Below are positions 1 to 44,475 of a DNA stretch of 44,475 bases, one piece after another (position 1 is the first letter of the stretch; each line of letters begins with the position of its first letter). Both the position numbers and the translations under genes were made by a program. The stretch spans positions 1 through 44,475 of IMG/VR virus record IMGVR_UViG_3300017691_000001, one strand, 5' to 3'. The notes under the pieces are model-generated. The model was not told where the DNA came from and ran no database searches. It saw nothing but the letters and a program-made list of their open reading frames with translations. Source of the stretch: a virus.

Positions 1-123
1 CCGTGCGAACGTCAGTGTCAGCTTGCCGGTGCTGTCCGGTGCCATGGCCGCAATGTTGCCGACGTTGCCGTCTGCGCTGTTGCTGCCTGCATCGAAGGTG
101 ACAGACGTGGTGCCGATGGTAAC
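1..123. repeat. Direct terminal repeat copy 1, identical to 44353..44475; overlap of a circular or circularly permuted genome
   Basis: Read directly: the first 123 nt (ccgtgcgaacgtcagtgtcag...gtgccgatggtaac) recur exactly as the last 123 nt of the window. Confidence 0.97.
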
Positions 124-2208
124 AATAACCTTGCGGTCCGCCGCGCCTCGGAAAGCCGCCACCTTGAAAGCATAGGTTTTTGCCGGGTTAAGCCCGGTGA
201 TGTCCATGGTCGTGGTCGGCGTAGATACACCACCGTTATCGCCAGCGTTGGCGTTGCCGTTGTACCAGTTACGGATGCTGACAGAATTGGGATATACGCC
301 TGTATCACCGGTGGTGGTAATGCCATTGTTGTCCTGCGCTGCGTTGAAAGCAGACGTGGTGGTAATTTTCCAGCCGGTTGCCGATCCGGATGTATCGTTG
401 AGGTTCAACGAAATGCCAAGATTGTTGTTCTGAACCTGCGACGTGCCCGCCAGGAAGTTGTTGAACGAGGCAGGGATGTTCGTGGTTTCGCGACCGAATG
501 CGACCTTGGCGGTACGCGAAACGGCCGCCGCTGCGGCAACGGCGATCGATACCGTCTGACTAGCGGAACCGGAGGTGTCGGTAACCGTGATGATGATACC
601 GCTGACGGTGCCGGCAGCCGTCGGCGTGCCGCTGACCAAACCAGTTGTTGAGTTGATCGACAGGCCAGCAGGCAGCGCCGTGCCGCTCGTGGACCAAGTC
701 TTGGTTCCGCTGCCACCGGCTGCCGTAGGCGCGTAGCTGTAGCTCTGCCCCACGGTTGCAGGGCCGGGCGTGCCGCTCACACTCAGCGGCGTTACTGTGC
801 CGCCAGACGCGGCAATCGCCAGCGTCTGCGCACTGGCCTCCATGGGCAGCGCCAGGGCGCTGTTGTCATGCACCTGCGTGGTGTCGTCCGATGCGCCGGC
901 GTCAGGCGAATAGTAGACGCTCGCTGCATTTCCGCCGGTGCTTGCATGGGTCAGCAGGATCGTCGTTGCCGACTCCCGAACGGCAGCGCTGATCGCCAGT
1001 GCCGCACCACCGCTGTCGAATACCGAAAAACCGGAGATGCCAGAAGTCGGCGTGAAGTCGGTGCCAGCACCATGTTTGATGGTGATGCGCGTCTGCGTCT
1101 GGCTGATCGGCGTGGTGGACAGTACGGCCGGGCCGCGCTTTTGGGCGCTTCCAGTGAGAACCGCCATTGCTTGCGGGTAGAAACGTTGCGCCGCGACCCC
1201 CGCCGAAGCCGTGGTTTGGTGGATGTTGTCGAACGTCGCAAGGTCGAACCCGTTGAAACCGATCAGGACGTTGGCGTCGTTGTTGACGACCGTCATTTCG
1301 GCCATACGCTGCAATGCCATCTGAGCCGGGTAAGATGGGGAATCCTGCGACGGATTGAGGATGGCCTTAAGGTTAGTGAACCCACTTTCGCTGCGCAGTA
1401 AAGTGATCAACTTGCGATAGCGCGCAAGCTGGTCTGCATACGTGATCGTGTTGGTGCCCTGGTTCACGTCGTTAAACCCGACCTGCACCAGCACGAAATC
1501 GACCGTTCCTGCTGCCTTCATGGCGGTAGTCAAACGCTGTCGATCGACGTAGGTATCACCAGCCCATGTCGCGAGCGTGGTTCCCTGAATGCCGCCGCTG
1601 ATGAACCGGACCGGACGGCCGGTTGCCGCATTCAGAGCATTGCCGAGGTCCATGCCAAAACGACCGGCAGTAAGCGTGGTGTAATTGATACCGTCCGACG
1701 AAACCGTAACGTTCGGGTTCACCGTGCCGGCGAAATCGTTGACGTAGCGATAAGGACTGCTTGACCCGGCAAGCGCGATCGTGATGGGCGTAGGAGTAGG
1801 CGTCGGAGTCACCGTAGCCGCCGCCACCGTGATCGTAGCGCTATTCTGAAGCGCCGAACCATCATCGCCGGTGATGTCCGTGACATAGCGGTGATCGCCA
1901 GTCGCAGTGGGAGTGTATGTCTTGTTCGTCGTCAGGGTCGTCGTGCCGAGCAACCACCGCCGCGCCGTGACAGAGCCATAGGCCACCACCGGATCAACGC
2001 CCGTCAGCAGTTCCCCGACCTGCGGCGTGCCGTCGCTGGAGATAGCGGCGGGGCTGGTGATGGACGGTGCGGGCGTCGGGCCAGGTGTCGGCGTCGGTGT
2101 AACCGTGCCGCCTTCCAGCGCAGCAAGCCGTGTTTCCCGACTTTGATCGCGGGCCGTCATGTAGGCCACGAATTCAGCGACGTTGGTGATGTTCGGCGGC
2201 AAAGACAT
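1..2208 (-). CDS. Tail-fibre-like polysaccharide esterase: SGNH/GDSL-type hydrolase, Ig-like repeat and C-terminal carbohydrate-binding-like domain. First 736 codons; the ORF continues across the junction into 44352..44299.
   Basis: Hand translation from ATG 2208..2206 is open to base 1 (736 codons). The ORF track omits it because no stop lies in the window. SGNH-like blocks: LAGSSS, GGIQGT, VQVGFNDV, FDNIH. Thr/Pro linkers (TPTPTPGPTPAP). Ig-type repeat GQSYSYAPTAAGGSGTKTWSTSGTALPAGLSINSTTGLVSGTP. C-terminus TYAFKVAAF...GKLTLTF...GYLSVLEIYEN resembles a CBM/malectin-type ending. Confidence 0.85.
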   Translation of the reverse strand, partial: MSLPPNITNVAEFVAYMTARDQSRETRLAALEGGTVTPTPTPGPTPAPSITSPAAISSDGTPQVGELLTGVDPVVAYGSVTARRWLLGTTTLTTNKTYTPTATGDHRYVTDITGDDGSALQNSATITVAAATVTPTPTPTPITIALAGSSSPYRYVNDFAGTVNPNVTVSSDGINYTTLTAGRFGMDLGNALNAATGRPVRFISGGIQGTTLATWAGDTYVDRQRLTTAMKAAGTVDFVLVQVGFNDVNQGTNTITYADQLARYRKLITLLRSESGFTNLKAILNPSQDSPSYPAQMALQRMAEMTVVNNDANVLIGFNGFDLATFDNIHQTTASAGVAAQRFYPQAMAVLTGSAQKRGPAVLSTTPISQTQTRITIKHGAGTDFTPTSGISGFSVFDSGGAALAISAAVRESATTILLTHASTGGNAASVYYSPDAGASDDTTQVHDNSALALPMEASAQTLAIAASGGTVTPLSVSGTPGPATVGQSYSYAPTAAGGSGTKTWSTSGTALPAGLSINSTTGLVSGTPTAAGTVSGIIITVTDTSGSASQTVSIAVAAAAAVSRTAKVAFGRETTNIPASFNNFLAGTSQVQNNNLGISLNLNDTSGSATGWKITTTSAFNAAQDNNGITTTGDTGVYPNSVSIRNWYNGNANAGDNGGVSTPTTTMDITGLNPAKTYAFKVAAFRGAADRKVIVTIGTTSVTFDAGSNSADGNVGNIAAMAPDSTGKLTLTFAR

Positions 2209-2209
2209 A

Positions 2210-2530
2210 TCAGGCGGCCTCTAGCTGATCGAGACGTGCGTCCTGCTCGTCTGCGGTGTTGGTAAGCAACTCAAACGAAGCGGGCGCACCAGCAACCGCC
2301 GTGATGGAAAGCGTAGACGTGATCGTGGTGTTGAGCAACGTGGGCAACTGCCCGCCGTTCAGCAGGATCAGCACCTGATCAATTTTGGTGATCAATTCAC
2401 TGATCGTCAGAGCCTGCTCCGACTCCACAAACGCCAGCCGCTGATTGACCCCAGTCAGCTTGTCAGCCAGCAGGAACAGCGCGTTATCATTCGGCTGTGG
2501 TTCCGCGAATGTGACGATGTTCCTGCGCAT
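2210..2530 (-). CDS. Hypothetical protein (106 aa), possibly a fibre adaptor or chaperone
   Basis: ORF with ATG start, 1 nt upstream of the esterase fibre ATG. No recognisable motif. Confidence 0.6.
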   Translation of the reverse strand: MRRNIVTFAEPQPNDNALFLLADKLTGVNQRLAFVESEQALTISELITKIDQVLILLNGGQLPTLLNTTITSTLSITAVAGAPASFELLTNTADEQDARLDQLEAA

Positions 2531-2534
2531 GGCC

Positions 2535-2669
2535 TTACACCCCCGGCTTCTTGGTTTCGGTCTTGATGGCCTTCACGACCGGCGCGATGGCGGTGACAGC
2601 ACTGACCACCAGCGAAGGGTTGGCCTTGATGGCCTTGATGGCGGCGTTGAGTAGCTTGCCGATGTTCAT
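2535..2669 (-). CDS. Small cationic amphipathic/hydrophobic peptide (44 aa) directly after the endolysin; candidate lysis accessory peptide
   Basis: Hand-found ORF, below the track cutoff: MNIGKLLNAAIKAIKANPSLVVSAVTAIAPVVKAIKTETKKPGV. ATG 2669, TAA 2537..2535. GGGGAAG lies 5 nt upstream. It has 7 Lys and 1 Glu. Confidence 0.45.
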   Translation of the reverse strand: MNIGKLLNAAIKAIKANPSLVVSAVTAIAPVVKAIKTETKKPGV

Positions 2670-2681
2670 TTCAGCTTCCCC

Positions 2682-3281
2682 TTAGACAATGCCCGCATCA
2701 CGCAAGGCGCGCTCAAAAATCTGTGCGTAATCTTCTACCAGATCAGCCCTATCAATACCATTGATGATCTTGCGAGCTGCCATATACTGGCTGCGGGTGG
2801 CCACTCCCTGCATCGGTAAATAGTCGCTGTTCTTTTTGCCGCTGAACCAGCCTTCGTCCATACCTCGTCGTATGATTTGCGCCGAAAGGTCGGAATTCAG
2901 TGCAAGGTCAGGATAGGTGACAAGATCCACCGACATCTTTTGGCCTACCCGCGCGTAATTGTCTTTCCACGTCAATTGAACGTAACCGCGCCCATAGTAT
3001 CGTGCGCCATCGCCGGGGGTGGTGTTGCCATGGGCTATGGCCAATTGTGGGCGCTGCCCCGTTACGTCATACATGCGCATGAAATAATCACGTCCGCCCA
3101 GCTCCCGCATAGGCTGCATGGTCTTCGCTGTTTCGTGCCAAGCGGTTGCCAGCATGTAGGCGCGGTGAGAGAGGGGAGCGCCCTCTACGGCGTCCAAGAC
3201 AGCCTCGAAGCCGTTGACTTGCCCCTGCTCAAGCGATCCCAACCGCGCGCGCACGACCTTATAGAAAGCGGCCTTGTTCAC
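2682..3281 (-). CDS. Endolysin, glycoside hydrolase family 19 (chitinase-like) type
   Basis: Motifs ATAWHETAKTMQPMRELGG, GNTTPGDGARYYGRGYVQLTWKDNY and INGIDRADL match the phage GH19 muramidase pattern. GTG start overlaps the upstream stop (GTGA). No signal or SAR sequence is visible. Confidence 0.9.
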   Translation of the reverse strand: MNKAAFYKVVRARLGSLEQGQVNGFEAVLDAVEGAPLSHRAYMLATAWHETAKTMQPMRELGGRDYFMRMYDVTGQRPQLAIAHGNTTPGDGARYYGRGYVQLTWKDNYARVGQKMSVDLVTYPDLALNSDLSAQIIRRGMDEGWFSGKKNSDYLPMQGVATRSQYMAARKIINGIDRADLVEDYAQIFERALRDAGIV

Positions 3282-3601
3282 AACAGCCCCCTCCCCTCCA
3301 AATATTCCCGCGACTGCTTAACCTGCCTCTCGTTGGCCATCGCGTGCCGTCTATCCCGCCAGGTGCGGCCGACAAGAAACATGATGGCCCCGAACGTCAG
3401 GATGGACACCGACCAGCCTTCAAACGGGTTGTTATACTTATACATGATGACCGGTAGCGTCAGGAATGATCCAGCACCCATCATGCCCAGCCCAACACGC
3501 TCCATGACGTTGGCCATTTCCCGGAATTGCGCCAGCTTGTAGATGACCAGAAGCGTCAGGATCGAACGCCCGATCACGTTTGCGATATCGAACACGGTCA
3601 T
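3278..3601 (-). CDS. Holin/antiholin-like membrane protein (107 aa, about 3 TM segments)
   Basis: The internal ATG at 3601 overlaps the upstream stop (ATGA), so the longer 142-aa track ORF was not used. Three hydrophobic segments and a charged C-terminus (RTWRDRRHAMANERQVKQSRE). Sits directly upstream of the endolysin. Confidence 0.7.
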   Translation of the reverse strand: MTVFDIANVIGRSILTLLVIYKLAQFREMANVMERVGLGMMGAGSFLTLPVIMYKYNNPFEGWSVSILTFGAIMFLVGRTWRDRRHAMANERQVKQSREYLEGRGLL

Positions 3602-3915
3602 GCCTTGTCCTCCCCGCCGATTGCTTCGATCATCTTTTTGAACCGGCGAATAACGAGCGGCATGAGGCTGTTCCAGGCTGTGCCCCCGATATAGACGGAG
3701 GCGCAAATGCCGCGAAGATTGTTTTCATCAATGCCGAACCAATCAGCGGCGGCATAGGGTACGAAAATAACCGCGAACGCGAAACCGACGAAAACCGTAA
3801 GCATGATATCCGTCCAGCTCATCTCCTTGTATTTCATGTTGGCAAGGGCGGTGATTGATCCCGCCATCGCCGACATGGCAATCCAGACGTGCTTCAGGTC
3901 ATGCTGCTCAATCAT
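3598..3915 (-). CDS. Putative class I holin (105 aa, 3 TM segments)
   Basis: Hydrophobic segments VWIAMSAMAGSITALA, IMLTVFVGFAFAVIFVPYAA and GICASVYIGGTAWNSLMPLVI, followed by a basic/acidic tail RRFKKMIEAIGGEDKA. Position in the lysis cassette supports the call. Confidence 0.72.
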   Translation of the reverse strand: MIEQHDLKHVWIAMSAMAGSITALANMKYKEMSWTDIMLTVFVGFAFAVIFVPYAAADWFGIDENNLRGICASVYIGGTAWNSLMPLVIRRFKKMIEAIGGEDKA

Positions 3916-4433
3916 TCCGCTGCCTCGCGCGCTGAAAAAGCCTTAGTGCTTGTGCCGGCAGGCCCGCCCATACGACGAATATCACGCCAGCAATCAGACA
4001 AACGATCGGCACAGCCTTCACCCCCTACAAGGAACAACACCGCAAGCTGCACGATCAAACAAGCGTCCAGGACTGCGCTATACTGTATATATTCCAAGCT
4101 GTTAGCCCAAGCAACGGAAAGCATAGCCAACATGGACATATGTAGCGACCAGATGATGGGAGACCACCAGACGTGCCGCCCTGCGTATCCTATGATAAAA
4201 ATCGATGCTAAATCTGTCAGCGCCCACGCATCTTCGTGGCCAACCGGCAGCCCTGCGACCTTCAGCAAATGCGCTATGGATAGCGGATTGTAGACCCACG
4301 GCATCACGAACAACGTCCAATTGCCCAACACCGTCAAGCCGGCCACCTTGGCAAACGCGCGGTCCTCACGCGAATGCGCCGCCACCACAAGGGCAGCGAC
4401 GCACAGCAGGCCAAAGGTGACCAGCTTACACAT
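3912..4433 (-). CDS. Polytopic membrane protein, unknown function (173 aa)
   Basis: ATG start with a TAATG overlap. At least 4-5 hydrophobic segments. GC visibly lower than in neighbouring genes. Confidence 0.68.
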   Translation of the reverse strand: MCKLVTFGLLCVAALVVAAHSREDRAFAKVAGLTVLGNWTLFVMPWVYNPLSIAHLLKVAGLPVGHEDAWALTDLASIFIIGYAGRHVWWSPIIWSLHMSMLAMLSVAWANSLEYIQYSAVLDACLIVQLAVLFLVGGEGCADRLSDCWRDIRRMGGPAGTSTKAFSAREAAE

Positions 4434-4639
4434 TACTTCGGATCGGGCTTCGTCGGCGGGGGCGGGTTGGTGTTGCTGCCACCCCCGCTATCATCCTGCG
4501 TGGTGAAGCCGCCGTCCTCGATCGGCGTGCAATCTTCGTCATGCTTCTTGGGCTTGTCGTGCCCGTGGCCCTTCGTCACTTGCTTTTCTCCTTCGCTGGG
4601 TAGCGCCAGCACGCATTCTTGGATGGGAAACTGTATCAC
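4433..4639 (-). CDS. Hypothetical protein (68 aa) with a Pro/Gly/Asp-rich C-terminus
   Basis: GTG start overlaps the upstream stop (GTGA). Sequence ...DDSGGGSNTNPPPPTKPDPK. There is no N-terminal lipobox, so it is not called an o-spanin. Confidence 0.5.
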   Translation of the reverse strand: MIQFPIQECVLALPSEGEKQVTKGHGHDKPKKHDEDCTPIEDGGFTTQDDSGGGSNTNPPPPTKPDPK

Positions 4640-4752
4640 ACTTTAGGCCTCTCGCCAGTGACCGCATAGAACATCCTCATCAGATCGCCCTTGGTCTGCA
4701 TGTCAGGGGCCGTGTCGATGGCGGCTTGCAGGTGCTTCTTGAACTCTTCCAT
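4636..4752 (-). CDS. Small hypothetical protein (38 aa)
   Basis: Internal ATG at 4752, preceded by AAGGA. The longer 64-aa track ORF would overlap the tailspike 3' end. Confidence 0.45.
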   Translation of the reverse strand: MEEFKKHLQAAIDTAPDMQTKGDLMRMFYAVTGERPKV

Positions 4753-4763
4753 CTGTCTTGTCC

Positions 4764-6788
4764 TTAAGCAGCAGGAGTTGGGACAACAGGCTCGGGCACC
4801 CAGACATTGCCCGGTGCATTGTACAGCCATCCCGGCACACCGCCGGGCGACCAGCCAGGGTTTTTCGTTCGTGTGGCGTTGCCTTGTGCGCCGATGAACT
4901 CATTGCCGGCTGGCGGCGCATATCCGCCCACAGCGCCAAGATTGCGCGCATCCGCACCGACCAACGTCCGTGCTGCCGTCACCAATGTCACAGGGCCGAA
5001 CACCGTACCGCGCCAATCGAAGCCCGCAAAATCCAGCGTCAAGGCTGCGTTGATCGATGACGTTTCGTCCAGCAAGACATATTGATAGGCAAAGGTGATG
5101 GCACCGCCCGAAACAGGGTCTAGCCTTGTGCCGCTCAGCAAACGCATGGAGCGGAAGTTTTGTGTGCTGATACGAGCGGCGCAACCGATCAGATCAATTG
5201 CTGCTTGGGTGGAAGTGTTGGCCAGGCTGTCAATCTGGCAGTTGATTGCGACGGTGCGATTGGCACCGTCAGATGCCCCACAGGTCAGGGAGGTCAGTCG
5301 CACGCTGTCAAAGGTTGCATAACCATCGACATCACGGGCCTCGATCGTGCCGCCACGGAAAATAACGCGGCCGTTCTGATTGGCGGCGGGTGCATAAATA
5401 CCGGCTGGCTGTTCAATGGTAATCGATCCACCAGACAGCACAGCATAATAGCCAATAGCATCTTCGATCAACGGTGAGCGAAACTGCGTGCCAGATCCGC
5501 CGAGCATCGCCGTGCCTTTGGGTGCGCCAGGATTGCCGTTAACAGACGCGTTCAACCGCAACGTGTCATAGATACAGCCGCCACCCATGAAGCTCCACGT
5601 CTGCACGCCAGCGATGGCAAAAGCGCGCTCGCTATGGACCTTGCCGATGCGGCACGACAGCAGATTAGCGCTGAACCGGATAGCGCGATGGATGGCGTGT
5701 TCGACTTGCACGTAAGACAGCACATTTTCGTTGGTAGTTTGCCCCGTAAAGCCGCCGTCCTGCACGTCGAGGGCGTAATCATCTGCACCATCGCCGCCGC
5801 AATATTCGATCGACAGCTTATCGACGCTGGTATCCCACATGCCCTTGATCAGCACACCACGCCGCAGGCCAACAACCCGCAACCACCGGATGCGCGACAA
5901 AGCAAGCACGCCTTGATCCTGCGCGTTGGAAAGCTGTGCGCCCAAGAGATTAGGGCGAGGATCTGCCGTGACCACGTTGTTTGCGTCCAGCGTCGGTTGC
6001 GCGCTGGAAAAAATGCCAAGGCACCAATCCGAGATGAACCCGGTCAGACGGACGGCGGTATAGCCAGAACCTTCCGGATAAAGCCCGGCATCGCCGGGGC
6101 CGAACCCCTGCGTATCGGACACCAGCCCAACACCGTCGCAGATGATCGGCCCGGTGGTCCGCATTTGCAGATAACCCGTGCGCACAATGCCGATGCCGAG
6201 CGCCTTGGCGATGCTGATGACGTTTTGCAGGGCCGTTGTATCATCGGTGATACGATCGCCGCGAACCCCGAAATCACCCGCATAGATAGAGCGCTGCGGG
6301 CGTACCCACGCACCGCTCGTCAAAGGCCGGGAAGAGGATGCAACGATATCCTTATCCAGCCGGGATGCTGGCGTAGAAGAAAAGTCGCCGGGGGTCCACG
6401 TCCACACCGAGCCATCATACAAACTGGTCTTGTCGCCGATCGATGCGGCCTTCAAGGCAGCCAAATCAATCCGGGTGTTATTGGACGGTCCAGCCGGACC
6501 GACAAGCTGGGGTGGCTTGCCAATGAAGGCTTCACCCCTTCCGATTTCCACCCCGCCAAGCCGTACCGAAAAGGTGTAAACGCCGTCGCTGGCAATAAAC
6601 TCGAATTGCCCGAAATTATCCGTCACGGTGGGATTGGGGCTGCTGGTCACGACCAACGCCCCGTCATCGTCTATCAGATAGACATAAGCACCCTCTACCG
6701 GGCGGCGATAACCGGAGTCGTCGACAACTTGTTCACTAAATCTAGGCACTGCGCGGACCCCCGCTGTAATAGTTGGATACCGTAGCAA
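4764..6788 (-). CDS. Tailspike/depolymerase with a pectate-lyase-like right-handed beta-helix
   Basis: GDFGVRGDRITDDTTALQNVISIAKALGIGIVRTGYL resembles the Pectate_lyase_3/tailspike signature. N-terminal carboxypeptidase-regulatory-like fold (YVYLIDDDGALVV...GQFEF...GVYTFSV). The track start at 6788 is TTG. A GTG at 6749 (GTGCCTAG overlap) is an alternative start. Confidence 0.88.
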   Translation of the reverse strand: MLRYPTITAGVRAVPRFSEQVVDDSGYRRPVEGAYVYLIDDDGALVVTSSPNPTVTDNFGQFEFIASDGVYTFSVRLGGVEIGRGEAFIGKPPQLVGPAGPSNNTRIDLAALKAASIGDKTSLYDGSVWTWTPGDFSSTPASRLDKDIVASSSRPLTSGAWVRPQRSIYAGDFGVRGDRITDDTTALQNVISIAKALGIGIVRTGYLQMRTTGPIICDGVGLVSDTQGFGPGDAGLYPEGSGYTAVRLTGFISDWCLGIFSSAQPTLDANNVVTADPRPNLLGAQLSNAQDQGVLALSRIRWLRVVGLRRGVLIKGMWDTSVDKLSIEYCGGDGADDYALDVQDGGFTGQTTNENVLSYVQVEHAIHRAIRFSANLLSCRIGKVHSERAFAIAGVQTWSFMGGGCIYDTLRLNASVNGNPGAPKGTAMLGGSGTQFRSPLIEDAIGYYAVLSGGSITIEQPAGIYAPAANQNGRVIFRGGTIEARDVDGYATFDSVRLTSLTCGASDGANRTVAINCQIDSLANTSTQAAIDLIGCAARISTQNFRSMRLLSGTRLDPVSGGAITFAYQYVLLDETSSINAALTLDFAGFDWRGTVFGPVTLVTAARTLVGADARNLGAVGGYAPPAGNEFIGAQGNATRTKNPGWSPGGVPGWLYNAPGNVWVPEPVVPTPAA

Positions 6789-7218
6789 TTACGCTTGCCG
6801 TTGTCATCACGCCCTTGGCGTCTGTAACCGAGCATGTAAAAGTTTCGGTCTTTTCATCGCCGGGCGTGACCAATGCGCTGAAACTGGCATATCCGCCGCT
6901 GCTGTTCACCGTCCAATCGCTGGGGTTATCCCATGCGTAAGCGTATGGCGGTGATCCACCGGTTGGCGTGACAGTCGAACCATTGGTCGAGACGCGAGCA
7001 ATACGACTGCTGGCAACCGAACCGTAGACGCTACTAGGAGATGCAGAAGCAGAAAACGAACCGCCACCGCCTCCACCACCGCCGCCGCCTTGCGCTGTGC
7101 CGCAATCGACCAACCCGCCGCTAGTTCGAAACTGAGGGTCGACCTGCACAAGCCCCCCAGCCGTGCGCATGAACATGTCGCACGAAACCAAACCGCCAGA
7201 TGTGCGAAACTCAGCCAC
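6742..7218 (-). CDS. Tail-associated protein with three (F/M)RT(S/A)GGLV repeats, a Gly10 linker and an Ig-like C-terminal domain
   Basis: Start chosen at GTG 7218, overlapping the upstream stop. Repeats EFRTSGGLV, FMRTAGGLV and QFRTSGGLV. Ten consecutive Gly codons. GGSPPYAYAWD..FTCSVTD resembles PKD/SprB-type Ig repeats. Confidence 0.6.
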   Translation of the reverse strand: MAEFRTSGGLVSCDMFMRTAGGLVQVDPQFRTSGGLVDCGTAQGGGGGGGGGGSFSASASPSSVYGSVASSRIARVSTNGSTVTPTGGSPPYAYAWDNPSDWTVNSSGGYASFSALVTPGDEKTETFTCSVTDAKGVMTTASVIATVSNYYSGGPRSA

Positions 7219-7804
7219 GCGGCTTGAACCAGATATCGCCGGGCTGCTGCGTCGGGTCCGTGGTATTTTCTGGCCCAAACAGGCGCACGGTTTGATATGT
7301 TCCGGCGGCAGCGTAGGCCAAGCCGCCAGCGTCCTGCCGCGTCACATTGCCTGTGACAGCGCCTCCGGCGATAGGTAGCGGAGTGGGAATGCCCGTAGCA
7401 TTGCGAAGCGCAGCCTGGTTTGGAAGGTTAAGGAGCCCGCGCCCATAGTCGCTTGTGCCGCCCGCCGCGATTGCGCTCAGATCATCATCCAGCGGCTGGT
7501 AATCCGCCTCTGCCGCGAATGACGTTGGATCATATCGCAGCAACTGCCGATCCGCATCCAGCACCCGCAGCGAAAAATCCGCTTCCTTCAGGAACACCTG
7601 CGTCGGTGTCGCACCATTGACGATCGATCCGCCCAAAGTACGCAGCGGCTGTGCCGCCGGAATAGTATAGGCTGCGTCAAAGTACACTTGCAGAGGCTGC
7701 GACTGCGGATCTGCGCTGGCAACGCCTACATACAGATAACCGCCATCCAGAAGCGTGCCGTCCGCATCCAAGAAGATGGGCAGGGGGTTGGTCAGGCGGG
7801 TCAT
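7211..7804 (-). CDS. Tail fibre / tailspike-adaptor-like protein (197 aa)
   Basis: N-terminus MTRLTNPLPIFLDADGTLLDGGYLYVG is typical of podophage fibre N-terminal domains. ATGA overlap with the upstream gene. Lies just before the tailspike. Confidence 0.72.
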   Translation of the reverse strand: MTRLTNPLPIFLDADGTLLDGGYLYVGVASADPQSQPLQVYFDAAYTIPAAQPLRTLGGSIVNGATPTQVFLKEADFSLRVLDADRQLLRYDPTSFAAEADYQPLDDDLSAIAAGGTSDYGRGLLNLPNQAALRNATGIPTPLPIAGGAVTGNVTRQDAGGLAYAAAGTYQTVRLFGPENTTDPTQQPGDIWFKPRG

Positions 7805-10389
7805 TGATCGTTCCTGTTCTGCGGCGTGGTGCGCGTCAAGTTGATACCGGTAGGTACCAGCCGGCCACTCGTCCCGCTGTCGATATATTCACGCACGAAA
7901 TCCCGTGCTTGTTCGTCCAGGCGGCGGCTTGTCTCCGCGCGACCGTCATAGGACGTGATGCCCTCCAGCGTGCGCCGCGTGGCTGCGATTTCTTTGCCCT
8001 TGGCAGCAAGCCCGGCAAAGGCGTTCACCGCGCCCCCGACGCCAGGGATCGCGCCCGCAAAACGCAGCGTGCCCTGTCGCAGATAGTTGATGATCTTCGT
8101 CGCCGTGCCGCTGGGGTTTGTCGTGCCACTGATCGGAATGGTAGCCGTGCCGATGATGCGGCGCAGCTTCATCAGTCCGTTAAACTCTTCCGCGTCCAGC
8201 AGCTCACGCAGTTTATCGACGCCGAACGTCTCAATAGCGCTGTTCAGCTTTGCTCCCGACACCACGTCACCAATCTGACCACCGCCATGATTGATGTTGC
8301 GGCTGATAGCTTTATCGAAAATATCCGCCAGCCCCTGATGCTGGATTGCCCGCCACGCCGTTTGTGACGTGGGGTGGTTGCTTGACAAGAGCAGCGACTT
8401 GACGCGGCGAAGGTTGGTCACGCCTTCCTTGCCGGCACCGACAACCTGTGCGATGGCCCGCTCCGGCAGCATCACATCTGTCTGCGTGCCCTTTTTGACC
8501 GCGATCAGGTTCTCGACAATGTCCTTGGCGTTGAACGTCTGCCGCTGCGTGCGGTGGGCATCGCGTGCCACACGGTAAGCATCACCAATGCCACCCTCGC
8601 GGGTTGCTGCATTCTCGATAGCGGCTTCTAACGCGTCATCAATGGCGGGCTTGATAGCCTGAGATGCCCGTGTGGGATCGCTCAGATACAGCCGATTGAT
8701 GGCCTTGCGCATGGCATCCGCAGACGACGCGGTAAGATCTTTGACCGGCCCACGGAACGACACAGCCGACCCGTCGTCCAACGTGACGCGGGTAATGCCC
8801 GCTTCGTTGATCGGACCAGCTTCGCCGATGATGCCATAACGAGCCAGTTCTTGCGCTACCGACTTCTTGACGGCTTCCGGTACGGCTTCGTCAATCAGCA
8901 CATCGGTCGCCGCATCACGAATGCCCGCAGTCTCCAGCTTCAGCCCCTCACCGCCCAATTCCTCGGCTTGGCGATAAAGCTGATTGACGCCCTCGCGGCC
9001 GTTGTCACGTAGCGCCTTGACCGCTTCCTTGACCTGTGCACCCCGATCGGCCGCATTGCCTGCATCCGTGCCGAATGCCGACCGGAACCGCGTAATAGCG
9101 CCCTGGATCTGCTCTTGCTGGTCACGAAAGAAACCGCGCGCCTGTTCGCCTTCCTTAGTAGCCGAAACGCGCAAGGCATTTTCGTCGTTCTGAACGTCGA
9201 AATCCTGCTCCGCCTGGCCACGGCTCAGCCGCACGCCTTCGGACTGCGCTTCGTCATACCGCTCGCGCGCCGTGGTAGGCACAGTGGGCGCTACATCATC
9301 CGCTTGGCCTGCCGGAATACGCTCAGAGATAGCATCGACCAGCCGCTGGTTCTGGCCCGCCAGATCCGGCACGTCTTGCGGTGCCACTGGCGTTGTTGGG
9401 CCGCTTTCAGGTAGCGCCACGTTCTCGCCAGCAGGCCGATTGCGGAAAGCCTCGCGTCCGGCTTGACGCTCTTGCGGAGAACGGCGACCGGGTGAATTCT
9501 GTACCGTGCGAGCGCGCGCGTATGATTGCGCCAGATCATCTTCGTCCACGCCCGCTCGCAACGCCAACTCATGCGCATCAGGCGTCAGCGTGCCACGGCT
9601 AGTCAGCGCCAACTCGGCAGGCAATCGGCTGATGATCTTTTGAATAGCGGTAGCGCCGGCTAGTCCGCCTGCCAGCCCCCCCGCTACAGCGCCAGCCGTA
9701 CCGCCATATTGCTGACCCACCTCAGAACCGCCGCCGCCAGTGACACCTGACACCAGATCAACCACAGGAGCGGCGGCAACCTGTCGGGCGACATAGCCCG
9801 TCAGGCCACCAGCGGCAGCCCCGACAGCTGCACCAGCGCCAGCCCCGGCAATACCAGCCGCACCGCCACGACCGGCCATGCTCAGGATGCGCTCTTGGTC
9901 GGTCACGGCCTCGGGAGCGCCCGTCCAGTCGCGGAATGTCTGACCGAGATCCGTGCTAAGGTTCGTTCCGGCAACGTAATTGATGCCAGCGTTGAGCGGG
10001 TTCGCCACGATGCCGAGCAGATCGCCTACGCCAGCGGCAACGTCGCCGACACCACGATAAAGAGCTTGTCCTGCCGTCTCAGGTGCGGCGTTAGCAGTCG
10101 TCGCACCATCGGTGACATGCACGCCGAAGTCACGCCCCTGCTTGGCAGCGGCAATGGCTTCGTCAATGCCTTGCGCTTGTGCCGGGTCTACACCCTGTGA
10201 CCGCAAGAACGAGTCCACCACATCGCGGCGGCCAGTCTTGATCGCAGCCGCCAGCTTCTGCCGGTAAACCTTCTGGTCCATCGGTGCGGCTTGCGCGGGC
10301 TCGATTGCCACGTCCGCCGGCAACTCCTCATAGCCTTGCGGGATGGGATCGATCTGTGCGTCTGCCGGGAGTTCTTCGAAGCCGTCCAT
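7801..10389 (-). CDS. Large internal virion / DNA-ejection protein (about 862 aa)
   Basis: Occupies the position of the P22 ejection proteins. Duplicated EELPAD motif at the N-terminus. Long Gly/Ala-rich hydrophobic stretch (GRGGAAGIAGAGAGAAVGAAAGGLTG...). ATG 10389 shares one base with the upstream TGA. The track start at 10392 is GTG. Confidence 0.8.
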   Translation of the reverse strand: MDGFEELPADAQIDPIPQGYEELPADVAIEPAQAAPMDQKVYRQKLAAAIKTGRRDVVDSFLRSQGVDPAQAQGIDEAIAAAKQGRDFGVHVTDGATTANAAPETAGQALYRGVGDVAAGVGDLLGIVANPLNAGINYVAGTNLSTDLGQTFRDWTGAPEAVTDQERILSMAGRGGAAGIAGAGAGAAVGAAAGGLTGYVARQVAAAPVVDLVSGVTGGGGSEVGQQYGGTAGAVAGGLAGGLAGATAIQKIISRLPAELALTSRGTLTPDAHELALRAGVDEDDLAQSYARARTVQNSPGRRSPQERQAGREAFRNRPAGENVALPESGPTTPVAPQDVPDLAGQNQRLVDAISERIPAGQADDVAPTVPTTARERYDEAQSEGVRLSRGQAEQDFDVQNDENALRVSATKEGEQARGFFRDQQEQIQGAITRFRSAFGTDAGNAADRGAQVKEAVKALRDNGREGVNQLYRQAEELGGEGLKLETAGIRDAATDVLIDEAVPEAVKKSVAQELARYGIIGEAGPINEAGITRVTLDDGSAVSFRGPVKDLTASSADAMRKAINRLYLSDPTRASQAIKPAIDDALEAAIENAATREGGIGDAYRVARDAHRTQRQTFNAKDIVENLIAVKKGTQTDVMLPERAIAQVVGAGKEGVTNLRRVKSLLLSSNHPTSQTAWRAIQHQGLADIFDKAISRNINHGGGQIGDVVSGAKLNSAIETFGVDKLRELLDAEEFNGLMKLRRIIGTATIPISGTTNPSGTATKIINYLRQGTLRFAGAIPGVGGAVNAFAGLAAKGKEIAATRRTLEGITSYDGRAETSRRLDEQARDFVREYIDSGTSGRLVPTGINLTRTTPQNRNDQ

Positions 10390-12341
10390 CACTTGGCCAC
10401 CACGCGCTTGCCGTTGGGCAATTGGAACACCTGCCTGCCTTGGTACATACCGATCAGCTTACCGCCTTGGGGAGCCGCTGTCTTGGGAGTTTGCCGTCCC
10501 GCTGCGCCACCTGCGCCGCTGATGTTGCCACGCAACCGGTCAAGCTGCGTATCCAGCGCAATTACGCGATTATGCCCATCAATCTGCATTTGCCGAATAG
10601 CAGCACGAAGCTGCGGCAACGTCTGTGCATTGTTGAGAATTTCCATGGCTTCATGGCGGGCGCTATCGGACGTGACCGCGCCGCCAGAAGCGCCAGATGC
10701 CAGCTTGGCGTATTCATTCGCAGCAGTGTTCACCGCCACGTTAAACGCCGAGACAGCCGGATCGCCTGATACGTTTTTGCGCCCCGCCTGTATCCAGCGG
10801 TTGAAGATTGGCGAGCTGCCGCCAACCCCCTGAGGAGCGAGCCGCAGCACCTCCTTGACGTTGCGCTGAAACGTATCATCGAAGCCAACCGTGGCCGTGT
10901 ATTGCTTCTGCGCCTGCAACAGTGCCGAGCGGTTAGCCTTTACATCAGCTTGAGCTAGGTTGCTGTCACCGCCGCTGATACCACGCCCGTTCTGGATCTG
11001 CGCCGCCTTCTGAAGGATAGCGCGACGCCACTGCGACGACTCTTTGCCGGAGCCAAGCTGCGGGAGGTCGCCGCCAGCTGCAATCTTCTGTGCGTAGAAG
11101 TTAACCGTCTCCTGATCCACCTCATTGGGCGCACCAGGCTTGGACGTGAACAACACCTTTGCGCCACCGCCGCTGCTAGCGGGAGCGTTGCCCGTCCCCC
11201 CAGACGACGAACCCGGCCCACCTTCAACACGGGAAATGATCGACTGAAGCTGTGCAATACGGTCCTTGCCGATCACGTCGCCCGGCTTCACGCCAAGCGT
11301 CGACGCCACGGTACGGATGTAGGCGTTCGTATCGTTGTTATCGCTAGGCGGGGCCCAGCGATTGACGATCTTTGCCACCGTATTGTAGCCGCGATCGATA
11401 TACGACTCCAGCAACGCACCTTGCGCCGCTGCGCCGCTGGTCGGGCTGTCGAAGATCGCAAAACCGCCGCTGTCGACGCCGGCGAAACCGGGCAGCTTGC
11501 GCGTAAAGGCGCTGGCCTTCAGATTACCGGGATTGTTGTTTCGGACGCTGCGGGGCGCACCGCTTCCACCAGTCGCCCCGCCACCGCCAGATGCTTGACC
11601 ACCTCCTTCCGCTCCGCTGACTTGAACGATGGACTCCGAACCGTCTGCGTTCTTGATAGTACGATATTCGGTTTCAGGATCTCGGTAATCCGTGACCCAC
11701 TGCCCATTATCGTCATAATGCCCGATCGCACGGCCGACCACCTGACCCTTGCGAGTGCCGTCGCCGATGCTTTCATTGCGCTTCTGAACATTCGCCGCCG
11801 CCGTGTCAGGGTTAACAGCCGCCAGCAGCCCGTAGACGATACCGTTTGCCGCCTTGATCTGCGCCGGATCTTTGCTGGCCAGCATATCGCGCAACTCAAC
11901 GTCGTTTTCGTCCGGCTCCATACCCGCCGCACGATCGGCCGCGATATGCCGTTCGACCTCTGCCAATGCGCGGTCCGTCTGTCCGTTTTGCAACAGCGCC
12001 TGGATGGGAGCAAGCTGGCGCACCACACCGGCGCGCTTGTCCTCACCCACAGCCTTGGCGGCTTGGTTGATGGTCTGTGCGAACTTAGGGAAGCGCAGTC
12101 CTAGCTGGTATAGCTTGTCAGGCGTCGGCTTCTCGCCAAGACCCGTCAACGCGGTCTGAAAGGCACCTTGCTCCTGCACGGCGGCAGCTTGCTGCTGCTG
12201 CTGGAGCGCCATCTCCTGCTGCACCGACTGGTTGCGCAGCGCCAGCCCCTGGTTTTGCAAGTCCTGCGTCTGCTGGTCGCGAAACGACGGCACCAGCCGC
12301 TGCGCTGCCCCTAGTGCCTGTGCGTAGTCGCTCAGTTGCAC
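10389..12341 (-). CDS. Internal virion / ejection protein with a conserved RNNNPGN-type domain (possible cell-wall-active domain)
   Basis: 650-aa ORF with a GTG start right after the upstream TAA. Gln-rich coiled N-terminus. SVRNNNPGNLKA...GFAIFDSPTSGAAAQGALLESYI...IVNRWAPPSDNNDTNAYI is a motif I recall from podophage virion proteins. Its function is not established here. Confidence 0.78.
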   Translation of the reverse strand: MQLSDYAQALGAAQRLVPSFRDQQTQDLQNQGLALRNQSVQQEMALQQQQQAAAVQEQGAFQTALTGLGEKPTPDKLYQLGLRFPKFAQTINQAAKAVGEDKRAGVVRQLAPIQALLQNGQTDRALAEVERHIAADRAAGMEPDENDVELRDMLASKDPAQIKAANGIVYGLLAAVNPDTAAANVQKRNESIGDGTRKGQVVGRAIGHYDDNGQWVTDYRDPETEYRTIKNADGSESIVQVSGAEGGGQASGGGGATGGSGAPRSVRNNNPGNLKASAFTRKLPGFAGVDSGGFAIFDSPTSGAAAQGALLESYIDRGYNTVAKIVNRWAPPSDNNDTNAYIRTVASTLGVKPGDVIGKDRIAQLQSIISRVEGGPGSSSGGTGNAPASSGGGAKVLFTSKPGAPNEVDQETVNFYAQKIAAGGDLPQLGSGKESSQWRRAILQKAAQIQNGRGISGGDSNLAQADVKANRSALLQAQKQYTATVGFDDTFQRNVKEVLRLAPQGVGGSSPIFNRWIQAGRKNVSGDPAVSAFNVAVNTAANEYAKLASGASGGAVTSDSARHEAMEILNNAQTLPQLRAAIRQMQIDGHNRVIALDTQLDRLRGNISGAGGAAGRQTPKTAAPQGGKLIGMYQGRQVFQLPNGKRVVAK

Positions 12342-13004
12342 TTAAAAGATACTCCCCAGCGCCTTGCCCAAGCTAAATCCGCCACCGCCGCCCGGCATGG
12401 CGGCTCCCGCCGCACTGTCGAGAAATCCGCCGATGTTGTTCCAGTTGGCGGCGTTGATGCCGCCCTTGGTCAGGTAGTTCGCAGCCTGTGCCTGACCGAT
12501 GCCGATAGCGTTCTGCCCAGCGTTCTGCGCATTGGCAGCGCCAAAGCTGGATACCGAGCCCGTGGCTCCAAGCCCAAGCTGAGCAAGATTGCCATAGCCG
12601 GACAGGGCGTTCTGGTAATAGCTCTGCAGCAGCGCCGGGCTAAGCTGCCCGATGGCCCCCGCCGTGTTGCCGCCTCGCACTCCACCAGTGGCAGACGCAG
12701 ACTGCAGCAGCCCCGTGGTGGCGTCATCCAAATTCTGTTGGAAAAACGGGTCGGCCTTTAGGCCCTGAACCGCCAGCCCCTGCGCATCCGCGCCATTGGC
12801 ACCGATCAGATTGCCATATGACCCAATCGCCGCCGTACCCGCTTGAGTATAAGGCATGTAATCGGCACGGGTCTGCTGAAATTGCTGATTGCCGATGTCG
12901 GTCGCACGGTTCAGCGCATCGGTTTGCGCCTGCATCGCCTTCTGGCTGGCTTTCTTCTGAGAACCCCCGCCGAAGATCCCGCCGATTACAGAAAACAGAC
13001 CCAC
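12342..13004 (-). CDS. Gly/Ala/Gln-rich internal virion protein (220 aa)
   Basis: GTG start preceded by AGAGGTG. Low-complexity GGIFGGGSQKK...PGGGGGFSLGKALGSIF. Lies between the needle-position gene and the ejection proteins. Confidence 0.72.
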   Translation of the reverse strand: MGLFSVIGGIFGGGSQKKASQKAMQAQTDALNRATDIGNQQFQQTRADYMPYTQAGTAAIGSYGNLIGANGADAQGLAVQGLKADPFFQQNLDDATTGLLQSASATGGVRGGNTAGAIGQLSPALLQSYYQNALSGYGNLAQLGLGATGSVSSFGAANAQNAGQNAIGIGQAQAANYLTKGGINAANWNNIGGFLDSAAGAAMPGGGGGFSLGKALGSIF

Positions 13005-13075
13005 TGGAACGCACCTCTATGTCGAGATATGCCCTGGCGCAGGCTATGCGTTCTGCCAATACGCGGCACGCTACA

Positions 13076-13600
13076 CTAGCCTTGCCGCAGTTTCAAGAAC
13101 CCTTGCACAGTGTACACCGTTCCCGCCGGAAGATTGGCAGCGACCGCCGCTTCTTCCGTGGCGTACTCGGTAACACCCGACAATATCGGGGCCTGCAACG
13201 TCTTCTGAAATAGCGTCTCAGGCTGATCCGCCGTGGCTAGAAGCCCCCGATAAGGCACCTGTACCTGCGTATCCTGGGTTACCGTCAGGTTGAGAACAAA
13301 GCCGCCAAGGACGTGCGACACCTGATCGTTGACGAAAAGCGTCAGCGTGGAGCCATCGTCCTTTGCGCTAATGCCAGCGCCGACCTGTAGCACCCGCTCA
13401 TTGGCGAACGCGGCGTTTGGCGACAACACCAAGACCGTGGCGTCGTTGATCGTTTCAGTGGCGTCGATATTGGACGCCAACCGCGTGGCGGCTTCCTCGC
13501 TCATGGCAGCTTCGGCCTCGAACGCCCTGATAGCACGCAAATCGCCGCCAAGCGCGTGGGATAGGATGTCGCGGGGGAGGGAGGAGATACCGTTAGGCAT
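13076..13600 (-). CDS. Hypothetical virion protein at the P22 gp26 (tail needle/plug) position
   Basis: ATG start. Synteny only, directly after the gp10-like gene. I could not verify sequence similarity to gp26. Confidence 0.6.
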   Translation of the reverse strand: MPNGISSLPRDILSHALGGDLRAIRAFEAEAAMSEEAATRLASNIDATETINDATVLVLSPNAAFANERVLQVGAGISAKDDGSTLTLFVNDQVSHVLGGFVLNLTVTQDTQVQVPYRGLLATADQPETLFQKTLQAPILSGVTEYATEEAAVAANLPAGTVYTVQGFLKLRQG

Positions 13601-14984
13601 TCAACCCCCTTACCCCCATCTCGCAAGCCGCCCACCCGGCCGCCATGGCGCTATAGCCCCGGAAACGCACGCCCATGTAATTCCGCACTCGCGCATGAGG
13701 TCGCCACTGTACGCGCTTGTACCGCTCGCCAGTCTTGCCGGCCGATACCGCACGCTCTGGCGTAAATGTCTCCCCATCGCGCGAATAAGACATGAACACG
13801 TCCGCGCCCAAGCTATCATCACCTCGCCCTGGCAAGCCGACCAGCTCGATACGGTCAATAATCGCACCGCGCGCCTGGTTATAGACAAAGCCCACGTCAA
13901 ACTGCCACTGCGCCGGCTCGCCGAAGTGCCGCGTCGCTACATCACGCAGCGAGCCGATCGCGCCGCTGGTCAGATCACCGACAAGAAACCGGTTATAGGC
14001 GAACACCGCCCAACGGATACGATATGCTTTGCCGATACCGGACTGGCATCGATACCAGATGGGCTCTCCGGCCTTCTCTGTGGCCTTGGCGAGGAACACC
14101 CACGTCTCTTCCGGCAGGTGCACCAGCAACCGTAATTCGTCGCGCGAGATGCGCTTTTCCAGCACAATCTGGGACGGCGTGGCAACGCGCGCCAAGGCAT
14201 CATCCACCACGCGCGTGCTGATCTTGCTGGACGTGGCAGATCCGGCGACATGCACGCCCAACGCATCGCTGCGAGATGACCCCACGAACGCGAACGTCTC
14301 ACCAAACAACGTCTTGGCCTGCGTGCCAACGCACCCCGTCTGGATCGTGGCCCCCTCGACCACTTGAAACGGAAACTGCGCCCCGCCGACATTCTGGAAC
14401 ACCTGTATCGTGTCCGTGCCCAGCACATATACCTCACCGCGTAGCTTGATCAGACCGACGATGGGATCGGGGTCAGCTTCCGCGCTGGCATACTTCAGCG
14501 GCTTCACTTCGAAAGGGTCATTAATCTCGGTAACCCCAAGATACTTGCCATCCGTGAACGCGGTATAGCCGTCTACCCACAGGCTATCGACGACTGCGCC
14601 CAAGTCGGTGTCGGTAACTTGGCGCAGAGCGCTGCCATCGTAGTACCAAAGCGCCGTACCGCTGCGGATAATAAGGCGATCGAACGAATAATCCAGCGAG
14701 GCCGTCCCCGCACCTCCCACTGACCCAATGGTCTGGACCGCACCGCCTGCATTCACCGATACCAGCCATTCGCCCATCACCGCATAGTAGAGGTCGTTCC
14801 ACACGATAGCCGCGCGCATGGGCGCAGGACCAGCGGCAAAATCTTCGGTGCCGGCCGTATGCCGCAATTGCCCTTTGGATACGCCGCTATCAATGATTAT
14901 GGGCTCTAGATTGAGCGGGTGCGATAGCTGAAACTCAGCCGCCTCGTTCGTTGTGATGCCATGCAATAGCGGGACCGCGACCAT
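13593..14984 (-). CDS. P22 gp10-like packaged-DNA stabilisation / tail hub protein
   Basis: 463 aa, against 472 aa for P22 gp10. Segments alignable by eye to remembered gp10: FPFQVVEGATIQTGCVGTQAKTLFGETFAFVGS, RDELRLLVHLPEETWVF, and C-terminal YKRVQWRP..RVRNYMGVRFRG. Confidence 0.85.
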   Translation of the reverse strand: MVAVPLLHGITTNEAAEFQLSHPLNLEPIIIDSGVSKGQLRHTAGTEDFAAGPAPMRAAIVWNDLYYAVMGEWLVSVNAGGAVQTIGSVGGAGTASLDYSFDRLIIRSGTALWYYDGSALRQVTDTDLGAVVDSLWVDGYTAFTDGKYLGVTEINDPFEVKPLKYASAEADPDPIVGLIKLRGEVYVLGTDTIQVFQNVGGAQFPFQVVEGATIQTGCVGTQAKTLFGETFAFVGSSRSDALGVHVAGSATSSKISTRVVDDALARVATPSQIVLEKRISRDELRLLVHLPEETWVFLAKATEKAGEPIWYRCQSGIGKAYRIRWAVFAYNRFLVGDLTSGAIGSLRDVATRHFGEPAQWQFDVGFVYNQARGAIIDRIELVGLPGRGDDSLGADVFMSYSRDGETFTPERAVSAGKTGERYKRVQWRPHARVRNYMGVRFRGYSAMAAGWAACEMGVRGLNA

Positions 14985-15442
14985 CAGTCAGACCCGGTGT
15001 AAGGCGCGTTGATGCCCCAGCCAAGTGAGCGATGACCTGTGCCACGCACTGTGCGCGCCGGAAACTCCACACAAGGAATGGTCGCGATCTGTGATTGCAG
15101 GTTCATCAGCGAGCGCGCCGCCGTCGCCTTATACTCAGGCGGCAGCGACACCCCGATGCCTGGCGCGATCCGCATCGCCAGATACTGCGCTACGGTGTTG
15201 ATCGCGAAGTCCGGCAGCCCCGAATTACCATCCGCCTGACCTACGCCATAAGCCGGTTGTGAATAGCCTAGCTGCGCCCACGGCTCTTCCAGCATCAGCG
15301 CGTTGAGCTTGCGCAATGCCATGGACTGCTCTTCCGGCGTGCGATCGAACTCATACCCCGCCAGTCCGCAATCATCGAAAGCCAGCTCGATGATGTCGCG
15401 CTTAGGCCGGCCGGATACGAGAATGTGGGCGGTGACGGTCAT
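14984..15442 (-). CDS. P22 gp4-like head-to-tail adaptor
   Basis: 152 aa. PEEQSMALRKLNALMLE and VAQYLAMRIAPGIG parallel P22 gp4 EPQSMQDAVDDLEAMMAE and FHNLACRIAPDY. Synteny with the gp10-like gene. Confidence 0.8.
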   Translation of the reverse strand: MTVTAHILVSGRPKRDIIELAFDDCGLAGYEFDRTPEEQSMALRKLNALMLEEPWAQLGYSQPAYGVGQADGNSGLPDFAINTVAQYLAMRIAPGIGVSLPPEYKATAARSLMNLQSQIATIPCVEFPARTVRGTGHRSLGWGINAPYTGSD

Positions 15443-15999
15443 TACACCACCTTATAGACGGAAATCGGGATAGCAACCGTTGTGGCAACACCCAAGGTCG
15501 GCACCAGTGCGCCCACGTTCAGCGTATTAGCGGCGCTGACGTACACGTCTTGCAATGAACCGTTCTGCGGCACGCCATTAAGAACCGCCACAATCTTGTC
15601 TGTCGTAACCACCCCTGTTGCTGTGATTGGATAACGTCGAACCGCCAGAGCCAGCGTTACTAGACCGCTTTCGCCAACCGTATAATTGCCCACCAACACC
15701 AGCCGGCCGGCGGGCATAGCATGGACGTGATCTTCGCGGCTGGCATTGCTGGAGGTGCCAGAGGCAGCGGTGCCCAGAGGTTGCGGCGTGGCCGTGCCTA
15801 GCGGGGTTGCCGCCGGAATAGTTGGCCTATCCGTTATATCCGCCCAAAGATGGGTATGGGCGCTAGGGGGGAATGTCGTTGGCTTGCCGGTAATGTCGCC
15901 CCAAGCGTGCGTGTGCGCTGATGGTGGAAACGCGGTCGGTTTGCCCGGAAGCGTGTCCCACGTCACCTTGGGCGGCAGCGTAGGGTTTTTAGCTCCCAT
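15442..15999 (-). CDS. Fibre-repeat protein (185 aa) with two GKPTxFPPSAHTHxWxDIT repeats
   Basis: ATG 15999 (TAATG overlap) chosen over the longer track ORF. Tandem PSAHTHAWGDITGKP / PSAHTHLWADITDRP resembles the phage tail fibre repeat (SxHxH...DI). Confidence 0.7.
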   Translation of the reverse strand: MGAKNPTLPPKVTWDTLPGKPTAFPPSAHTHAWGDITGKPTTFPPSAHTHLWADITDRPTIPAATPLGTATPQPLGTAASGTSSNASREDHVHAMPAGRLVLVGNYTVGESGLVTLALAVRRYPITATGVVTTDKIVAVLNGVPQNGSLQDVYVSAANTLNVGALVPTLGVATTVAIPISVYKVV

Positions 16000-16403
16000 T
16001 ACGACCCACTCCCGTAGATCATAACTAAGCGCGTGCGGATGCCGGTAAAAAGCCACGTCCCATTATTCGGATCACGCACCATAAAGCCCGGCTCGTCGTC
16101 GCCCTGCGCCGCGATAAAGTTCGGCATCTGCGTGCGGCCGATATACGTGGCACCTGGACCGATATAATGACCCTTGCCACGCAAATCCGATGGCATGTCG
16201 GTAGCCGACCCGGTCCAACCTGCATACCACACCCAAAACGGGTTAGGATTGTTCATCAGGAACGTGGTGACCCCCTTGCCAGTCATAGGGGGCACCACCG
16301 TAGCAACCGGATCAGGGCCAACCGGGATGATGACAGGCGCTACTGTCAACTCACGACGGAACGGCTGAATTGACGTGTCCATAGGCATCAGGACTTCACC
16401 CAT
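15999..16403 (-). CDS. Hypothetical virion-module protein (134 aa)
   Basis: ATG ORF. An alternative in-frame ATG at 16388 shares a base with the upstream stop. Confidence 0.62.
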   Translation of the reverse strand: MGEVLMPMDTSIQPFRRELTVAPVIIPVGPDPVATVVPPMTGKGVTTFLMNNPNPFWVWYAGWTGSATDMPSDLRGKGHYIGPGATYIGRTQMPNFIAAQGDDEPGFMVRDPNNGTWLFTGIRTRLVMIYGSGS

Positions 16404-16702
16404 CCGCTATCGGTCTTCTGGACCCCGTTGACGTAGGTATAGGTGCGGGTCCAAGTGTTGCCGCCGTCCATTACCACATCCCCGACAAGATTGCCCGCGC
16501 CGTCGTAGTTGAACGTGTGCGCCTTGTACGTCGGCACAATATCGCCGTTGGTATCCAGATCGACACCGCCAGAGCCCGCGCTGACAGGCGCGCCGGCAAA
16601 ATTCACCAGCACAAATGCCGGAACGATGTACCGCGACCCATCCGCCAATGTCACCGGCAACCCTACGCCGTTATCACTGCCAATGCGCTGCAAGTCAGTC
16701 AC
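16388..16702 (-). CDS. Hypothetical virion-module protein (104 aa)
   Basis: GTG-start ORF in the late operon. No motif recognised. Confidence 0.62.
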   Translation of the reverse strand: MTDLQRIGSDNGVGLPVTLADGSRYIVPAFVLVNFAGAPVSAGSGGVDLDTNGDIVPTYKAHTFNYDGAGNLVGDVVMDGGNTWTRTYTYVNGVQKTDSGWVKS

Positions 16703-16723
16703 GGCCTACCCCCGAAACAAAGT

Positions 16724-16745
16724 GGGGCGACCCTAAAGCCGCCCC
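16724..16745 (-). terminator. Candidate intrinsic terminator after the coat gene and the 157-aa gene
   Basis: Minus-strand GGGGCG-gctttagggt-CGCCCC (6-bp GC stem) followed by ACTTTGTTTCG. Lies in the 51-nt gap after the stop at 16754. Confidence 0.5.
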
Positions 16746-16753
16746 GGTACGCG

Positions 16754-17227
16754 TTACAGATCGCTGATGCTGGTCAGGTCGTTGGTATACGACGGACCAC
16801 CGCCAGGCAATTCGTCCGCCTTCAGCTTCAGGCGCTTCATCATCGCCTTGACGTAAGGCGTGCGGTTCTGGCCATTGCGCTCCAGCGCAAGCAGGCCATA
16901 GACCTTCTCATCCGGAATGGAGGTCTGGCCCTTGTTCAGATCCTCCTTGCCCGGTTTGGTGGACATCAGATCTTCGAAAGCGTCGACACCAAGCGCGAGA
17001 TTGTGCGCATAGGGCTGGCTTTCCTCGGCGCTCAGATACTGCGTCGAGGGCGGCTCACCGGGCAGATTGCCATCGGTCAGCGACCGATGCACATCCTTGG
17101 CGATGTCCTTGACATCTTCCTTGGAGCCTTCGTTGCGAGCCTTGGCCAGTTCCGCGTCGGACAGCGCGATGCCATCGGCCGCGTTGTCCTTCAGGTTCTC
17201 TTCGCTGGGGTTCTTGGGGTTTGCCAT
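16754..17227 (-). CDS. Acidic hypothetical protein downstream of the coat gene (157 aa); possible head decoration or accessory protein
   Basis: ATG preceded by GGGAG. Position is the only functional clue. Confidence 0.68.
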   Translation of the reverse strand: MANPKNPSEENLKDNAADGIALSDAELAKARNEGSKEDVKDIAKDVHRSLTDGNLPGEPPSTQYLSAEESQPYAHNLALGVDAFEDLMSTKPGKEDLNKGQTSIPDEKVYGLLALERNGQNRTPYVKAMMKRLKLKADELPGGGPSYTNDLTSISDL

Positions 17228-17242
17228 GTCGTTACGCTCCCG

Positions 17243-18514
17243 TCAGGCCTGGTTGAACATCATGGCACCCGCGAACTGCGGCTGCGTCAGGACGGTGCCG
17301 AAATCGATATCCCAGCGCATCTTGGTGGACAGATCGTTGATCGCGCCCTGCTTGGTGCAGATGATCCGCAGGCCCAGCTTCGGCGTGGTCGCCTGCATCA
17401 CGTCCCAACCATCTTCCGGCTCGACTTCGAACGTGCCCGGCAACAGCCCAACGGCCGACCGCAGGAAGAACGGCGAAATCTCCGCCAGCGTGGTGTTCAG
17501 CCACGTCAGCGCCGCACCATTTGCAGGCGTCGCCGACACGTTCTGATACTCACGCCCGGCAATGGTATTGCCGCCGTTCGAAATCATTGCCGGTGCGATC
17601 TGAAGCGTGTTGGTCGCGGTGTTGACCGAGATGACACGGAACGTCTGAAGCTGGCCCGTGTCCTGCTTGCTGATCAGGTGCACCGAGTTAACGCCCGCGA
17701 TCGTGAAGGCATCGCCCGGCTTGACCGACGCAATGGCCGCCGCCGTCACCACCAGATTGCTGTAGCGGTTGTCGCGGTTGTTCTCGGTGCCGTCCGGTGC
17801 CGTGGTGGTCGCCGCCGGCTCCCAATACTGGTTCGCACCGTTAACGGTGGTCGCGCCACCCGATGCCGGAGCAAGGCGGATCGGCTGATCGTCCACACCG
17901 ACTTCAAAGCCCGCAATACGGGTCGACAGGCGGCCTTCCTTGTATGCGCCGACCGACAGATCGCCCATGGTCTGGCGATCCGAGATGTTCGACAGCATAC
18001 CGATGCTGTTGCGGATGCCGACCATGGCAACGCGGCCATCGCTCGGCACGCCGACTTCGGTCATCTGCGCCATCGAGACGAACAGGTCCGCCGAACCGGT
18101 CGGGGCCACCGTGCGCTTGGTGAAGATCGAGCCTTCCAGCGCCACGCGGTTGCGGATAGCACGGTTCACGTCCGACGCCAGCTTGGTGCCGACCTCGCCC
18201 GCGTACATGTCGATCGCCATCTTGTTGCGCAGTTCCTTGGCGGAAAAGCGCTTCGGGCTCGACTTGTGGAAGCCGACCTGCGCCGGCACCCAGGTTTGGG
18301 TCAAGCCGTCGAAATTGCTGGTCTGGTCAAAGCCATCGAAGCTCGAACCGATCATCGGCTGCGGGATCCACACCTTGTCACGGGTGTAGACCTGGTCCTG
18401 CGCGCTACCCAGGTCGATCTTGGTAGCGAGGTTGGCGTAGACGAGGCGATCCTCGAACGACTCAACGAGGTCGTCAAAGGCTGCACGTACGACGTAGGGA
18501 AAGCTAGAGGGCAT
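17243..18514 (-). CDS. Major capsid protein, P22 coat (gp5)-like
   Basis: 423 aa. AGGAG lies before the ATG. KPGDAFTIAGVNSVHLISKQDTGQLQTFRVISVNTATNTLQIAPAM parallels P22 gp5 [45 protein letters not shown]. Synteny: portal, scaffold, coat. Confidence 0.92.
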   Translation of the reverse strand: MPSSFPYVVRAAFDDLVESFEDRLVYANLATKIDLGSAQDQVYTRDKVWIPQPMIGSSFDGFDQTSNFDGLTQTWVPAQVGFHKSSPKRFSAKELRNKMAIDMYAGEVGTKLASDVNRAIRNRVALEGSIFTKRTVAPTGSADLFVSMAQMTEVGVPSDGRVAMVGIRNSIGMLSNISDRQTMGDLSVGAYKEGRLSTRIAGFEVGVDDQPIRLAPASGGATTVNGANQYWEPAATTTAPDGTENNRDNRYSNLVVTAAAIASVKPGDAFTIAGVNSVHLISKQDTGQLQTFRVISVNTATNTLQIAPAMISNGGNTIAGREYQNVSATPANGAALTWLNTTLAEISPFFLRSAVGLLPGTFEVEPEDGWDVMQATTPKLGLRIICTKQGAINDLSTKMRWDIDFGTVLTQPQFAGAMMFNQA

Positions 18515-18575
18515 TGGTAACTCCTGAATAGGTCAAAAGAGACTAGCTCGATTTCGCCTACTCAGGGATCACAGC

Positions 18576-18623
18576 CCCCCGGACGCTGATGGCAATGCAT
18601 TAAATGCCACAATCGTCCGGGGG
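18576..18623 (-). promoter_or_regulatory. Long interrupted hairpin in the 272-nt leader upstream of the coat gene
   Basis: Perfect 10-bp stem CCCCCGGACG (18576-18585) / CGTCCGGGGG (18614-18623). It encloses an inner 5-bp stem TGGCA/TGCCA around ATGCAT. Confidence 0.6.
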
Positions 18624-18786
18624 TTGCAATAGGGGAACCTTCCGCCCTTGCCCTCTGTGTATTACGATGGCCGGGTGCGCCCATATTGCCTCATCAACAT
18701 GAAACTTCGGACTGATGAGGTTAGGGAGGACGGATCAATCACCAGTGCGGTTCTACACCGGCAGGTTTGCCATCAACCGAAATCAA

Positions 18787-19281
18787 TTAGATAATTTGGC
18801 CGGCGGTATCCTTCGGCGGACGGCCCGGACCGCGACGTGGCGCTTCTTCCGACGCCGGGGCCCCCGACTGAGCCGCCAGCAACGCCCGCAGTTCCGCAAT
18901 CTCGGCATCCTTCGCACTGGTCGCCTTGATCAGCCCGTCTTCCACGCCATGAGCGGCCTTGGGCGACACATCCCAGCCGTTGGTGGACAGCACTTCCGCC
19001 TCGTCGGCATCATGCGCGATGGTCGTCTCGCACAGCAAGCCTTCATAGCGATTGATCACCGTAGGCTCGTCCTTCAGCCCCTCGATCGTGGCGGCACTAT
19101 CCTGCACCTGCTCAACCTCCGTCTTGCGGTACATCATGCGCGGATATTCCGACAGCGGAGCCTGGTCGTAATAGGCAAAGCCGGTATCGCGCTGGACATG
19201 GCGAACACCGCCAGCGTTTTGCTGGTCCTCACGGGCCATGATGGCGTCGGAAGGCGCGCGGAGCGTACGAGTATCGGTCAC
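18787..19281 (-). CDS. Hypothetical protein (164 aa) between the scaffold and coat genes
   Basis: GTG start overlaps the scaffold stop (GTGA). No motif recognised. Confidence 0.68.
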   Translation of the reverse strand: MTDTRTLRAPSDAIMAREDQQNAGGVRHVQRDTGFAYYDQAPLSEYPRMMYRKTEVEQVQDSAATIEGLKDEPTVINRYEGLLCETTIAHDADEAEVLSTNGWDVSPKAAHGVEDGLIKATSAKDAEIAELRALLAAQSGAPASEEAPRRGPGRPPKDTAGQII

Positions 19282-20123
19282 TTGTTGTTACCCTTCTTCA
19301 TGGCGGCCTTGTGCGCGATCACCTTAGAGCGGTCACCGGTGCGCTCGGCTTCCTTTTCCAGCTTATCTAGCATCTTGTCAGCCGAACCAGCGGCAATGAC
19401 CTTGCCACGCACGGGCGTATCCGGTGCGGGCGGGCGGGCGGTAGTGCGCGGCTTCTGCAACATTGCCTCCATCTTGGTGACGGCCTTTACGATGCCGAAG
19501 AAATCGCCTTCTCCATCCATACGGGCGAGTTCTCCTAGCTTGGCCGGGGATTTGCCGGCTGCGTAGATGAACATCGCTGGATTATCGGCATACTTGGCGA
19601 TCATGGCTTGAGCAGGTCCGGAAAGCGTACTGAATACACGATCCTCAACCTCCTGAACGTCTGCAAACTTCAACGCCTTTTTCTGCGTATGATAGTTCTC
19701 AGTAACTCTGGTCCACTGCTCCTGCTGGCTCTGCTCGGCACGGGTGCGCTTGTCATCCTGCTTGGCCTTTGCGGCTTTGCGGGCTTCCCAGGCGTCCAGC
19801 GCTTCGTCAAAGCGGTCATCGTCATAGTCGAAATCCGCCGGTTTGGGGCGGTCGCCTACGACGATTTCAGGTTCGGCGGGGGCGGCTTTAGTGATCTCAG
19901 CAATCCGACGATCACGGATGCGGATTTCCCCCCGCAGCTTCCGAATTAGTTCGGTGTCAGCCGCCGGCTCGGGTTCGTCATCGAAGCCTACGAAAGGTTC
20001 TTCCTCTGCCGGTTCTTCGGGCTGTTCAGCCTGCTCTTCCGGGTCATCCTCAATGATCTGCTCTTCTTCCAGATCGAGGATGTCGTCCTGCTCTTCTTCG
20101 ATGTGATCAGGCTGCGTCGACAT
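19278..20123 (-). CDS. Scaffolding protein (about 281 aa)
   Basis: ATG 20123 preceded by GGAGG. Extremely acidic N-terminus (IEEEQDDILDLEEEQIIEDDPEEQAEQPEEPAEEE), then a charged helical region. Lies between portal and coat as in P22. Confidence 0.75.
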   Translation of the reverse strand: MSTQPDHIEEEQDDILDLEEEQIIEDDPEEQAEQPEEPAEEEPFVGFDDEPEPAADTELIRKLRGEIRIRDRRIAEITKAAPAEPEIVVGDRPKPADFDYDDDRFDEALDAWEARKAAKAKQDDKRTRAEQSQQEQWTRVTENYHTQKKALKFADVQEVEDRVFSTLSGPAQAMIAKYADNPAMFIYAAGKSPAKLGELARMDGEGDFFGIVKAVTKMEAMLQKPRTTARPPAPDTPVRGKVIAAGSADKMLDKLEKEAERTGDRSKVIAHKAAMKKGNNK

Positions 20124-20304
20124 TGGCGGCCTCCACAAATTCCACCATGCTTTCACCAGCTTTGATGGCCTCCTTAAGAGGCCACCCAGCGATCAAAAGG
20201 TTGGCAATATGCGGGATTACTTCCATCCGCCTGTCTTTGCGAATACCTATGCGAATATCGCGAGCCTCATCGCGGATGAGGTCGCCACGAATTTGGTCAA
20301 ACAT
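20107..20304 (-). CDS. Small hypothetical protein (65 aa)
   Basis: ATG preceded by a strong GAGAGGAG. Confidence 0.6.
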   Translation of the reverse strand: MFDQIRGDLIRDEARDIRIGIRKDRRMEVIPHIANLLIAGWPLKEAIKAGESMVEFVEAANVDAA

Positions 20305-20361
20305 CTCTCACTCCTCTCGCCCGTCACAGTCGGCGGTCACTGATGCCCACAGGGTGTGGGG

Positions 20362-20508
20362 TTATCTAATATAAGGAATTAGCCTGTCATTCTCTCTCAT
20401 AACAGGAAGCAGGCCACCTTTCCACGCTTTGCATGTGGCGTAGGTCACGCTGCCATCACCATTTTTAATGGTGACATTACCCGCAACGTCTGTGACTTTC
20501 TTACCCAT
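20362..20508 (-). CDS. Possible small ORF (48 aa) in a locally AT-richer patch
   Basis: Hand-found: MGKKVTDVAGNVTIKNGDGSVTYATCKAWKGGLLPVMRENDRLIPYIR. The ATG overlaps the portal 3' end by 8 nt. Confidence 0.35.
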   Translation of the reverse strand: MGKKVTDVAGNVTIKNGDGSVTYATCKAWKGGLLPVMRENDRLIPYIR

Positions 20509-22726
20509 TGTTCACCTGCCTCTCCGCATGATCCTGCGCCCGCTCCGCCAAGTCAAGCTCTCTCCCTGTCTTGATGCGCTGCATCGGGATTTCGGAGCGG
20601 ATCTTCTCGGCCTGTGCGGAATGCAGATCGGCGCGGGCATATTCCGACACACGCTTGGCGTCATCGTTCGCCGCGTCCAGCCCGCTAGGCGCTTGCGGTA
20701 CAGCCTCAGGACCACCAACAGCTTCGGCCTGCGCCACCTTGAGGTTGGCATCCGCCATAACCTGCTGGATCTTGGCCTGATCCAGACCCGCCGCCGTCAA
20801 CGCCTTCTGTGTCTCGGCTGCCAGCTTCTCCATCTGCTTTTCAAGCAGTTGCTGCTGTACGTCCGGCCCTTGCGCCTGCGCCTCTTCCTCGGCCTGACGC
20901 TGTTCGTCCTCGTTCGGCTTGACCAGGCCCAGCTTGAGCGCACGTGCACGCTGCCAATCCTGGAAGTCGTTGATGCCCTCGCCGTCCATGTTGAGGCCAG
21001 CCGTAATCAGCGCCGCCTGCGCCCCTTCCATGTCCTGTGCTGCCACCGACACTTCGGCATAGGTCAGCATCTGCTTGACCGTCCGGTCCCGGCGCGTCGT
21101 GGTCGTCTCGGCGACGTCCGCCACCACCTTGTAGCGGCCTTGCTGGAAGTTGTTGCGAACCTTCAGTTCGCCCGCATCGCTGTAATCCTCATGCAGCGTG
21201 GCTTCCCCGTCGTCGCCGTCCTCAGTCATCGTTTCGACCACGCGGCCCGGCTCCACGTACACCTCGCACGCCATAGCCAGATACAGCTCACCCGCGCGCT
21301 GCGTGGACTGACGGTCGTTGTCGAGGAAGATGCCCGACTTAGCGTCTACCCGTGCCGCCGCGATGTCCATGGCATCAGCGCTGGTGTTGGCCTTGACCTC
21401 CTCCGGGTTCTGGTCGTCCTCGGCAAACAGGCCGTTCAGCATCTCGACCATTGCCGCCAAGGTGGCCGGCACTTGGGGCGTCTCGACCTTGCCTACGGGT
21501 CCGGCGGCGGCGATGCTGCCATCAACCGGGTTCAACAGCGGATTGACCAACGCGTAAGGATGCCGGTCGATATTCCCCCGCGCCCACATCTCCGCCAGAT
21601 TGGGCGGCATCTGCTCAGCCGCGAAGATCGGCCGCTCATAAGGGGCTAGCGTCGTGATCTCGTACAGCGATGACATGACCGCGTTGAACACGCGTACCAT
21701 ATCCATGTTCTGCTGCACGATGCCCCGGAACCACTCCACGCCATCCACATAGGCGCGCTCGCCATAGACCGGCACGATGGGGATATTGCCGCCCGCGATA
21801 TAGCCGCAATCCTCCAGCACCTCGGCACCGGACATGATATACTTGTGGCACCGCCGACGCTTGGCCTTACGCTTGCGCTGCGTGAAGCCTCGGTCGCGCA
21901 AGTCCTTGATATCTTCGGCGCTCAGGTCTTTCTGCCAGAAGCGCTCTTCCTCGCCGCTGGTTTCCTGCGTGAAGATCAAGACGTTTTCGTCCCGGTCCTC
22001 TACCTCGTAATACTCGCATACCGCGATCGTATCGGGGCGGAACCAGTCGTAGAGCCATGAGCGCTTATTGGCATCGGGCCAGCCAGTATACTGCGCTTTG
22101 GGATACTCTTCCTTGAACGCTTCCTCAGACCAACCAGTGAGCACGAACGCGAACTTGGCGTCGGACTTGTCGTACAGCGTCGACGGTCCAAAGAACACCG
22201 ACTGATCCGCATCCGCAATCAACGATGCCGGGTTCACACGCTGATAGTCGCTGTCCTTATCAAGCGGATCTGCCCAATCGTTGCATAGGCGATACGCACC
22301 AAAGCCACCCTTGGCGGCCTCGGACCGCGCATTGTCCCGCGCCTGCTGCGCCTTGAAGAACTTTGCGTCCGCCCGGTACAGGCTGTCGAGCGTATCCGCC
22401 GTATCACGGTCACTGGCACCGCCGGACGGGCGGAAATCCGGCTCGATGCGGTTCTGTCGGAAGTCATTCTCCAGCTTGCGCAAAGCACGCTTCAGCTTGG
22501 GAAACTCCAGCTTGATGGCGTCCTTGCCATAGGCGTCGCCGACAGAGCCTTCCCACATTGCGCCTGGAATATCGGCAAAGCGACGCGCCATGAGGGCCAG
22601 CTCACGCACCGGCATCTGAGGCAGCACGCTTTCATCAAAGCGACGCATGGCACGGTCATGGATCTTGCTGTCGGCCTCGGAGGACTTGTCAGAAGCCTGG
22701 TCTTCGGCAATCTCCGTATCGTTCAT
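20501..22726 (-). CDS. Portal protein, P22 gp1-like, with a C-terminal coiled-coil barrel
   Basis: Eye alignment to P22 gp1: DKSDAKFAFVL / DKSDARHCTVI; DTIAVCEYYEVEDRDE / DTIQIAEFYEVVEKKE; RRRCHKYIMSGAEVLED / RRRVYKSIITCTAVLKD; GNIPIVPVYGERAYVDGVEWFRGIV / [25 protein letters not shown]. Start set at ATG 22726 (MNDTEIAED); the track N-terminal extension overlaps TerL. Confidence 0.93.
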   Translation of the reverse strand: MNDTEIAEDQASDKSSEADSKIHDRAMRRFDESVLPQMPVRELALMARRFADIPGAMWEGSVGDAYGKDAIKLEFPKLKRALRKLENDFRQNRIEPDFRPSGGASDRDTADTLDSLYRADAKFFKAQQARDNARSEAAKGGFGAYRLCNDWADPLDKDSDYQRVNPASLIADADQSVFFGPSTLYDKSDAKFAFVLTGWSEEAFKEEYPKAQYTGWPDANKRSWLYDWFRPDTIAVCEYYEVEDRDENVLIFTQETSGEEERFWQKDLSAEDIKDLRDRGFTQRKRKAKRRRCHKYIMSGAEVLEDCGYIAGGNIPIVPVYGERAYVDGVEWFRGIVQQNMDMVRVFNAVMSSLYEITTLAPYERPIFAAEQMPPNLAEMWARGNIDRHPYALVNPLLNPVDGSIAAAGPVGKVETPQVPATLAAMVEMLNGLFAEDDQNPEEVKANTSADAMDIAAARVDAKSGIFLDNDRQSTQRAGELYLAMACEVYVEPGRVVETMTEDGDDGEATLHEDYSDAGELKVRNNFQQGRYKVVADVAETTTTRRDRTVKQMLTYAEVSVAAQDMEGAQAALITAGLNMDGEGINDFQDWQRARALKLGLVKPNEDEQRQAEEEAQAQGPDVQQQLLEKQMEKLAAETQKALTAAGLDQAKIQQVMADANLKVAQAEAVGGPEAVPQAPSGLDAANDDAKRVSEYARADLHSAQAEKIRSEIPMQRIKTGRELDLAERAQDHAERQVNNG

Positions 22727-22814
22727 ACCAGCCACTCCACCACAGTCCACGCGCCAATGATCGCCAGCAGTAGCACCAAACAGCCGCAGCATCCACCCTC
22801 TTGGCGCTGGGGCA

Positions 22815-24032
22815 TCAGCGGCGGGCCATGGAGGGGATAGCGATGGACACGGTGGACGGTCTTTCCTTGATCCTGCGCACGCCTTCCAGCGCATAGCGCA
22901 ACGCGTCAATCAAGTGGTTGTTCTTGTCCTCCAGCACAGGCATCGGCTCACCTGTCAGCTTGTCCAGCTTGTAGCTATACGTGGCCAGCTCGTCCGCCAC
23001 ATGCTGGCAACGCGGATGCACGATAATATCGAATGACTGAAGAAAAGAGATACCCTCCTCGACAGAGCCTGGCCCCTTCACGCTAGGACGAATGCGAGAA
23101 AAGCCATTGTTGCGCAGATAGCTGATCGTCTCAGGTCGGCTGCTATCTGCCGTGATAGGCCATTTCTCCGCATCAGGCACCCGGCTGAACAACTCCGGTA
23201 GCTGCACAATCTCACAGCCAATCTTGTATGCCTCATGATCGATGTAGAGCGACTGTCCGCGAAGGTAGCATCGGACCAAGCACGATGGATCGATACTGTA
23301 GCCGAAGTCCGCGCCCAGCCGATATTCAGCAACGCTGGCGGTTTCGAACTCGACTTCCGCGCCCACGCGCCAGTTCTTGAACACGCGCGCTTCGCTGTTC
23401 TGCCAATACGCACCGCGCCAGATGTGCAGATACTTGTCGTAATCCCGCTCGCGCTGCCACTCCATCTGGGTGCGCAGTTCGTCAGGGAACCAAGGGTTGT
23501 CGTCGTGCTGCACCTCCAGCACCATGGCACCAGGCGGCGGCACCTCATTACGGAACAGCGCATCGACAGGATCGGCCGCCCGCAGCGGGTTCCACGTCAG
23601 CCAGATTTCGCTGTTGGGTGCACGAATGGTGGGGATCAACGTGTCCAGCGACCCTTGCGTGATGGATTGCGCCTCGTCTACCCACGCGATCGTCACGCCT
23701 TCAAGCGACTTGATACCGGTGGCATTGCCCCGAAGGCCCGCAAAGATGAACAGAGACCCGTTCTTTCCCCGGATCTCGCTCTCGGTGGACTCAAAGAAAT
23801 GCCCTACGCCCATGCGAGCGATCTCGTCATCCAGTAGGCGTTTGGAGCTATCCTTGATGCTCTTCTGCACCTCGCGGGCGCACAGCACGCGTTCCGGGTT
23901 TTGTAGCGCCTTCAGCACCAATGCAGACGCAACGGAGCGTGATTTGCCGCCACCGCGCCCGCCCCACATTGCCTTGAAGCGGCTGGGTTTGAATAACTGC
24001 TCGGCCCAACGGGGGAGTTCAATGTCAGCCAT
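22815..24032 (-). CDS. terL: Terminase large subunit (PBSX/Terminase_3-like)
   Basis: Walker A WGGRGGGKS, Walker B-like IAWVDEA, and nuclease-half motifs (GADFGYSIDPS, HLIDALRYAL). Confidence 0.93.
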   Translation of the reverse strand: MADIELPRWAEQLFKPSRFKAMWGGRGGGKSRSVASALVLKALQNPERVLCAREVQKSIKDSSKRLLDDEIARMGVGHFFESTESEIRGKNGSLFIFAGLRGNATGIKSLEGVTIAWVDEAQSITQGSLDTLIPTIRAPNSEIWLTWNPLRAADPVDALFRNEVPPPGAMVLEVQHDDNPWFPDELRTQMEWQRERDYDKYLHIWRGAYWQNSEARVFKNWRVGAEVEFETASVAEYRLGADFGYSIDPSCLVRCYLRGQSLYIDHEAYKIGCEIVQLPELFSRVPDAEKWPITADSSRPETISYLRNNGFSRIRPSVKGPGSVEEGISFLQSFDIIVHPRCQHVADELATYSYKLDKLTGEPMPVLEDKNNHLIDALRYALEGVRRIKERPSTVSIAIPSMARR

Positions 24033-24322
24033 CAGCCCTTGAACACGACGTTCACAAAGTTCTTGACCGTCTCTTCCGAGAGTTCAAGTTCCTTTGGCAA
24101 GATGGAGGCCACTACCTTGAGGTATTGGTCGGGCTTTTCGGTGCGAACAGTCTCAATAGTTTGCTCGCCATGCTCTGCAAAGCTCTTCTGCATTGCTTGC
24201 AAGAATGCTTCGCCAAGCTTAGCCCGCGCCCCTTTAGGGCGGCCGCCATTGCCGCTATTTCCCGCTACAAAGCGGCCCTTCGCATCTTGTGCGGGCTTAG
24301 GCTGTTGCTGGTCCTCCATCAC
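24032..24322 (-). CDS. Putative terminase small subunit (DUF5681-like)
   Basis: GRFVAGNSGNGGRPKGARAKL matches the F.xGxSGNPxGRPKG motif common in small-terminase-like proteins of alphaproteobacterial phages. Directly upstream of TerL (ATGA overlap). Start is GTG 24322 or ATG 24319. Confidence 0.65.
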   Translation of the reverse strand: MMEDQQQPKPAQDAKGRFVAGNSGNGGRPKGARAKLGEAFLQAMQKSFAEHGEQTIETVRTEKPDQYLKVVASILPKELELSEETVKNFVNVVFKG

Positions 24323-24486
24323 CCTAAAATAGCCCTAATCACCCGCCGTGCCAAGTCCCTACCGAGGCCCCAGCCAAATCCGCGTTTGAAGTGGTGCCAG
24401 ATGGTCATATCCATGTCTCCATATAGCTTGCTGTCATCCGCCACCAGCCGTCCTCTTGAAGCCGCTTGGCTGATCTGCGCGGCCAT
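24319..24486 (-). CDS. Possible small ORF (55 aa) upstream of the TerS-like gene
   Basis: Hand-found: MAAQISQAASRGRLVADDSKLYGDMDMTIWHHFKRGFGWGLGRDLARRVIRAILG. Its stop overlaps the TerS ATG (TGATG). Confidence 0.4.
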   Translation of the reverse strand: MAAQISQAASRGRLVADDSKLYGDMDMTIWHHFKRGFGWGLGRDLARRVIRAILG

Positions 24487-24500
24487 GGCCGGTTAGGCCC

Positions 24501-24533
24501 CCATCGCGACAATGCGCCATCGCGGCAATCGCG
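24501..24533. repeat. Short clustered repeats C(C/A)ATCGCG x3 upstream of the packaging genes
   Basis: ccatcgcg (24501-08), ccatcgcg (24517-24) and caatcgcg (24526-33), plus caatgcg (24510-16), in the 70-nt gap 24487-24556. Confidence 0.6.
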
Positions 24534-24556
24534 GTAGGACGACCGCCGCGTGACCT

Positions 24557-24796
24557 TCACGGTTGCGCCTCGTCGATCATTAGCGACGCCCCCCGCCGAC
24601 GCTTCCTCAGCGTCGCCCGTTGTCCTCCCGCATATACCGCAACCAGCATCCGCAACGCGCCCCGGCCTGGATCGAACCAGCCGATCGCCTTGACCGGTTG
24701 ACCAAGGCTTTCGGGCGCACCGTGACGGCGTAACGCTTCATCGGCAAGACGGGGCTGCATAATCATGCGCGTGAAGCGGGGCTGTGCGATGTTCAC
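24557..24796 (-). CDS. Hypothetical protein (79 aa)
   Basis: GTG start overlapping the upstream stop (GTGA). Confidence 0.55.
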   Translation of the reverse strand: MNIAQPRFTRMIMQPRLADEALRRHGAPESLGQPVKAIGWFDPGRGALRMLVAVYAGGQRATLRKRRRGASLMIDEAQP

Positions 24797-25032
24797 CCAT
24801 TCCTCCCTTCATGATTGCGGAGAGCGGTGAGGGCGGCGGTGGCCATGTCGAGGTAGTCGCTCTGATACGGCTCGTTGATGTCGCGATACCGCCCGCCACT
24901 CATGCCTCGCTTGGCGATCCACCGCGTCTTGTTGACGAAGGCGTTGGCGAACTCATCGCCGTTTGCCCGCGCGATGGCCTTGGCGACTTCCAGCCGCAGC
25001 GCCTCGTCATCCTGTGTCCGGGGGTGGGTCAT
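24793..25032 (-). CDS. Hypothetical protein (79 aa)
   Basis: ATG ORF, translationally coupled on both sides. Confidence 0.62.
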   Translation of the reverse strand: MTHPRTQDDEALRLEVAKAIARANGDEFANAFVNKTRWIAKRGMSGGRYRDINEPYQSDYLDMATAALTALRNHEGRNG

Positions 25033-25178
25033 GGGCGGGGCATCCCTAGCGTCTTACGTAGCTGATCCATGCCGCCCGGTGACCACTTGGCAATGATCAC
25101 CACGGCCTCGGCATAGGCGGTTTTCAACACCTCGATCTGCTCGCGCAGCTTGGCGTTCTCGGCTTCCAGAGCGCTCAC
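25029..25178 (-). CDS. Possible small coiled-coil protein (49 aa)
   Basis: Hand-found: VSALEAENAKLREQIEVLKTAYAEAVVIIAKWSPGGMDQLRKTLGMPRP. GTGA and ATGA overlaps fill the gap between the flanking genes exactly. Confidence 0.5.
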   Translation of the reverse strand: MSALEAENAKLREQIEVLKTAYAEAVVIIAKWSPGGMDQLRKTLGMPRP

Positions 25179-25912
25179 TTCCCCGTCTCCCCGGCAAGGG
25201 CGAGTTCACGGCCGCGCTTGAGACAGGCGTAAGCAATGCCCACGATACTATCGTCGTCGACATTATCATAATCAGCCGGATAACCTTGCTCGCTCACGAT
25301 ACGCCGCGCCTCGATCAGGTCAGGGTCCACCGGCTCGGGCAGCAGGGCGACGATGGCGCGGGCATCATAAATCGACTGCTGCACAAGATCAGTTTGCGTC
25401 GAACAAATGTCGGCCAATGCCATCCGCCGCACCAGCGCCTCCATCCGCGCCGTCACATCAGGCTTGGTGTCTGCCTGGGGGGTGGACTGGGGGGTGACGT
25501 TGCGGATGCGCCAGCCGGTATCTGCCTTGATGAAACGACCAACCCACTTCGACCCATCAGGGCGGAAGCAACTATTCGAGCCGTCCGGTGCCGGCCTAAC
25601 AGCGTAATCACCGTCGTTGTCTGGACCGCTAAATAGCTTTACCGGCACCACCCGCCCATCCTCATGCACCGCCTCAAGCTCGCCGCTCCAGTCGATCGGG
25701 GCAGGCTGGCGGTAATGCGGGTGGTCAAGGTCTAAGCGGAAAGCCGTCACGGTCGACCATTGCCAATAATCCGCAGTCAACGGGTCGTCGAGACCACACC
25801 ATACATCGCCGTCCCGAACGGCACAGGTCGCCTCATCCTCCAACCACCCCGGCCGCTTGCCATCCACGGAGATGGCGAGGCCCCATTCGATGTCGTTGCT
25901 GATGTCGGTCAC
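25175..25912 (-). CDS. Hypothetical protein (245 aa)
   Basis: GTG start (GTGA overlap). No motif recognised. Confidence 0.68.
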   Translation of the reverse strand: MTDISNDIEWGLAISVDGKRPGWLEDEATCAVRDGDVWCGLDDPLTADYWQWSTVTAFRLDLDHPHYRQPAPIDWSGELEAVHEDGRVVPVKLFSGPDNDGDYAVRPAPDGSNSCFRPDGSKWVGRFIKADTGWRIRNVTPQSTPQADTKPDVTARMEALVRRMALADICSTQTDLVQQSIYDARAIVALLPEPVDPDLIEARRIVSEQGYPADYDNVDDDSIVGIAYACLKRGRELALAGETGK

Positions 25913-26250
25913 TTCACCTCTCCCTTGCTGATAGCCCCTACAGCCGCCTCCAACCGCCCTAGCAGCGCTTCGAAGCGGTCCAGGGCCTCTGTGCTAGGGA
26001 GGATGGGTGATGCGGCCTGTGGGGCTTGTGAGGGCACGTATGAGGCATGTTGCCATTCCCATTTATAAAATGGCCGCTCCTCTCCATCTACATCATTGAC
26101 ACGAAGCATGTCACCTACAGCGAAGATAACGGTCTCCATGCCCATACGATAACCAAGCCGTTCCTCGCGTTCGTCAGTGCATGCATCACTACCCACATAC
26201 CGCACCCGGTCACCGGCCTTGAACTCAACGGGATTTTCATTCATAGTCAT
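25909..26250 (-). CDS. Hypothetical protein (113 aa)
   Basis: ATG preceded by GAGAGGAGGG. GC visibly lower than in neighbours. Confidence 0.65.
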   Translation of the reverse strand: MTMNENPVEFKAGDRVRYVGSDACTDEREERLGYRMGMETVIFAVGDMLRVNDVDGEERPFYKWEWQHASYVPSQAPQAASPILPSTEALDRFEALLGRLEAAVGAISKGEVK

Positions 26251-26275
26251 CTCAGCGCCCTCCTCTCTGGCGTCA

Positions 26276-26316
26276 GGCGGGACCGTCGAGCAAGCCTCTC
26301 AAGCTCCGGTCCCGCC
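26276..26316 (-). promoter_or_regulatory. Intercistronic perfect 10-bp hairpin
   Basis: GGCGGGACCG (26276-85) / CGGTCCCGCC (26307-16) with an inner GAGC/GCTC pair. Lies between the stop at 26328 and the ATG at 26250. No U-tract. Confidence 0.55.
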
Positions 26317-26327
26317 GTCATAACAAA

Positions 26328-26528
26328 CTAGACATTGGTGGTTTTGGCAAGGGCCTTAGCAGCCGTGTCGCGTGCCAGCAGAAACGCGTGGAACAGCGCC
26401 ATGCTGTCGTCCTTTTGCAATTCCGCTGGGTTGATAGCGACTATAGCCTCTAGCGCCGCCTCCATCCGAGCGATCCGCTCGGCCTTGCGGGTGCGGTAGG
26501 CGCGGGAGTGATCGGCTAGGGTTTTCAT
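26328..26528 (-). CDS. Hypothetical protein (66 aa)
   Basis: ATG with an ATGA overlap to the upstream gene. Confidence 0.6.
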   Translation of the reverse strand: MKTLADHSRAYRTRKAERIARMEAALEAIVAINPAELQKDDSMALFHAFLLARDTAAKALAKTTNV

Positions 26529-26836
26529 GCTATCTGATCCAGAACGCTTGTCGTTTCGACAGACTCGGAACCGTCATACTCACGGATGCGATACGCGGTG
26601 CCTTCGGGCAGCCATTCAACTGTTAGGTCTGTCGCGCCCAACACGCACACATAATCGAGCTGATGATCATCACGACCGATTTGCTCAGCTAGCGCGGCCA
26701 CATCTTTGCCCGCCTCATATGCCTCGATAAGGCGGCGGTCAGTTGCCATCCAAGGTTCGCCCCAAGACGACCAACCTGCCCCATACCCCGGAGAATAAAG
26801 AATTGCGACCTGACCATTCCTAACCAGCTTTTCCAT
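26525..26836 (-). CDS. Hypothetical protein (103 aa)
   Basis: ATG preceded by GGGAGAGGAG. YSPGYGAGWSSWGEPW is a motif I recall from other phage proteins of unknown function. Confidence 0.68.
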   Translation of the reverse strand: MEKLVRNGQVAILYSPGYGAGWSSWGEPWMATDRRLIEAYEAGKDVAALAEQIGRDDHQLDYVCVLGATDLTVEWLPEGTAYRIREYDGSESVETTSVLDQIA

Positions 26837-26916
26837 GTAGCGTCTCCTCTCCCACTTTCATGACGCCATATCGCCACACCGTCAACCCCGCGATGTGGGT
26901 TTTTTGTGGGTGCGTG

Positions 26917-27189
26917 CTAAGCTCCCAAGGTTCTATAGACCGGCAGGCCCCAAGCCTCGCCAACCTCACTGGCGCAACCGCCGAACTTCTCCTCCGTGAA
27001 CACGCCGCGCTCCAAGCGCCACAGGAATGCCCCGCGCTGCGCGCCTTGCCTGCTCGCGAACCACAGATCCTGCTTGACGGTGTGGTGATCACGGTAGCGC
27101 ACCACCCAGCCGCCCTCGGCCTCGTAAACATCCGGTTCGGACTCTTCATAAAAGCGGTGGCCCTGGGGAAAGAGAATGTAAGCGGTCAT
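26917..27189 (-). CDS. Hypothetical protein (90 aa)
   Basis: ATG preceded by GAGAGGAA. First gene after the AT-rich intergenic region. Confidence 0.62.
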   Translation of the reverse strand: MTAYILFPQGHRFYEESEPDVYEAEGGWVVRYRDHHTVKQDLWFASRQGAQRGAFLWRLERGVFTEEKFGGCASEVGEAWGLPVYRTLGA

Positions 27190-27229
27190 GGTTCAATTCC
27201 TCTCAATGCGAACAGGATGGATCGGGAAA

Positions 27230-27398
27230 GTGGCGGAAGTCCTAACGATTTTCATAATTTTAGAATTATATAAATATATAAATATATACCCCTCCCTATC
27301 TCTCCGGGGTGTATAAGGTACTCTGCACATTATGTGTGTCTGTATGCATATACGTACCTATAAGTGAAAATTGTGAAATTGTGCGCAACGTGGCGGAA
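27230..27398. promoter_or_regulatory. AT-rich, repeat-dense intergenic region; candidate replication origin and/or promoter
   Basis: (TATATAAA)x2.75 at 27267-27288 inside a 25-nt pure A/T run. GTGGCGGAA at 27230-38 and 27390-98. GTGAAA(A)TT tandem at 27364-80. Palindromes CACATTATGTG (27326-36), TATGCATA and TACGTA. Confidence 0.55.
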
Positions 27399-27432
27399 AA
27401 CTGCGGTTTTTTAGCCTTCGCGCCTCAGAATG

Positions 27433-29751
27433 CTAAAAATCCTGAACCGCCTCATACGACCGAAACGCCTTTCCGTTACGGGGGTGTACCGACTCTTGGC
27501 AGCGGAGCTTGCCGGTTTTGGACAGCCGTTGAAGCTGGGAAAGGATGTCGTCCTTTTTAAAAAGCCGCTGGAGGCGAGCGACAATGACGCCCTCCTTCTC
27601 TCCGCCATCCTTGCAGGCAAGGTTGGTGATACGCGCTGTCATGGCCTCCAGAGGGTCGTGCTTGACGCTATCGTTGCCGATGACCTCGCGGATCTTTTCC
27701 TCGATATCCCGGCGCACCAGCGCAAACGCCCAGCGGACATGCTCGGCAGTGCGCAGGCGCTCGGGTATGGCAAGGATCAGGGAGACCTTGGAGACGATCT
27801 CATAGCCGCCAAGGTACAGCGACTCCATTTCGGTTTCCTTGCGCGCCTCCGCTTGCTCCTCCATCCAGTCCAGCACCTGATCCAGCATTTCCCGCGCGTT
27901 GGTGTCGGATGGAATGGGGGAGGGCTCGTCATAGTTTTCGACACGGAATGGGGCCTGACCATCATACTCGCCCCCGGTCCAGATCGCGCGGACGTAGTTT
28001 CCGATGTGCTCGGGCAGCTTGGTCCGCTGCATCATCCGCCTGGCCTTCGGGACCGTCTCACGTTCGTGGAACACCAGCGAGCGACCAATAAAGCCGTTGG
28101 TGGCCATGTCCTTGGACATCATCATATCGAACTTGTTGGGCACGGTGACGCCCATCATCGATACGAACGGCCGTTCGATCCCGTGATCGATATTGTCGAG
28201 CGCGCGGATCAGGGACGCCTTGCGAGCCAGCAGGAAAGGCTTTTCGCCGTCTGCATCCATCATCTTTTCCAAGCCGGCCAGCTCGGCTCGCATGTCCTTT
28301 TTAAGTGCGTCCTTCACATCGCCAGACACCCCCAAATAATCGTCTGCCTTGCTGTAGGAGGCCATCAGCATGGCAGGGATGCCCTCTAGATAATGAGCGC
28401 CGCCCTTCGTTTGCGCATTGACGATCTTGCCGAAAAAATGCGCCACCTCATCGACCATGTAAAAACTGGCTTGGTGGCGGATGAGATTTTTAACGATCTC
28501 CTGTTCGGACTTGATCGTGCCATGGCTGGCGGCATCGACGCCTGCCGCGCGCATGACGGCCATGGCCCCCTTGAGGACGGCATCCTTGCCGGTGCGCGAT
28601 CCTGCGATGCAGAAAGCAAACAGGTTGGCAGTCACGCCGGAAATATCGTCTATATACCGCAGCCCTCCAATGTTGCCGATCGATACCAAGGCTGCGGCAA
28701 CAGCGAGGTTCTTGCGCGGGCGAAACGACTGGCTATCGATCCAATCGGCGACCTCCCCAACGAACCCCGGTGGGTCGGTTAGATCCACGCCTGAAATATC
28801 AAACGGCAGCCCTTCGACTGCGGCTGGTGATGGCGCGAAATGCTGATCTGGCACAAAGGTAACGGGCATTTTCCAACCGCCTTGTGTGGCATGATGGATC
28901 AAGGTGCCGATGGTGATCGGGTTGGCGGAGCGGCCGAAGCTGTACCACTTGTACATCATCTTCGACCCGTCGTGCTTGTTTGACGTGGCCGACCAGTCTT
29001 CCCACAAGGCATAGCCACTGCCTTGCGTGGCATGATGAATAGCCATGCCCATCGCGATCCATTCGTCATAGACCAGATCGCTGTTGGGAATATGGCTGAG
29101 CATGTCCGCGATATCGCCATGCGACAGATCAACTGCGTGGCCGTCAAACTCCGTGCGATGGCGCTCAGGCCGACGCAGCAGATCAATCATTTCGGCGGGA
29201 GCCGGGCCAATATCATCCGGCGATCCGTCTGCGGTATAGATCCCGCCGGACTTATGTGCAGAACCCGGACCCACTACATAGCCGGACGACTTGAAATCAA
29301 TGCCTGGGTATTCCGGCAAATGCGTAACCATGGCCACATCAGCGGGAGCGGTGAAATACAGATGCTGTGAACCGCCACCTGAGCCCGTTTGTACCGCAAG
29401 ACCCGCGCCTGCGATCGTGGGCACCACTTCCAGCAGCTTGCGGTAGCTTTCAACGCCACCGTTACGCGCATCGATATCGATGACCAGAAGGCCCCGGCAC
29501 AACACTCCGTAACCGGTATCGAGATGGCCCGCCTGCTCCATGGACTCGACCTGATCTTCGTCCCAATCAGGCGTATGCTGCCAATTGCTGGCGCGAGGAT
29601 GCTTAGAAACCGCCTCGCAATCCGAATGCCCACACTCGCAGCGCCCGCTGGTATGAAAGCGATAGATCGGAAAAATGCGATGCCCCGCTTCCATGAATTC
29701 CCGATACATCATGCGGCCGATCTGAGGCCGTAACGCCACCACATTGCTCAT
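27433..29751 (-). CDS. Primase-polymerase (Prim-Pol) / PriCT / C-terminal NTPase-like replication protein (772 aa)
   Basis: Prim-Pol motifs LLVIDIDARNGG, GGGSQHLYF and GIDFKSSGYVVGPGSAH. PriCT-like YDEWIAMGMAIHHAT..WEDWS. P-loop-like IAGSRTGKD in the C-terminal half. Confidence 0.85.
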   Translation of the reverse strand: MSNVVALRPQIGRMMYREFMEAGHRIFPIYRFHTSGRCECGHSDCEAVSKHPRASNWQHTPDWDEDQVESMEQAGHLDTGYGVLCRGLLVIDIDARNGGVESYRKLLEVVPTIAGAGLAVQTGSGGGSQHLYFTAPADVAMVTHLPEYPGIDFKSSGYVVGPGSAHKSGGIYTADGSPDDIGPAPAEMIDLLRRPERHRTEFDGHAVDLSHGDIADMLSHIPNSDLVYDEWIAMGMAIHHATQGSGYALWEDWSATSNKHDGSKMMYKWYSFGRSANPITIGTLIHHATQGGWKMPVTFVPDQHFAPSPAAVEGLPFDISGVDLTDPPGFVGEVADWIDSQSFRPRKNLAVAAALVSIGNIGGLRYIDDISGVTANLFAFCIAGSRTGKDAVLKGAMAVMRAAGVDAASHGTIKSEQEIVKNLIRHQASFYMVDEVAHFFGKIVNAQTKGGAHYLEGIPAMLMASYSKADDYLGVSGDVKDALKKDMRAELAGLEKMMDADGEKPFLLARKASLIRALDNIDHGIERPFVSMMGVTVPNKFDMMMSKDMATNGFIGRSLVFHERETVPKARRMMQRTKLPEHIGNYVRAIWTGGEYDGQAPFRVENYDEPSPIPSDTNAREMLDQVLDWMEEQAEARKETEMESLYLGGYEIVSKVSLILAIPERLRTAEHVRWAFALVRRDIEEKIREVIGNDSVKHDPLEAMTARITNLACKDGGEKEGVIVARLQRLFKKDDILSQLQRLSKTGKLRCQESVHPRNGKAFRSYEAVQDF

Positions 29752-29921
29752 GCCTCTACGCCCTTTAGATAATCGGATAGAGCTTTGACGGCGCTATATT
29801 TTGGTTCCGTCCTGTCCTTCACCAGATTGTACACCACCTGATATGACACGCCGCTGCGGCGGCTGACCTCCATCAGGTTGCGGTCGGAAAGCCGCTCTTT
29901 GATTTCTGGCAGCGTCAGCAC
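29748..29921 (-). CDS. Small XRE/Cro-like HTH regulator (57 aa)
   Basis: GTG 29921 preceded by GAGGGAGAA. The longer 118-aa track ORF was rejected. HTH LMEVSRRSGVSYQVVYNLVKD. Its stop overlaps the primase ATG (ATGA). Confidence 0.65.
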   Translation of the reverse strand: MLTLPEIKERLSDRNLMEVSRRSGVSYQVVYNLVKDRTEPKYSAVKALSDYLKGVEA

Positions 29922-30004
29922 TTTATTCTCCCTCGCGAAAAATGTCGCTTGACGTGTAAGCTGGTTCGCTGGCACAAGCAACCCCGCAGAGAGAAGGAGA
30001 CAGC
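29922..30004. promoter_or_regulatory. Divergent control region between the HTH/primase operon and the recombination operon
   Basis: 83-nt gap. TTGACG is present on the plus strand, and GAGAGAAGGAG is the SD for the 30005 gene. The -10 assignment is uncertain. Confidence 0.45.
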
Positions 30005-30844
30005 ATGAGCATTCTGCAAAGAGCCTCCAAGCCGGAGGCTGAACCGTTCGTCGGCACCATCGTCGGTGTACAGGGAACCGGCAAGACCAGTCTGGCTTGC
30101 ACATTCCCCGATGTGTTTATGATCCGCACGCAGGGCGAGAAGCCGCCGCAGGACATTCCCAAGAACCAAATCCCGACCACGCTTGAGGTCGACACCGCAG
30201 ACGACCTTTGGGAGGCGCTGAAGGCACTTCTGCGGGAAGATCACGGCTTCAAGACGTTGGCGTTCGACACTGCAACCGGGCTCGACATTTTGTTCACGCA
30301 AGATGTACTCGGTAAAGACCCGACTGCGCGCGGCCTGAACCAGAGCCACGGAGGCTACGGCAATGGTGCCAGCATGGTGTCGGCCATGCATATGCGCGTC
30401 CGGAAGGCTGCCGAGATGCTGCGCAAGCAGAAAGGGATGCATATCATTTTCCTGGCGCACGCCGAGATTGTGGATGTTTCGCCGCCGGATGGTGATCCGT
30501 ATTCGTCTTACTCTTTGCGGCTGCCCAAGAAGTCGATGGCCCCGTATTTGGACAGCGTCGACTGCGTGGCCTTCCTTAAGCAGGAACGCATCGTGCGCGG
30601 TGCTGTGGAGGCCAAGGGCGAGCGCGGCGCGAAACCAGGGCGGGCGATTTCCAGTGGCGACCGGGTACTAGTGACGTATCTGACGCCGGCCATGGCGTCC
30701 AAGAACCGCTACGGCATTACCGACGACCTGGACGTGGTAAAGGGTGAAAATCCCCTTGCCCCTTGGATTGGCCTTACGCCCGCCCCCGCACCCGCCGTCG
30801 AGGACGACAAGCCTGACGCCACCGACTTTGTAGAGGAGAAGTAA
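30005..30844 (+). CDS. AAA_24 / Sak4-like RecA-family ATPase (ssDNA annealing accessory)
   Basis: Walker A GVQGTGKTS, Walker B-like TLAFDTATG, IIFLAHAE. Adjacent to a DUF669-type SSB, as in Sak4-SSB pairs. Confidence 0.82.
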   Translation: MSILQRASKPEAEPFVGTIVGVQGTGKTSLACTFPDVFMIRTQGEKPPQDIPKNQIPTTLEVDTADDLWEALKALLREDHGFKTLAFDTATGLDILFTQDVLGKDPTARGLNQSHGGYGNGASMVSAMHMRVRKAAEMLRKQKGMHIIFLAHAEIVDVSPPDGDPYSSYSLRLPKKSMAPYLDSVDCVAFLKQERIVRGAVEAKGERGAKPGRAISSGDRVLVTYLTPAMASKNRYGITDDLDVVKGENPLAPWIGLTPAPAPAVEDDKPDATDFVEEK

Positions 30845-30845
30845 A

Positions 30846-31403
30846 TTGTCATTCTGGAACCTGAGCGATGATACCAGCGCAACCGATACCGGCGCGGAAT
30901 TTGACGGCGGCGGCGGCTCCATGGAGCCTATTCCGGACGGCACCACCGTCCTGGCAATGCCGGACGATGCCAAGTGGGCAGAAGATCGGCAGGGCAATGA
31001 GCATCTGTCTATCCGCTGGACGGTGCTCAAGCCGGAGGCCTATCAGGGCCGCAAGATCTTCCATAAGCTCTGGGTGTCGGCTGACAAGCCCAAGCATAAG
31101 GATCCGGTGAAGTACCGCGATAAGCAGCTCAAGATGCTGGCTGCGATCGACACGAATGCCGGCGGCAAGCTGGCGCGCAAGCAGGGCAAGCCCACGGACA
31201 ACGAACTGGCACTGGCACTGGTCAACAAGCAGATGACGCTGCGGCTGGGCGTCTGGGAGATGGAAGGCGACAACGGCCCAATGTCGGGCAATTGGGTGCA
31301 GGCCATCGGCGACAAGGCCAAGCCGGTATCCGAGGGGCAGGCTCGCAAGCCGGCGACGACGCGACCGGCATATGACGACGACCTCGATAGCATTCCGTTT
31401 TAA
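30846..31403 (+). CDS. DUF669-type phage single-stranded DNA-binding protein
   Basis: TTG start 7 nt after GAGGAG. The C-terminal acidic tip DDDLDSIPF mimics the bacterial SSB tail (DDDIPF). Confidence 0.75.
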   Translation: MSFWNLSDDTSATDTGAEFDGGGGSMEPIPDGTTVLAMPDDAKWAEDRQGNEHLSIRWTVLKPEAYQGRKIFHKLWVSADKPKHKDPVKYRDKQLKMLAAIDTNAGGKLARKQGKPTDNELALALVNKQMTLRLGVWEMEGDNGPMSGNWVQAIGDKAKPVSEGQARKPATTRPAYDDDLDSIPF

Positions 31404-31568
31404 ACCCTGACCGGACCCCGCTTTTTGGAAAGAGGGCGGGGCGAGGATTGACCGCCAAGCGGGTTGTGATAGTGTTGTGGTTCGTGAGGCTAGGCCGGCC
31501 AGCTGAAAGGGGATTTGTCATCCCTTGCCTCACGCTAACAGACAGACCCGTGACAAAGGGATTGCGCT

Positions 31569-32246
31569 ATGACTGATATTATAACTCGTAAAGAAGCGCT
31601 CGCCAAAGGCTTGAAGCGGTATTTTACGGGCAAGCCATGCAAGCACGGCCATATATCAGAGCGCACCGCTTCCGGTTGTATAGAATGCCACAATATTCTA
31701 AGCCAAGACAAATATCATCAAAACATTGAAGCTGAACACGCAAGGTCCGCAAAATATCATGCGGCAAATAAGGAGCGCGCTCGTCTTTATGGCTTGAAGC
31801 ATCGCGCTAAAAATTCGGATAAGCTGAAAGCCGTTCGCAAGGCTTATAAAGCCGCTAACAGGCAGGAGATTGCGGCAAAAGCAAAAATATACAACGCCGC
31901 TGCCCGCGATAAAATCGCTGAACGTAAAAAGAAGTATTATAGCGAAAATCGCGAACAATACCGGGTTTATGTCAGAAATCGTAGAGCGATGATGCGTGAA
32001 GCCGAGGGCGTACATACGGCTGACGACGTATTGAAAATTCTAGCGCAGCAAAAATGGCTTTGCGCAGAGCCAACATGTCGTGCGGACTTACGCAAGATAA
32101 AGCGACACGTTGATCACATTATGCCGCTTTCTTTGGGCGGAAGCAATTGGCCATCAAATCTTCAATGCCTTTGCCATGCGTGCAACCGCAGCAAGTGGGC
32201 AAAAACGCCTGAACAATGGGCTCAACAGAACGGGAGGCTTCTATGA
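31569..32246 (+). CDS. HNH endonuclease (free-standing, homing-type)
   Basis: HVDHIMPLSLGGSNWPSNLQCLCHACNRSK. N-terminal RYFTGKPCKHGH...C..C zinc-ribbon-like segment. The gene is visibly AT-richer than its surroundings. Confidence 0.88.
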   Translation: MTDIITRKEALAKGLKRYFTGKPCKHGHISERTASGCIECHNILSQDKYHQNIEAEHARSAKYHAANKERARLYGLKHRAKNSDKLKAVRKAYKAANRQEIAAKAKIYNAAARDKIAERKKKYYSENREQYRVYVRNRRAMMREAEGVHTADDVLKILAQQKWLCAEPTCRADLRKIKRHVDHIMPLSLGGSNWPSNLQCLCHACNRSKWAKTPEQWAQQNGRLL

Positions 32247-33118
32247 TTATGCAGGGCACAGACGCTTGGCATCAAGCCCGTATCGGTCGGGTTACAGGTT
32301 CTACAGCGGGAGCAATTTTGGGCTTGTCCCCATTTGCAACCCGCGCAGATACTATGCGCGCTATGGTTCGCGCTGCCAAAGGCGCACCGTCCGAGTTTGT
32401 AACCAATCCCGCCGTGGAATGGGGCAAGTTCAACGAAGCTGGAGCTATTGCCGAGTTTGAAATGGAAACCAGCGAACGCGTCACGCCGGCACCTTTCATT
32501 CCTTACGATTGTTGGCTGGGGGCGTCGCCAGACGGCTTTGTCAGCGACGGCAAGCTGCTAGAAGTCAAATGCTTGTATGGCATTCGAAATGACCCAGAGC
32601 CTGAATTTAAGCAGGTTTCGGAATACCCACATTATGTCGCTCAAATGAATATAGAGGCATATTGCGCTGGCGTGCAGTCTGTCTGGTTTTATCGTTGGAC
32701 GCCGTATGCAACATGTTTGAAACTGCACCATCGCGATGATGATTGGCTAAATGCCAACTTGCCAGTGCTGAAGCAGTTTTGGTCCGAATATGTTGATACC
32801 ATCAACGACCCTGAAGCGTGCGCCGAACACCTAGCCCCCCTCCGCCAGGTCATCGACACGCCCGCAGCGCACCAGATGGTCGCGGAATACGACCAGCTAT
32901 CCGAGGCGATCGAGCTGGCGACGGAGCGGAAGAAGGAAGTCTTGGCGGAGATTGCGGCGCTGGCCAAGGGGCAGGATGCCCTCATTGCCGGGCGCAAGCT
33001 GACGAAGGTGGAGCGGGAAGGCGCGGTGTCCTATGCCAAGGCGTTGAAGGCGTTGGCCCCTGATGCGGATCTGTCGCAGTGGAAGGGTAAGCCCTCAAGC
33101 CACTGGCGGCTTGGCTGA
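32243..33118 (+). CDS. YqaJ-like (lambda Exo family) recombination exonuclease
   Basis: ATG 32243 after GGGAGG, ATGA overlap with HNH. Motifs GTDAWHQARIGRVTGSTAGAILG and SPDGFVSDGKLLEVKC. Confidence 0.85.
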   Translation: MIMQGTDAWHQARIGRVTGSTAGAILGLSPFATRADTMRAMVRAAKGAPSEFVTNPAVEWGKFNEAGAIAEFEMETSERVTPAPFIPYDCWLGASPDGFVSDGKLLEVKCLYGIRNDPEPEFKQVSEYPHYVAQMNIEAYCAGVQSVWFYRWTPYATCLKLHHRDDDWLNANLPVLKQFWSEYVDTINDPEACAEHLAPLRQVIDTPAAHQMVAEYDQLSEAIELATERKKEVLAEIAALAKGQDALIAGRKLTKVEREGAVSYAKALKALAPDADLSQWKGKPSSHWRLG

Positions 33119-34920
33119 TGTTCACGCCCCGCCCCTATCAGGCCGCCGCTATCGACGCCGCGAAAGCCGAACTCCGGCAAGGCGTCGACCCCATACTGAT
33201 CGAAGCCGCCACGGGTGCCGGCAAGTCGTTGCTGATCGCATATCTGGCCGAATGGCTACATGATATCAGCGGCGGCAAGAAGGTGCTGTGCCTGGCACCG
33301 CAGCGCGAGCTGGTGATCCAAAACGCCGCCAAGTACAAGGCGCTGGGTGCGCCCTGCTCGCTGTTCTCCGCCAGTGCCGGGGCAAAGTCCACACGCCATG
33401 CGGTCATATTCGGTACGCCCGGCACCGTGTCACGGTCTATCTCGCGTTTTCTGGATGGCTATTGCGCTGTCGTGGTGGACGAGGCCCATGGCATGACGCC
33501 GACCGTGCGCAGCATTATCGAGGCCATGCAGGCGGCTAACCCCCGTCTGCGGGTCATCGGGACCACTGCGACGCCTTTCCGTCTGGGGGAGGGCTATATC
33601 TACCGTATCGACCCGGATGGAAAAGCCAATGGCGATGATACGTGCCGCGACCCGTACTTTCTGAAATGCGTCTATCGCATCCAGGCGCAAGACCTGATCG
33701 ACCAGGGGTATCTGACCCGGCCGGCGGTATCGGCCACGGGGGCCGCCGCCTATGACACATCAGGCTTGCAGCTACAGCGCAACGGTCATTTTGCTCCTAG
33801 CGCGGTGGACCAGGCTTTCGTCGGTCATGGCCGCAAGACCGCCAGCATCGTGGCGGACGTAGTGTCGCGCGCGGGAGGGGCGATGGGCGTGGTGTTCTTC
33901 GCTGCAACCATCCAGCACGGGCAGGAGATTTTGGCGTCTCTGCCCCCCAGCCTGTCGGCGCTGATTACTGGCGGTTCCAAAGATCGCGAGGGCATCTTGC
34001 GGCGCTTCGAAGCCCGCCAGCTCAAATATCTGGTCAACGTCGGCGTACTCACCACCGGCTGGGATTGCGCGCATGTCGACGTGATCGCGATCCTGCGCAA
34101 GACGGAAAGCGTCGGCTTGCTTCAGCAGATCATCGGCCGGGGCTTGCGCCTTCATCCTGACAAGCAAGAAGTCCGCATCATGGACTATGCCGGCAATATC
34201 GAGGATCATTGCCCGGACGGCGACCTGTTCGCGCCGATCGTGAAAGCCCGTGGCGGCAAGGAAGCCGGTGGCGAGGTGAAAGCCGAATGCCCGGCCTGCG
34301 GCTATGAGAACGAGTTCACGCGACATAAGGACGCAGAAGGCTATACTCTCGACAAGAACGGCTATTGCCTGGATGTGTGGGGCGCGCGGGTCGAGACGGA
34401 ATATGGTCCCATGTCTGGCCATTACGGCCGGCGTTGTTTCGGAATGGTGCGCATGGTCGGCAATGACGGCCGGCACGATCGATGCAATTACCGCTGGACC
34501 TCCAAAGCCTGCGAGGCGTGTGGCGCGGACAATGACATTGCGGCGCGCTATTGCCGGGAGTGCAAGGCGGAGATTGTTGATCCTAACGAAAAGCTGACCG
34601 CCGACTTCCAAGCCATGAAGAAAGACCCGCACCACCCACAAACGGATGTGGTTCTGTCATTGGAGCTTAAACCGTCCGTATCGCAGAAGGGCAATGCCGT
34701 GGTGCGTGCGGATTGGGTGACGCCCTATCGCCGTTTCAGTACCTGGCATCAGCCTGAGGCGACATTTGCCAAGGCAAAGGCGGACTGGTCGCGGTTCGAC
34801 GCTGCTACCAGAGAAGGGCAGCCTGATACGGTGTCTTACGTCAAAGAAGCCGGATCGTCCTTCTACCGCATCCTGGCCTTCAATGAGCCGGCCGACGAAT
34901 TGGAGAGCATGGCGGCATGA
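33118..34920 (+). CDS. SF2 DEAH-box DNA helicase with C-terminal zinc-ribbon region
   Basis: Motif I EAATGAGKS, II VVVDEAHG, III GTTATPFR, VI QQIIGRGLR. Cys pairs CPACG..., CEACG...CRECK. Confidence 0.9.
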   Translation: MFTPRPYQAAAIDAAKAELRQGVDPILIEAATGAGKSLLIAYLAEWLHDISGGKKVLCLAPQRELVIQNAAKYKALGAPCSLFSASAGAKSTRHAVIFGTPGTVSRSISRFLDGYCAVVVDEAHGMTPTVRSIIEAMQAANPRLRVIGTTATPFRLGEGYIYRIDPDGKANGDDTCRDPYFLKCVYRIQAQDLIDQGYLTRPAVSATGAAAYDTSGLQLQRNGHFAPSAVDQAFVGHGRKTASIVADVVSRAGGAMGVVFFAATIQHGQEILASLPPSLSALITGGSKDREGILRRFEARQLKYLVNVGVLTTGWDCAHVDVIAILRKTESVGLLQQIIGRGLRLHPDKQEVRIMDYAGNIEDHCPDGDLFAPIVKARGGKEAGGEVKAECPACGYENEFTRHKDAEGYTLDKNGYCLDVWGARVETEYGPMSGHYGRRCFGMVRMVGNDGRHDRCNYRWTSKACEACGADNDIAARYCRECKAEIVDPNEKLTADFQAMKKDPHHPQTDVVLSLELKPSVSQKGNAVVRADWVTPYRRFSTWHQPEATFAKAKADWSRFDAATREGQPDTVSYVKEAGSSFYRILAFNEPADELESMAA

Positions 34921-35303
34921 CTTACAAGGTATACGGCACCCCCACTCCAGACCCATCCCCATCCGAAAAGGTGGAAATGGCTAGCTTCTTTAACCGCCTG
35001 CGTCGCCAATACCCCCATTTGGGAGCTATCGCGCTGCACATCCGCAACGAGGGTAAGCGCAGCGCCATGCAGCAGCAGGCGATTGTCGGCGAAGGTGGCT
35101 TTGTGAAGGGCGCGTCGGATGTGATCATTCCCGGCGCGCCCACATTTGTTATGGAGATGAAGTCGCGCGCAAAAACCGCTAAGGTATCGAAAGAGCAAGC
35201 AGCGTATTTGGAAACCGCAGCCGCTGCCGGGGCTTTTGCCTGCGTGGCGCTGGGGGCCGTTGCCGCGTGGGAGGCGCTGGAGGAGTGGAGGGACAAGCTA
35301 TGA
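34917..35303 (+). CDS. VRR-NUC domain nuclease
   Basis: PD-(D/E)xK pattern GASDVII...FVMEMKSRAKTAKVSKEQAAYL. Follows the helicase, as in many phage replication modules. Confidence 0.82.
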   Translation: MTYKVYGTPTPDPSPSEKVEMASFFNRLRRQYPHLGAIALHIRNEGKRSAMQQQAIVGEGGFVKGASDVIIPGAPTFVMEMKSRAKTAKVSKEQAAYLETAAAAGAFACVALGAVAAWEALEEWRDKL

Positions 35304-35419
35304 CAGAGCCAGTTCCATGCCCTAAATGCGAAGGCCAAGGCCGCATATGGGTCTACCGTATCGACGACAGGCGCTATCCTATTCCCTGTCCTAAATGCAA
35401 AGGCCGTGGCATTGTCTGA
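35300..35419 (+). CDS. Mini zinc-ribbon protein (39 aa) with two CxxCxGxG motifs
   Basis: Hand-found: MTEPVPCPKCEGQGRIWVYRIDDRRYPIPCPKCKGRGIV. ATGA overlap with VRR-NUC. Confidence 0.55.
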   Translation: MTEPVPCPKCEGQGRIWVYRIDDRRYPIPCPKCKGRGIV

Positions 35420-35669
35420 AACCCACCCCGTCCACTGGTGGCTGACCGAAGTCCTGTCCGGCCGCATCGCCCTGAAAGACGCGCCTGCCTCTATTCAGAG
35501 CTGGGCGCGTTTCCCCATATTCGAAGGCGCAAAAGAGATCATCTGTTTGCCAGATCAGGTTCAAAGAAAAGCCGCACTAGCCAAGATCCCCCCGGCTGTG
35601 CGGCCCTATATTGAGGCGGAGATTGTGCGGCTGTGGCCTATGCGGGTGGAACTACGCCACCACCTCTAA
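35406..35669 (+). CDS. Hypothetical protein (87 aa)
   Basis: GTG-start ORF. Its 3' end overlaps the convergent gene 35652..36089 by 18 nt. Confidence 0.5.
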   Translation: MALSETHPVHWWLTEVLSGRIALKDAPASIQSWARFPIFEGAKEIICLPDQVQRKAALAKIPPAVRPYIEAEIVRLWPMRVELRHHL

Positions 35670-36089
35670 GCCCACGCTCTCGCAAGCCGCCTGAAATTGC
35701 GCGGGGTCGCGTATCCAATGCGCCCCGGTTTCTAGCTGGCGGCGAAGGAGGGCGTCGCACGCAAAACTTAGCAGTTCCCGCTCCATATTACTGTCATAAG
35801 CAGAACCCAGGCCGCGCGCTGCCGGCGGCAAATCGTCATGCGGTTTACCAGTGGAAATGCCGTGCGCCACCAAGTGCACGATGCGTTGACAACCTCTGTT
35901 CCATCCGAGATTGCAAACCTCAACGGCTATGGCTTTCTTTCCTCGCAACGACCGTATGACATGCGATACGGCTTGATTGCTGACGCCCAAATCCTTGGCT
36001 ATCACCTCTCTGCGAGGGCATGGCTGATCCTCCAAAGCCAGTTTCAAGACGTAATTGTAGAACGCTCGCTCTTTCGGCGTCATCATCAT
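35652..36089 (-). CDS. LexA-N-terminal-like winged-HTH DNA-binding protein without a peptidase domain (145 aa)
   Basis: TPKERAFYNYVLKLALEDQPCPRREVIAKDLGVSNQAVSHVIRSLRGKKAI parallels the LexA DNA-binding domain pattern (LTxRQxEV..I....G.PP...EIA..LG..S..AV..HL..L..KG.I). Last gene of the antisense operon. Confidence 0.7.
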   Translation of the reverse strand: MMMTPKERAFYNYVLKLALEDQPCPRREVIAKDLGVSNQAVSHVIRSLRGKKAIAVEVCNLGWNRGCQRIVHLVAHGISTGKPHDDLPPAARGLGSAYDSNMERELLSFACDALLRRQLETGAHWIRDPAQFQAACESVGLEVVA

Positions 36090-36349
36090 GCCGAAACCCT
36101 CCCGTTATGCCCGCACCAGCCGCGTGCACCACAACGCCCACAAGGGGCGTAGGGAAGGGTGGAGCGGATTTGCAAACCATCTACGCCACTGTCTGTAGCA
36201 ACCCGGTTAAATTGTGGCTTCATCTGCCGCTCAACACGGGAGCCGATCAGAAACCCTGCGACCTTGTCCATCTCGGCAACTGTGCGGTGCTTACCCAAAA
36301 ACGGCTGATATCCGACCAAATGGCCGTCTTCCATGACTGCTACTAGCAT
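36086..36349 (-). CDS. Hypothetical protein (87 aa), middle gene of the antisense operon
   Basis: ATG with TAATG upstream and ATGA downstream couplings. C-terminal CGRCGARGWCGH Cys cluster. Confidence 0.55.
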   Translation of the reverse strand: MLVAVMEDGHLVGYQPFLGKHRTVAEMDKVAGFLIGSRVERQMKPQFNRVATDSGVDGLQIRSTLPYAPCGRCGARGWCGHNGRVSA

Positions 36350-36546
36350 TATGCTTTCCTCTCTTCGAACTTGGGTTCCGGCTTGCCTTCCGTCAGCGCC
36401 AGCAAGTCAAGGCTTTTCCAGTACAGGCGCGGCACGCCGTTTTGCCGCCAATTCTGCCAGCCTCGCTTGCTGAGGTTGTAATGACCGCGAACAATCGTTT
36501 CACCGATTGCTTCGATCGCCGGAGCGTGGGGGTGTTTGGTAGCCAT
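36349..36546 (-). CDS. Cro/YdaS-like small HTH regulator (65 aa), apparently leaderless
   Basis: ATG 36546 chosen (MATKHPHAPAIEAIGETIVRGHYNLSKRGWQNWRQNGVPRLYWKSL...). Resembles the Cro/YdaS pattern (A..lG.s...VsqW....iP). No SD. A -10-like CATATC ends 7 nt upstream of the ATG. Confidence 0.55.
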   Translation of the reverse strand: MATKHPHAPAIEAIGETIVRGHYNLSKRGWQNWRQNGVPRLYWKSLDLLALTEGKPEPKFEERKA

Positions 36547-36634
36547 GGCGCAGGATATGCGCGCCTTGAAGAGGAATGGCAACCGCAAATTATGCGTAAT
36601 TATCGTTGACAGGCGCAGATTGTGCGCCCATACC
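36547..36634. promoter_or_regulatory. Divergent switch region: two operator-like inverted repeats over back-to-back promoter candidates
   Basis: IR-1 GCGCA-GGATA-TGCGC (36548-62). IR-2 GGCGCA-GATTG-TGCGCC (36612-28). Rightward TTGACA (36606-11), 17 nt (= IR-2), CATACC (36629-34). Leftward TTGCCA (rc of 36577-82), 17 nt, CATATC (rc of 36554-59, inside IR-1). Also AATTA-TGCG-TAATT (36588-601). Confidence 0.55.
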
Positions 36635-36658
36635 ACCATCACAGAGAAGGAGCACCCC

Positions 36659-36916
36659 ATGCAAACGCAAGACGATATCATCGCCGCCATCCAGCGCTTG
36701 CCGCTGACGGACCAGATCAACATCATGCATAAGGTAGCGCAAGGCAGCGACTTCGACAGCATCGCCAACCACCTGGCCCATGAGCTGGAAAGCGTCCTCA
36801 CGCGCATGAAGGATGATGCCCACGACGCGGCGGTGATGGAGCAGACGCGGTTGCATGGTCATGAGGTGAGCTATCTCACGCTGGTTCACAATCGTAACGG
36901 CGGGGTGTGGCTGTGA
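36659..36916 (+). CDS. Hypothetical protein (85 aa), first gene of the rightward accessory operon
   Basis: ATG 36659 preceded by GAGAAGGAG. The upstream part of the longer track ORF spans the operator region. Confidence 0.62.
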   Translation: MQTQDDIIAAIQRLPLTDQINIMHKVAQGSDFDSIANHLAHELESVLTRMKDDAHDAAVMEQTRLHGHEVSYLTLVHNRNGGVWL

Positions 36917-37092
36917 CCCGCATCCGTTATCAGGGCCGCGACTATCATACCCCGGCGTATATGCCGGTGCAGGAAAGAGAGAGGATCGAGGGGATGAACA
37001 AGGAATTCGACCGGGGCAGCACATGGGCTATGTTGCTGGCTGTGTGCGCCATTTTCTGGTGCGCGGTGTTTGCATGGATTTTCGCAGCATGA
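36907..37092 (+). CDS. Small C-terminally membrane-anchored protein (about 59-61 aa)
   Basis: GTG starts at 36907 or 36913 (GTGA overlap). TM segment WAMLLAVCAIFWCAVFAWIFAA. Confidence 0.5.
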   Translation: MAVTRIRYQGRDYHTPAYMPVQERERIEGMNKEFDRGSTWAMLLAVCAIFWCAVFAWIFAA

Positions 37093-37286
37093 CCGCCCCT
37101 CAGACTGTGGCCGATGTGCTGGCAACGGGCCGCTTCCTGCTTGATCGATTGGTTGACCATGAGGTCCGCATGACCAGCGACGAAGATGCCCGCGAGTGGT
37201 TCGGACATGTCACGCCCGCAATGGAGCGTTTCCGCGCCGCCCTTCGCGCAGCCGCCACCTCCGCCCGTCAGGGAGAGACGAAGTGA
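37089..37286 (+). CDS. Hypothetical protein (65 aa; alternative ATG at 37074)
   Basis: ATGA overlap with the upstream stop. Confidence 0.5.
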   Translation: MTAPQTVADVLATGRFLLDRLVDHEVRMTSDEDAREWFGHVTPAMERFRAALRAAATSARQGETK

Positions 37287-37699
37287 GCCGGTCGGGATAT
37301 AGCGACGACATCGACCACTGGGCGATGATCCGTTGGCGCGGGCAGGTCGCGAGCGCAATCCGAGGTAAGCGCGGGCAACAGTTCCTGCGTGACCTGGTCG
37401 CCGCTCTGGATGCGATGCCGGAGAAGCGACTGATCACGAACAGCTTGGAAGAGGGCGGCAACGTCTGCGCGATCGGTAGCGTCGGCAAGGCGCGTGGTGT
37501 GGACATGACGGGCCTCGACCCGGACGATAGCGGGACCGTCGCGCACGCTTTCAACATCGCCGACCAGTTGGCGCGCGAGATCGTCTACGAAAATGACGAG
37601 GGGCCGTACGCAGAAACGCCGGAGCAGCGCTGGTCACGGATGCGCGCTTGGGCTGCTGCGAACCTCTCCGCCCGTCAGGAGACCCGACATGGTGAATGA
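37283..37699 (+). CDS. Hypothetical protein (138 aa)
   Basis: GTG after GGGAGAG (GTGA overlap). WRGQVASAIRGKRGQQFLRDLVAALDAMP...VCAIGSVGKARG is a motif I recall from phage proteins of unknown function. Confidence 0.62.
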   Translation: MSRSGYSDDIDHWAMIRWRGQVASAIRGKRGQQFLRDLVAALDAMPEKRLITNSLEEGGNVCAIGSVGKARGVDMTGLDPDDSGTVAHAFNIADQLAREIVYENDEGPYAETPEQRWSRMRAWAAANLSARQETRHGE

Positions 37700-37994
37700 G
37701 AAGCTGCTGCCGTGCCCGACACCGTGGTGCGACGACGAGGAAAAGTACGTATGGCAGGGGCCAGATGACCGCTTCCGCATCATCTGCGGGTGCTGTCAGG
37801 TCGAAGGGCCGGCTGCCGATGACCAGCAAGAAGCCATCGCCGCCTGGAACACCCGCGCACCGGCTGATCTGCGGTCGGCGCTGGAGACGATAGCAAAGAC
37901 CGGTGAAGGCTGGGGCACGTCTGGGGATGGTCACGCCAAGTGCATCCAGATCGCCCGCGCAGCCCTCGCCCCGACCAAGGAGCCCGCAGCATGA
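37689..37994 (+). CDS. Lar-family restriction-alleviation-like protein (101 aa)
   Basis: MVNEKLLPCPTPWC...RIICGCCQVEGP...QQEAIAAWNTRAP fits the Lar pattern (L.PCP.C ... C..C..gP ... eAi.aWN.R). Confidence 0.7.
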   Translation: MVNEKLLPCPTPWCDDEEKYVWQGPDDRFRIICGCCQVEGPAADDQQEAIAAWNTRAPADLRSALETIAKTGEGWGTSGDGHAKCIQIARAALAPTKEPAA

Positions 37995-38317
37995 CCAAGT
38001 ATCGCAAGAAGCCGGTCGTAGTCGAAGCCGTACAAGTGGTCGCGTCTGATTGGAACGGCTCTAGCTTCGACGGATCGCCGTTCAGCGCTCATCCGGGCTG
38101 GCTTCTAGAGGCAGTAAAAACAGGCGCTCTTGTGCCTGTCACCCCAAACAGCACCGACTACGCTGAATGGGAAGTCCGCACGCTGGAAGATGGTGCTGAC
38201 GGCAGGGCCAAGCATATCGCCACCCCCGGCGACTGGATCATCCGGGGTGTCCAAGGCGAACTCTACCCCTGCAAGCCCGACATCTTCGCAGCCACCTATG
38301 ATGAGGTGCAGTCATGA
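37991..38317 (+). CDS. Hypothetical protein (108 aa)
   Basis: ATGA overlap. MTKYRKKPVVVEAVQ...PGDWIIRGVQGELYPCKPDIFAATYDEV is a recurrent phage family of unknown function. Confidence 0.65.
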   Translation: MTKYRKKPVVVEAVQVVASDWNGSSFDGSPFSAHPGWLLEAVKTGALVPVTPNSTDYAEWEVRTLEDGADGRAKHIATPGDWIIRGVQGELYPCKPDIFAATYDEVQS

Positions 38318-39159
38318 CCAACACGACCACCGATGCCGCAGAGGCGCGGGCAACTGCGCTCGCAGAGTGCGCCGCTATCGCAGAACGCTGGCGGGACGAG
38401 AACAAAGCATCCGCCGCAAAGGCTCGTAAGTCGGCACGTGTTCGCGGCGACAACGGTATGGCTGACCAGCTTGAAGGCGCTGCCATCGAATGCAACGCCA
38501 TCGCGCAGGAAATCCGCCGTCTCGCCACCGCCGAAGCCGCGAGCGGGGCGGGGGAGCGGGAGGAGTGGAGCTTCACTCCTGACACGCGCGAGGCGAAAGC
38601 CGTTGCGCAACTATCCGAAGAGCAGGAGCTATCGCCCCAAGCCGTTATGCGGCAGGCGTTGCGGCTGTACCAATCGGATTTCCTTCGGCGCAAAGCTGGC
38701 GAGACGGTCACATGGTCCGGCGATGCGCAGCGCGCTCGTGACTTTGCTGGTCCGCTCGCCTCCCTCCCGCCCGCGACTGACCCCGCGATGGTGCTGGACG
38801 GCAATGACATCTGGGAAGCGCTGTTCGGCATCATGCGCGGCAACGTGCCGGACGAAATGACCGAAGAGGTATGCAGCCAGCTTGCCGCCGCCCTCGCAGT
38901 CGCCCCGACCATCCCAGCTACGGGGGAGGCGGTGGTGGTAGAACGAGCAGCCGCAATCGTTGAACGGGGCTTTCGCTGCCGGACCTGCGATGTGGTTTTC
39001 GTCGAGGATCACGCTGACATCATGGGTGGCCACCCGGATAACGGGTGCGCCGCTCCAAACTGGGATGCGCTGGATGACATAGGCAAGGTTGCGGCCATTC
39101 GTGCCCTCGCCACCATCCCAGCTACCGGCCATGCAGCGACCGAGGGGGAGGGGGCGTGA
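38314..39159 (+). CDS. Hypothetical protein (281 aa) with a ribbon-helix-helix-like segment and a duplicated TIPATG motif
   Basis: LSPQAVMRQALRLYQSDFL is RHH-like. APTIPATGEA and LATIPATGHA are repeated. There is a CRTC...GC Cys cluster. Confidence 0.68.
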   Translation: MTNTTTDAAEARATALAECAAIAERWRDENKASAAKARKSARVRGDNGMADQLEGAAIECNAIAQEIRRLATAEAASGAGEREEWSFTPDTREAKAVAQLSEEQELSPQAVMRQALRLYQSDFLRRKAGETVTWSGDAQRARDFAGPLASLPPATDPAMVLDGNDIWEALFGIMRGNVPDEMTEEVCSQLAAALAVAPTIPATGEAVVVERAAAIVERGFRCRTCDVVFVEDHADIMGGHPDNGCAAPNWDALDDIGKVAAIRALATIPATGHAATEGEGA

Positions 39160-39323
39160 AGCCGCGCGATGGCATCCGCTTCGTTGCGGCACTGATCGCG
39201 GCGAAACTGGCTGACGGCGCAACCGCGCTGCTGTTTGACGGCTATCGCGCCGATCCGGTGACAGCATGGATCATGGCAGCCTTAGTCACGATCCTGTGGG
39301 CTATCCGGGAGCCACGTCCATGA
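39156..39323 (+). CDS. Possible small membrane protein (55 aa)
   Basis: Hand-found GTG ORF that fills the gap exactly with GTGA and ATGA overlaps: VKPRDGIRFVAALIAAKLADGATALLFDGYRADPVTAWIMAALVTILWAIREPRP. Confidence 0.45.
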   Translation: MKPRDGIRFVAALIAAKLADGATALLFDGYRADPVTAWIMAALVTILWAIREPRP

Positions 39324-39598
39324 CCCCGCCAGACCCCCAGCAGGTAGCCGAGATCGCGGGGCGCTTGAGCAAGGCGCAGCGGGAGGCGGTTGCCGGCGCG
39401 CAGCAGATGACCCCGTTCATGTACGGCCCTGACATTTACGAAGTCAGGGCGGGCGGGGCGACCGTGGCCATGTGCAAGAAGGGGCTGATCCGCGACCGTG
39501 AATTTCGAAGCCTGACCGGCAAATCACGGCGCACTTACGTCCTCACCCCGCTCGGCCTCGCCGTCCGCAACTTCATCCAAGGAAATTCCCATGACTGA
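39320..39598 (+). CDS. Hypothetical protein (92 aa), possibly winged-helix-like
   Basis: ATG 39320 (ATGA overlap). KKGLIRDREFRSLTGKSRRTYVLTPLGLAVRNFI is suggestive of a wHTH. Confidence 0.55.
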   Translation: MTPPDPQQVAEIAGRLSKAQREAVAGAQQMTPFMYGPDIYEVRAGGATVAMCKKGLIRDREFRSLTGKSRRTYVLTPLGLAVRNFIQGNSHD

Positions 39599-39890
39599 CC
39601 ATTTCAACGGGCTGTCCCCGGCAGAGGCAGAGCGGCTAGCTATGCTTGCGGAAGAAGCAGGCGAAGTGATCCAGGCCATCGGTAAGGTGCTGCGCCATGG
39701 ATACGCCAGTACGCATCCAGATGGCGGCGCAGACAACCGGGCGCAGCTTCATCGTGAGGTGCTCGACTTCACGACCGTGGCGCAGGCTATGGTCGCCGCA
39801 GGCGATCTGACACAGCTTGCTAAGACGCCGGACATTTGGCGGAAAAAGCTCCGCTACAGTCATCATCAGAAGGCTCGCGGCCATGACTGA
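39591..39890 (+). CDS. MazG-like nucleotide pyrophosphohydrolase (all-alpha NTP-PPase)
   Basis: AERLAMLAEEAGEVIQAIGKVLRHG carries the EExxE metal-binding signature. The size, 99 aa, is typical of phage MazG-like proteins. Confidence 0.72.
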   Translation: MTDHFNGLSPAEAERLAMLAEEAGEVIQAIGKVLRHGYASTHPDGGADNRAQLHREVLDFTTVAQAMVAAGDLTQLAKTPDIWRKKLRYSHHQKARGHD

Positions 39891-40329
39891 TCTGATGGAG
39901 CTGGCCTCGCGCGTGGAGGCGGGAATAGCGTCGCGTGAGCTTGAGATGCGCATCAAGGCTGCTGTTTATGGCGGCGTGGCGTTGCAGTCGCCTTTCAACG
40001 GCGAGTGGTGCATCTACCGGGCAGGGACTACCGATGCCCGGACTGGCAAAATCATGGAGCGGCCGCGTTTAATTGCGCACGCAGACTGGCTGAGGGATAG
40101 CTATATGACCTCCGCTGACGCCGCCATGCAATTGCCACCGGGAGACGAGTGCTGGCGTGTCGGCCATGATGCGGATGACCCAAGCTGGTTCATGGCACAG
40201 TGCAGCTACACGCCCGAACCCGGCAAAATGGGCTTCATCGTAGGGCGTGGTGATACAGCCGCCGCCGCCCTCACCGCAGCCGCCCTCCGCGCCCGCGCCC
40301 ACCAAGGAACCGCCCATGTCGAACAGTGA
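39883..40329 (+). CDS. Hypothetical protein (148 aa)
   Basis: ATG 39883, in frame within track ORF 39817..40329. Confidence 0.6.
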   Translation: MTDLMELASRVEAGIASRELEMRIKAAVYGGVALQSPFNGEWCIYRAGTTDARTGKIMERPRLIAHADWLRDSYMTSADAAMQLPPGDECWRVGHDADDPSWFMAQCSYTPEPGKMGFIVGRGDTAAAALTAAALRARAHQGTAHVEQ

Positions 40330-40504
40330 TATTCTCTCCGCCCGTCAAGCCGCCGCAGCCGCGTATCCCGACTTTTTGGTTGACACCAAGGGGCGTCAGC
40401 ACCGATGCATACCGCGAGAGGCTATTTTGGCGGGCAAATATGATGATGGCGATGTTGTGAGGCGGCATATCGTCCCCGCATACCCCCAGGGGAGGGCGGC
40501 ATGA
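40316..40504 (+). CDS. Hypothetical protein (62 aa)
   Basis: ATG 40316 within track ORF 40247..40504. Confidence 0.5.
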   Translation: MSNSDILSARQAAAAAYPDFLVDTKGRQHRCIPREAILAGKYDDGDVVRRHIVPAYPQGRAA

Positions 40505-40851
40505 AGGCGCTGCTATTGCTCGCCGGCCACGCGCTGTGCGATTATCCGTTGCAGGGCGACTTCCTGGCCAAAGCGAAGAACCGCGCCGCCCCGCTGCCGG
40601 GTGTGCCATGGTATCAGGCGCTTGGTGCGCATGCTCTGATCCATGGCGGCATGGTGGCGCTGGTCACCGGCTCGACGCGCATGGGCATCGCCGAGACGGT
40701 CATTCACGCCATAACCGACGACCTGAAGTGCAAGGGGCGGCTGTCGTTCGATCAGGATCAGGCGATCCACATCGGATGCAAGATTCTGTGGGCCGCTCTC
40801 GCCACCCCCACCGCAGGTATCCCGGACACTACCCAGGATGGGAGAGCGTGA
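40501..40851 (+). CDS. DUF3307-like membrane protein
   Basis: GHALCDYPLQGDFLAKAKNR matches the H.l.D(F/Y).lQ...mA..K signature. Hydrophobic segments are present. Confidence 0.65.
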   Translation: MKALLLLAGHALCDYPLQGDFLAKAKNRAAPLPGVPWYQALGAHALIHGGMVALVTGSTRMGIAETVIHAITDDLKCKGRLSFDQDQAIHIGCKILWAALATPTAGIPDTTQDGRA

Positions 40852-41111
40852 TGCGAATGAGCGACCGTCGCTACCATGTTCCGACCAGTGCTCCTGTCGG
40901 GCGTATCCAGATGCGCGCTAGGCGAAAAGTGGATGCCAGAAAGCGCATGAAGCCGAAGTCTTGGCCCTCTGCCTTTTGGTTCGCCTCCGACCTATTCGCG
41001 CGGGGGAATGCCACCCGCAGGCTCCGTTTCATGGAGCTAGCTCCGCACCTTTTCACCACCCCGCCACCCTGCGGACTGGCACCCGCATCCTCCGAGGGAG
41101 ATAGAGAATGA
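40851..41111 (+). CDS. Possible basic hypothetical protein (86 aa)
   Basis: The ATG shares a base with the upstream TGA. Arg/Pro-rich composition makes coding status uncertain. Confidence 0.4.
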   Translation: MRMSDRRYHVPTSAPVGRIQMRARRKVDARKRMKPKSWPSAFWFASDLFARGNATRRLRFMELAPHLFTTPPPCGLAPASSEGDRE

Positions 41112-41290
41112 CGGACTGGATACCGTGGGATGGTGGCCGATGCCCGGTCCATCCTCGCGCGCGAGTTGTTTGCCGGCTCGGCAACGGCATCGTCATGAAA
41201 GCGGCGATGGCGAAGGGGCGAGACTGGAAGCGCTATGAGGGCGATATGAAGGGCTGGCAGATTACCGCGTACTACGAGGTGCCCGCATGA
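41108..41290 (+). CDS. Hypothetical protein (60 aa)
   Basis: ATGA overlap. The WIPWDGGRCPV motif recurs in phage small proteins. Confidence 0.58.
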   Translation: MTDWIPWDGGRCPVHPRARVVCRLGNGIVMKAAMAKGRDWKRYEGDMKGWQITAYYEVPA

Positions 41291-41604
41291 CCCAGACCAC
41301 CGACGCCGCGCTGGTGGAGCTACTTCGCGGAATAGCCTACGTCGCCGGCCCTGATAGCCAGCAAAATGGCATGGCGCTCGACAGTGAAGAGGCGGGCCTG
41401 CTGACTGCTTACATCGAAGCACAGGCCCGCCGGATCGAGGCGCTGGAGGGGGCTCTGCGGCCGTTTGCAAAGGCTGGGGCGATTGCCGGCGAGCGCGACC
41501 CGCGATGGGACTTTTACGCTTACCGTCCGGCTGCTGGTGATGAGTATGCAATTATGGGCGATCACCTGCGCACTGCAAACGCTACCCTAGGAGACGCCCC
41601 ATGA
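41287..41604 (+). CDS. Hypothetical protein (105 aa)
   Basis: ATGA overlap. No motif recognised. Confidence 0.6.
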   Translation: MTQTTDAALVELLRGIAYVAGPDSQQNGMALDSEEAGLLTAYIEAQARRIEALEGALRPFAKAGAIAGERDPRWDFYAYRPAAGDEYAIMGDHLRTANATLGDAP

Positions 41605-41723
41605 CCCCGACCCTTCTCGCCCTAGCCTATACAGCCATGGATCAAGGGGAGTGGTGGGTTGCTGTGGGGGTGGTGGGGCTGGCAGTGGTGGGGCAGATTG
41701 GAGGACATGATGGAGCCGAATAA
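41601..41723 (+). CDS. Possible small membrane peptide (40 aa)
   Basis: Hand-found: MTPTLLALAYTAMDQGEWWVAVGVVGLAVVGQIGGHDGAE. ATGA overlap. Confidence 0.4.
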   Translation: MTPTLLALAYTAMDQGEWWVAVGVVGLAVVGQIGGHDGAE

Positions 41724-42030
41724 GATGCAGTGGCCCGACATGGCGGATGCGCCGAAGGATCGGCCTATCCTGCTGCTAGTGAATGACTTTGGCGAGGGTG
41801 ATCACGACGCCAATCTCGGCAATGTCGTGATCGGGCGCTGGCAGGACCGATGGGGCCGTGAGAACGAACTGATGCCGGTGGAATATCAAGGATGGGTGTC
41901 AGACATCAAGACCCATGAACAGTCTCAAGCGCCGATGCAAACCAAGCTCAACCCGATCGGCTGGTATGATCTGATCCACCCCGCGCTCCCCGTCCATATT
42001 CAGCCGCCGGCCGCAATCTACCAGTCGTGA
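41707..42030 (+). CDS. Hypothetical protein (107 aa), DUF551-like
   Basis: ATG after GGAGGA. W..(D)..P.DRPILLL...W...GW...NPIGWYDL pattern. Confidence 0.58.
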   Translation: MMEPNKMQWPDMADAPKDRPILLLVNDFGEGDHDANLGNVVIGRWQDRWGRENELMPVEYQGWVSDIKTHEQSQAPMQTKLNPIGWYDLIHPALPVHIQPPAAIYQS

Positions 42031-42151
42031 GGCACCGCCGCCTCCTAGCCGTCATGGCCCTGCTATGCGGGATGCTGGTGGGGATGATGGGGTGGGTGCT
42101 GATTAATGGGCGCTAGTGGAAGCTAGTGGGTTTGTGCTTTCGAGTATGAAT

Positions 42152-42216
42152 TGGCAGGGCTGCGGGGGCTCGAACCCCGCAAAGTCACGGCGCGCTTTCC
42201 GTGAAACCCCAGCCCG
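42152..42216 (-). ncRNA. tRNA-like element: acceptor-like stem, one hairpin, canonical T-arm and 3' GCCA. It has no D-arm and no canonical anticodon loop.
   Basis: Minus strand: c-GGGCUG-ggguu-UCACGG-aaagcgcg-CCGUGA-cuuug-CGGGG-UUCGAGC-CCCCG-CAGCCC-u-G-CCA. Stems 42215-10/42162-57, 42204-199/42190-85 and 42179-75/42167-63. The 7-nt loop TTCGAGC fits the T-loop consensus. Confidence 0.5.
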
Positions 42217-42234
42217 ACGCTGTTGCCCTATAAT

Positions 42235-42335
42235 GCTGCGGGCGTAGCGGGGAATAGCACGCAGTCCGACAGTGCTGTCATCCGCCAGCCGCCGTCCGCA
42301 ATCGGACTTGAAGACGATCACACCTCGCCCGCAGC
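42235..42335 (-). other. Long-range perfect 10-bp helix enclosing nested or alternative stems, adjacent to the tRNA-like element
   Basis: gctgcgggcg (42235-44) / cgcccgcagc (42326-35). Inner pairs agtccga (42263-69) / tcggact (42302-08), and agcac (42256-60) / gtgct (42272-76). Confidence 0.5.
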
Positions 42336-42394
42336 GTGCCAGACCTACCCCGTCGTTCAACGGATCACCCTAGCCATAGAATCATGCCACAATC

Positions 42395-42413
42395 CCCCTT
42401 GACAGGCAAGGGG
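42395..42413 (-). terminator. Hairpin immediately after the stop of the glycoside hydrolase gene (candidate late-operon terminator)
   Basis: Minus strand TGA-cat-CCCCTT-gcctgtc-AAGGGG-gattgtgg. 6-bp stem, 7-nt loop, weak U-tract. Confidence 0.45.
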
Positions 42414-42416
42414 ATG

Positions 42417-44285
42417 TCACTTCCCCGCAGCCTCCAACACCGCCGCCCGCTTCGGCGTCTCCGCCACAGGCTGGCCGGCATATTCGCGAATGCCCCAGGC
42501 ACCGCCCCCGCCGGCCGGGCCTGTGGCGCTATACAAGACCATCAAATCACCCGTAGCGGCCCTCCAGGCGGTGATATAATTCCTGTACAACGTCGCCATT
42601 TCAGGCGCGCGGTTGACCATCTGCACCCGTGCGCCCCCGCCGGTGGTAAAGTCCGTGACGTGCTGACCTGCCTCATAGGTGATGAGGCGCTTGCCCTTGG
42701 CGCGCACCGCGTCGAGCGTCGTCCACGACTTGGCCAAGATTTCATCCATGCCCTTACGGAGTGACGCCATGCGGGTCGCCAGATCCGCATCGGCCGGCAT
42801 GTCGCCCGCATAGTTGAAGTACGGCGCGATCGCGATGGCATCAATCGCGCTGACCAGCGCCAGATTGGCGAGATGCTGTTCCGTCACCCACGGGTTGGAC
42901 GCCTGCGACCCGGCGACGCGGACGAGGGTTTGGGGCCGATCGGCGAACACCTTGGACCAGATCGCCATCGTCTCGATGACCTTCTGGTCATAACGCGCGA
43001 TATTGGCTTGGAACCCGTTTGTATTGAGCCCGGCTGCCAGTCCCTCCGCTTGGATCTGGTGAGAGAGCGGAAAGGCATAGTTCCATGGCTCGTTGCCCAA
43101 CTCGACATAGGCGCGCCGGCCGGCCGGTAGGCTGTCGTGGACCAGCTTCGCCATGCGGGCGACATAGTCCGCGTCCGCGTTCCACGGAATGGTGAACCAC
43201 GGGTCCGCATCCGCCGCCTTGGCGAGCGCCAGCATATGCTCCAGCGCCACGCCGTCACGCTTGCGGTCGACCTGATTGATGCTCGCCGGCAGCGTGCGAT
43301 TGGCCCACGTCACCGAAGCCGGGTTCTGGTTCGCTGCTGACCAGTCAAGGAAACGGATGACCTTGAACGGCTTGAGGCTGTCGATGATCTGCGGTTCGAA
43401 CACGGCATCGCGCGGCAGCTTGACGTTGCGGCAATCCAGACCCTTGATCGGGTCGCTGGCGGGCACTTTGGAGATCGAAATCCAATTGCGCGTGTTGCCT
43501 TCCGGCGCGGGGCCAGCGGGCCAGTCGAAGGTCAGCGTGTGATCGCCGCGCGTGATCGTCTTGCGCGATCCACCAATGTCGACGTTGCCGGTGCCGGTCC
43601 ACGTGCACCGTACGAACGCCGCCTGGCCTGCAAAGATGCCGGCTGGGGGCGTCATGACGATCGCGTAGCTCTTGCCGTCAGGGACTGACAGCGGCATCCC
43701 AAGCGTGTCGAGCTGATCTGCTGGCACCGGCTGCCACTGGTTGTTCGTGTCGACCCACCCAGCCCCCGTCACGATGTTAGCGAAGGTGGCTTCGTTCGAA
43801 TAATAGTCGACGGAGGCGACGTTGATGCCGAGGCCGTTCGTGCGGTCGCTGACGGGGACAGGCGTCACAATAGGAGACCCCTGCGTCGCGCATGCCTTCA
43901 CCGTGCCGACGATGGGATCACCGCCGAACGTGGCATTGTTGCAGGTGAACTTGCCGGACAGCGCCTTGATGACGAACTTGCCCGCCGCACCGTAACGCAC
44001 CTGCGTATTCGGGAGGACCGTGCAGGTGCCGCCTTCCTCCACGCAGTTGACCCAATCAGCGACAGGCGGCAGAGCCTTGATACGATCGCGGCGGATCTGT
44101 TCGGCCGTTGTCGCTGCTGTCTTGGCCTTGGCGAAGCAGTCGGCGTTAGTGGCCAGAGCGGTAGCATTATCGGCTTCCGCCTTGCCGATGTCCGTGGGGC
44201 CGCAGCCGGCGATGGTTTGCCCGGAGGCGGGGGCCGCCAGGAAGGTGGCGAGCATGACGCCGGCCACCATGAGGTATCGGTTCAT
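42417..44285 (-). CDS. Exported glycoside hydrolase, clan GH-A-like (beta/alpha)8 fold, with an N-terminal signal peptide and a Cys-rich N-domain
   Basis: Signal peptide MNRYLMVAGVMLATFLAAPASG-Q, with a lipobox-like IAGC shortly after. Acid/base-type motif YVELGNEPWN. Candidate nucleophile LITYEAGQH. Start lies 13 nt after the esterase fibre stop. Confidence 0.8.
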   Translation of the reverse strand: MNRYLMVAGVMLATFLAAPASGQTIAGCGPTDIGKAEADNATALATNADCFAKAKTAATTAEQIRRDRIKALPPVADWVNCVEEGGTCTVLPNTQVRYGAAGKFVIKALSGKFTCNNATFGGDPIVGTVKACATQGSPIVTPVPVSDRTNGLGINVASVDYYSNEATFANIVTGAGWVDTNNQWQPVPADQLDTLGMPLSVPDGKSYAIVMTPPAGIFAGQAAFVRCTWTGTGNVDIGGSRKTITRGDHTLTFDWPAGPAPEGNTRNWISISKVPASDPIKGLDCRNVKLPRDAVFEPQIIDSLKPFKVIRFLDWSAANQNPASVTWANRTLPASINQVDRKRDGVALEHMLALAKAADADPWFTIPWNADADYVARMAKLVHDSLPAGRRAYVELGNEPWNYAFPLSHQIQAEGLAAGLNTNGFQANIARYDQKVIETMAIWSKVFADRPQTLVRVAGSQASNPWVTEQHLANLALVSAIDAIAIAPYFNYAGDMPADADLATRMASLRKGMDEILAKSWTTLDAVRAKGKRLITYEAGQHVTDFTTGGGARVQMVNRAPEMATLYRNYITAWRAATGDLMVLYSATGPAGGGGAWGIREYAGQPVAETPKRAAVLEAAGK

Positions 44286-44298
44286 GCTCGCTGTCCTA

Positions 44299-44475
44299 TC
44301 AGTTTTCGTAGATTTCGAGAACGGAGAGATAGCCGAAGCTATACCCTGTCGCCCGTGCGAACGTCAGTGTCAGCTTGCCGGTGCTGTCCGGTGCCATGGC
44401 CGCAATGTTGCCGACGTTGCCGTCTGCGCTGTTGCTGCCTGCATCGAAGGTGACAGACGTGGTGCCGATGGTAAC
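44299..44475 (-). CDS. 3' end of the esterase fibre gene. Only 44299..44352 is unique; 44353..44475 duplicates 1..123.
   Basis: Frame continuity across the junction: ...TFAR | ATGYSFGYLSVLEIYEN, stop TGA at 44301..44299. Confidence 0.85.
   Translation of the reverse strand, partial: VTIGTTSVTFDAGSNSADGNVGNIAAMAPDSTGKLTLTFARATGYSFGYLSVLEIYEN
44353..44475. repeat. Direct terminal repeat copy 2, identical to 1..123
   Basis: Exact 123-nt identity with the window start. Joining the ends keeps the minus-strand reading frame of the split gene. Confidence 0.97.

What the first reader, a model, noticed from the sequence alone, without database searches (positions are those of the whole stretch)
35652..36658. 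Antisense three-gene regulator operon with paired operators over back-to-back promoters, in a phage with no integrase
Three translationally coupled minus-strand genes are embedded in the plus-strand early region: a Cro/YdaS-like 65-aa gene, an 87-aa gene with a Cys cluster, and a LexA-DBD-like 145-aa gene lacking a peptidase domain. The 112-nt divergent gap holds two inverted repeats with the same half-sites, GCGCA-N5-TGCGC. IR-2 fills exactly the 17-bp spacer of a rightward TTGACA/CATACC promoter. IR-1 covers the -10 of a leftward TTGCCA/CATATC promoter, whose transcript would start at the ATG (leaderless, as for lambda cI from PRM). This looks like an immunity switch. Yet I see no integrase, excisionase or partition genes, and the repressor candidate lacks an autocleavage domain. 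Alternative reading: an anti-defence operon autoregulated by a terminal HTH (acr-aca-like architecture), since Aca proteins bind paired IRs in their own promoter.
Basis: partly seen in the sequence, partly recalled or inferred. Interest (0 to 1): 0.62.

Follow-up and report, generated by a model that had tools for sequence, protein, structure and literature searches.

The report
Cro-only early control region of phage
This is the two-way early control region of a probably lytic Sphingomonas-type phage: a small Cro-like protein most likely binds three mirror-image DNA sites to throttle both early promoters. It is an ordinary kind of phage regulator built from rare protein families.

Summary
Three overlapping minus-strand genes of 65, 87 and 145 aa are real and under purifying selection. 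These sites sit on conserved promoter hexamers, TTGACA-17-CATACC rightward and TTGCCA-17-CATATC leftward. The leftward -10 ends 7 nt before the ATG.

Across 11 related loci the sites follow the 65-aa gene: they are present in 7 of 7 loci with that Cro type and absent in 4 of 4 with other types. They do not follow the 145-aa winged-helix gene or the 85-aa divergent gene. The 65-aa protein is a distant relative of Cro proteins that face cI-S24 repressors in Novosphingobium prophages.

This complete genome has no S24 repressor, integrase, resolvase, transposase, ParA/B or protelomerase. It is therefore a Cro-only early control region, not a bistable immunity switch. The 87-aa gene occupies a variable slot. 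The 145-aa protein combines a LexA-like winged helix with an undescribed 35-aa C-terminal module shared by about 40 small phage proteins.

The scan has noted the same kind of region on other DNA (e1-3269246, e1-1969359).

The parts
36349..36546 (-). g65: 65-aa Cro-like four-helix HTH protein, first gene of the leftward operon and probable operator-binding autoregulator
   Evidence: The AF2 model has pLDDT 81 and four helices, with the HTH at 16-23/27-36. hhalign of the g65 family gives 94% probability against a Novosphingobium Cro that faces cI-S24. It gives 93% against a YdaS/P22_Cro/NF046037 member. The operators co-vary with this gene only.
36086..36349 (-). g87: 87-aa accessory protein with conserved HRTVAE and C-x2-C-x5-C-x-H motifs, sitting in a variable slot
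   Evidence: Only three clusters were found in 5.8e9 proteins. The motifs are conserved in alignment A2. Homologues lie in other phage early regions, next to a methyltransferase or a VRR-NUC gene. The gene is absent or replaced in most related cassettes.
35652..36089 (-). g145: winged-helix (LexA-DBD/MarR/DnaD_N-like) N-domain, then a linker, then a conserved C-terminal module of about 35 aa (LLRRQLETGAHWIRDPAQFQAACESVGL)
   Evidence: In the AF2 model residues 1-55 have pLDDT 80-90 with an H-H-H-beta-beta fold. Foldseek finds only generic wHTH folds. The profile scores E = 0.13 against the LexA DBD in PDB. The module is shared with about 40 proteins.
36548..36562 (.). O1: GCGCAGGATATGCGC, covering the leftward -10 and abutting the g65 ATG
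   Evidence: It is invariant in 5 of the 7 type-A loci aligned; L003 and L004 change the outermost base.
36583..36597 (.). O2: cCGCAAATTATGCGt, a weaker middle site abutting the leftward -35 and centred at about -44 from the g65 start
   Evidence: In relatives it reads GCGCA-N5-TGCGG (L013, L015).
36613..36627 (.). O3: GCGCAGATTGTGCGC, filling the 17-nt spacer of the rightward promoter
   Evidence: The half-sites are invariant in all type-A loci, while one central base varies.
36554..36582 (-). Predicted leftward promoter: -35 TTGCCA (36582-36577), 17-nt spacer, -10 CATATC (36559-36554), then 7 nt to the A of the ATG (leaderless)
   Evidence: Sequence. The same geometry occurs in L003 (TTGCCA-17-CATATC-7-ATG) and in L009 (TTGACG-18-CATATA-6-ATG).
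36606..36634 (+). Predicted rightward promoter: TTGACA-N17-CATACC
   Evidence: Sequence. The hexamers are kept in Cro types A, B and C although the spacers differ.
36659..36916 (+). 85-aa first gene of the rightward accessory early operon (SD GAAGGAG at 36646-36652); it occupies the cI position but has no HTH
   Evidence: No Pfam, PHROG or NCBIfam family was found. It is 94% identical in loci that carry other Cro types and lack the GCGCA sites.
35406..35669 (+). Last gene of the plus-strand replication/recombination operon; its 3' end overlaps the 3' end of g145 by 18 nt, with no intrinsic terminator between them
   Evidence: A homologue lies in the same convergent position in L020.

Best explanation
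The region is the central early control region of a phage that carries no recognisable lysogeny genes, so it is probably virulent. The likely host family is Sphingomonadaceae.

Proposed mechanism:
1. Host RNA polymerase starts two divergent early transcripts. One runs rightward into an accessory operon (the 85-aa gene through a Lar-like gene and beyond). The other runs leftward as a probably leaderless mRNA for g65-g87-g145.
2. g65 is a Cro-like HTH protein that probably acts as a dimer. It binds three 15-bp dyad sites (GCGCA-N5-TGCGC).
3. O3 lies in the spacer of the rightward promoter and O1 lies over the -10 and start site of g65's own promoter. O2 lies between them.
4. As g65 accumulates it turns down both early promoters. 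This gives negative autoregulation and an early shut-off, as lambda or P22 Cro does during lytic growth.

There is no partner maintenance repressor, so the region is not a lysis-lysogeny switch. g87 is an exchangeable accessory gene. g145 is a separate winged-helix protein whose DNA target is not these operators.

What is shown: the sites, their uniqueness, their conservation, their co-variation with g65, the homology of g65 to prophage Cro proteins, and the absence of lysogeny genes. What is inferred: binding, repression of both promoters, the dimer, and the leaderless start.
For: - Site statistics: the only two perfect sites in the genome are both in the gap, against 0.40 expected genome-wide. 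A third core site lies between them.
- Footprint: operator half-sites and promoter hexamers vary at 4 of 52 columns, the rest of the gap at 23 of 66 (p = 4e-4).
- Co-variation: the sites are present in 7 of 7 loci whose g65 is at least 75% identical, including L009 at 72-75%. They are absent in 4 of 4 loci with Cro type B or C. Yet the 85-aa gene is 94% identical in L018 and L020, and the winged-helix gene variants occur with all Cro types.
- Homology: the g65 family scores 94% hhalign probability against a Novosphingobium Cro that diverges from an HTH+S24 repressor. That protein and three relatives are NF046037 members with weak YdaS/P22_Cro hits. The g65 model is a four-helix HTH with pLDDT 81.
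- Temperate relatives: the major capsid protein is 61-67% identical to genes in Sphingomonas and Novosphingobium chromosomes that have integrases nearby.
- No lysogeny genes in this complete genome.
- In L003 and L009 the g65 homologue heads the long early operon that runs into a YqaJ exonuclease. This is the classical Cro position.
Against: - There is no experimental or transcript evidence.
- g65 itself gives no direct Pfam, PHROG, NCBIfam or PDB hit. Foldseek matches are not significant.
- Both -10 hexamers are weak by the E. coli consensus and were not called by the promoter scan.
- The co-variation rests on few independent lineages, essentially two type-A lineages against types B and C.
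- O2 at about -44 could activate rather than repress.
- Absence of known lysogeny domains does not prove a lytic lifestyle.
Confidence: 0.68

Rival explanations
1. Aca-like damper of anti-defence or accessory genes. On this reading the main job of the HTH and operators is to restrain very strong early promoters that drive counter-defence cargo. The cargo would be g87, the Lar-like gene and other small genes of the rightward operon, as Aca proteins do for acr operons.
For: The inverted repeats lie over the regulator's own promoter. The rightward operon carries a Lar-type restriction-alleviation domain (E = 2.9e-6). The slot after g65 is variable, like a cargo slot. Bidirectional Aca regulation has been described (PMC12282945, abstract seen).
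Against: The regulator that tracks the operators is the first gene, not the last. Its relatives are Cro partners of cI-S24 repressors. In L003 and L009 the same regulator heads the replication/recombination operon. No known acr or anti-defence family was recognised in g87 or g145. Mechanistically this reading overlaps with the best explanation and differs mainly in purpose.
Confidence: 0.13
2. True immunity switch without integration. Here g145, the LexA-DBD-like protein, would be a maintenance repressor of a non-integrating prophage or carrier state, and g65 would be its Cro-type antagonist at shared operators.
For: There are three operators between divergent promoters, as at lambda OR. g145 has a winged-helix DNA-binding domain. 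Structural relatives are temperate.
Against: g145 is co-transcribed downstream of g65 in the same operon, which cannot give mutual exclusion. Its recognition helix differs in L003 and L013 although the operators are the same, and is similar in L005 where the operators are absent. No S24 domain, ParA/B, protelomerase or integrase was found. Relatives of the C-terminal module lie beside replication and RusA genes, not in immunity regions.
Confidence: 0.07
3. Controller-protein-like dual regulator. g65 would first activate its own leaderless promoter from the weaker upstream site O2 (centre about -44). It would then repress through O1 at higher concentration, giving a delayed pulse as C proteins of restriction-modification systems do.
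For: The arrangement matches: a small HTH protein, a predicted leaderless transcript, a weak -10, and sites at about -44 and -9 from the start (geometry). C-protein systems share this layout (own knowledge; the related papers PMC6765115 and PMC9638921 were listed but not read in detail).
Against: O2 is the least conserved site, and in L009 the site spacing differs (20 bp). There are no restriction-modification genes beside it. The activator role is untested.
Confidence: 0.08

Closest known systems
Cro and the OR/OL operators of lambdoid phages (lambda, P22, 434)
   Same: A small HTH protein is encoded as the first gene of an early operon. About 100 nt between divergent promoters hold three imperfectly repeated dyad operators. 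Sites overlap the -10 and the spacer. The regulator and operators are exchanged together as a cassette between otherwise near-identical phages, as in imm-type mosaicism.
   Different: There is no cI-type repressor and no integrase. The gene opposite is an 85-aa non-HTH early gene. The Cro mRNA, rather than the cI mRNA, is predicted to be leaderless. The half-site GCGCA and the protein family are different.
NCBIfam NF046037 (carph-isopro domain) together with Pfam YdaS_toxin PF15943 and P22_Cro PF14549 small HTH proteins
   Same: The length, four-helix layout and the W-x3-G-(I/V)-P motif match. Profile-profile probability to members is 93-94%. Members sit opposite cI-S24 repressors in Novosphingobium prophages.
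   Different: g65 itself does not reach any of these models. Its closest relatives score only E = 0.0065 to 0.058.
Aca autorepressors of anti-CRISPR operons (PMC6765145, PMC9410906)
   Same: An HTH protein represses its own strong early promoter through inverted repeats.
   Different: Aca genes lie downstream of the cargo, whereas the regulator here comes first. No known acr is present. The family relationship points to Cro.
LexA N-terminal DNA-binding domain and other winged-helix domains (for g145)
   Same: The fold is H-H-H-beta-beta. The best PDB sequence match is the LexA DBD over residues 3-57 (E = 0.13). In L022 a clear LexA_DNA_bind gene (E = 1e-9) lies directly upstream of a gene that carries the same C-terminal module.
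   Different: There is no S24 peptidase domain. The match is not significant for g145 itself. The C-terminal module has no described counterpart.

Membership tests
Lambdoid cI/Cro bistable immunity switch | Small Cro-type HTH gene next to multiple dyad operators shared by divergent promoters | tested here: met
   Three GCGCA-N5-TGCGC-type sites lie in the 112-nt gap. They co-vary with g65. Binding itself is inferred.
Lambdoid cI/Cro bistable immunity switch | Divergently transcribed maintenance repressor (HTH plus S24 or equivalent) | tested here: not met
   The complete genome has no PF00717 match. The divergent gene is an 85-aa protein with no HTH family hit. Temperate relatives do have cI-S24 in that position.
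Lambdoid cI/Cro bistable immunity switch | Means of prophage maintenance (integrase, transposase, or partition/telomere functions) | tested here: not met
   There are no matches to PF00589, PF00239, PF00665, PF02195, PF01656 or PF16684.
YdaS/P22-Cro-like HTH (PF15943, PF14549) and NF046037 | Score over the curated HMM threshold | tested here: not met
   g65 gives no hit. The L009 homologue scores E = 0.058 and the type-B homologue E = 0.0065, both below the cut-off.
YdaS/P22-Cro-like HTH (PF15943, PF14549) and NF046037 | Remote homology and fold consistent with the family | tested here: inconclusive
   hhalign gives 93-94% probability to two members but only 54-64% to two others. The model has four helices. 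Foldseek matches are not significant, although YdaS-annotated phage proteins appear among the top hits.
Aca (anti-CRISPR-associated) autorepressor operon | HTH regulator encoded downstream of the anti-defence cargo, binding inverted repeats in the operon promoter | tested here: not met
   The inverted repeats are present, but they track the first gene (g65), not the terminal winged-helix gene.
Aca (anti-CRISPR-associated) autorepressor operon | A recognised Acr or anti-defence gene in the operon | not testable with these tools
   No Acr library was available. g87 and g145 match nothing in Pfam, PHROGs or NCBIfam.
LexA-type repressor (g145) | LexA_DNA_bind winged helix | tested here: inconclusive
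   The profile scores E = 0.13 against PDB 1lea. The 185-aa relatives have weak PF01726 and DnaD_N hits. Foldseek finds generic wHTH folds.
LexA-type repressor (g145) | S24 autocleavage domain | tested here: not met
   There is no PF00717 match. The C-terminal part is a two-helix module instead.

The most novel reading that the evidence does not exclude
The C-terminal ~35-aa module of g145 (LLRxQLxTGxHWITDPxxFxxxCxSVGL, always at the extreme C-terminus) may be an undescribed effector domain of phages of Sphingomonas-like hosts. It would couple interchangeable DNA-binding heads to one conserved partner. The heads seen are LexA-like wHTH, GcrA/Myb-like, plain HTH, zinc ribbon, or none. Candidate partners are RNA polymerase, a replisome component or ClpXP. 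The terminal -AA tail present in about half the members fits a ClpX-type degron that would make these early regulators short-lived. If so, g145 would be a timed, self-destructing early regulator or replication adaptor, not a repressor.
Probability: 0.25. Interest if true: 0.55.

Novelty: new member of a known kind. Interest (0 to 1): 0.3.

Why it matters
The locus gives a clean natural experiment in which operator sequence follows one of four neighbouring genes. It identifies the regulator, its 15-bp site and its promoters in an uncultured group of phages whose capsid-gene relatives lie in Sphingomonas genomes. It also shows that a Cro-type control region can persist in a phage without a repressor or integrase.

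This helps when calling lifestyle from metagenomic phage genomes, because a cro-like gene with operators is not evidence of temperance. The only feature that looks new is the conserved C-terminal module of the 145-aa protein.

Tried and rejected
- Direct family searches of g65, g87 and g145 in Pfam, PHROGs and NCBIfam gave nothing above threshold.
- PDB sequence searches gave only marginal hits. I rejected as chance the g87 match to HI1388.1 (E = 0.02) and the single-sequence g145 match to eIF5A.
- Foldseek of the g65 model against PDB and BFVD was not significant.
- The megablast of 25000-44475 against phages found only an unrelated 74-nt Gordonia phage match.
- The search for related loci with the full-length alignment A5 failed for lack of a conserved stretch. 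It worked with the module alone.
- The module was not found in 201 genomes sampled from the class of Sphingomonas albertensis, and in only 2 of 301 sampled Sphingomonadaceae genomes at E about 1e-8 (a third, weak partial match, E 8.4e-4, not counted).
- A search for g145 target repeats inside or near its gene, and in the second divergent gap at 29.7-30.0 kb, found nothing convincing.
- There were no Rfam matches in 35300-37100.
- I rejected the idea that the 85-aa divergent protein or g145 binds the operators, on the co-variation table.
- I rejected a toxin-antitoxin reading because the middle gene is exchangeable.

Full report
WHAT THE WINDOW IS

The window is a complete 44,475-bp virus record with direct terminal repeats.

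- The late genes lie on the minus strand. PHROG matches identify terminase, portal, scaffold, major capsid, head-closure and endolysin genes.
- A primase-type gene also lies on the minus strand.
- A plus-strand block at 30005-35669 carries Sak4, SSB, HNH, a RecE-like exonuclease, a helicase and a VRR-NUC-like gene.
- A second plus-strand block from 36659 onward carries small accessory genes, including a Lar-type domain.

The three genes of the finding lie on the minus strand between these two plus-strand blocks.

CHECK OF THE OBSERVATION

- **Genes.** They are at 36349-36546 (g65), 36086-36349 (g87) and 35652-36089 (g145), overlapping by 1 and 4 nt. Against a 96%-identical relative, most codon differences are synonymous: 8/1, 13/2 and 24/6. 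All three genes therefore encode proteins.
- **Operator sites.** GCGCA-N5-TGCGC occurs only twice in the genome, and both copies are in the 112-nt gap, against 0.40 expected genome-wide. A third, weaker site (core CGCA-N5-TGCG, 36584-36596) lies between them. Centre-to-centre spacings are 35 and 30 bp.
- **Promoters.** A generic sigma-70 scan does not call them.
- **Conservation.** Among seven type-A loci, operator half-sites plus the four hexamers vary at 4 of 52 columns. The rest of the gap varies at 23 of 66 (p = 4e-4). The central five bases of the sites do vary, which is what one expects of dyad operators.

WHICH PROTEIN READS THE SITES

Homologues of all three proteins are extremely rare, with 3-4 clusters each in 5.8 billion proteins. 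Their contigs nevertheless provide a natural experiment.

- The 85-aa divergent gene and the winged-helix gene recur in all of these loci.
- The small first gene comes in three unrelated or distant types: A (g65), B (L005, L018) and C (L019, L020).
- The GCGCA sites are present in 7 of 7 loci with type A. This includes L009, whose g65 is only 72-75% identical but keeps the helix LSKRGWQNWR.
- The sites are absent in 4 of 4 loci with type B or C.
- Loci L018 and L020 lack the sites although their 85-aa gene is 94% identical to the window's.
- The 145-aa and 185-aa variants of the winged-helix gene occur with the different Cro types: 145/144 aa with A and B, 185 aa with A, B and C.

So g65 and the gap are exchanged together as a cassette, as immunity regions are among lambdoid phages. 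g65 is the only candidate whose specificity follows the DNA. The rightward hexamers TTGACA-N17-CATA(C/A)C are kept in all three types although the spacer changes. A TTG(C/A)C(A/G) box lies 35-36 nt upstream of the ATG in types A and B. This supports real promoters and a leaderless g65 message.

WHAT g65 IS

No library model reaches g65 directly.

- Its AlphaFold model is a confident four-helix bundle with a helix-turn-helix (pLDDT 81).
- Foldseek gives nothing significant, although YdaS-annotated phage proteins appear among the top viral hits.
- A profile of the g65 family alone aligns with 94% probability to an 86-aa Novosphingobium protein, and with 93% to a 54-aa phage protein.
- Both of those proteins are NF046037 members; the 54-aa phage protein also has weak YdaS and P22_Cro hits.
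- The Novosphingobium protein, and a second one in a prophage that shares portal, head-closure and capsid genes with the window, each diverge from an HTH+S24 repressor gene.

g65 is therefore a distant member of a Cro family used in true switches of temperate Sphingomonadaceae phages.

LIFESTYLE

- Capsid relatives at 61-67% identity lie inside Sphingomonas and Novosphingobium chromosomes with integrases nearby.
- The window itself has no integrase, resolvase, rve transposase, S24 peptidase, ParA, ParB or protelomerase.
- Its only other HTH_3-like stretch is the small gene in front of the primase.

The cI position is taken by an 85-aa protein with no DNA-binding signature. The region is thus a Cro-only control region, and the phage is most likely virulent. 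Absence of known domains cannot prove this.

THE OTHER TWO GENES

**g87.**
- It keeps HRTVAE and a C-x2-C-x5-C-x-H motif.
- Its slot is variable. It is empty in L003, L013, L014 and L018-L020. It holds an unrelated 100-aa gene in L005 and an unrelated 87-aa gene in L009.
- Its own homologues sit in other phages next to a methyltransferase or a VRR-NUC gene.
- It is best read as an accessory early gene.

**g145.**
- It has a winged helix and a strongly conserved C-terminal stretch.
- An exhaustive profile search found 72 proteins. About 30 of them share only that C-terminal stretch, and always at the very C-terminus.
- The stretch follows GcrA/Myb-like, HTH or zinc-ribbon heads, or no head at all. 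No Pfam, NCBIfam or PDB entry covers it.
- In other phages the module gene lies after a Cro/CII pair and before a clamp-like gene (L021). In L022 it lies directly after a separate LexA_DNA_bind gene and before RusA. In L023 it lies before RusA and a replication initiator.
- Sixteen of 34 members end in -AA, against 0.7 expected.
- Its function is open. I regard it as a second DNA-binding protein tied to the early or replication programme.

MECHANISM PROPOSED

Both early promoters fire on entry. g65, translated from a leaderless mRNA, then accumulates and binds O3 (rightward spacer, centre about -22) and O1 (own -10, centre about -9), with O2 assisting. This shuts down both early operons.

The leftward operon ends 3'-to-3' against the replication operon with an 18-nt overlap and no intrinsic terminator. 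Repression of the leftward promoter may therefore also relieve convergent transcription into the replication genes. That last point is speculation.

COMPARISON AND VERDICT

The region works like lambdoid Cro at OR/OL, and like Aca or C-protein autorepressors, but it fails the membership tests for a cI/Cro immunity switch and for an acr-aca operon. The scan has noted the same kind of Cro-only, leaderless, two-way control region on other DNA (e1-3269246, with GCGCA half-sites 20 bp apart as in L009, and e1-1969359). This is a new member of a known kind, of modest interest. The undescribed C-terminal module of g145 is the only new feature.

Noticed in passing
window 35652-35780 (g145 residues about 105-145); also P0011-P0076, L021-L023, L038-L039: A conserved C-terminal module of about 35 aa (LLRxQLxTGxHWITDPxxFxxxCxSVGL) ends some 30-40 small phage or prophage proteins. 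Their N-terminal heads are unrelated: wHTH, GcrA/Myb-like, HTH, zinc ribbon, or none. No Pfam, NCBIfam or PDB counterpart was found.
   Followed up: partly
A5 members: 16 of 34 module proteins end in -AA (0.7 expected) and 24 of 34 end in -A, with tails of different lengths. This resembles a ClpX-type C-terminal degron. It is untested, and the sequences are related to one another.
   Followed up: partly
L022 3450-4108: In a temperate phage that has cI-S24, a clear LexA_DNA_bind winged-helix gene (E = 1e-9) lies directly upstream of a separate gene carrying the module. This looks like a split version of the g145 architecture.
   Followed up: partly
L005 385-480 and L018 about 1690-1825: In relatives with Cro type B the gap is shorter. 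The two -35 hexamers lie back to back and themselves form an inverted repeat (CGTCAA-N6/7-TTGACA), which could be a single shared operator.
   Followed up: no
L005 664-966: The middle slot holds a 100-aa gene that looks GIY-YIG-like by eye (IYAIV...YIGRT...R...H...E..W). Pfam gave no supporting hit.
   Followed up: partly
window 35652-35669: The leftward operon and the plus-strand replication operon converge with an 18-nt overlap of their 3' ends and no intrinsic terminator. In L003, L018 and L019 the recombination genes are instead co-directional with the Cro gene.
   Followed up: partly
3' ends of the Cro genes in window, L003, L013, L018, L019, L020: All three Cro types end in E(E)RNPQ or EERKA, just before the next gene. 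This suggests a shared recombination joint at the right edge of the exchangeable cassette.
   Followed up: no
L024/L025 (Sphingomonas sp. R86520 contig_1 ends and contig_3, 42,829 bp): A capsid relative (67% identity) and the same integrase hit appear both at the ends of the 4.4-Mb contig and on a separate phage-sized contig. This may be an excised or circular copy of a prophage.
   Followed up: no
L036 1389-1482 (Novosphingobium prophage cI/Cro gap): A perfect ATACG-N5-CGTAT dyad lies about 10 nt upstream of the Cro ATG. It has the same 5-N5-5 geometry as the window's sites.
   Followed up: no
window 29763-29870 (-): The only HTH_3-like stretch in the genome (E = 2.3e-5, below the cut-off) is the small gene just upstream of the primase. 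It sits at the second divergent gap.
   Followed up: no

What the first reader, a model, noticed from the sequence alone, without database searches (positions are those of the whole stretch)
42152..42335. CCA-terminated, D-arm-less tRNA-like fold plus a long-range helix in the 300-bp non-coding convergence zone
The only large non-coding stretch in this packed genome (42118-42416) lies where the early (+) and late (-) blocks converge. On the minus strand it ends in a three-way junction. The junction has a 6-bp acceptor-like stem (GGGCUG/CAGCCC), a 6-bp hairpin with an 8-nt loop, and a 5-bp T-stem with a textbook 7-nt loop UUCGAGC. It finishes with U-G-CCA. A1-U72 with discriminator G73 is the bacterial tRNA-Trp combination; here U72 and G73 are present, but with the GGGCUG pairing position 1 is a C (C.U mismatch), and the alternative 5' strand AGGGCAA that supplies A1-U72 pairs for only 5 bp. 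There is no D-arm, no U33 and no CCA anticodon. Immediately 5' is a perfect 10-bp helix closing 81 nt with nested stems. The T-loop asymmetry argues that the minus strand is the functional one. Possible roles, all inferred: a tRNA-mimic 3' end processed by RNase P or the CCA-adding enzyme that protects the late transcript; a decoy for tRNA-targeting host defences; a degenerate captured tRNA; or a relic tRNA 3' half of an attP.
Basis: partly seen in the sequence, partly recalled or inferred. Interest (0 to 1): 0.75.

Follow-up and report, generated by a model that had tools for sequence, protein, structure and literature searches.

The report
Mobile tRNA-shaped RNA gene in phages
The non-coding stretch holds a conserved 78-base RNA gene that folds like a complete but non-decoding tRNA with a tryptophan-tRNA-type end; it moves between phage genomes as a small cassette and matches no described RNA family, so it is probably a tRNA mimic whose job is still unknown.

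Summary
These are the T hairpin with loop UUCGAGC, a hairpin with an 8-nt loop, the U-G-CCA end and a 10-bp helix closing 81 nt. The proposed fold is wrong.

Four homologous sequences from relatives, which with the window form three diverged lineages, show a complete 78-nt cloverleaf at 42229-42152:
- an invariant 5-bp acceptor stem, AGGGC/GCCCU;
- a 9-bp bulged arm with an invariant AAAGCGCG loop;
- a 7-bp T arm, then G-CCA.

All 125 pair cells are standard pairs. Seven pairs change on both sides, and no shuffle out of 500 reaches this. G.U pairs point to the minus strand.

The element lies at different places in different genomes. In three near-relatives a ~209-bp cassette sits between two tail genes, antisense to them. 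In an otherwise unrelated phage it lies after the lysis genes. It is not a tRNA, tmRNA or any Rfam family. It is not an attP relic: the genome has no integrase and no host genome matches it. It is not the 85-aa ORF.

Best reading: an independently transcribed tRNA mimic with a tRNA-Trp-type acceptor end, matured like a tRNA. Its function is unproven.

The parts
42152..42229 (-). 78-nt tRNA-shaped RNA (A1 at 42229, the terminal A of CCA at 42152): a full cloverleaf
   Evidence: It is the minimum-free-energy fold of window:42150-42234:- and the RNAalifold consensus. Across 5 homologues, 25 pairs give 125/125 standard pair cells and 7 pairs changed on both sides. The covariance model scores family members at 80-115 bits, against 14-29 bits for real tRNAs.
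42225..42229 (-). Acceptor 5' strand AGGGC, pairing with GCCCU at 42156-42160. It is invariant and preceded by an invariant U(-1) at 42230.
   Evidence: The same AGGGC...GCCCU-G-CCA is found in real tRNA-Trp genes.
42210..42222 (-). D-like hairpin CAGC-GUCGG-GCUG: a 4-bp stem and a 5-nt loop ending in an invariant GG
   Evidence: Three of its 4 pairs change on both sides: CAGC/GCUG, CACC/GGUG and CCCG/CGGG.
42182..42209 (-). Long 'anticodon-position' arm: GGGU, a UU bulge, CACGG, loop AAAGCGCG, CCGUG, ACUU. It has 9 bp. The 16-nt core ACGGAAAGCGCGCCGU is invariant, and there is no U33 or anticodon.
   Evidence: Pairs 28-51 (G-C, A-U, U-A) and 29-50 (U-A, G-C) covary. The 2-nt deletion in L128 removes exactly the bulge.
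42161..42181 (-). T arm: 7-bp stem UGCGGGG/CCCCGCA with the canonical 7-nt loop UUCGAGC
   Evidence: Two pairs change on both sides. The loop variants UUCAAGU and UUCGAUC keep U54 U55 C56 R57 A58.
42152..42155 (-). Discriminator G followed by the encoded CCA
   Evidence: GCCA is present in 4 of 5 homologues; L045 has GCCG.
42230..42234 (-). Single-stranded 5-nt spacer AUUAU between the leader helix and A1
   Evidence: In 4 of the 5 homologues a long helix ends 4-5 nt before A1. In L045's predicted fold the helix runs up to A1.
42235..42335 (-). Leader domain: the 10-bp helix GCUGCGGGCG/CGCCCGCAGC closing a variable 81-nt insert
   Evidence: L126 has CUGCGGCUGG/CCAGCCGCAG, with two pairs compensated by my hand alignment, around an unrelated insert. 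L045 keeps GCUGCGG/CCGCAGC around a degenerate tRNA.
42381..42409 (-). Promoter-like site: TTGCCT (42409-42404), a 17-nt spacer, then TGG-CATGAT (42389-42381)
   Evidence: A comparable -35 and TGn-extended -10 stand upstream in L126 (TTGACT-16-TGGCATTTT), L128 (TTGTCA-16-TGGTAGTTT) and L045 (TTGCCT-17-TGGCATAGA). All fall below the threshold of the consensus scan, so this part is inferred.
42393..42415 (-). Hairpin just after the stop codon of the 622-aa gene. It overlaps the -35-like hexamer.
   Evidence: L045 has the same hairpin at 97% identity behind a different gene.
42027..42116 (+). Convergent 29-codon ORF for a small hydrophobic peptide, conserved together with the element
   Evidence: The block 42032-42233 is 88-92% identical in L045 and L072. 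L128 has an analogous hydrophobic C-terminus facing its copy of the element.

Best explanation
The region encodes a small non-coding RNA gene on the minus strand.

**Proposed pathway**
1. Transcription most likely starts at a weak promoter with an extended -10, near 42375.
2. It runs through a structured, variable leader (the 10-bp helix domain).
3. It then runs through a 78-nt tRNA-shaped module.

**Features of the module that fit tRNA maturation enzymes**
- an invariant U at -1;
- a single-stranded 5-nt spacer before A1;
- a 12-bp coaxial acceptor/T stack, here 5+7 bp instead of the usual 7+5;
- a canonical T loop, and a D loop ending in GG that could form the elbow;
- an encoded G-CCA end.

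I therefore propose that RNase P cuts at A1 and that 3' trimming or CCA repair gives a stable 78-nt RNA.

**Proposed action**
The RNA cannot decode. Its third arm has 9 bp and an 8-nt loop, AAAGCGCG, with no U33. I propose that it acts in trans as a tRNA mimic. It would engage one or more tRNA-binding proteins through its invariant tRNA-Trp-type acceptor end and its elbow, with the invariant hairpin as a second specificity determinant. The most plausible role is as a decoy or sponge for a host factor that targets or handles tRNA.

**Shown**
- conservation and covariation;
- strand;
- mobility between genomes;
- absence of coding potential;
- non-membership in known families.

**Inferred**
- the promoter;
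- the processing steps;
- the partner and the biological role.

**How the confidence breaks down**
The confidence of 0.55 is for the whole chain. For the sub-claims I estimate:
- about 0.85 that this is a conserved, structured, tRNA-shaped RNA;
- about 0.6 that it is matured like a tRNA;
- about 0.25 that it is a decoy.
For: **Homologues in three diverged lineages**
- L045 and L072 are near-identical to the window.
- L125, L126 and L127 are 87% identical over 90 nt.
- L128 is 84% identical over 64 nt.

**Fold**
- The cloverleaf is the minimum-free-energy fold in the window and the RNAalifold consensus.
- On alignment A7, 25 pairs give 125/125 standard pair cells. Seven pairs change on both sides. 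No shuffle out of 500 reaches any measure. Slid controls pair at 41-51%.
- The compensations between the window and L126 lie in an ungapped alignment, so they do not depend on fitting to the model.

**Strand**
- G.U pairs are found at 26-53 (5 of 5 sequences), 27-52 (4 of 5) and 32-49 (L128). On the other strand these would be C.A.
- The T-loop variants keep UUCRA.

**Selection and mobility**
- In L128 the element is almost the only nucleotide similarity to the window in 13.7 kb. The only other match is a 65-nt stretch in an unrelated gene.
- In L125-L127 a ~209-bp cassette sits between the homologues of window genes 13593-14984 and 13076-13600. Those genes overlap in the window, and the cassette is antisense to them.
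- The window's nearest relatives, L001-L003, lack the element at the window's site.
- There is one copy per sequence searched.

**Identity of the acceptor end**
- The acceptor end matches real tRNA-Trp genes.

**Published background on RNase P**
- An RCCA 3' motif and the residue at position -1 matter for cleavage by bacterial RNase P (PMC12710915 abstract).
- RNase P clamps onto the tRNA elbow and measures a distance from it (PMC4919913 abstract).
Against: - There are only 5 sequences in 3 lineages, all from metagenomic phages.
- The alignment of L128 is fitted to the model.
- Folding energy is not better than shuffles (z about -1.4).
- L128's own minimum-free-energy fold is a different one, 1.8 kcal/mol more stable than the cloverleaf.
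- No promoter passes the consensus scan, and no terminator follows the CCA.
- L045 encodes CCG rather than CCA.
- There are no expression data and no identified partner.
- No complementary target for the invariant loop is enriched in the genome: 10 matches against 11.3 expected.
- The element is dispensable at this locus in the closest relatives.
Confidence: 0.55

Rival explanations
1. A cis-acting processing and stability module. The tRNA-like fold would be a 'punctuation mark': RNase P or 3' trimming would define and protect the 3' end of whatever RNA lies upstream, whether that is the variable leader 'cargo' or the late or moron mRNA. This would resemble the way mascRNA defines the 3' end of MALAT1.
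For: - In at least 3 of the 5 contexts the element lies downstream of, and on the same strand as, the preceding gene. These are the 622-aa gene in the window, the PEP-CTERM-like protein gene in L045 and the lysis genes in L128. The short L072 contig does not show its upstream gene.
- The leader domains are unrelated in sequence but always end in a helix just before A1.
- The only Rfam resemblance is to mascRNA-menRNA, at 18.6-24.8 bits.
Against: - In L125-L127 the cassette is antisense to both flanking genes, so it cannot serve their mRNA.
- A pure processing signal would not need an invariant 16-nt hairpin core or an invariant tRNA-Trp-type acceptor sequence while the other stems drift.
- The Rfam hits are far below the gathering score of 42.5.
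Confidence: 0.17
2. A decaying tRNA pseudogene: a tRNA-Trp-derived gene captured by an ancestor phage, now without function and conserved only because the phages diverged recently.
For: - L045 carries a degenerate tRNA immediately upstream. Rfam tRNA scores it at 34.1 bits, its anticodon loop has 12 nt, and ARAGORN does not call it.
- L072 carries another T-arm-like fragment upstream.
- The window's nearest relatives lack the element at this site.
- The 3' half resembles tRNA-Trp.
Against: - Seven pairs are compensated on both sides and no pair cell is broken.
- The 16-nt core and the acceptor are invariant, while L128 differs from the window at about 1 position in 6 of the matching 64 nt.
- The element persists in an otherwise unrelated genome and at a second insertion site.
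- The neighbouring true pseudo-tRNA shows what decay looks like, with indels in the acceptor stem and the loop.
Confidence: 0.12
3. A relic or active attP: the 3' part of a host tRNA gene carried by the phage for integrase-mediated insertion.
For: - The position is between the end of the late block and the end of the early block.
- The 3' end is tRNA-Trp-like and includes CCA.
Against: - No integrase or recombinase domain was found in any Pfam or PHROGs scan of the large ORFs.
- The conserved unit is a whole cloverleaf including the 5' half.
- The pattern GGGGTTCRANYCCCCGCAGCCCTG is absent from one genome of each of 185,579 species.
- The same element sits inside the tail-gene block in L125-L127.
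Confidence: 0.03
4. A DNA-level element, such as a protein-binding or recombination site or an origin-like hairpin cluster, rather than an RNA. Alternatively, the 85-aa ORF 42103-42360 is a real gene.
For: - The cassette is mobile.
- It contains a GCGCGC palindrome.
- The RKARR-containing reading frame is open across the element itself in all five sequences.
Against: - The G.U pairs would be C.A on the other strand, and the T-loop motif is strand-specific.
- The ORF has no conserved start. In L128 a UAG (U-1, A1, G2) closes the frame. In L072 the frame is bounded by stops. L045 has a 1-nt insertion at the 3' end.
- The compensated stem changes give non-conservative amino-acid changes: EPPQ, KSRQ and DPRQ.
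Confidence: 0.03

Closest known systems
Phage-encoded tRNAs, including those that counter host tRNA-cleaving defences (PMC10264068, PMC11464382, PMC11555353; abstracts)
   Same: It is carried by a phage, has a cloverleaf with a canonical T loop and an encoded CCA, and has a tRNA-Trp-type acceptor end like genuine phage tRNA-Trp genes. The known tRNAs act by supplying or replacing tRNA during infection.
   Different: It has no anticodon loop (8 nt, no U33). Its third arm has 9 bp, its acceptor/T split is 5+7, and its D loop has 5 nt. ARAGORN and Rfam tRNA do not detect it. It cannot replace a cleaved tRNA in translation, so if it counters a defence it must do so as a decoy.
YrlA-type bacterial Y RNAs with a tRNA-like domain, also found in 22 bacteriophages (PMC4201824)
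   Same: Both are non-coding RNAs that mimic tRNA with D- and T-arm-like hairpins. M. smegmatis YrlA is cut by RNase P and receives CCA.
   Different: YrlA lies within 4 kb of a Ro60 (TROVE) gene and has a Ro-binding stem with the motif GNCGAAN0-1G. Its RNA ends lie where the anticodon arm would be. Here I found no TROVE protein in the scans, the ends are at the acceptor stem, and Rfam gives no YrlA match.
mascRNA / MEN-beta tRNA-like small RNAs (Rfam RF01684)
   Same: This is the only Rfam model that aligns: acceptor plus T arm with a shortened middle (21.4, 24.8 and 18.6 bits). It offers a functional analogy as a tRNA-like unit that is processed by tRNA enzymes and does not decode.
   Different: mascRNA is a eukaryotic nuclear family.
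tRNA-gene fragments at prophage attachment sites (PMC9897764, listed)
   Same: Both are tRNA-like sequences with a CCA end in a mobile-element context, and standard tRNA finders miss or miscall them.
   Different: Those are 3' fragments identical to a host tRNA and sit next to an integrase. This is a whole covarying cloverleaf with no integrase and no host match.
tmRNA tRNA-like domain
   Same: Both have an acceptor stem plus T arm ending in CCA, attached to a larger structured RNA, with a reduced D region.
   Different: ARAGORN finds no tmRNA. There is no G3.U70, the discriminator is G rather than A, and there is no tag reading frame. Here the structured domain lies upstream of an intact cloverleaf, not between the two acceptor strands.

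Membership tests
Canonical bacterial tRNA | Detected by tRNA gene finders or covariance models | tested here: not met
   ARAGORN finds 0 genes in the window. Rfam finds nothing at gathering scores and gives no tRNA match at E<=10 in 41950-42550.
Canonical bacterial tRNA | 7-bp acceptor stem and 5-bp T stem | tested here: not met
   The acceptor has 5 conserved pairs. Positions 6 and 7 of a 7-bp acceptor (A, A) would face A and C. The T stem has 7 bp, so the total of 12 bp is kept.
Canonical bacterial tRNA | 5-bp anticodon stem with a 7-nt loop and U33 | tested here: not met
   The arm has 9 bp with a bulge, and the 8-nt loop AAAGCGCG has no U at the position of U33. The loop is invariant in all 5 sequences.
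Canonical bacterial tRNA | T loop U54 U55 C56 R57 A58, discriminator base and CCA | tested here: met
   The T loops are UUCGAGC, UUCAAGU and UUCGAUC. G-CCA is present in 4 of 5 sequences, and L045 has G-CCG.
Canonical bacterial tRNA | D arm with G18 G19 able to contact the T loop | tested here: inconclusive
   A 4-bp covarying stem is present. The loop has only 5 nt and ends in an invariant GG. The tertiary contact cannot be tested with these tools.
tRNA-Trp (identity set) | A1-U72 and G73 in the acceptor end | tested here: met
   AGGGC/GCCCU followed by G-CCA is invariant. It is shared with more than 100 genomic and 19 phage tRNA-Trp genes.
tRNA-Trp (identity set) | Anticodon CCA | tested here: not met
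   There is no CUCCAAA-type loop; the loop reads AAAGCGCG.
attP / host tRNA 3' fragment | Exact identity to the 3' part of a host tRNA gene | tested here: not met
   The 24-nt pattern covering the T arm and acceptor strand gives 0 matches in one genome of each of 185,579 species.
attP / host tRNA 3' fragment | Integrase encoded in the genome, usually adjacent | tested here: not met
   No integrase or recombinase family appears in the Pfam and PHROGs scans of 43 ORFs, which covered most ORFs of 150 aa or more.
tmRNA | tRNA-Ala-like acceptor (G3.U70, A73) and a tag reading frame | tested here: not met
   ARAGORN finds no tmRNA. Pair 3-70 is G-C and position 73 is G.
YrlA / bacterial Y RNA | Located within about 4 kb of a Ro60 (TROVE) gene; Ro-binding stem with GNCGAAN0-1G (PMC4201824) | tested here: not met
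   No TROVE domain appears in any scanned ORF, and Rfam gives no Y RNA match.
mascRNA-menRNA (RF01684) | Score at or above the Rfam gathering score of 42.5 bits | tested here: not met
   The scores are 21.4, 24.8 and 18.6 bits.
Phage moron (autonomous unit inserted between genes) | Present between two adjacent genes in one genome and absent from the same junction in relatives | tested here: met
   A ~209-bp insert lies between the gp10-like and needle-like genes in L125-L127. These genes overlap by 8 nt in the window.
Phage moron (autonomous unit inserted between genes) | Own promoter and terminator | tested here: inconclusive
   A -35 and TGn-extended -10-like motifs stand upstream in four lineages. 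None passes the consensus scan, and no terminator follows the CCA.

The most novel reading that the evidence does not exclude
This is the founding member of an undescribed family of mobile, phage-borne tRNA mimics. The RNA would be matured by the host's tRNA enzymes. It would display an exact tRNA-Trp acceptor end on a tRNA-shaped body, with an invariant GCGCG-containing loop in place of the anticodon. It would work as an anti-defence decoy or inhibitor, sequestering a host enzyme that recognises the acceptor end or elbow of tRNA. Candidates include a tRNA-cleaving or tRNA-3'-end-modifying immune effector, or TrpRS.
Probability: 0.25. Interest if true: 0.75.

Novelty: new variant of a known kind. 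Interest (0 to 1): 0.6.

Why it matters
Phage tRNAs have recently been shown to defeat host defences that cleave tRNA. A phage RNA that keeps everything a tRNA-handling enzyme reads except the decoding end would be a different strategy: mimicry rather than replacement.

The features it keeps are the acceptor identity, the 12-bp stack, the elbow and the CCA. The family is small, sharply defined and mobile, and standard tRNA finders and Rfam do not see it. Similar elements may therefore be common and overlooked.

It also gives a clean experimental handle. A single 78-nt gene can be deleted or expressed alone to look for a binding partner.

Tried and rejected
Rejected, because 3 of the 6 'acceptor' pairs break in L126 or L128 without compensation.

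**2. My first cloverleaf, with a 6-bp third arm.** Replaced, because pair 31-50 was broken in 2 of 5 sequences. The 9-bp bulged arm pairs in all cells and explains L128's 2-nt deletion.

**3. Host tRNA or att identity.** The exact patterns gave nothing relevant.
- Viral contigs gave 0 matches.
- Species genomes gave 0 matches.
- The looser patterns returned ordinary tRNA-Pro genes and tRNA-Trp genes.

**4. Searches of annotated collections.** Megablast of the 3.5-kb window end (41000-44475) and distant BLAST of 42030-42420 against annotated phages gave nothing relevant, and distant BLAST of the element against plasmids gave no match.

**5. Antisense-target idea.** The complement of the invariant loop is not enriched in the genome.

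**6. A second copy or paralogue.** The covariance model finds only one copy per sequence.

**7. 'Other large non-coding stretch' at 1402-1890.** This was an artefact of ORF listing at the circular junction.

**8. Relatives through the 123-aa neighbouring ORF.** None were found in viral contigs.

**9. L124.** Its hit to the hairpin 18-mer lies inside a coding region and is unrelated.

**10. L264.** This 97-nt odd tRNA-Arg, which shares ACGGAAGCGC, is probably a coincidence.
Full report
**Setting**

The window is a complete, circularly permuted phage genome.
- Its first and last 123 bases are identical, and a relative aligns across the junction.
- It encodes P22-type portal, coat, terminase, gp7, gp10 and gp4 homologues on the minus strand.
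- It encodes replication and recombination genes on the plus strand.
- The nearest cultured relative is Sphingopyxis phage VSN-002, at 51% portal identity. A sphingomonad host is therefore likely, but this is inferred.
- No integrase was found in any scan.
- The stretch 42117-42416 lies between the last plus-strand ORF, a 29-codon hydrophobic peptide ending at 42116, and the 622-aa minus-strand gene ending at 42417.
- The only other long ORF-free stretch, 1402-1890, is in fact coding for a 753-aa gene that crosses the circular junction.

**Checking the observation**

- The hairpin GCGGGG-UUCGAGC-CCCCGC is followed by AGCCCU-G-CCA and ends at 42152.
- The hairpin UCACGG-AAAGCGCG-CCGUGA is present.
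- The perfect 10-bp helix 42335-42326 / 42244-42235 closes 81 nt.

Standard tools see nothing.
- ARAGORN finds no tRNA or tmRNA.
- Rfam finds nothing at gathering scores.
- The only weak match is mascRNA-menRNA, at 21.4 bits against a gathering score of 42.5.

Folding energy is not distinguishable from shuffled sequence. The z-scores are -1.37 for the 65-nt stretch, -0.76 for the whole gap on the minus strand and -1.42 for the 85-nt stretch. Taken alone, the window sequence would not establish anything.

**Homologues**

Exact-pattern scans gave four further sequences (three sequence variants beyond the window's) that form, with the window, three lineages.
- **Lineage 1:** the window itself. 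L045 (the same contig as L123) and L072 are near-identical over window 42032-42233.
- **Lineage 2:** L125, L126 and L127, 87% identical over window 42152-42241.
- **Lineage 3:** L128, 84% identical over 64 nt.

The context differs between lineages.
- The window's closest relatives, L001-L003, share the 622-aa gene at 88% nucleotide identity. They lack the whole block 41628-42414 and have about 130 unrelated bases there instead.
- L126 comes from the same 44-kb contig as L001. It carries the element about 14 kb away, in a ~209-bp insert between the gp10-like and the needle-like tail genes. Those two genes overlap by 8 nt in the window. The tRNA-like strand is antisense to both.
- L128 is an otherwise unrelated 46.7-kb phage. 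Across the 13.7 kb held, it shares only a 64-nt and a 65-nt nucleotide match and one 40%-identical protein with the window. There the element follows the GH19 endolysin cassette, at another convergence zone.
- A covariance model finds exactly one copy in each sequence searched.

**The fold**

Its 'acceptor' helix GGGCUG/CAGCCC loses 3 of its 6 pairs in L126 or L128 without compensation. When the five bases upstream are included, the minimum-free-energy fold of the window sequence is a cloverleaf. This is also the RNAalifold consensus.

After refinement the structure in window coordinates is:

| Part | Sequence | Coordinates |
|---|---|---|
| Acceptor 5' strand | AGGGC | 42229-42225 |
| Linker | AA | 42224-42223 |
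| D-like hairpin | CAGC-GUCGG-GCUG | 42222-42210 |
| Long arm, 5' side | GGGU, UU bulge, CACGG | 42209-42199 |
| Loop | AAAGCGCG | 42198-42191 |
| Long arm, 3' side | CCGUG, ACUU | 42190-42182 |
| T arm | UGCGGGG-UUCGAGC-CCCCGCA | 42181-42161 |
| Acceptor 3' strand | GCCCU | 42160-42156 |
| Discriminator | G | 42155 |
| 3' end | CCA | 42154-42152 |

On the five sequences, all 125 pair cells are standard pairs. Seven pairs change on both sides: three in the D-like stem, two in the long arm and two in the T stem. None of 500 shuffles reaches any of the five measures, and sliding the partners drops pairing to 41-51%.

The alignment of L128 is fitted to the model, which favours the structure. The window-L126 comparison needs no gaps and on its own contributes compensated pairs in the D-like stem, the long arm and the T stem. 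L128's two-base deletion coincides exactly with the bulge.

G.U pairs at 26-53, 27-52 and 32-49 would be C.A mismatches on the other strand. Together with the strand-specific T loop, they identify the minus strand as the RNA strand.

The AGGGC it set aside is the true acceptor strand.

**What kind of molecule this is**

It keeps the features that tRNA-handling enzymes read:
- a 12-bp acceptor/T stack, split 5+7 instead of 7+5;
- a canonical T loop, whose substitutions keep U54 U55 C56 R57 A58;
- a D loop ending in an invariant GG;
- an invariant U at -1 after a 4-5-nt single-stranded spacer (in 4 of the 5 sequences);
- G-CCA at the 3' end.

Its acceptor end, AGGGC...GCCCU-G-CCA, is the one found in genuine tRNA-Trp genes of many bacteria and of large phages. 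Those real tRNAs score only 14-29 bits with the family model, against 80-115 bits for family members.

It lacks what a decoding tRNA needs. The third arm has 9 bp, and its 8-nt loop has no U33 or anticodon. That loop and its closing pairs (ACGGAAAGCGCGCCGU) are invariant across all lineages, as is the acceptor stem, while the D-like and T stems drift by compensated changes. This suggests that the two ends of the molecule are read by sequence. With three lineages it is no more than suggestive.

**Upstream and downstream**

Window, L126 and L045 share a helix GCUGCGG/CCGCAGC, extended differently in each. By my hand alignment, two pairs are compensated between the window and L126. The helix closes unrelated inserts: 81 nt in the window, about 65 nt in L126 and about 150 nt in L045. 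The L045 insert includes a degenerate tRNA that Rfam scores at 34.1 bits and ARAGORN rejects. L072 and L128 have other long helices in the same place. In 4 of the 5 sequences the helix ends 4-5 nt before A1; in L045's predicted fold it runs up to A1.

Upstream of these leaders, four lineages carry a -35-like hexamer and a TGn-extended -10-like motif at 16-17-nt spacing:
- window: TTGCCT-17-TGGCATGAT;
- L126: TTGACT-16-TGGCATTTT;
- L128: TTGTCA-16-TGGTAGTTT;
- L045: TTGCCT-17-TGGCATAGA.

None passes the strict consensus scan, so the promoter is inferred. L126, which is antisense to its neighbours, must have one if the element is expressed. No terminator follows the CCA.

**Alternatives**

- **The 85-aa ORF.** It has no conserved start. 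In L128 a UAG formed by U-1, A1 and G2 closes the frame, and in L072 the frame is bounded by stops. The compensated stem changes cause non-conservative amino-acid changes.
- **attP relic.** This is contradicted by the absence of an integrase, by the conserved 5' half, by the second insertion site, and by the absence of the window's 24-mer from one genome of each of 185,579 species.
- **Plain decay of a captured tRNA.** This is hard to reconcile with seven compensated pairs and no broken cell. The neighbouring pseudo-tRNA in L045 shows what decay looks like.
- **A cis-acting 3'-end module for upstream transcripts.** This remains possible for the window, L045 and L128. It does not fit the antisense cassette of L125-L127 or the invariant loop.
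- **An antisense regulator acting through the loop.** This finds no support: there are 10 near-matches to the loop complement against 11.3 expected.

**Mechanism proposed**

I propose a self-contained small RNA gene. Its primary transcript would be cut by RNase P at A1 and trimmed or repaired to CCA, giving a stable 78-nt tRNA mimic that acts in trans on a tRNA-binding partner.

Published work fits each step in principle.
- RNase P depends on the RCCA 3' motif and on the -1 residue (PMC12710915).
- RNase P measures from the tRNA elbow (PMC4919913).
- Bacterial and phage Y RNAs with tRNA-like domains are cut by RNase P and receive CCA (PMC4201824).
- Phage tRNAs neutralise defences that cleave tRNA (PMC10264068, PMC11464382, PMC11555353).

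Nothing here identifies the partner. The decoy role is a hypothesis, to which I give about one chance in four.

**Comparison with known families, and novelty**

The element works like a tRNA mimic. It fails the membership tests for canonical tRNA, tRNA-Trp, tmRNA, YrlA, mascRNA and att-site tRNA fragments. It meets the positional criterion for a phage moron. I rate it a new variant of a known kind: a phage-borne tRNA-like non-coding RNA.

Interest is moderate to high. A specialist would not be astonished that phages carry tRNA mimics. This one, however, is sharply defined, mobile, invisible to standard annotation and immediately testable.

Noticed in passing
window 1-123 and 44353-44475; window 2208 -> 1 / 44352 -> 44299 (minus strand): The first and last 123 bases are identical, which indicates a circular assembly. 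A 753-aa minus-strand ORF runs across the junction, so ORF lists of the linear window miss it.
   Followed up: yes
window 42417-44285 (-): This 622-aa protein has an N-terminal signal-peptide-like segment and a GNEPWN motif, but no Pfam or PHROGs match. Relatives conserve it at 92-93% amino-acid identity. It may be a secreted glycosidase-like moron at the end of the late block.
   Followed up: partly
window 42112-42119 and 42122-42129 (+): A tandem direct repeat GCTAGTGG-aa-GCTAGTGG overlaps the stop codon of the small ORF. In L045 both copies read GCTAATGG, so the two copies change together. The consensus scan calls this spot a weak + strand terminator.
   Followed up: partly
L045 5985-6063 (+): A degenerate tRNA lies about 65 nt upstream of the element. 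Rfam tRNA scores it at 34.1 bits. It has a CAU-containing anticodon loop enlarged to 12 nt and a 1-nt deletion in the acceptor strand. ARAGORN does not call it.
   Followed up: partly
L072 ~43-105 (+): A 15-bp helix ACGAGGUGGCGGCA/UGCCGUCACCUCGU encloses a second T-arm-like hairpin, GCGGG-UUCAACU-CCCGC. It looks like a rearranged tRNA fragment serving as the leader of the element.
   Followed up: no
L045 5248-5841 (+): The gene upstream of the element in this relative encodes a 197-aa protein with a signal peptide and a PEP-CTERM-like C-terminus (VPEPSTWALMLAGFGMVGYAMRRRK), which is unusual cargo for a phage.
   Followed up: no
window 41628-42414 compared with L001-L003 7867-7997: The nearest relatives replace about 790 bp with about 130 unrelated bases. 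The replaced block holds the 123-aa ORF, the 29-codon ORF and the RNA element. This marks a mosaic junction at the point where the early and late blocks converge.
   Followed up: yes
L264 4031-4127 (+): In the tRNA cluster of a 98-kb phage, ARAGORN calls a 97-nt tRNA-Arg(UCU). It has a tRNA-Trp-type acceptor end and an ACGGAAGCGC stretch that recalls the element's invariant hairpin. This is probably a coincidence.
   Followed up: partly
L010, L017, L018, L033, L040, L049 and others (metagenome loci): Many marine contigs carry the T arm and acceptor 3' strand of a tRNA-Phe-like gene (...TCTAGGTGTTCGGGGTTCAAATCCCCGCAGCCCCAC) without a recognisable 5' half. They may be tRNA 3' fragments at integration sites.
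   Followed up: no
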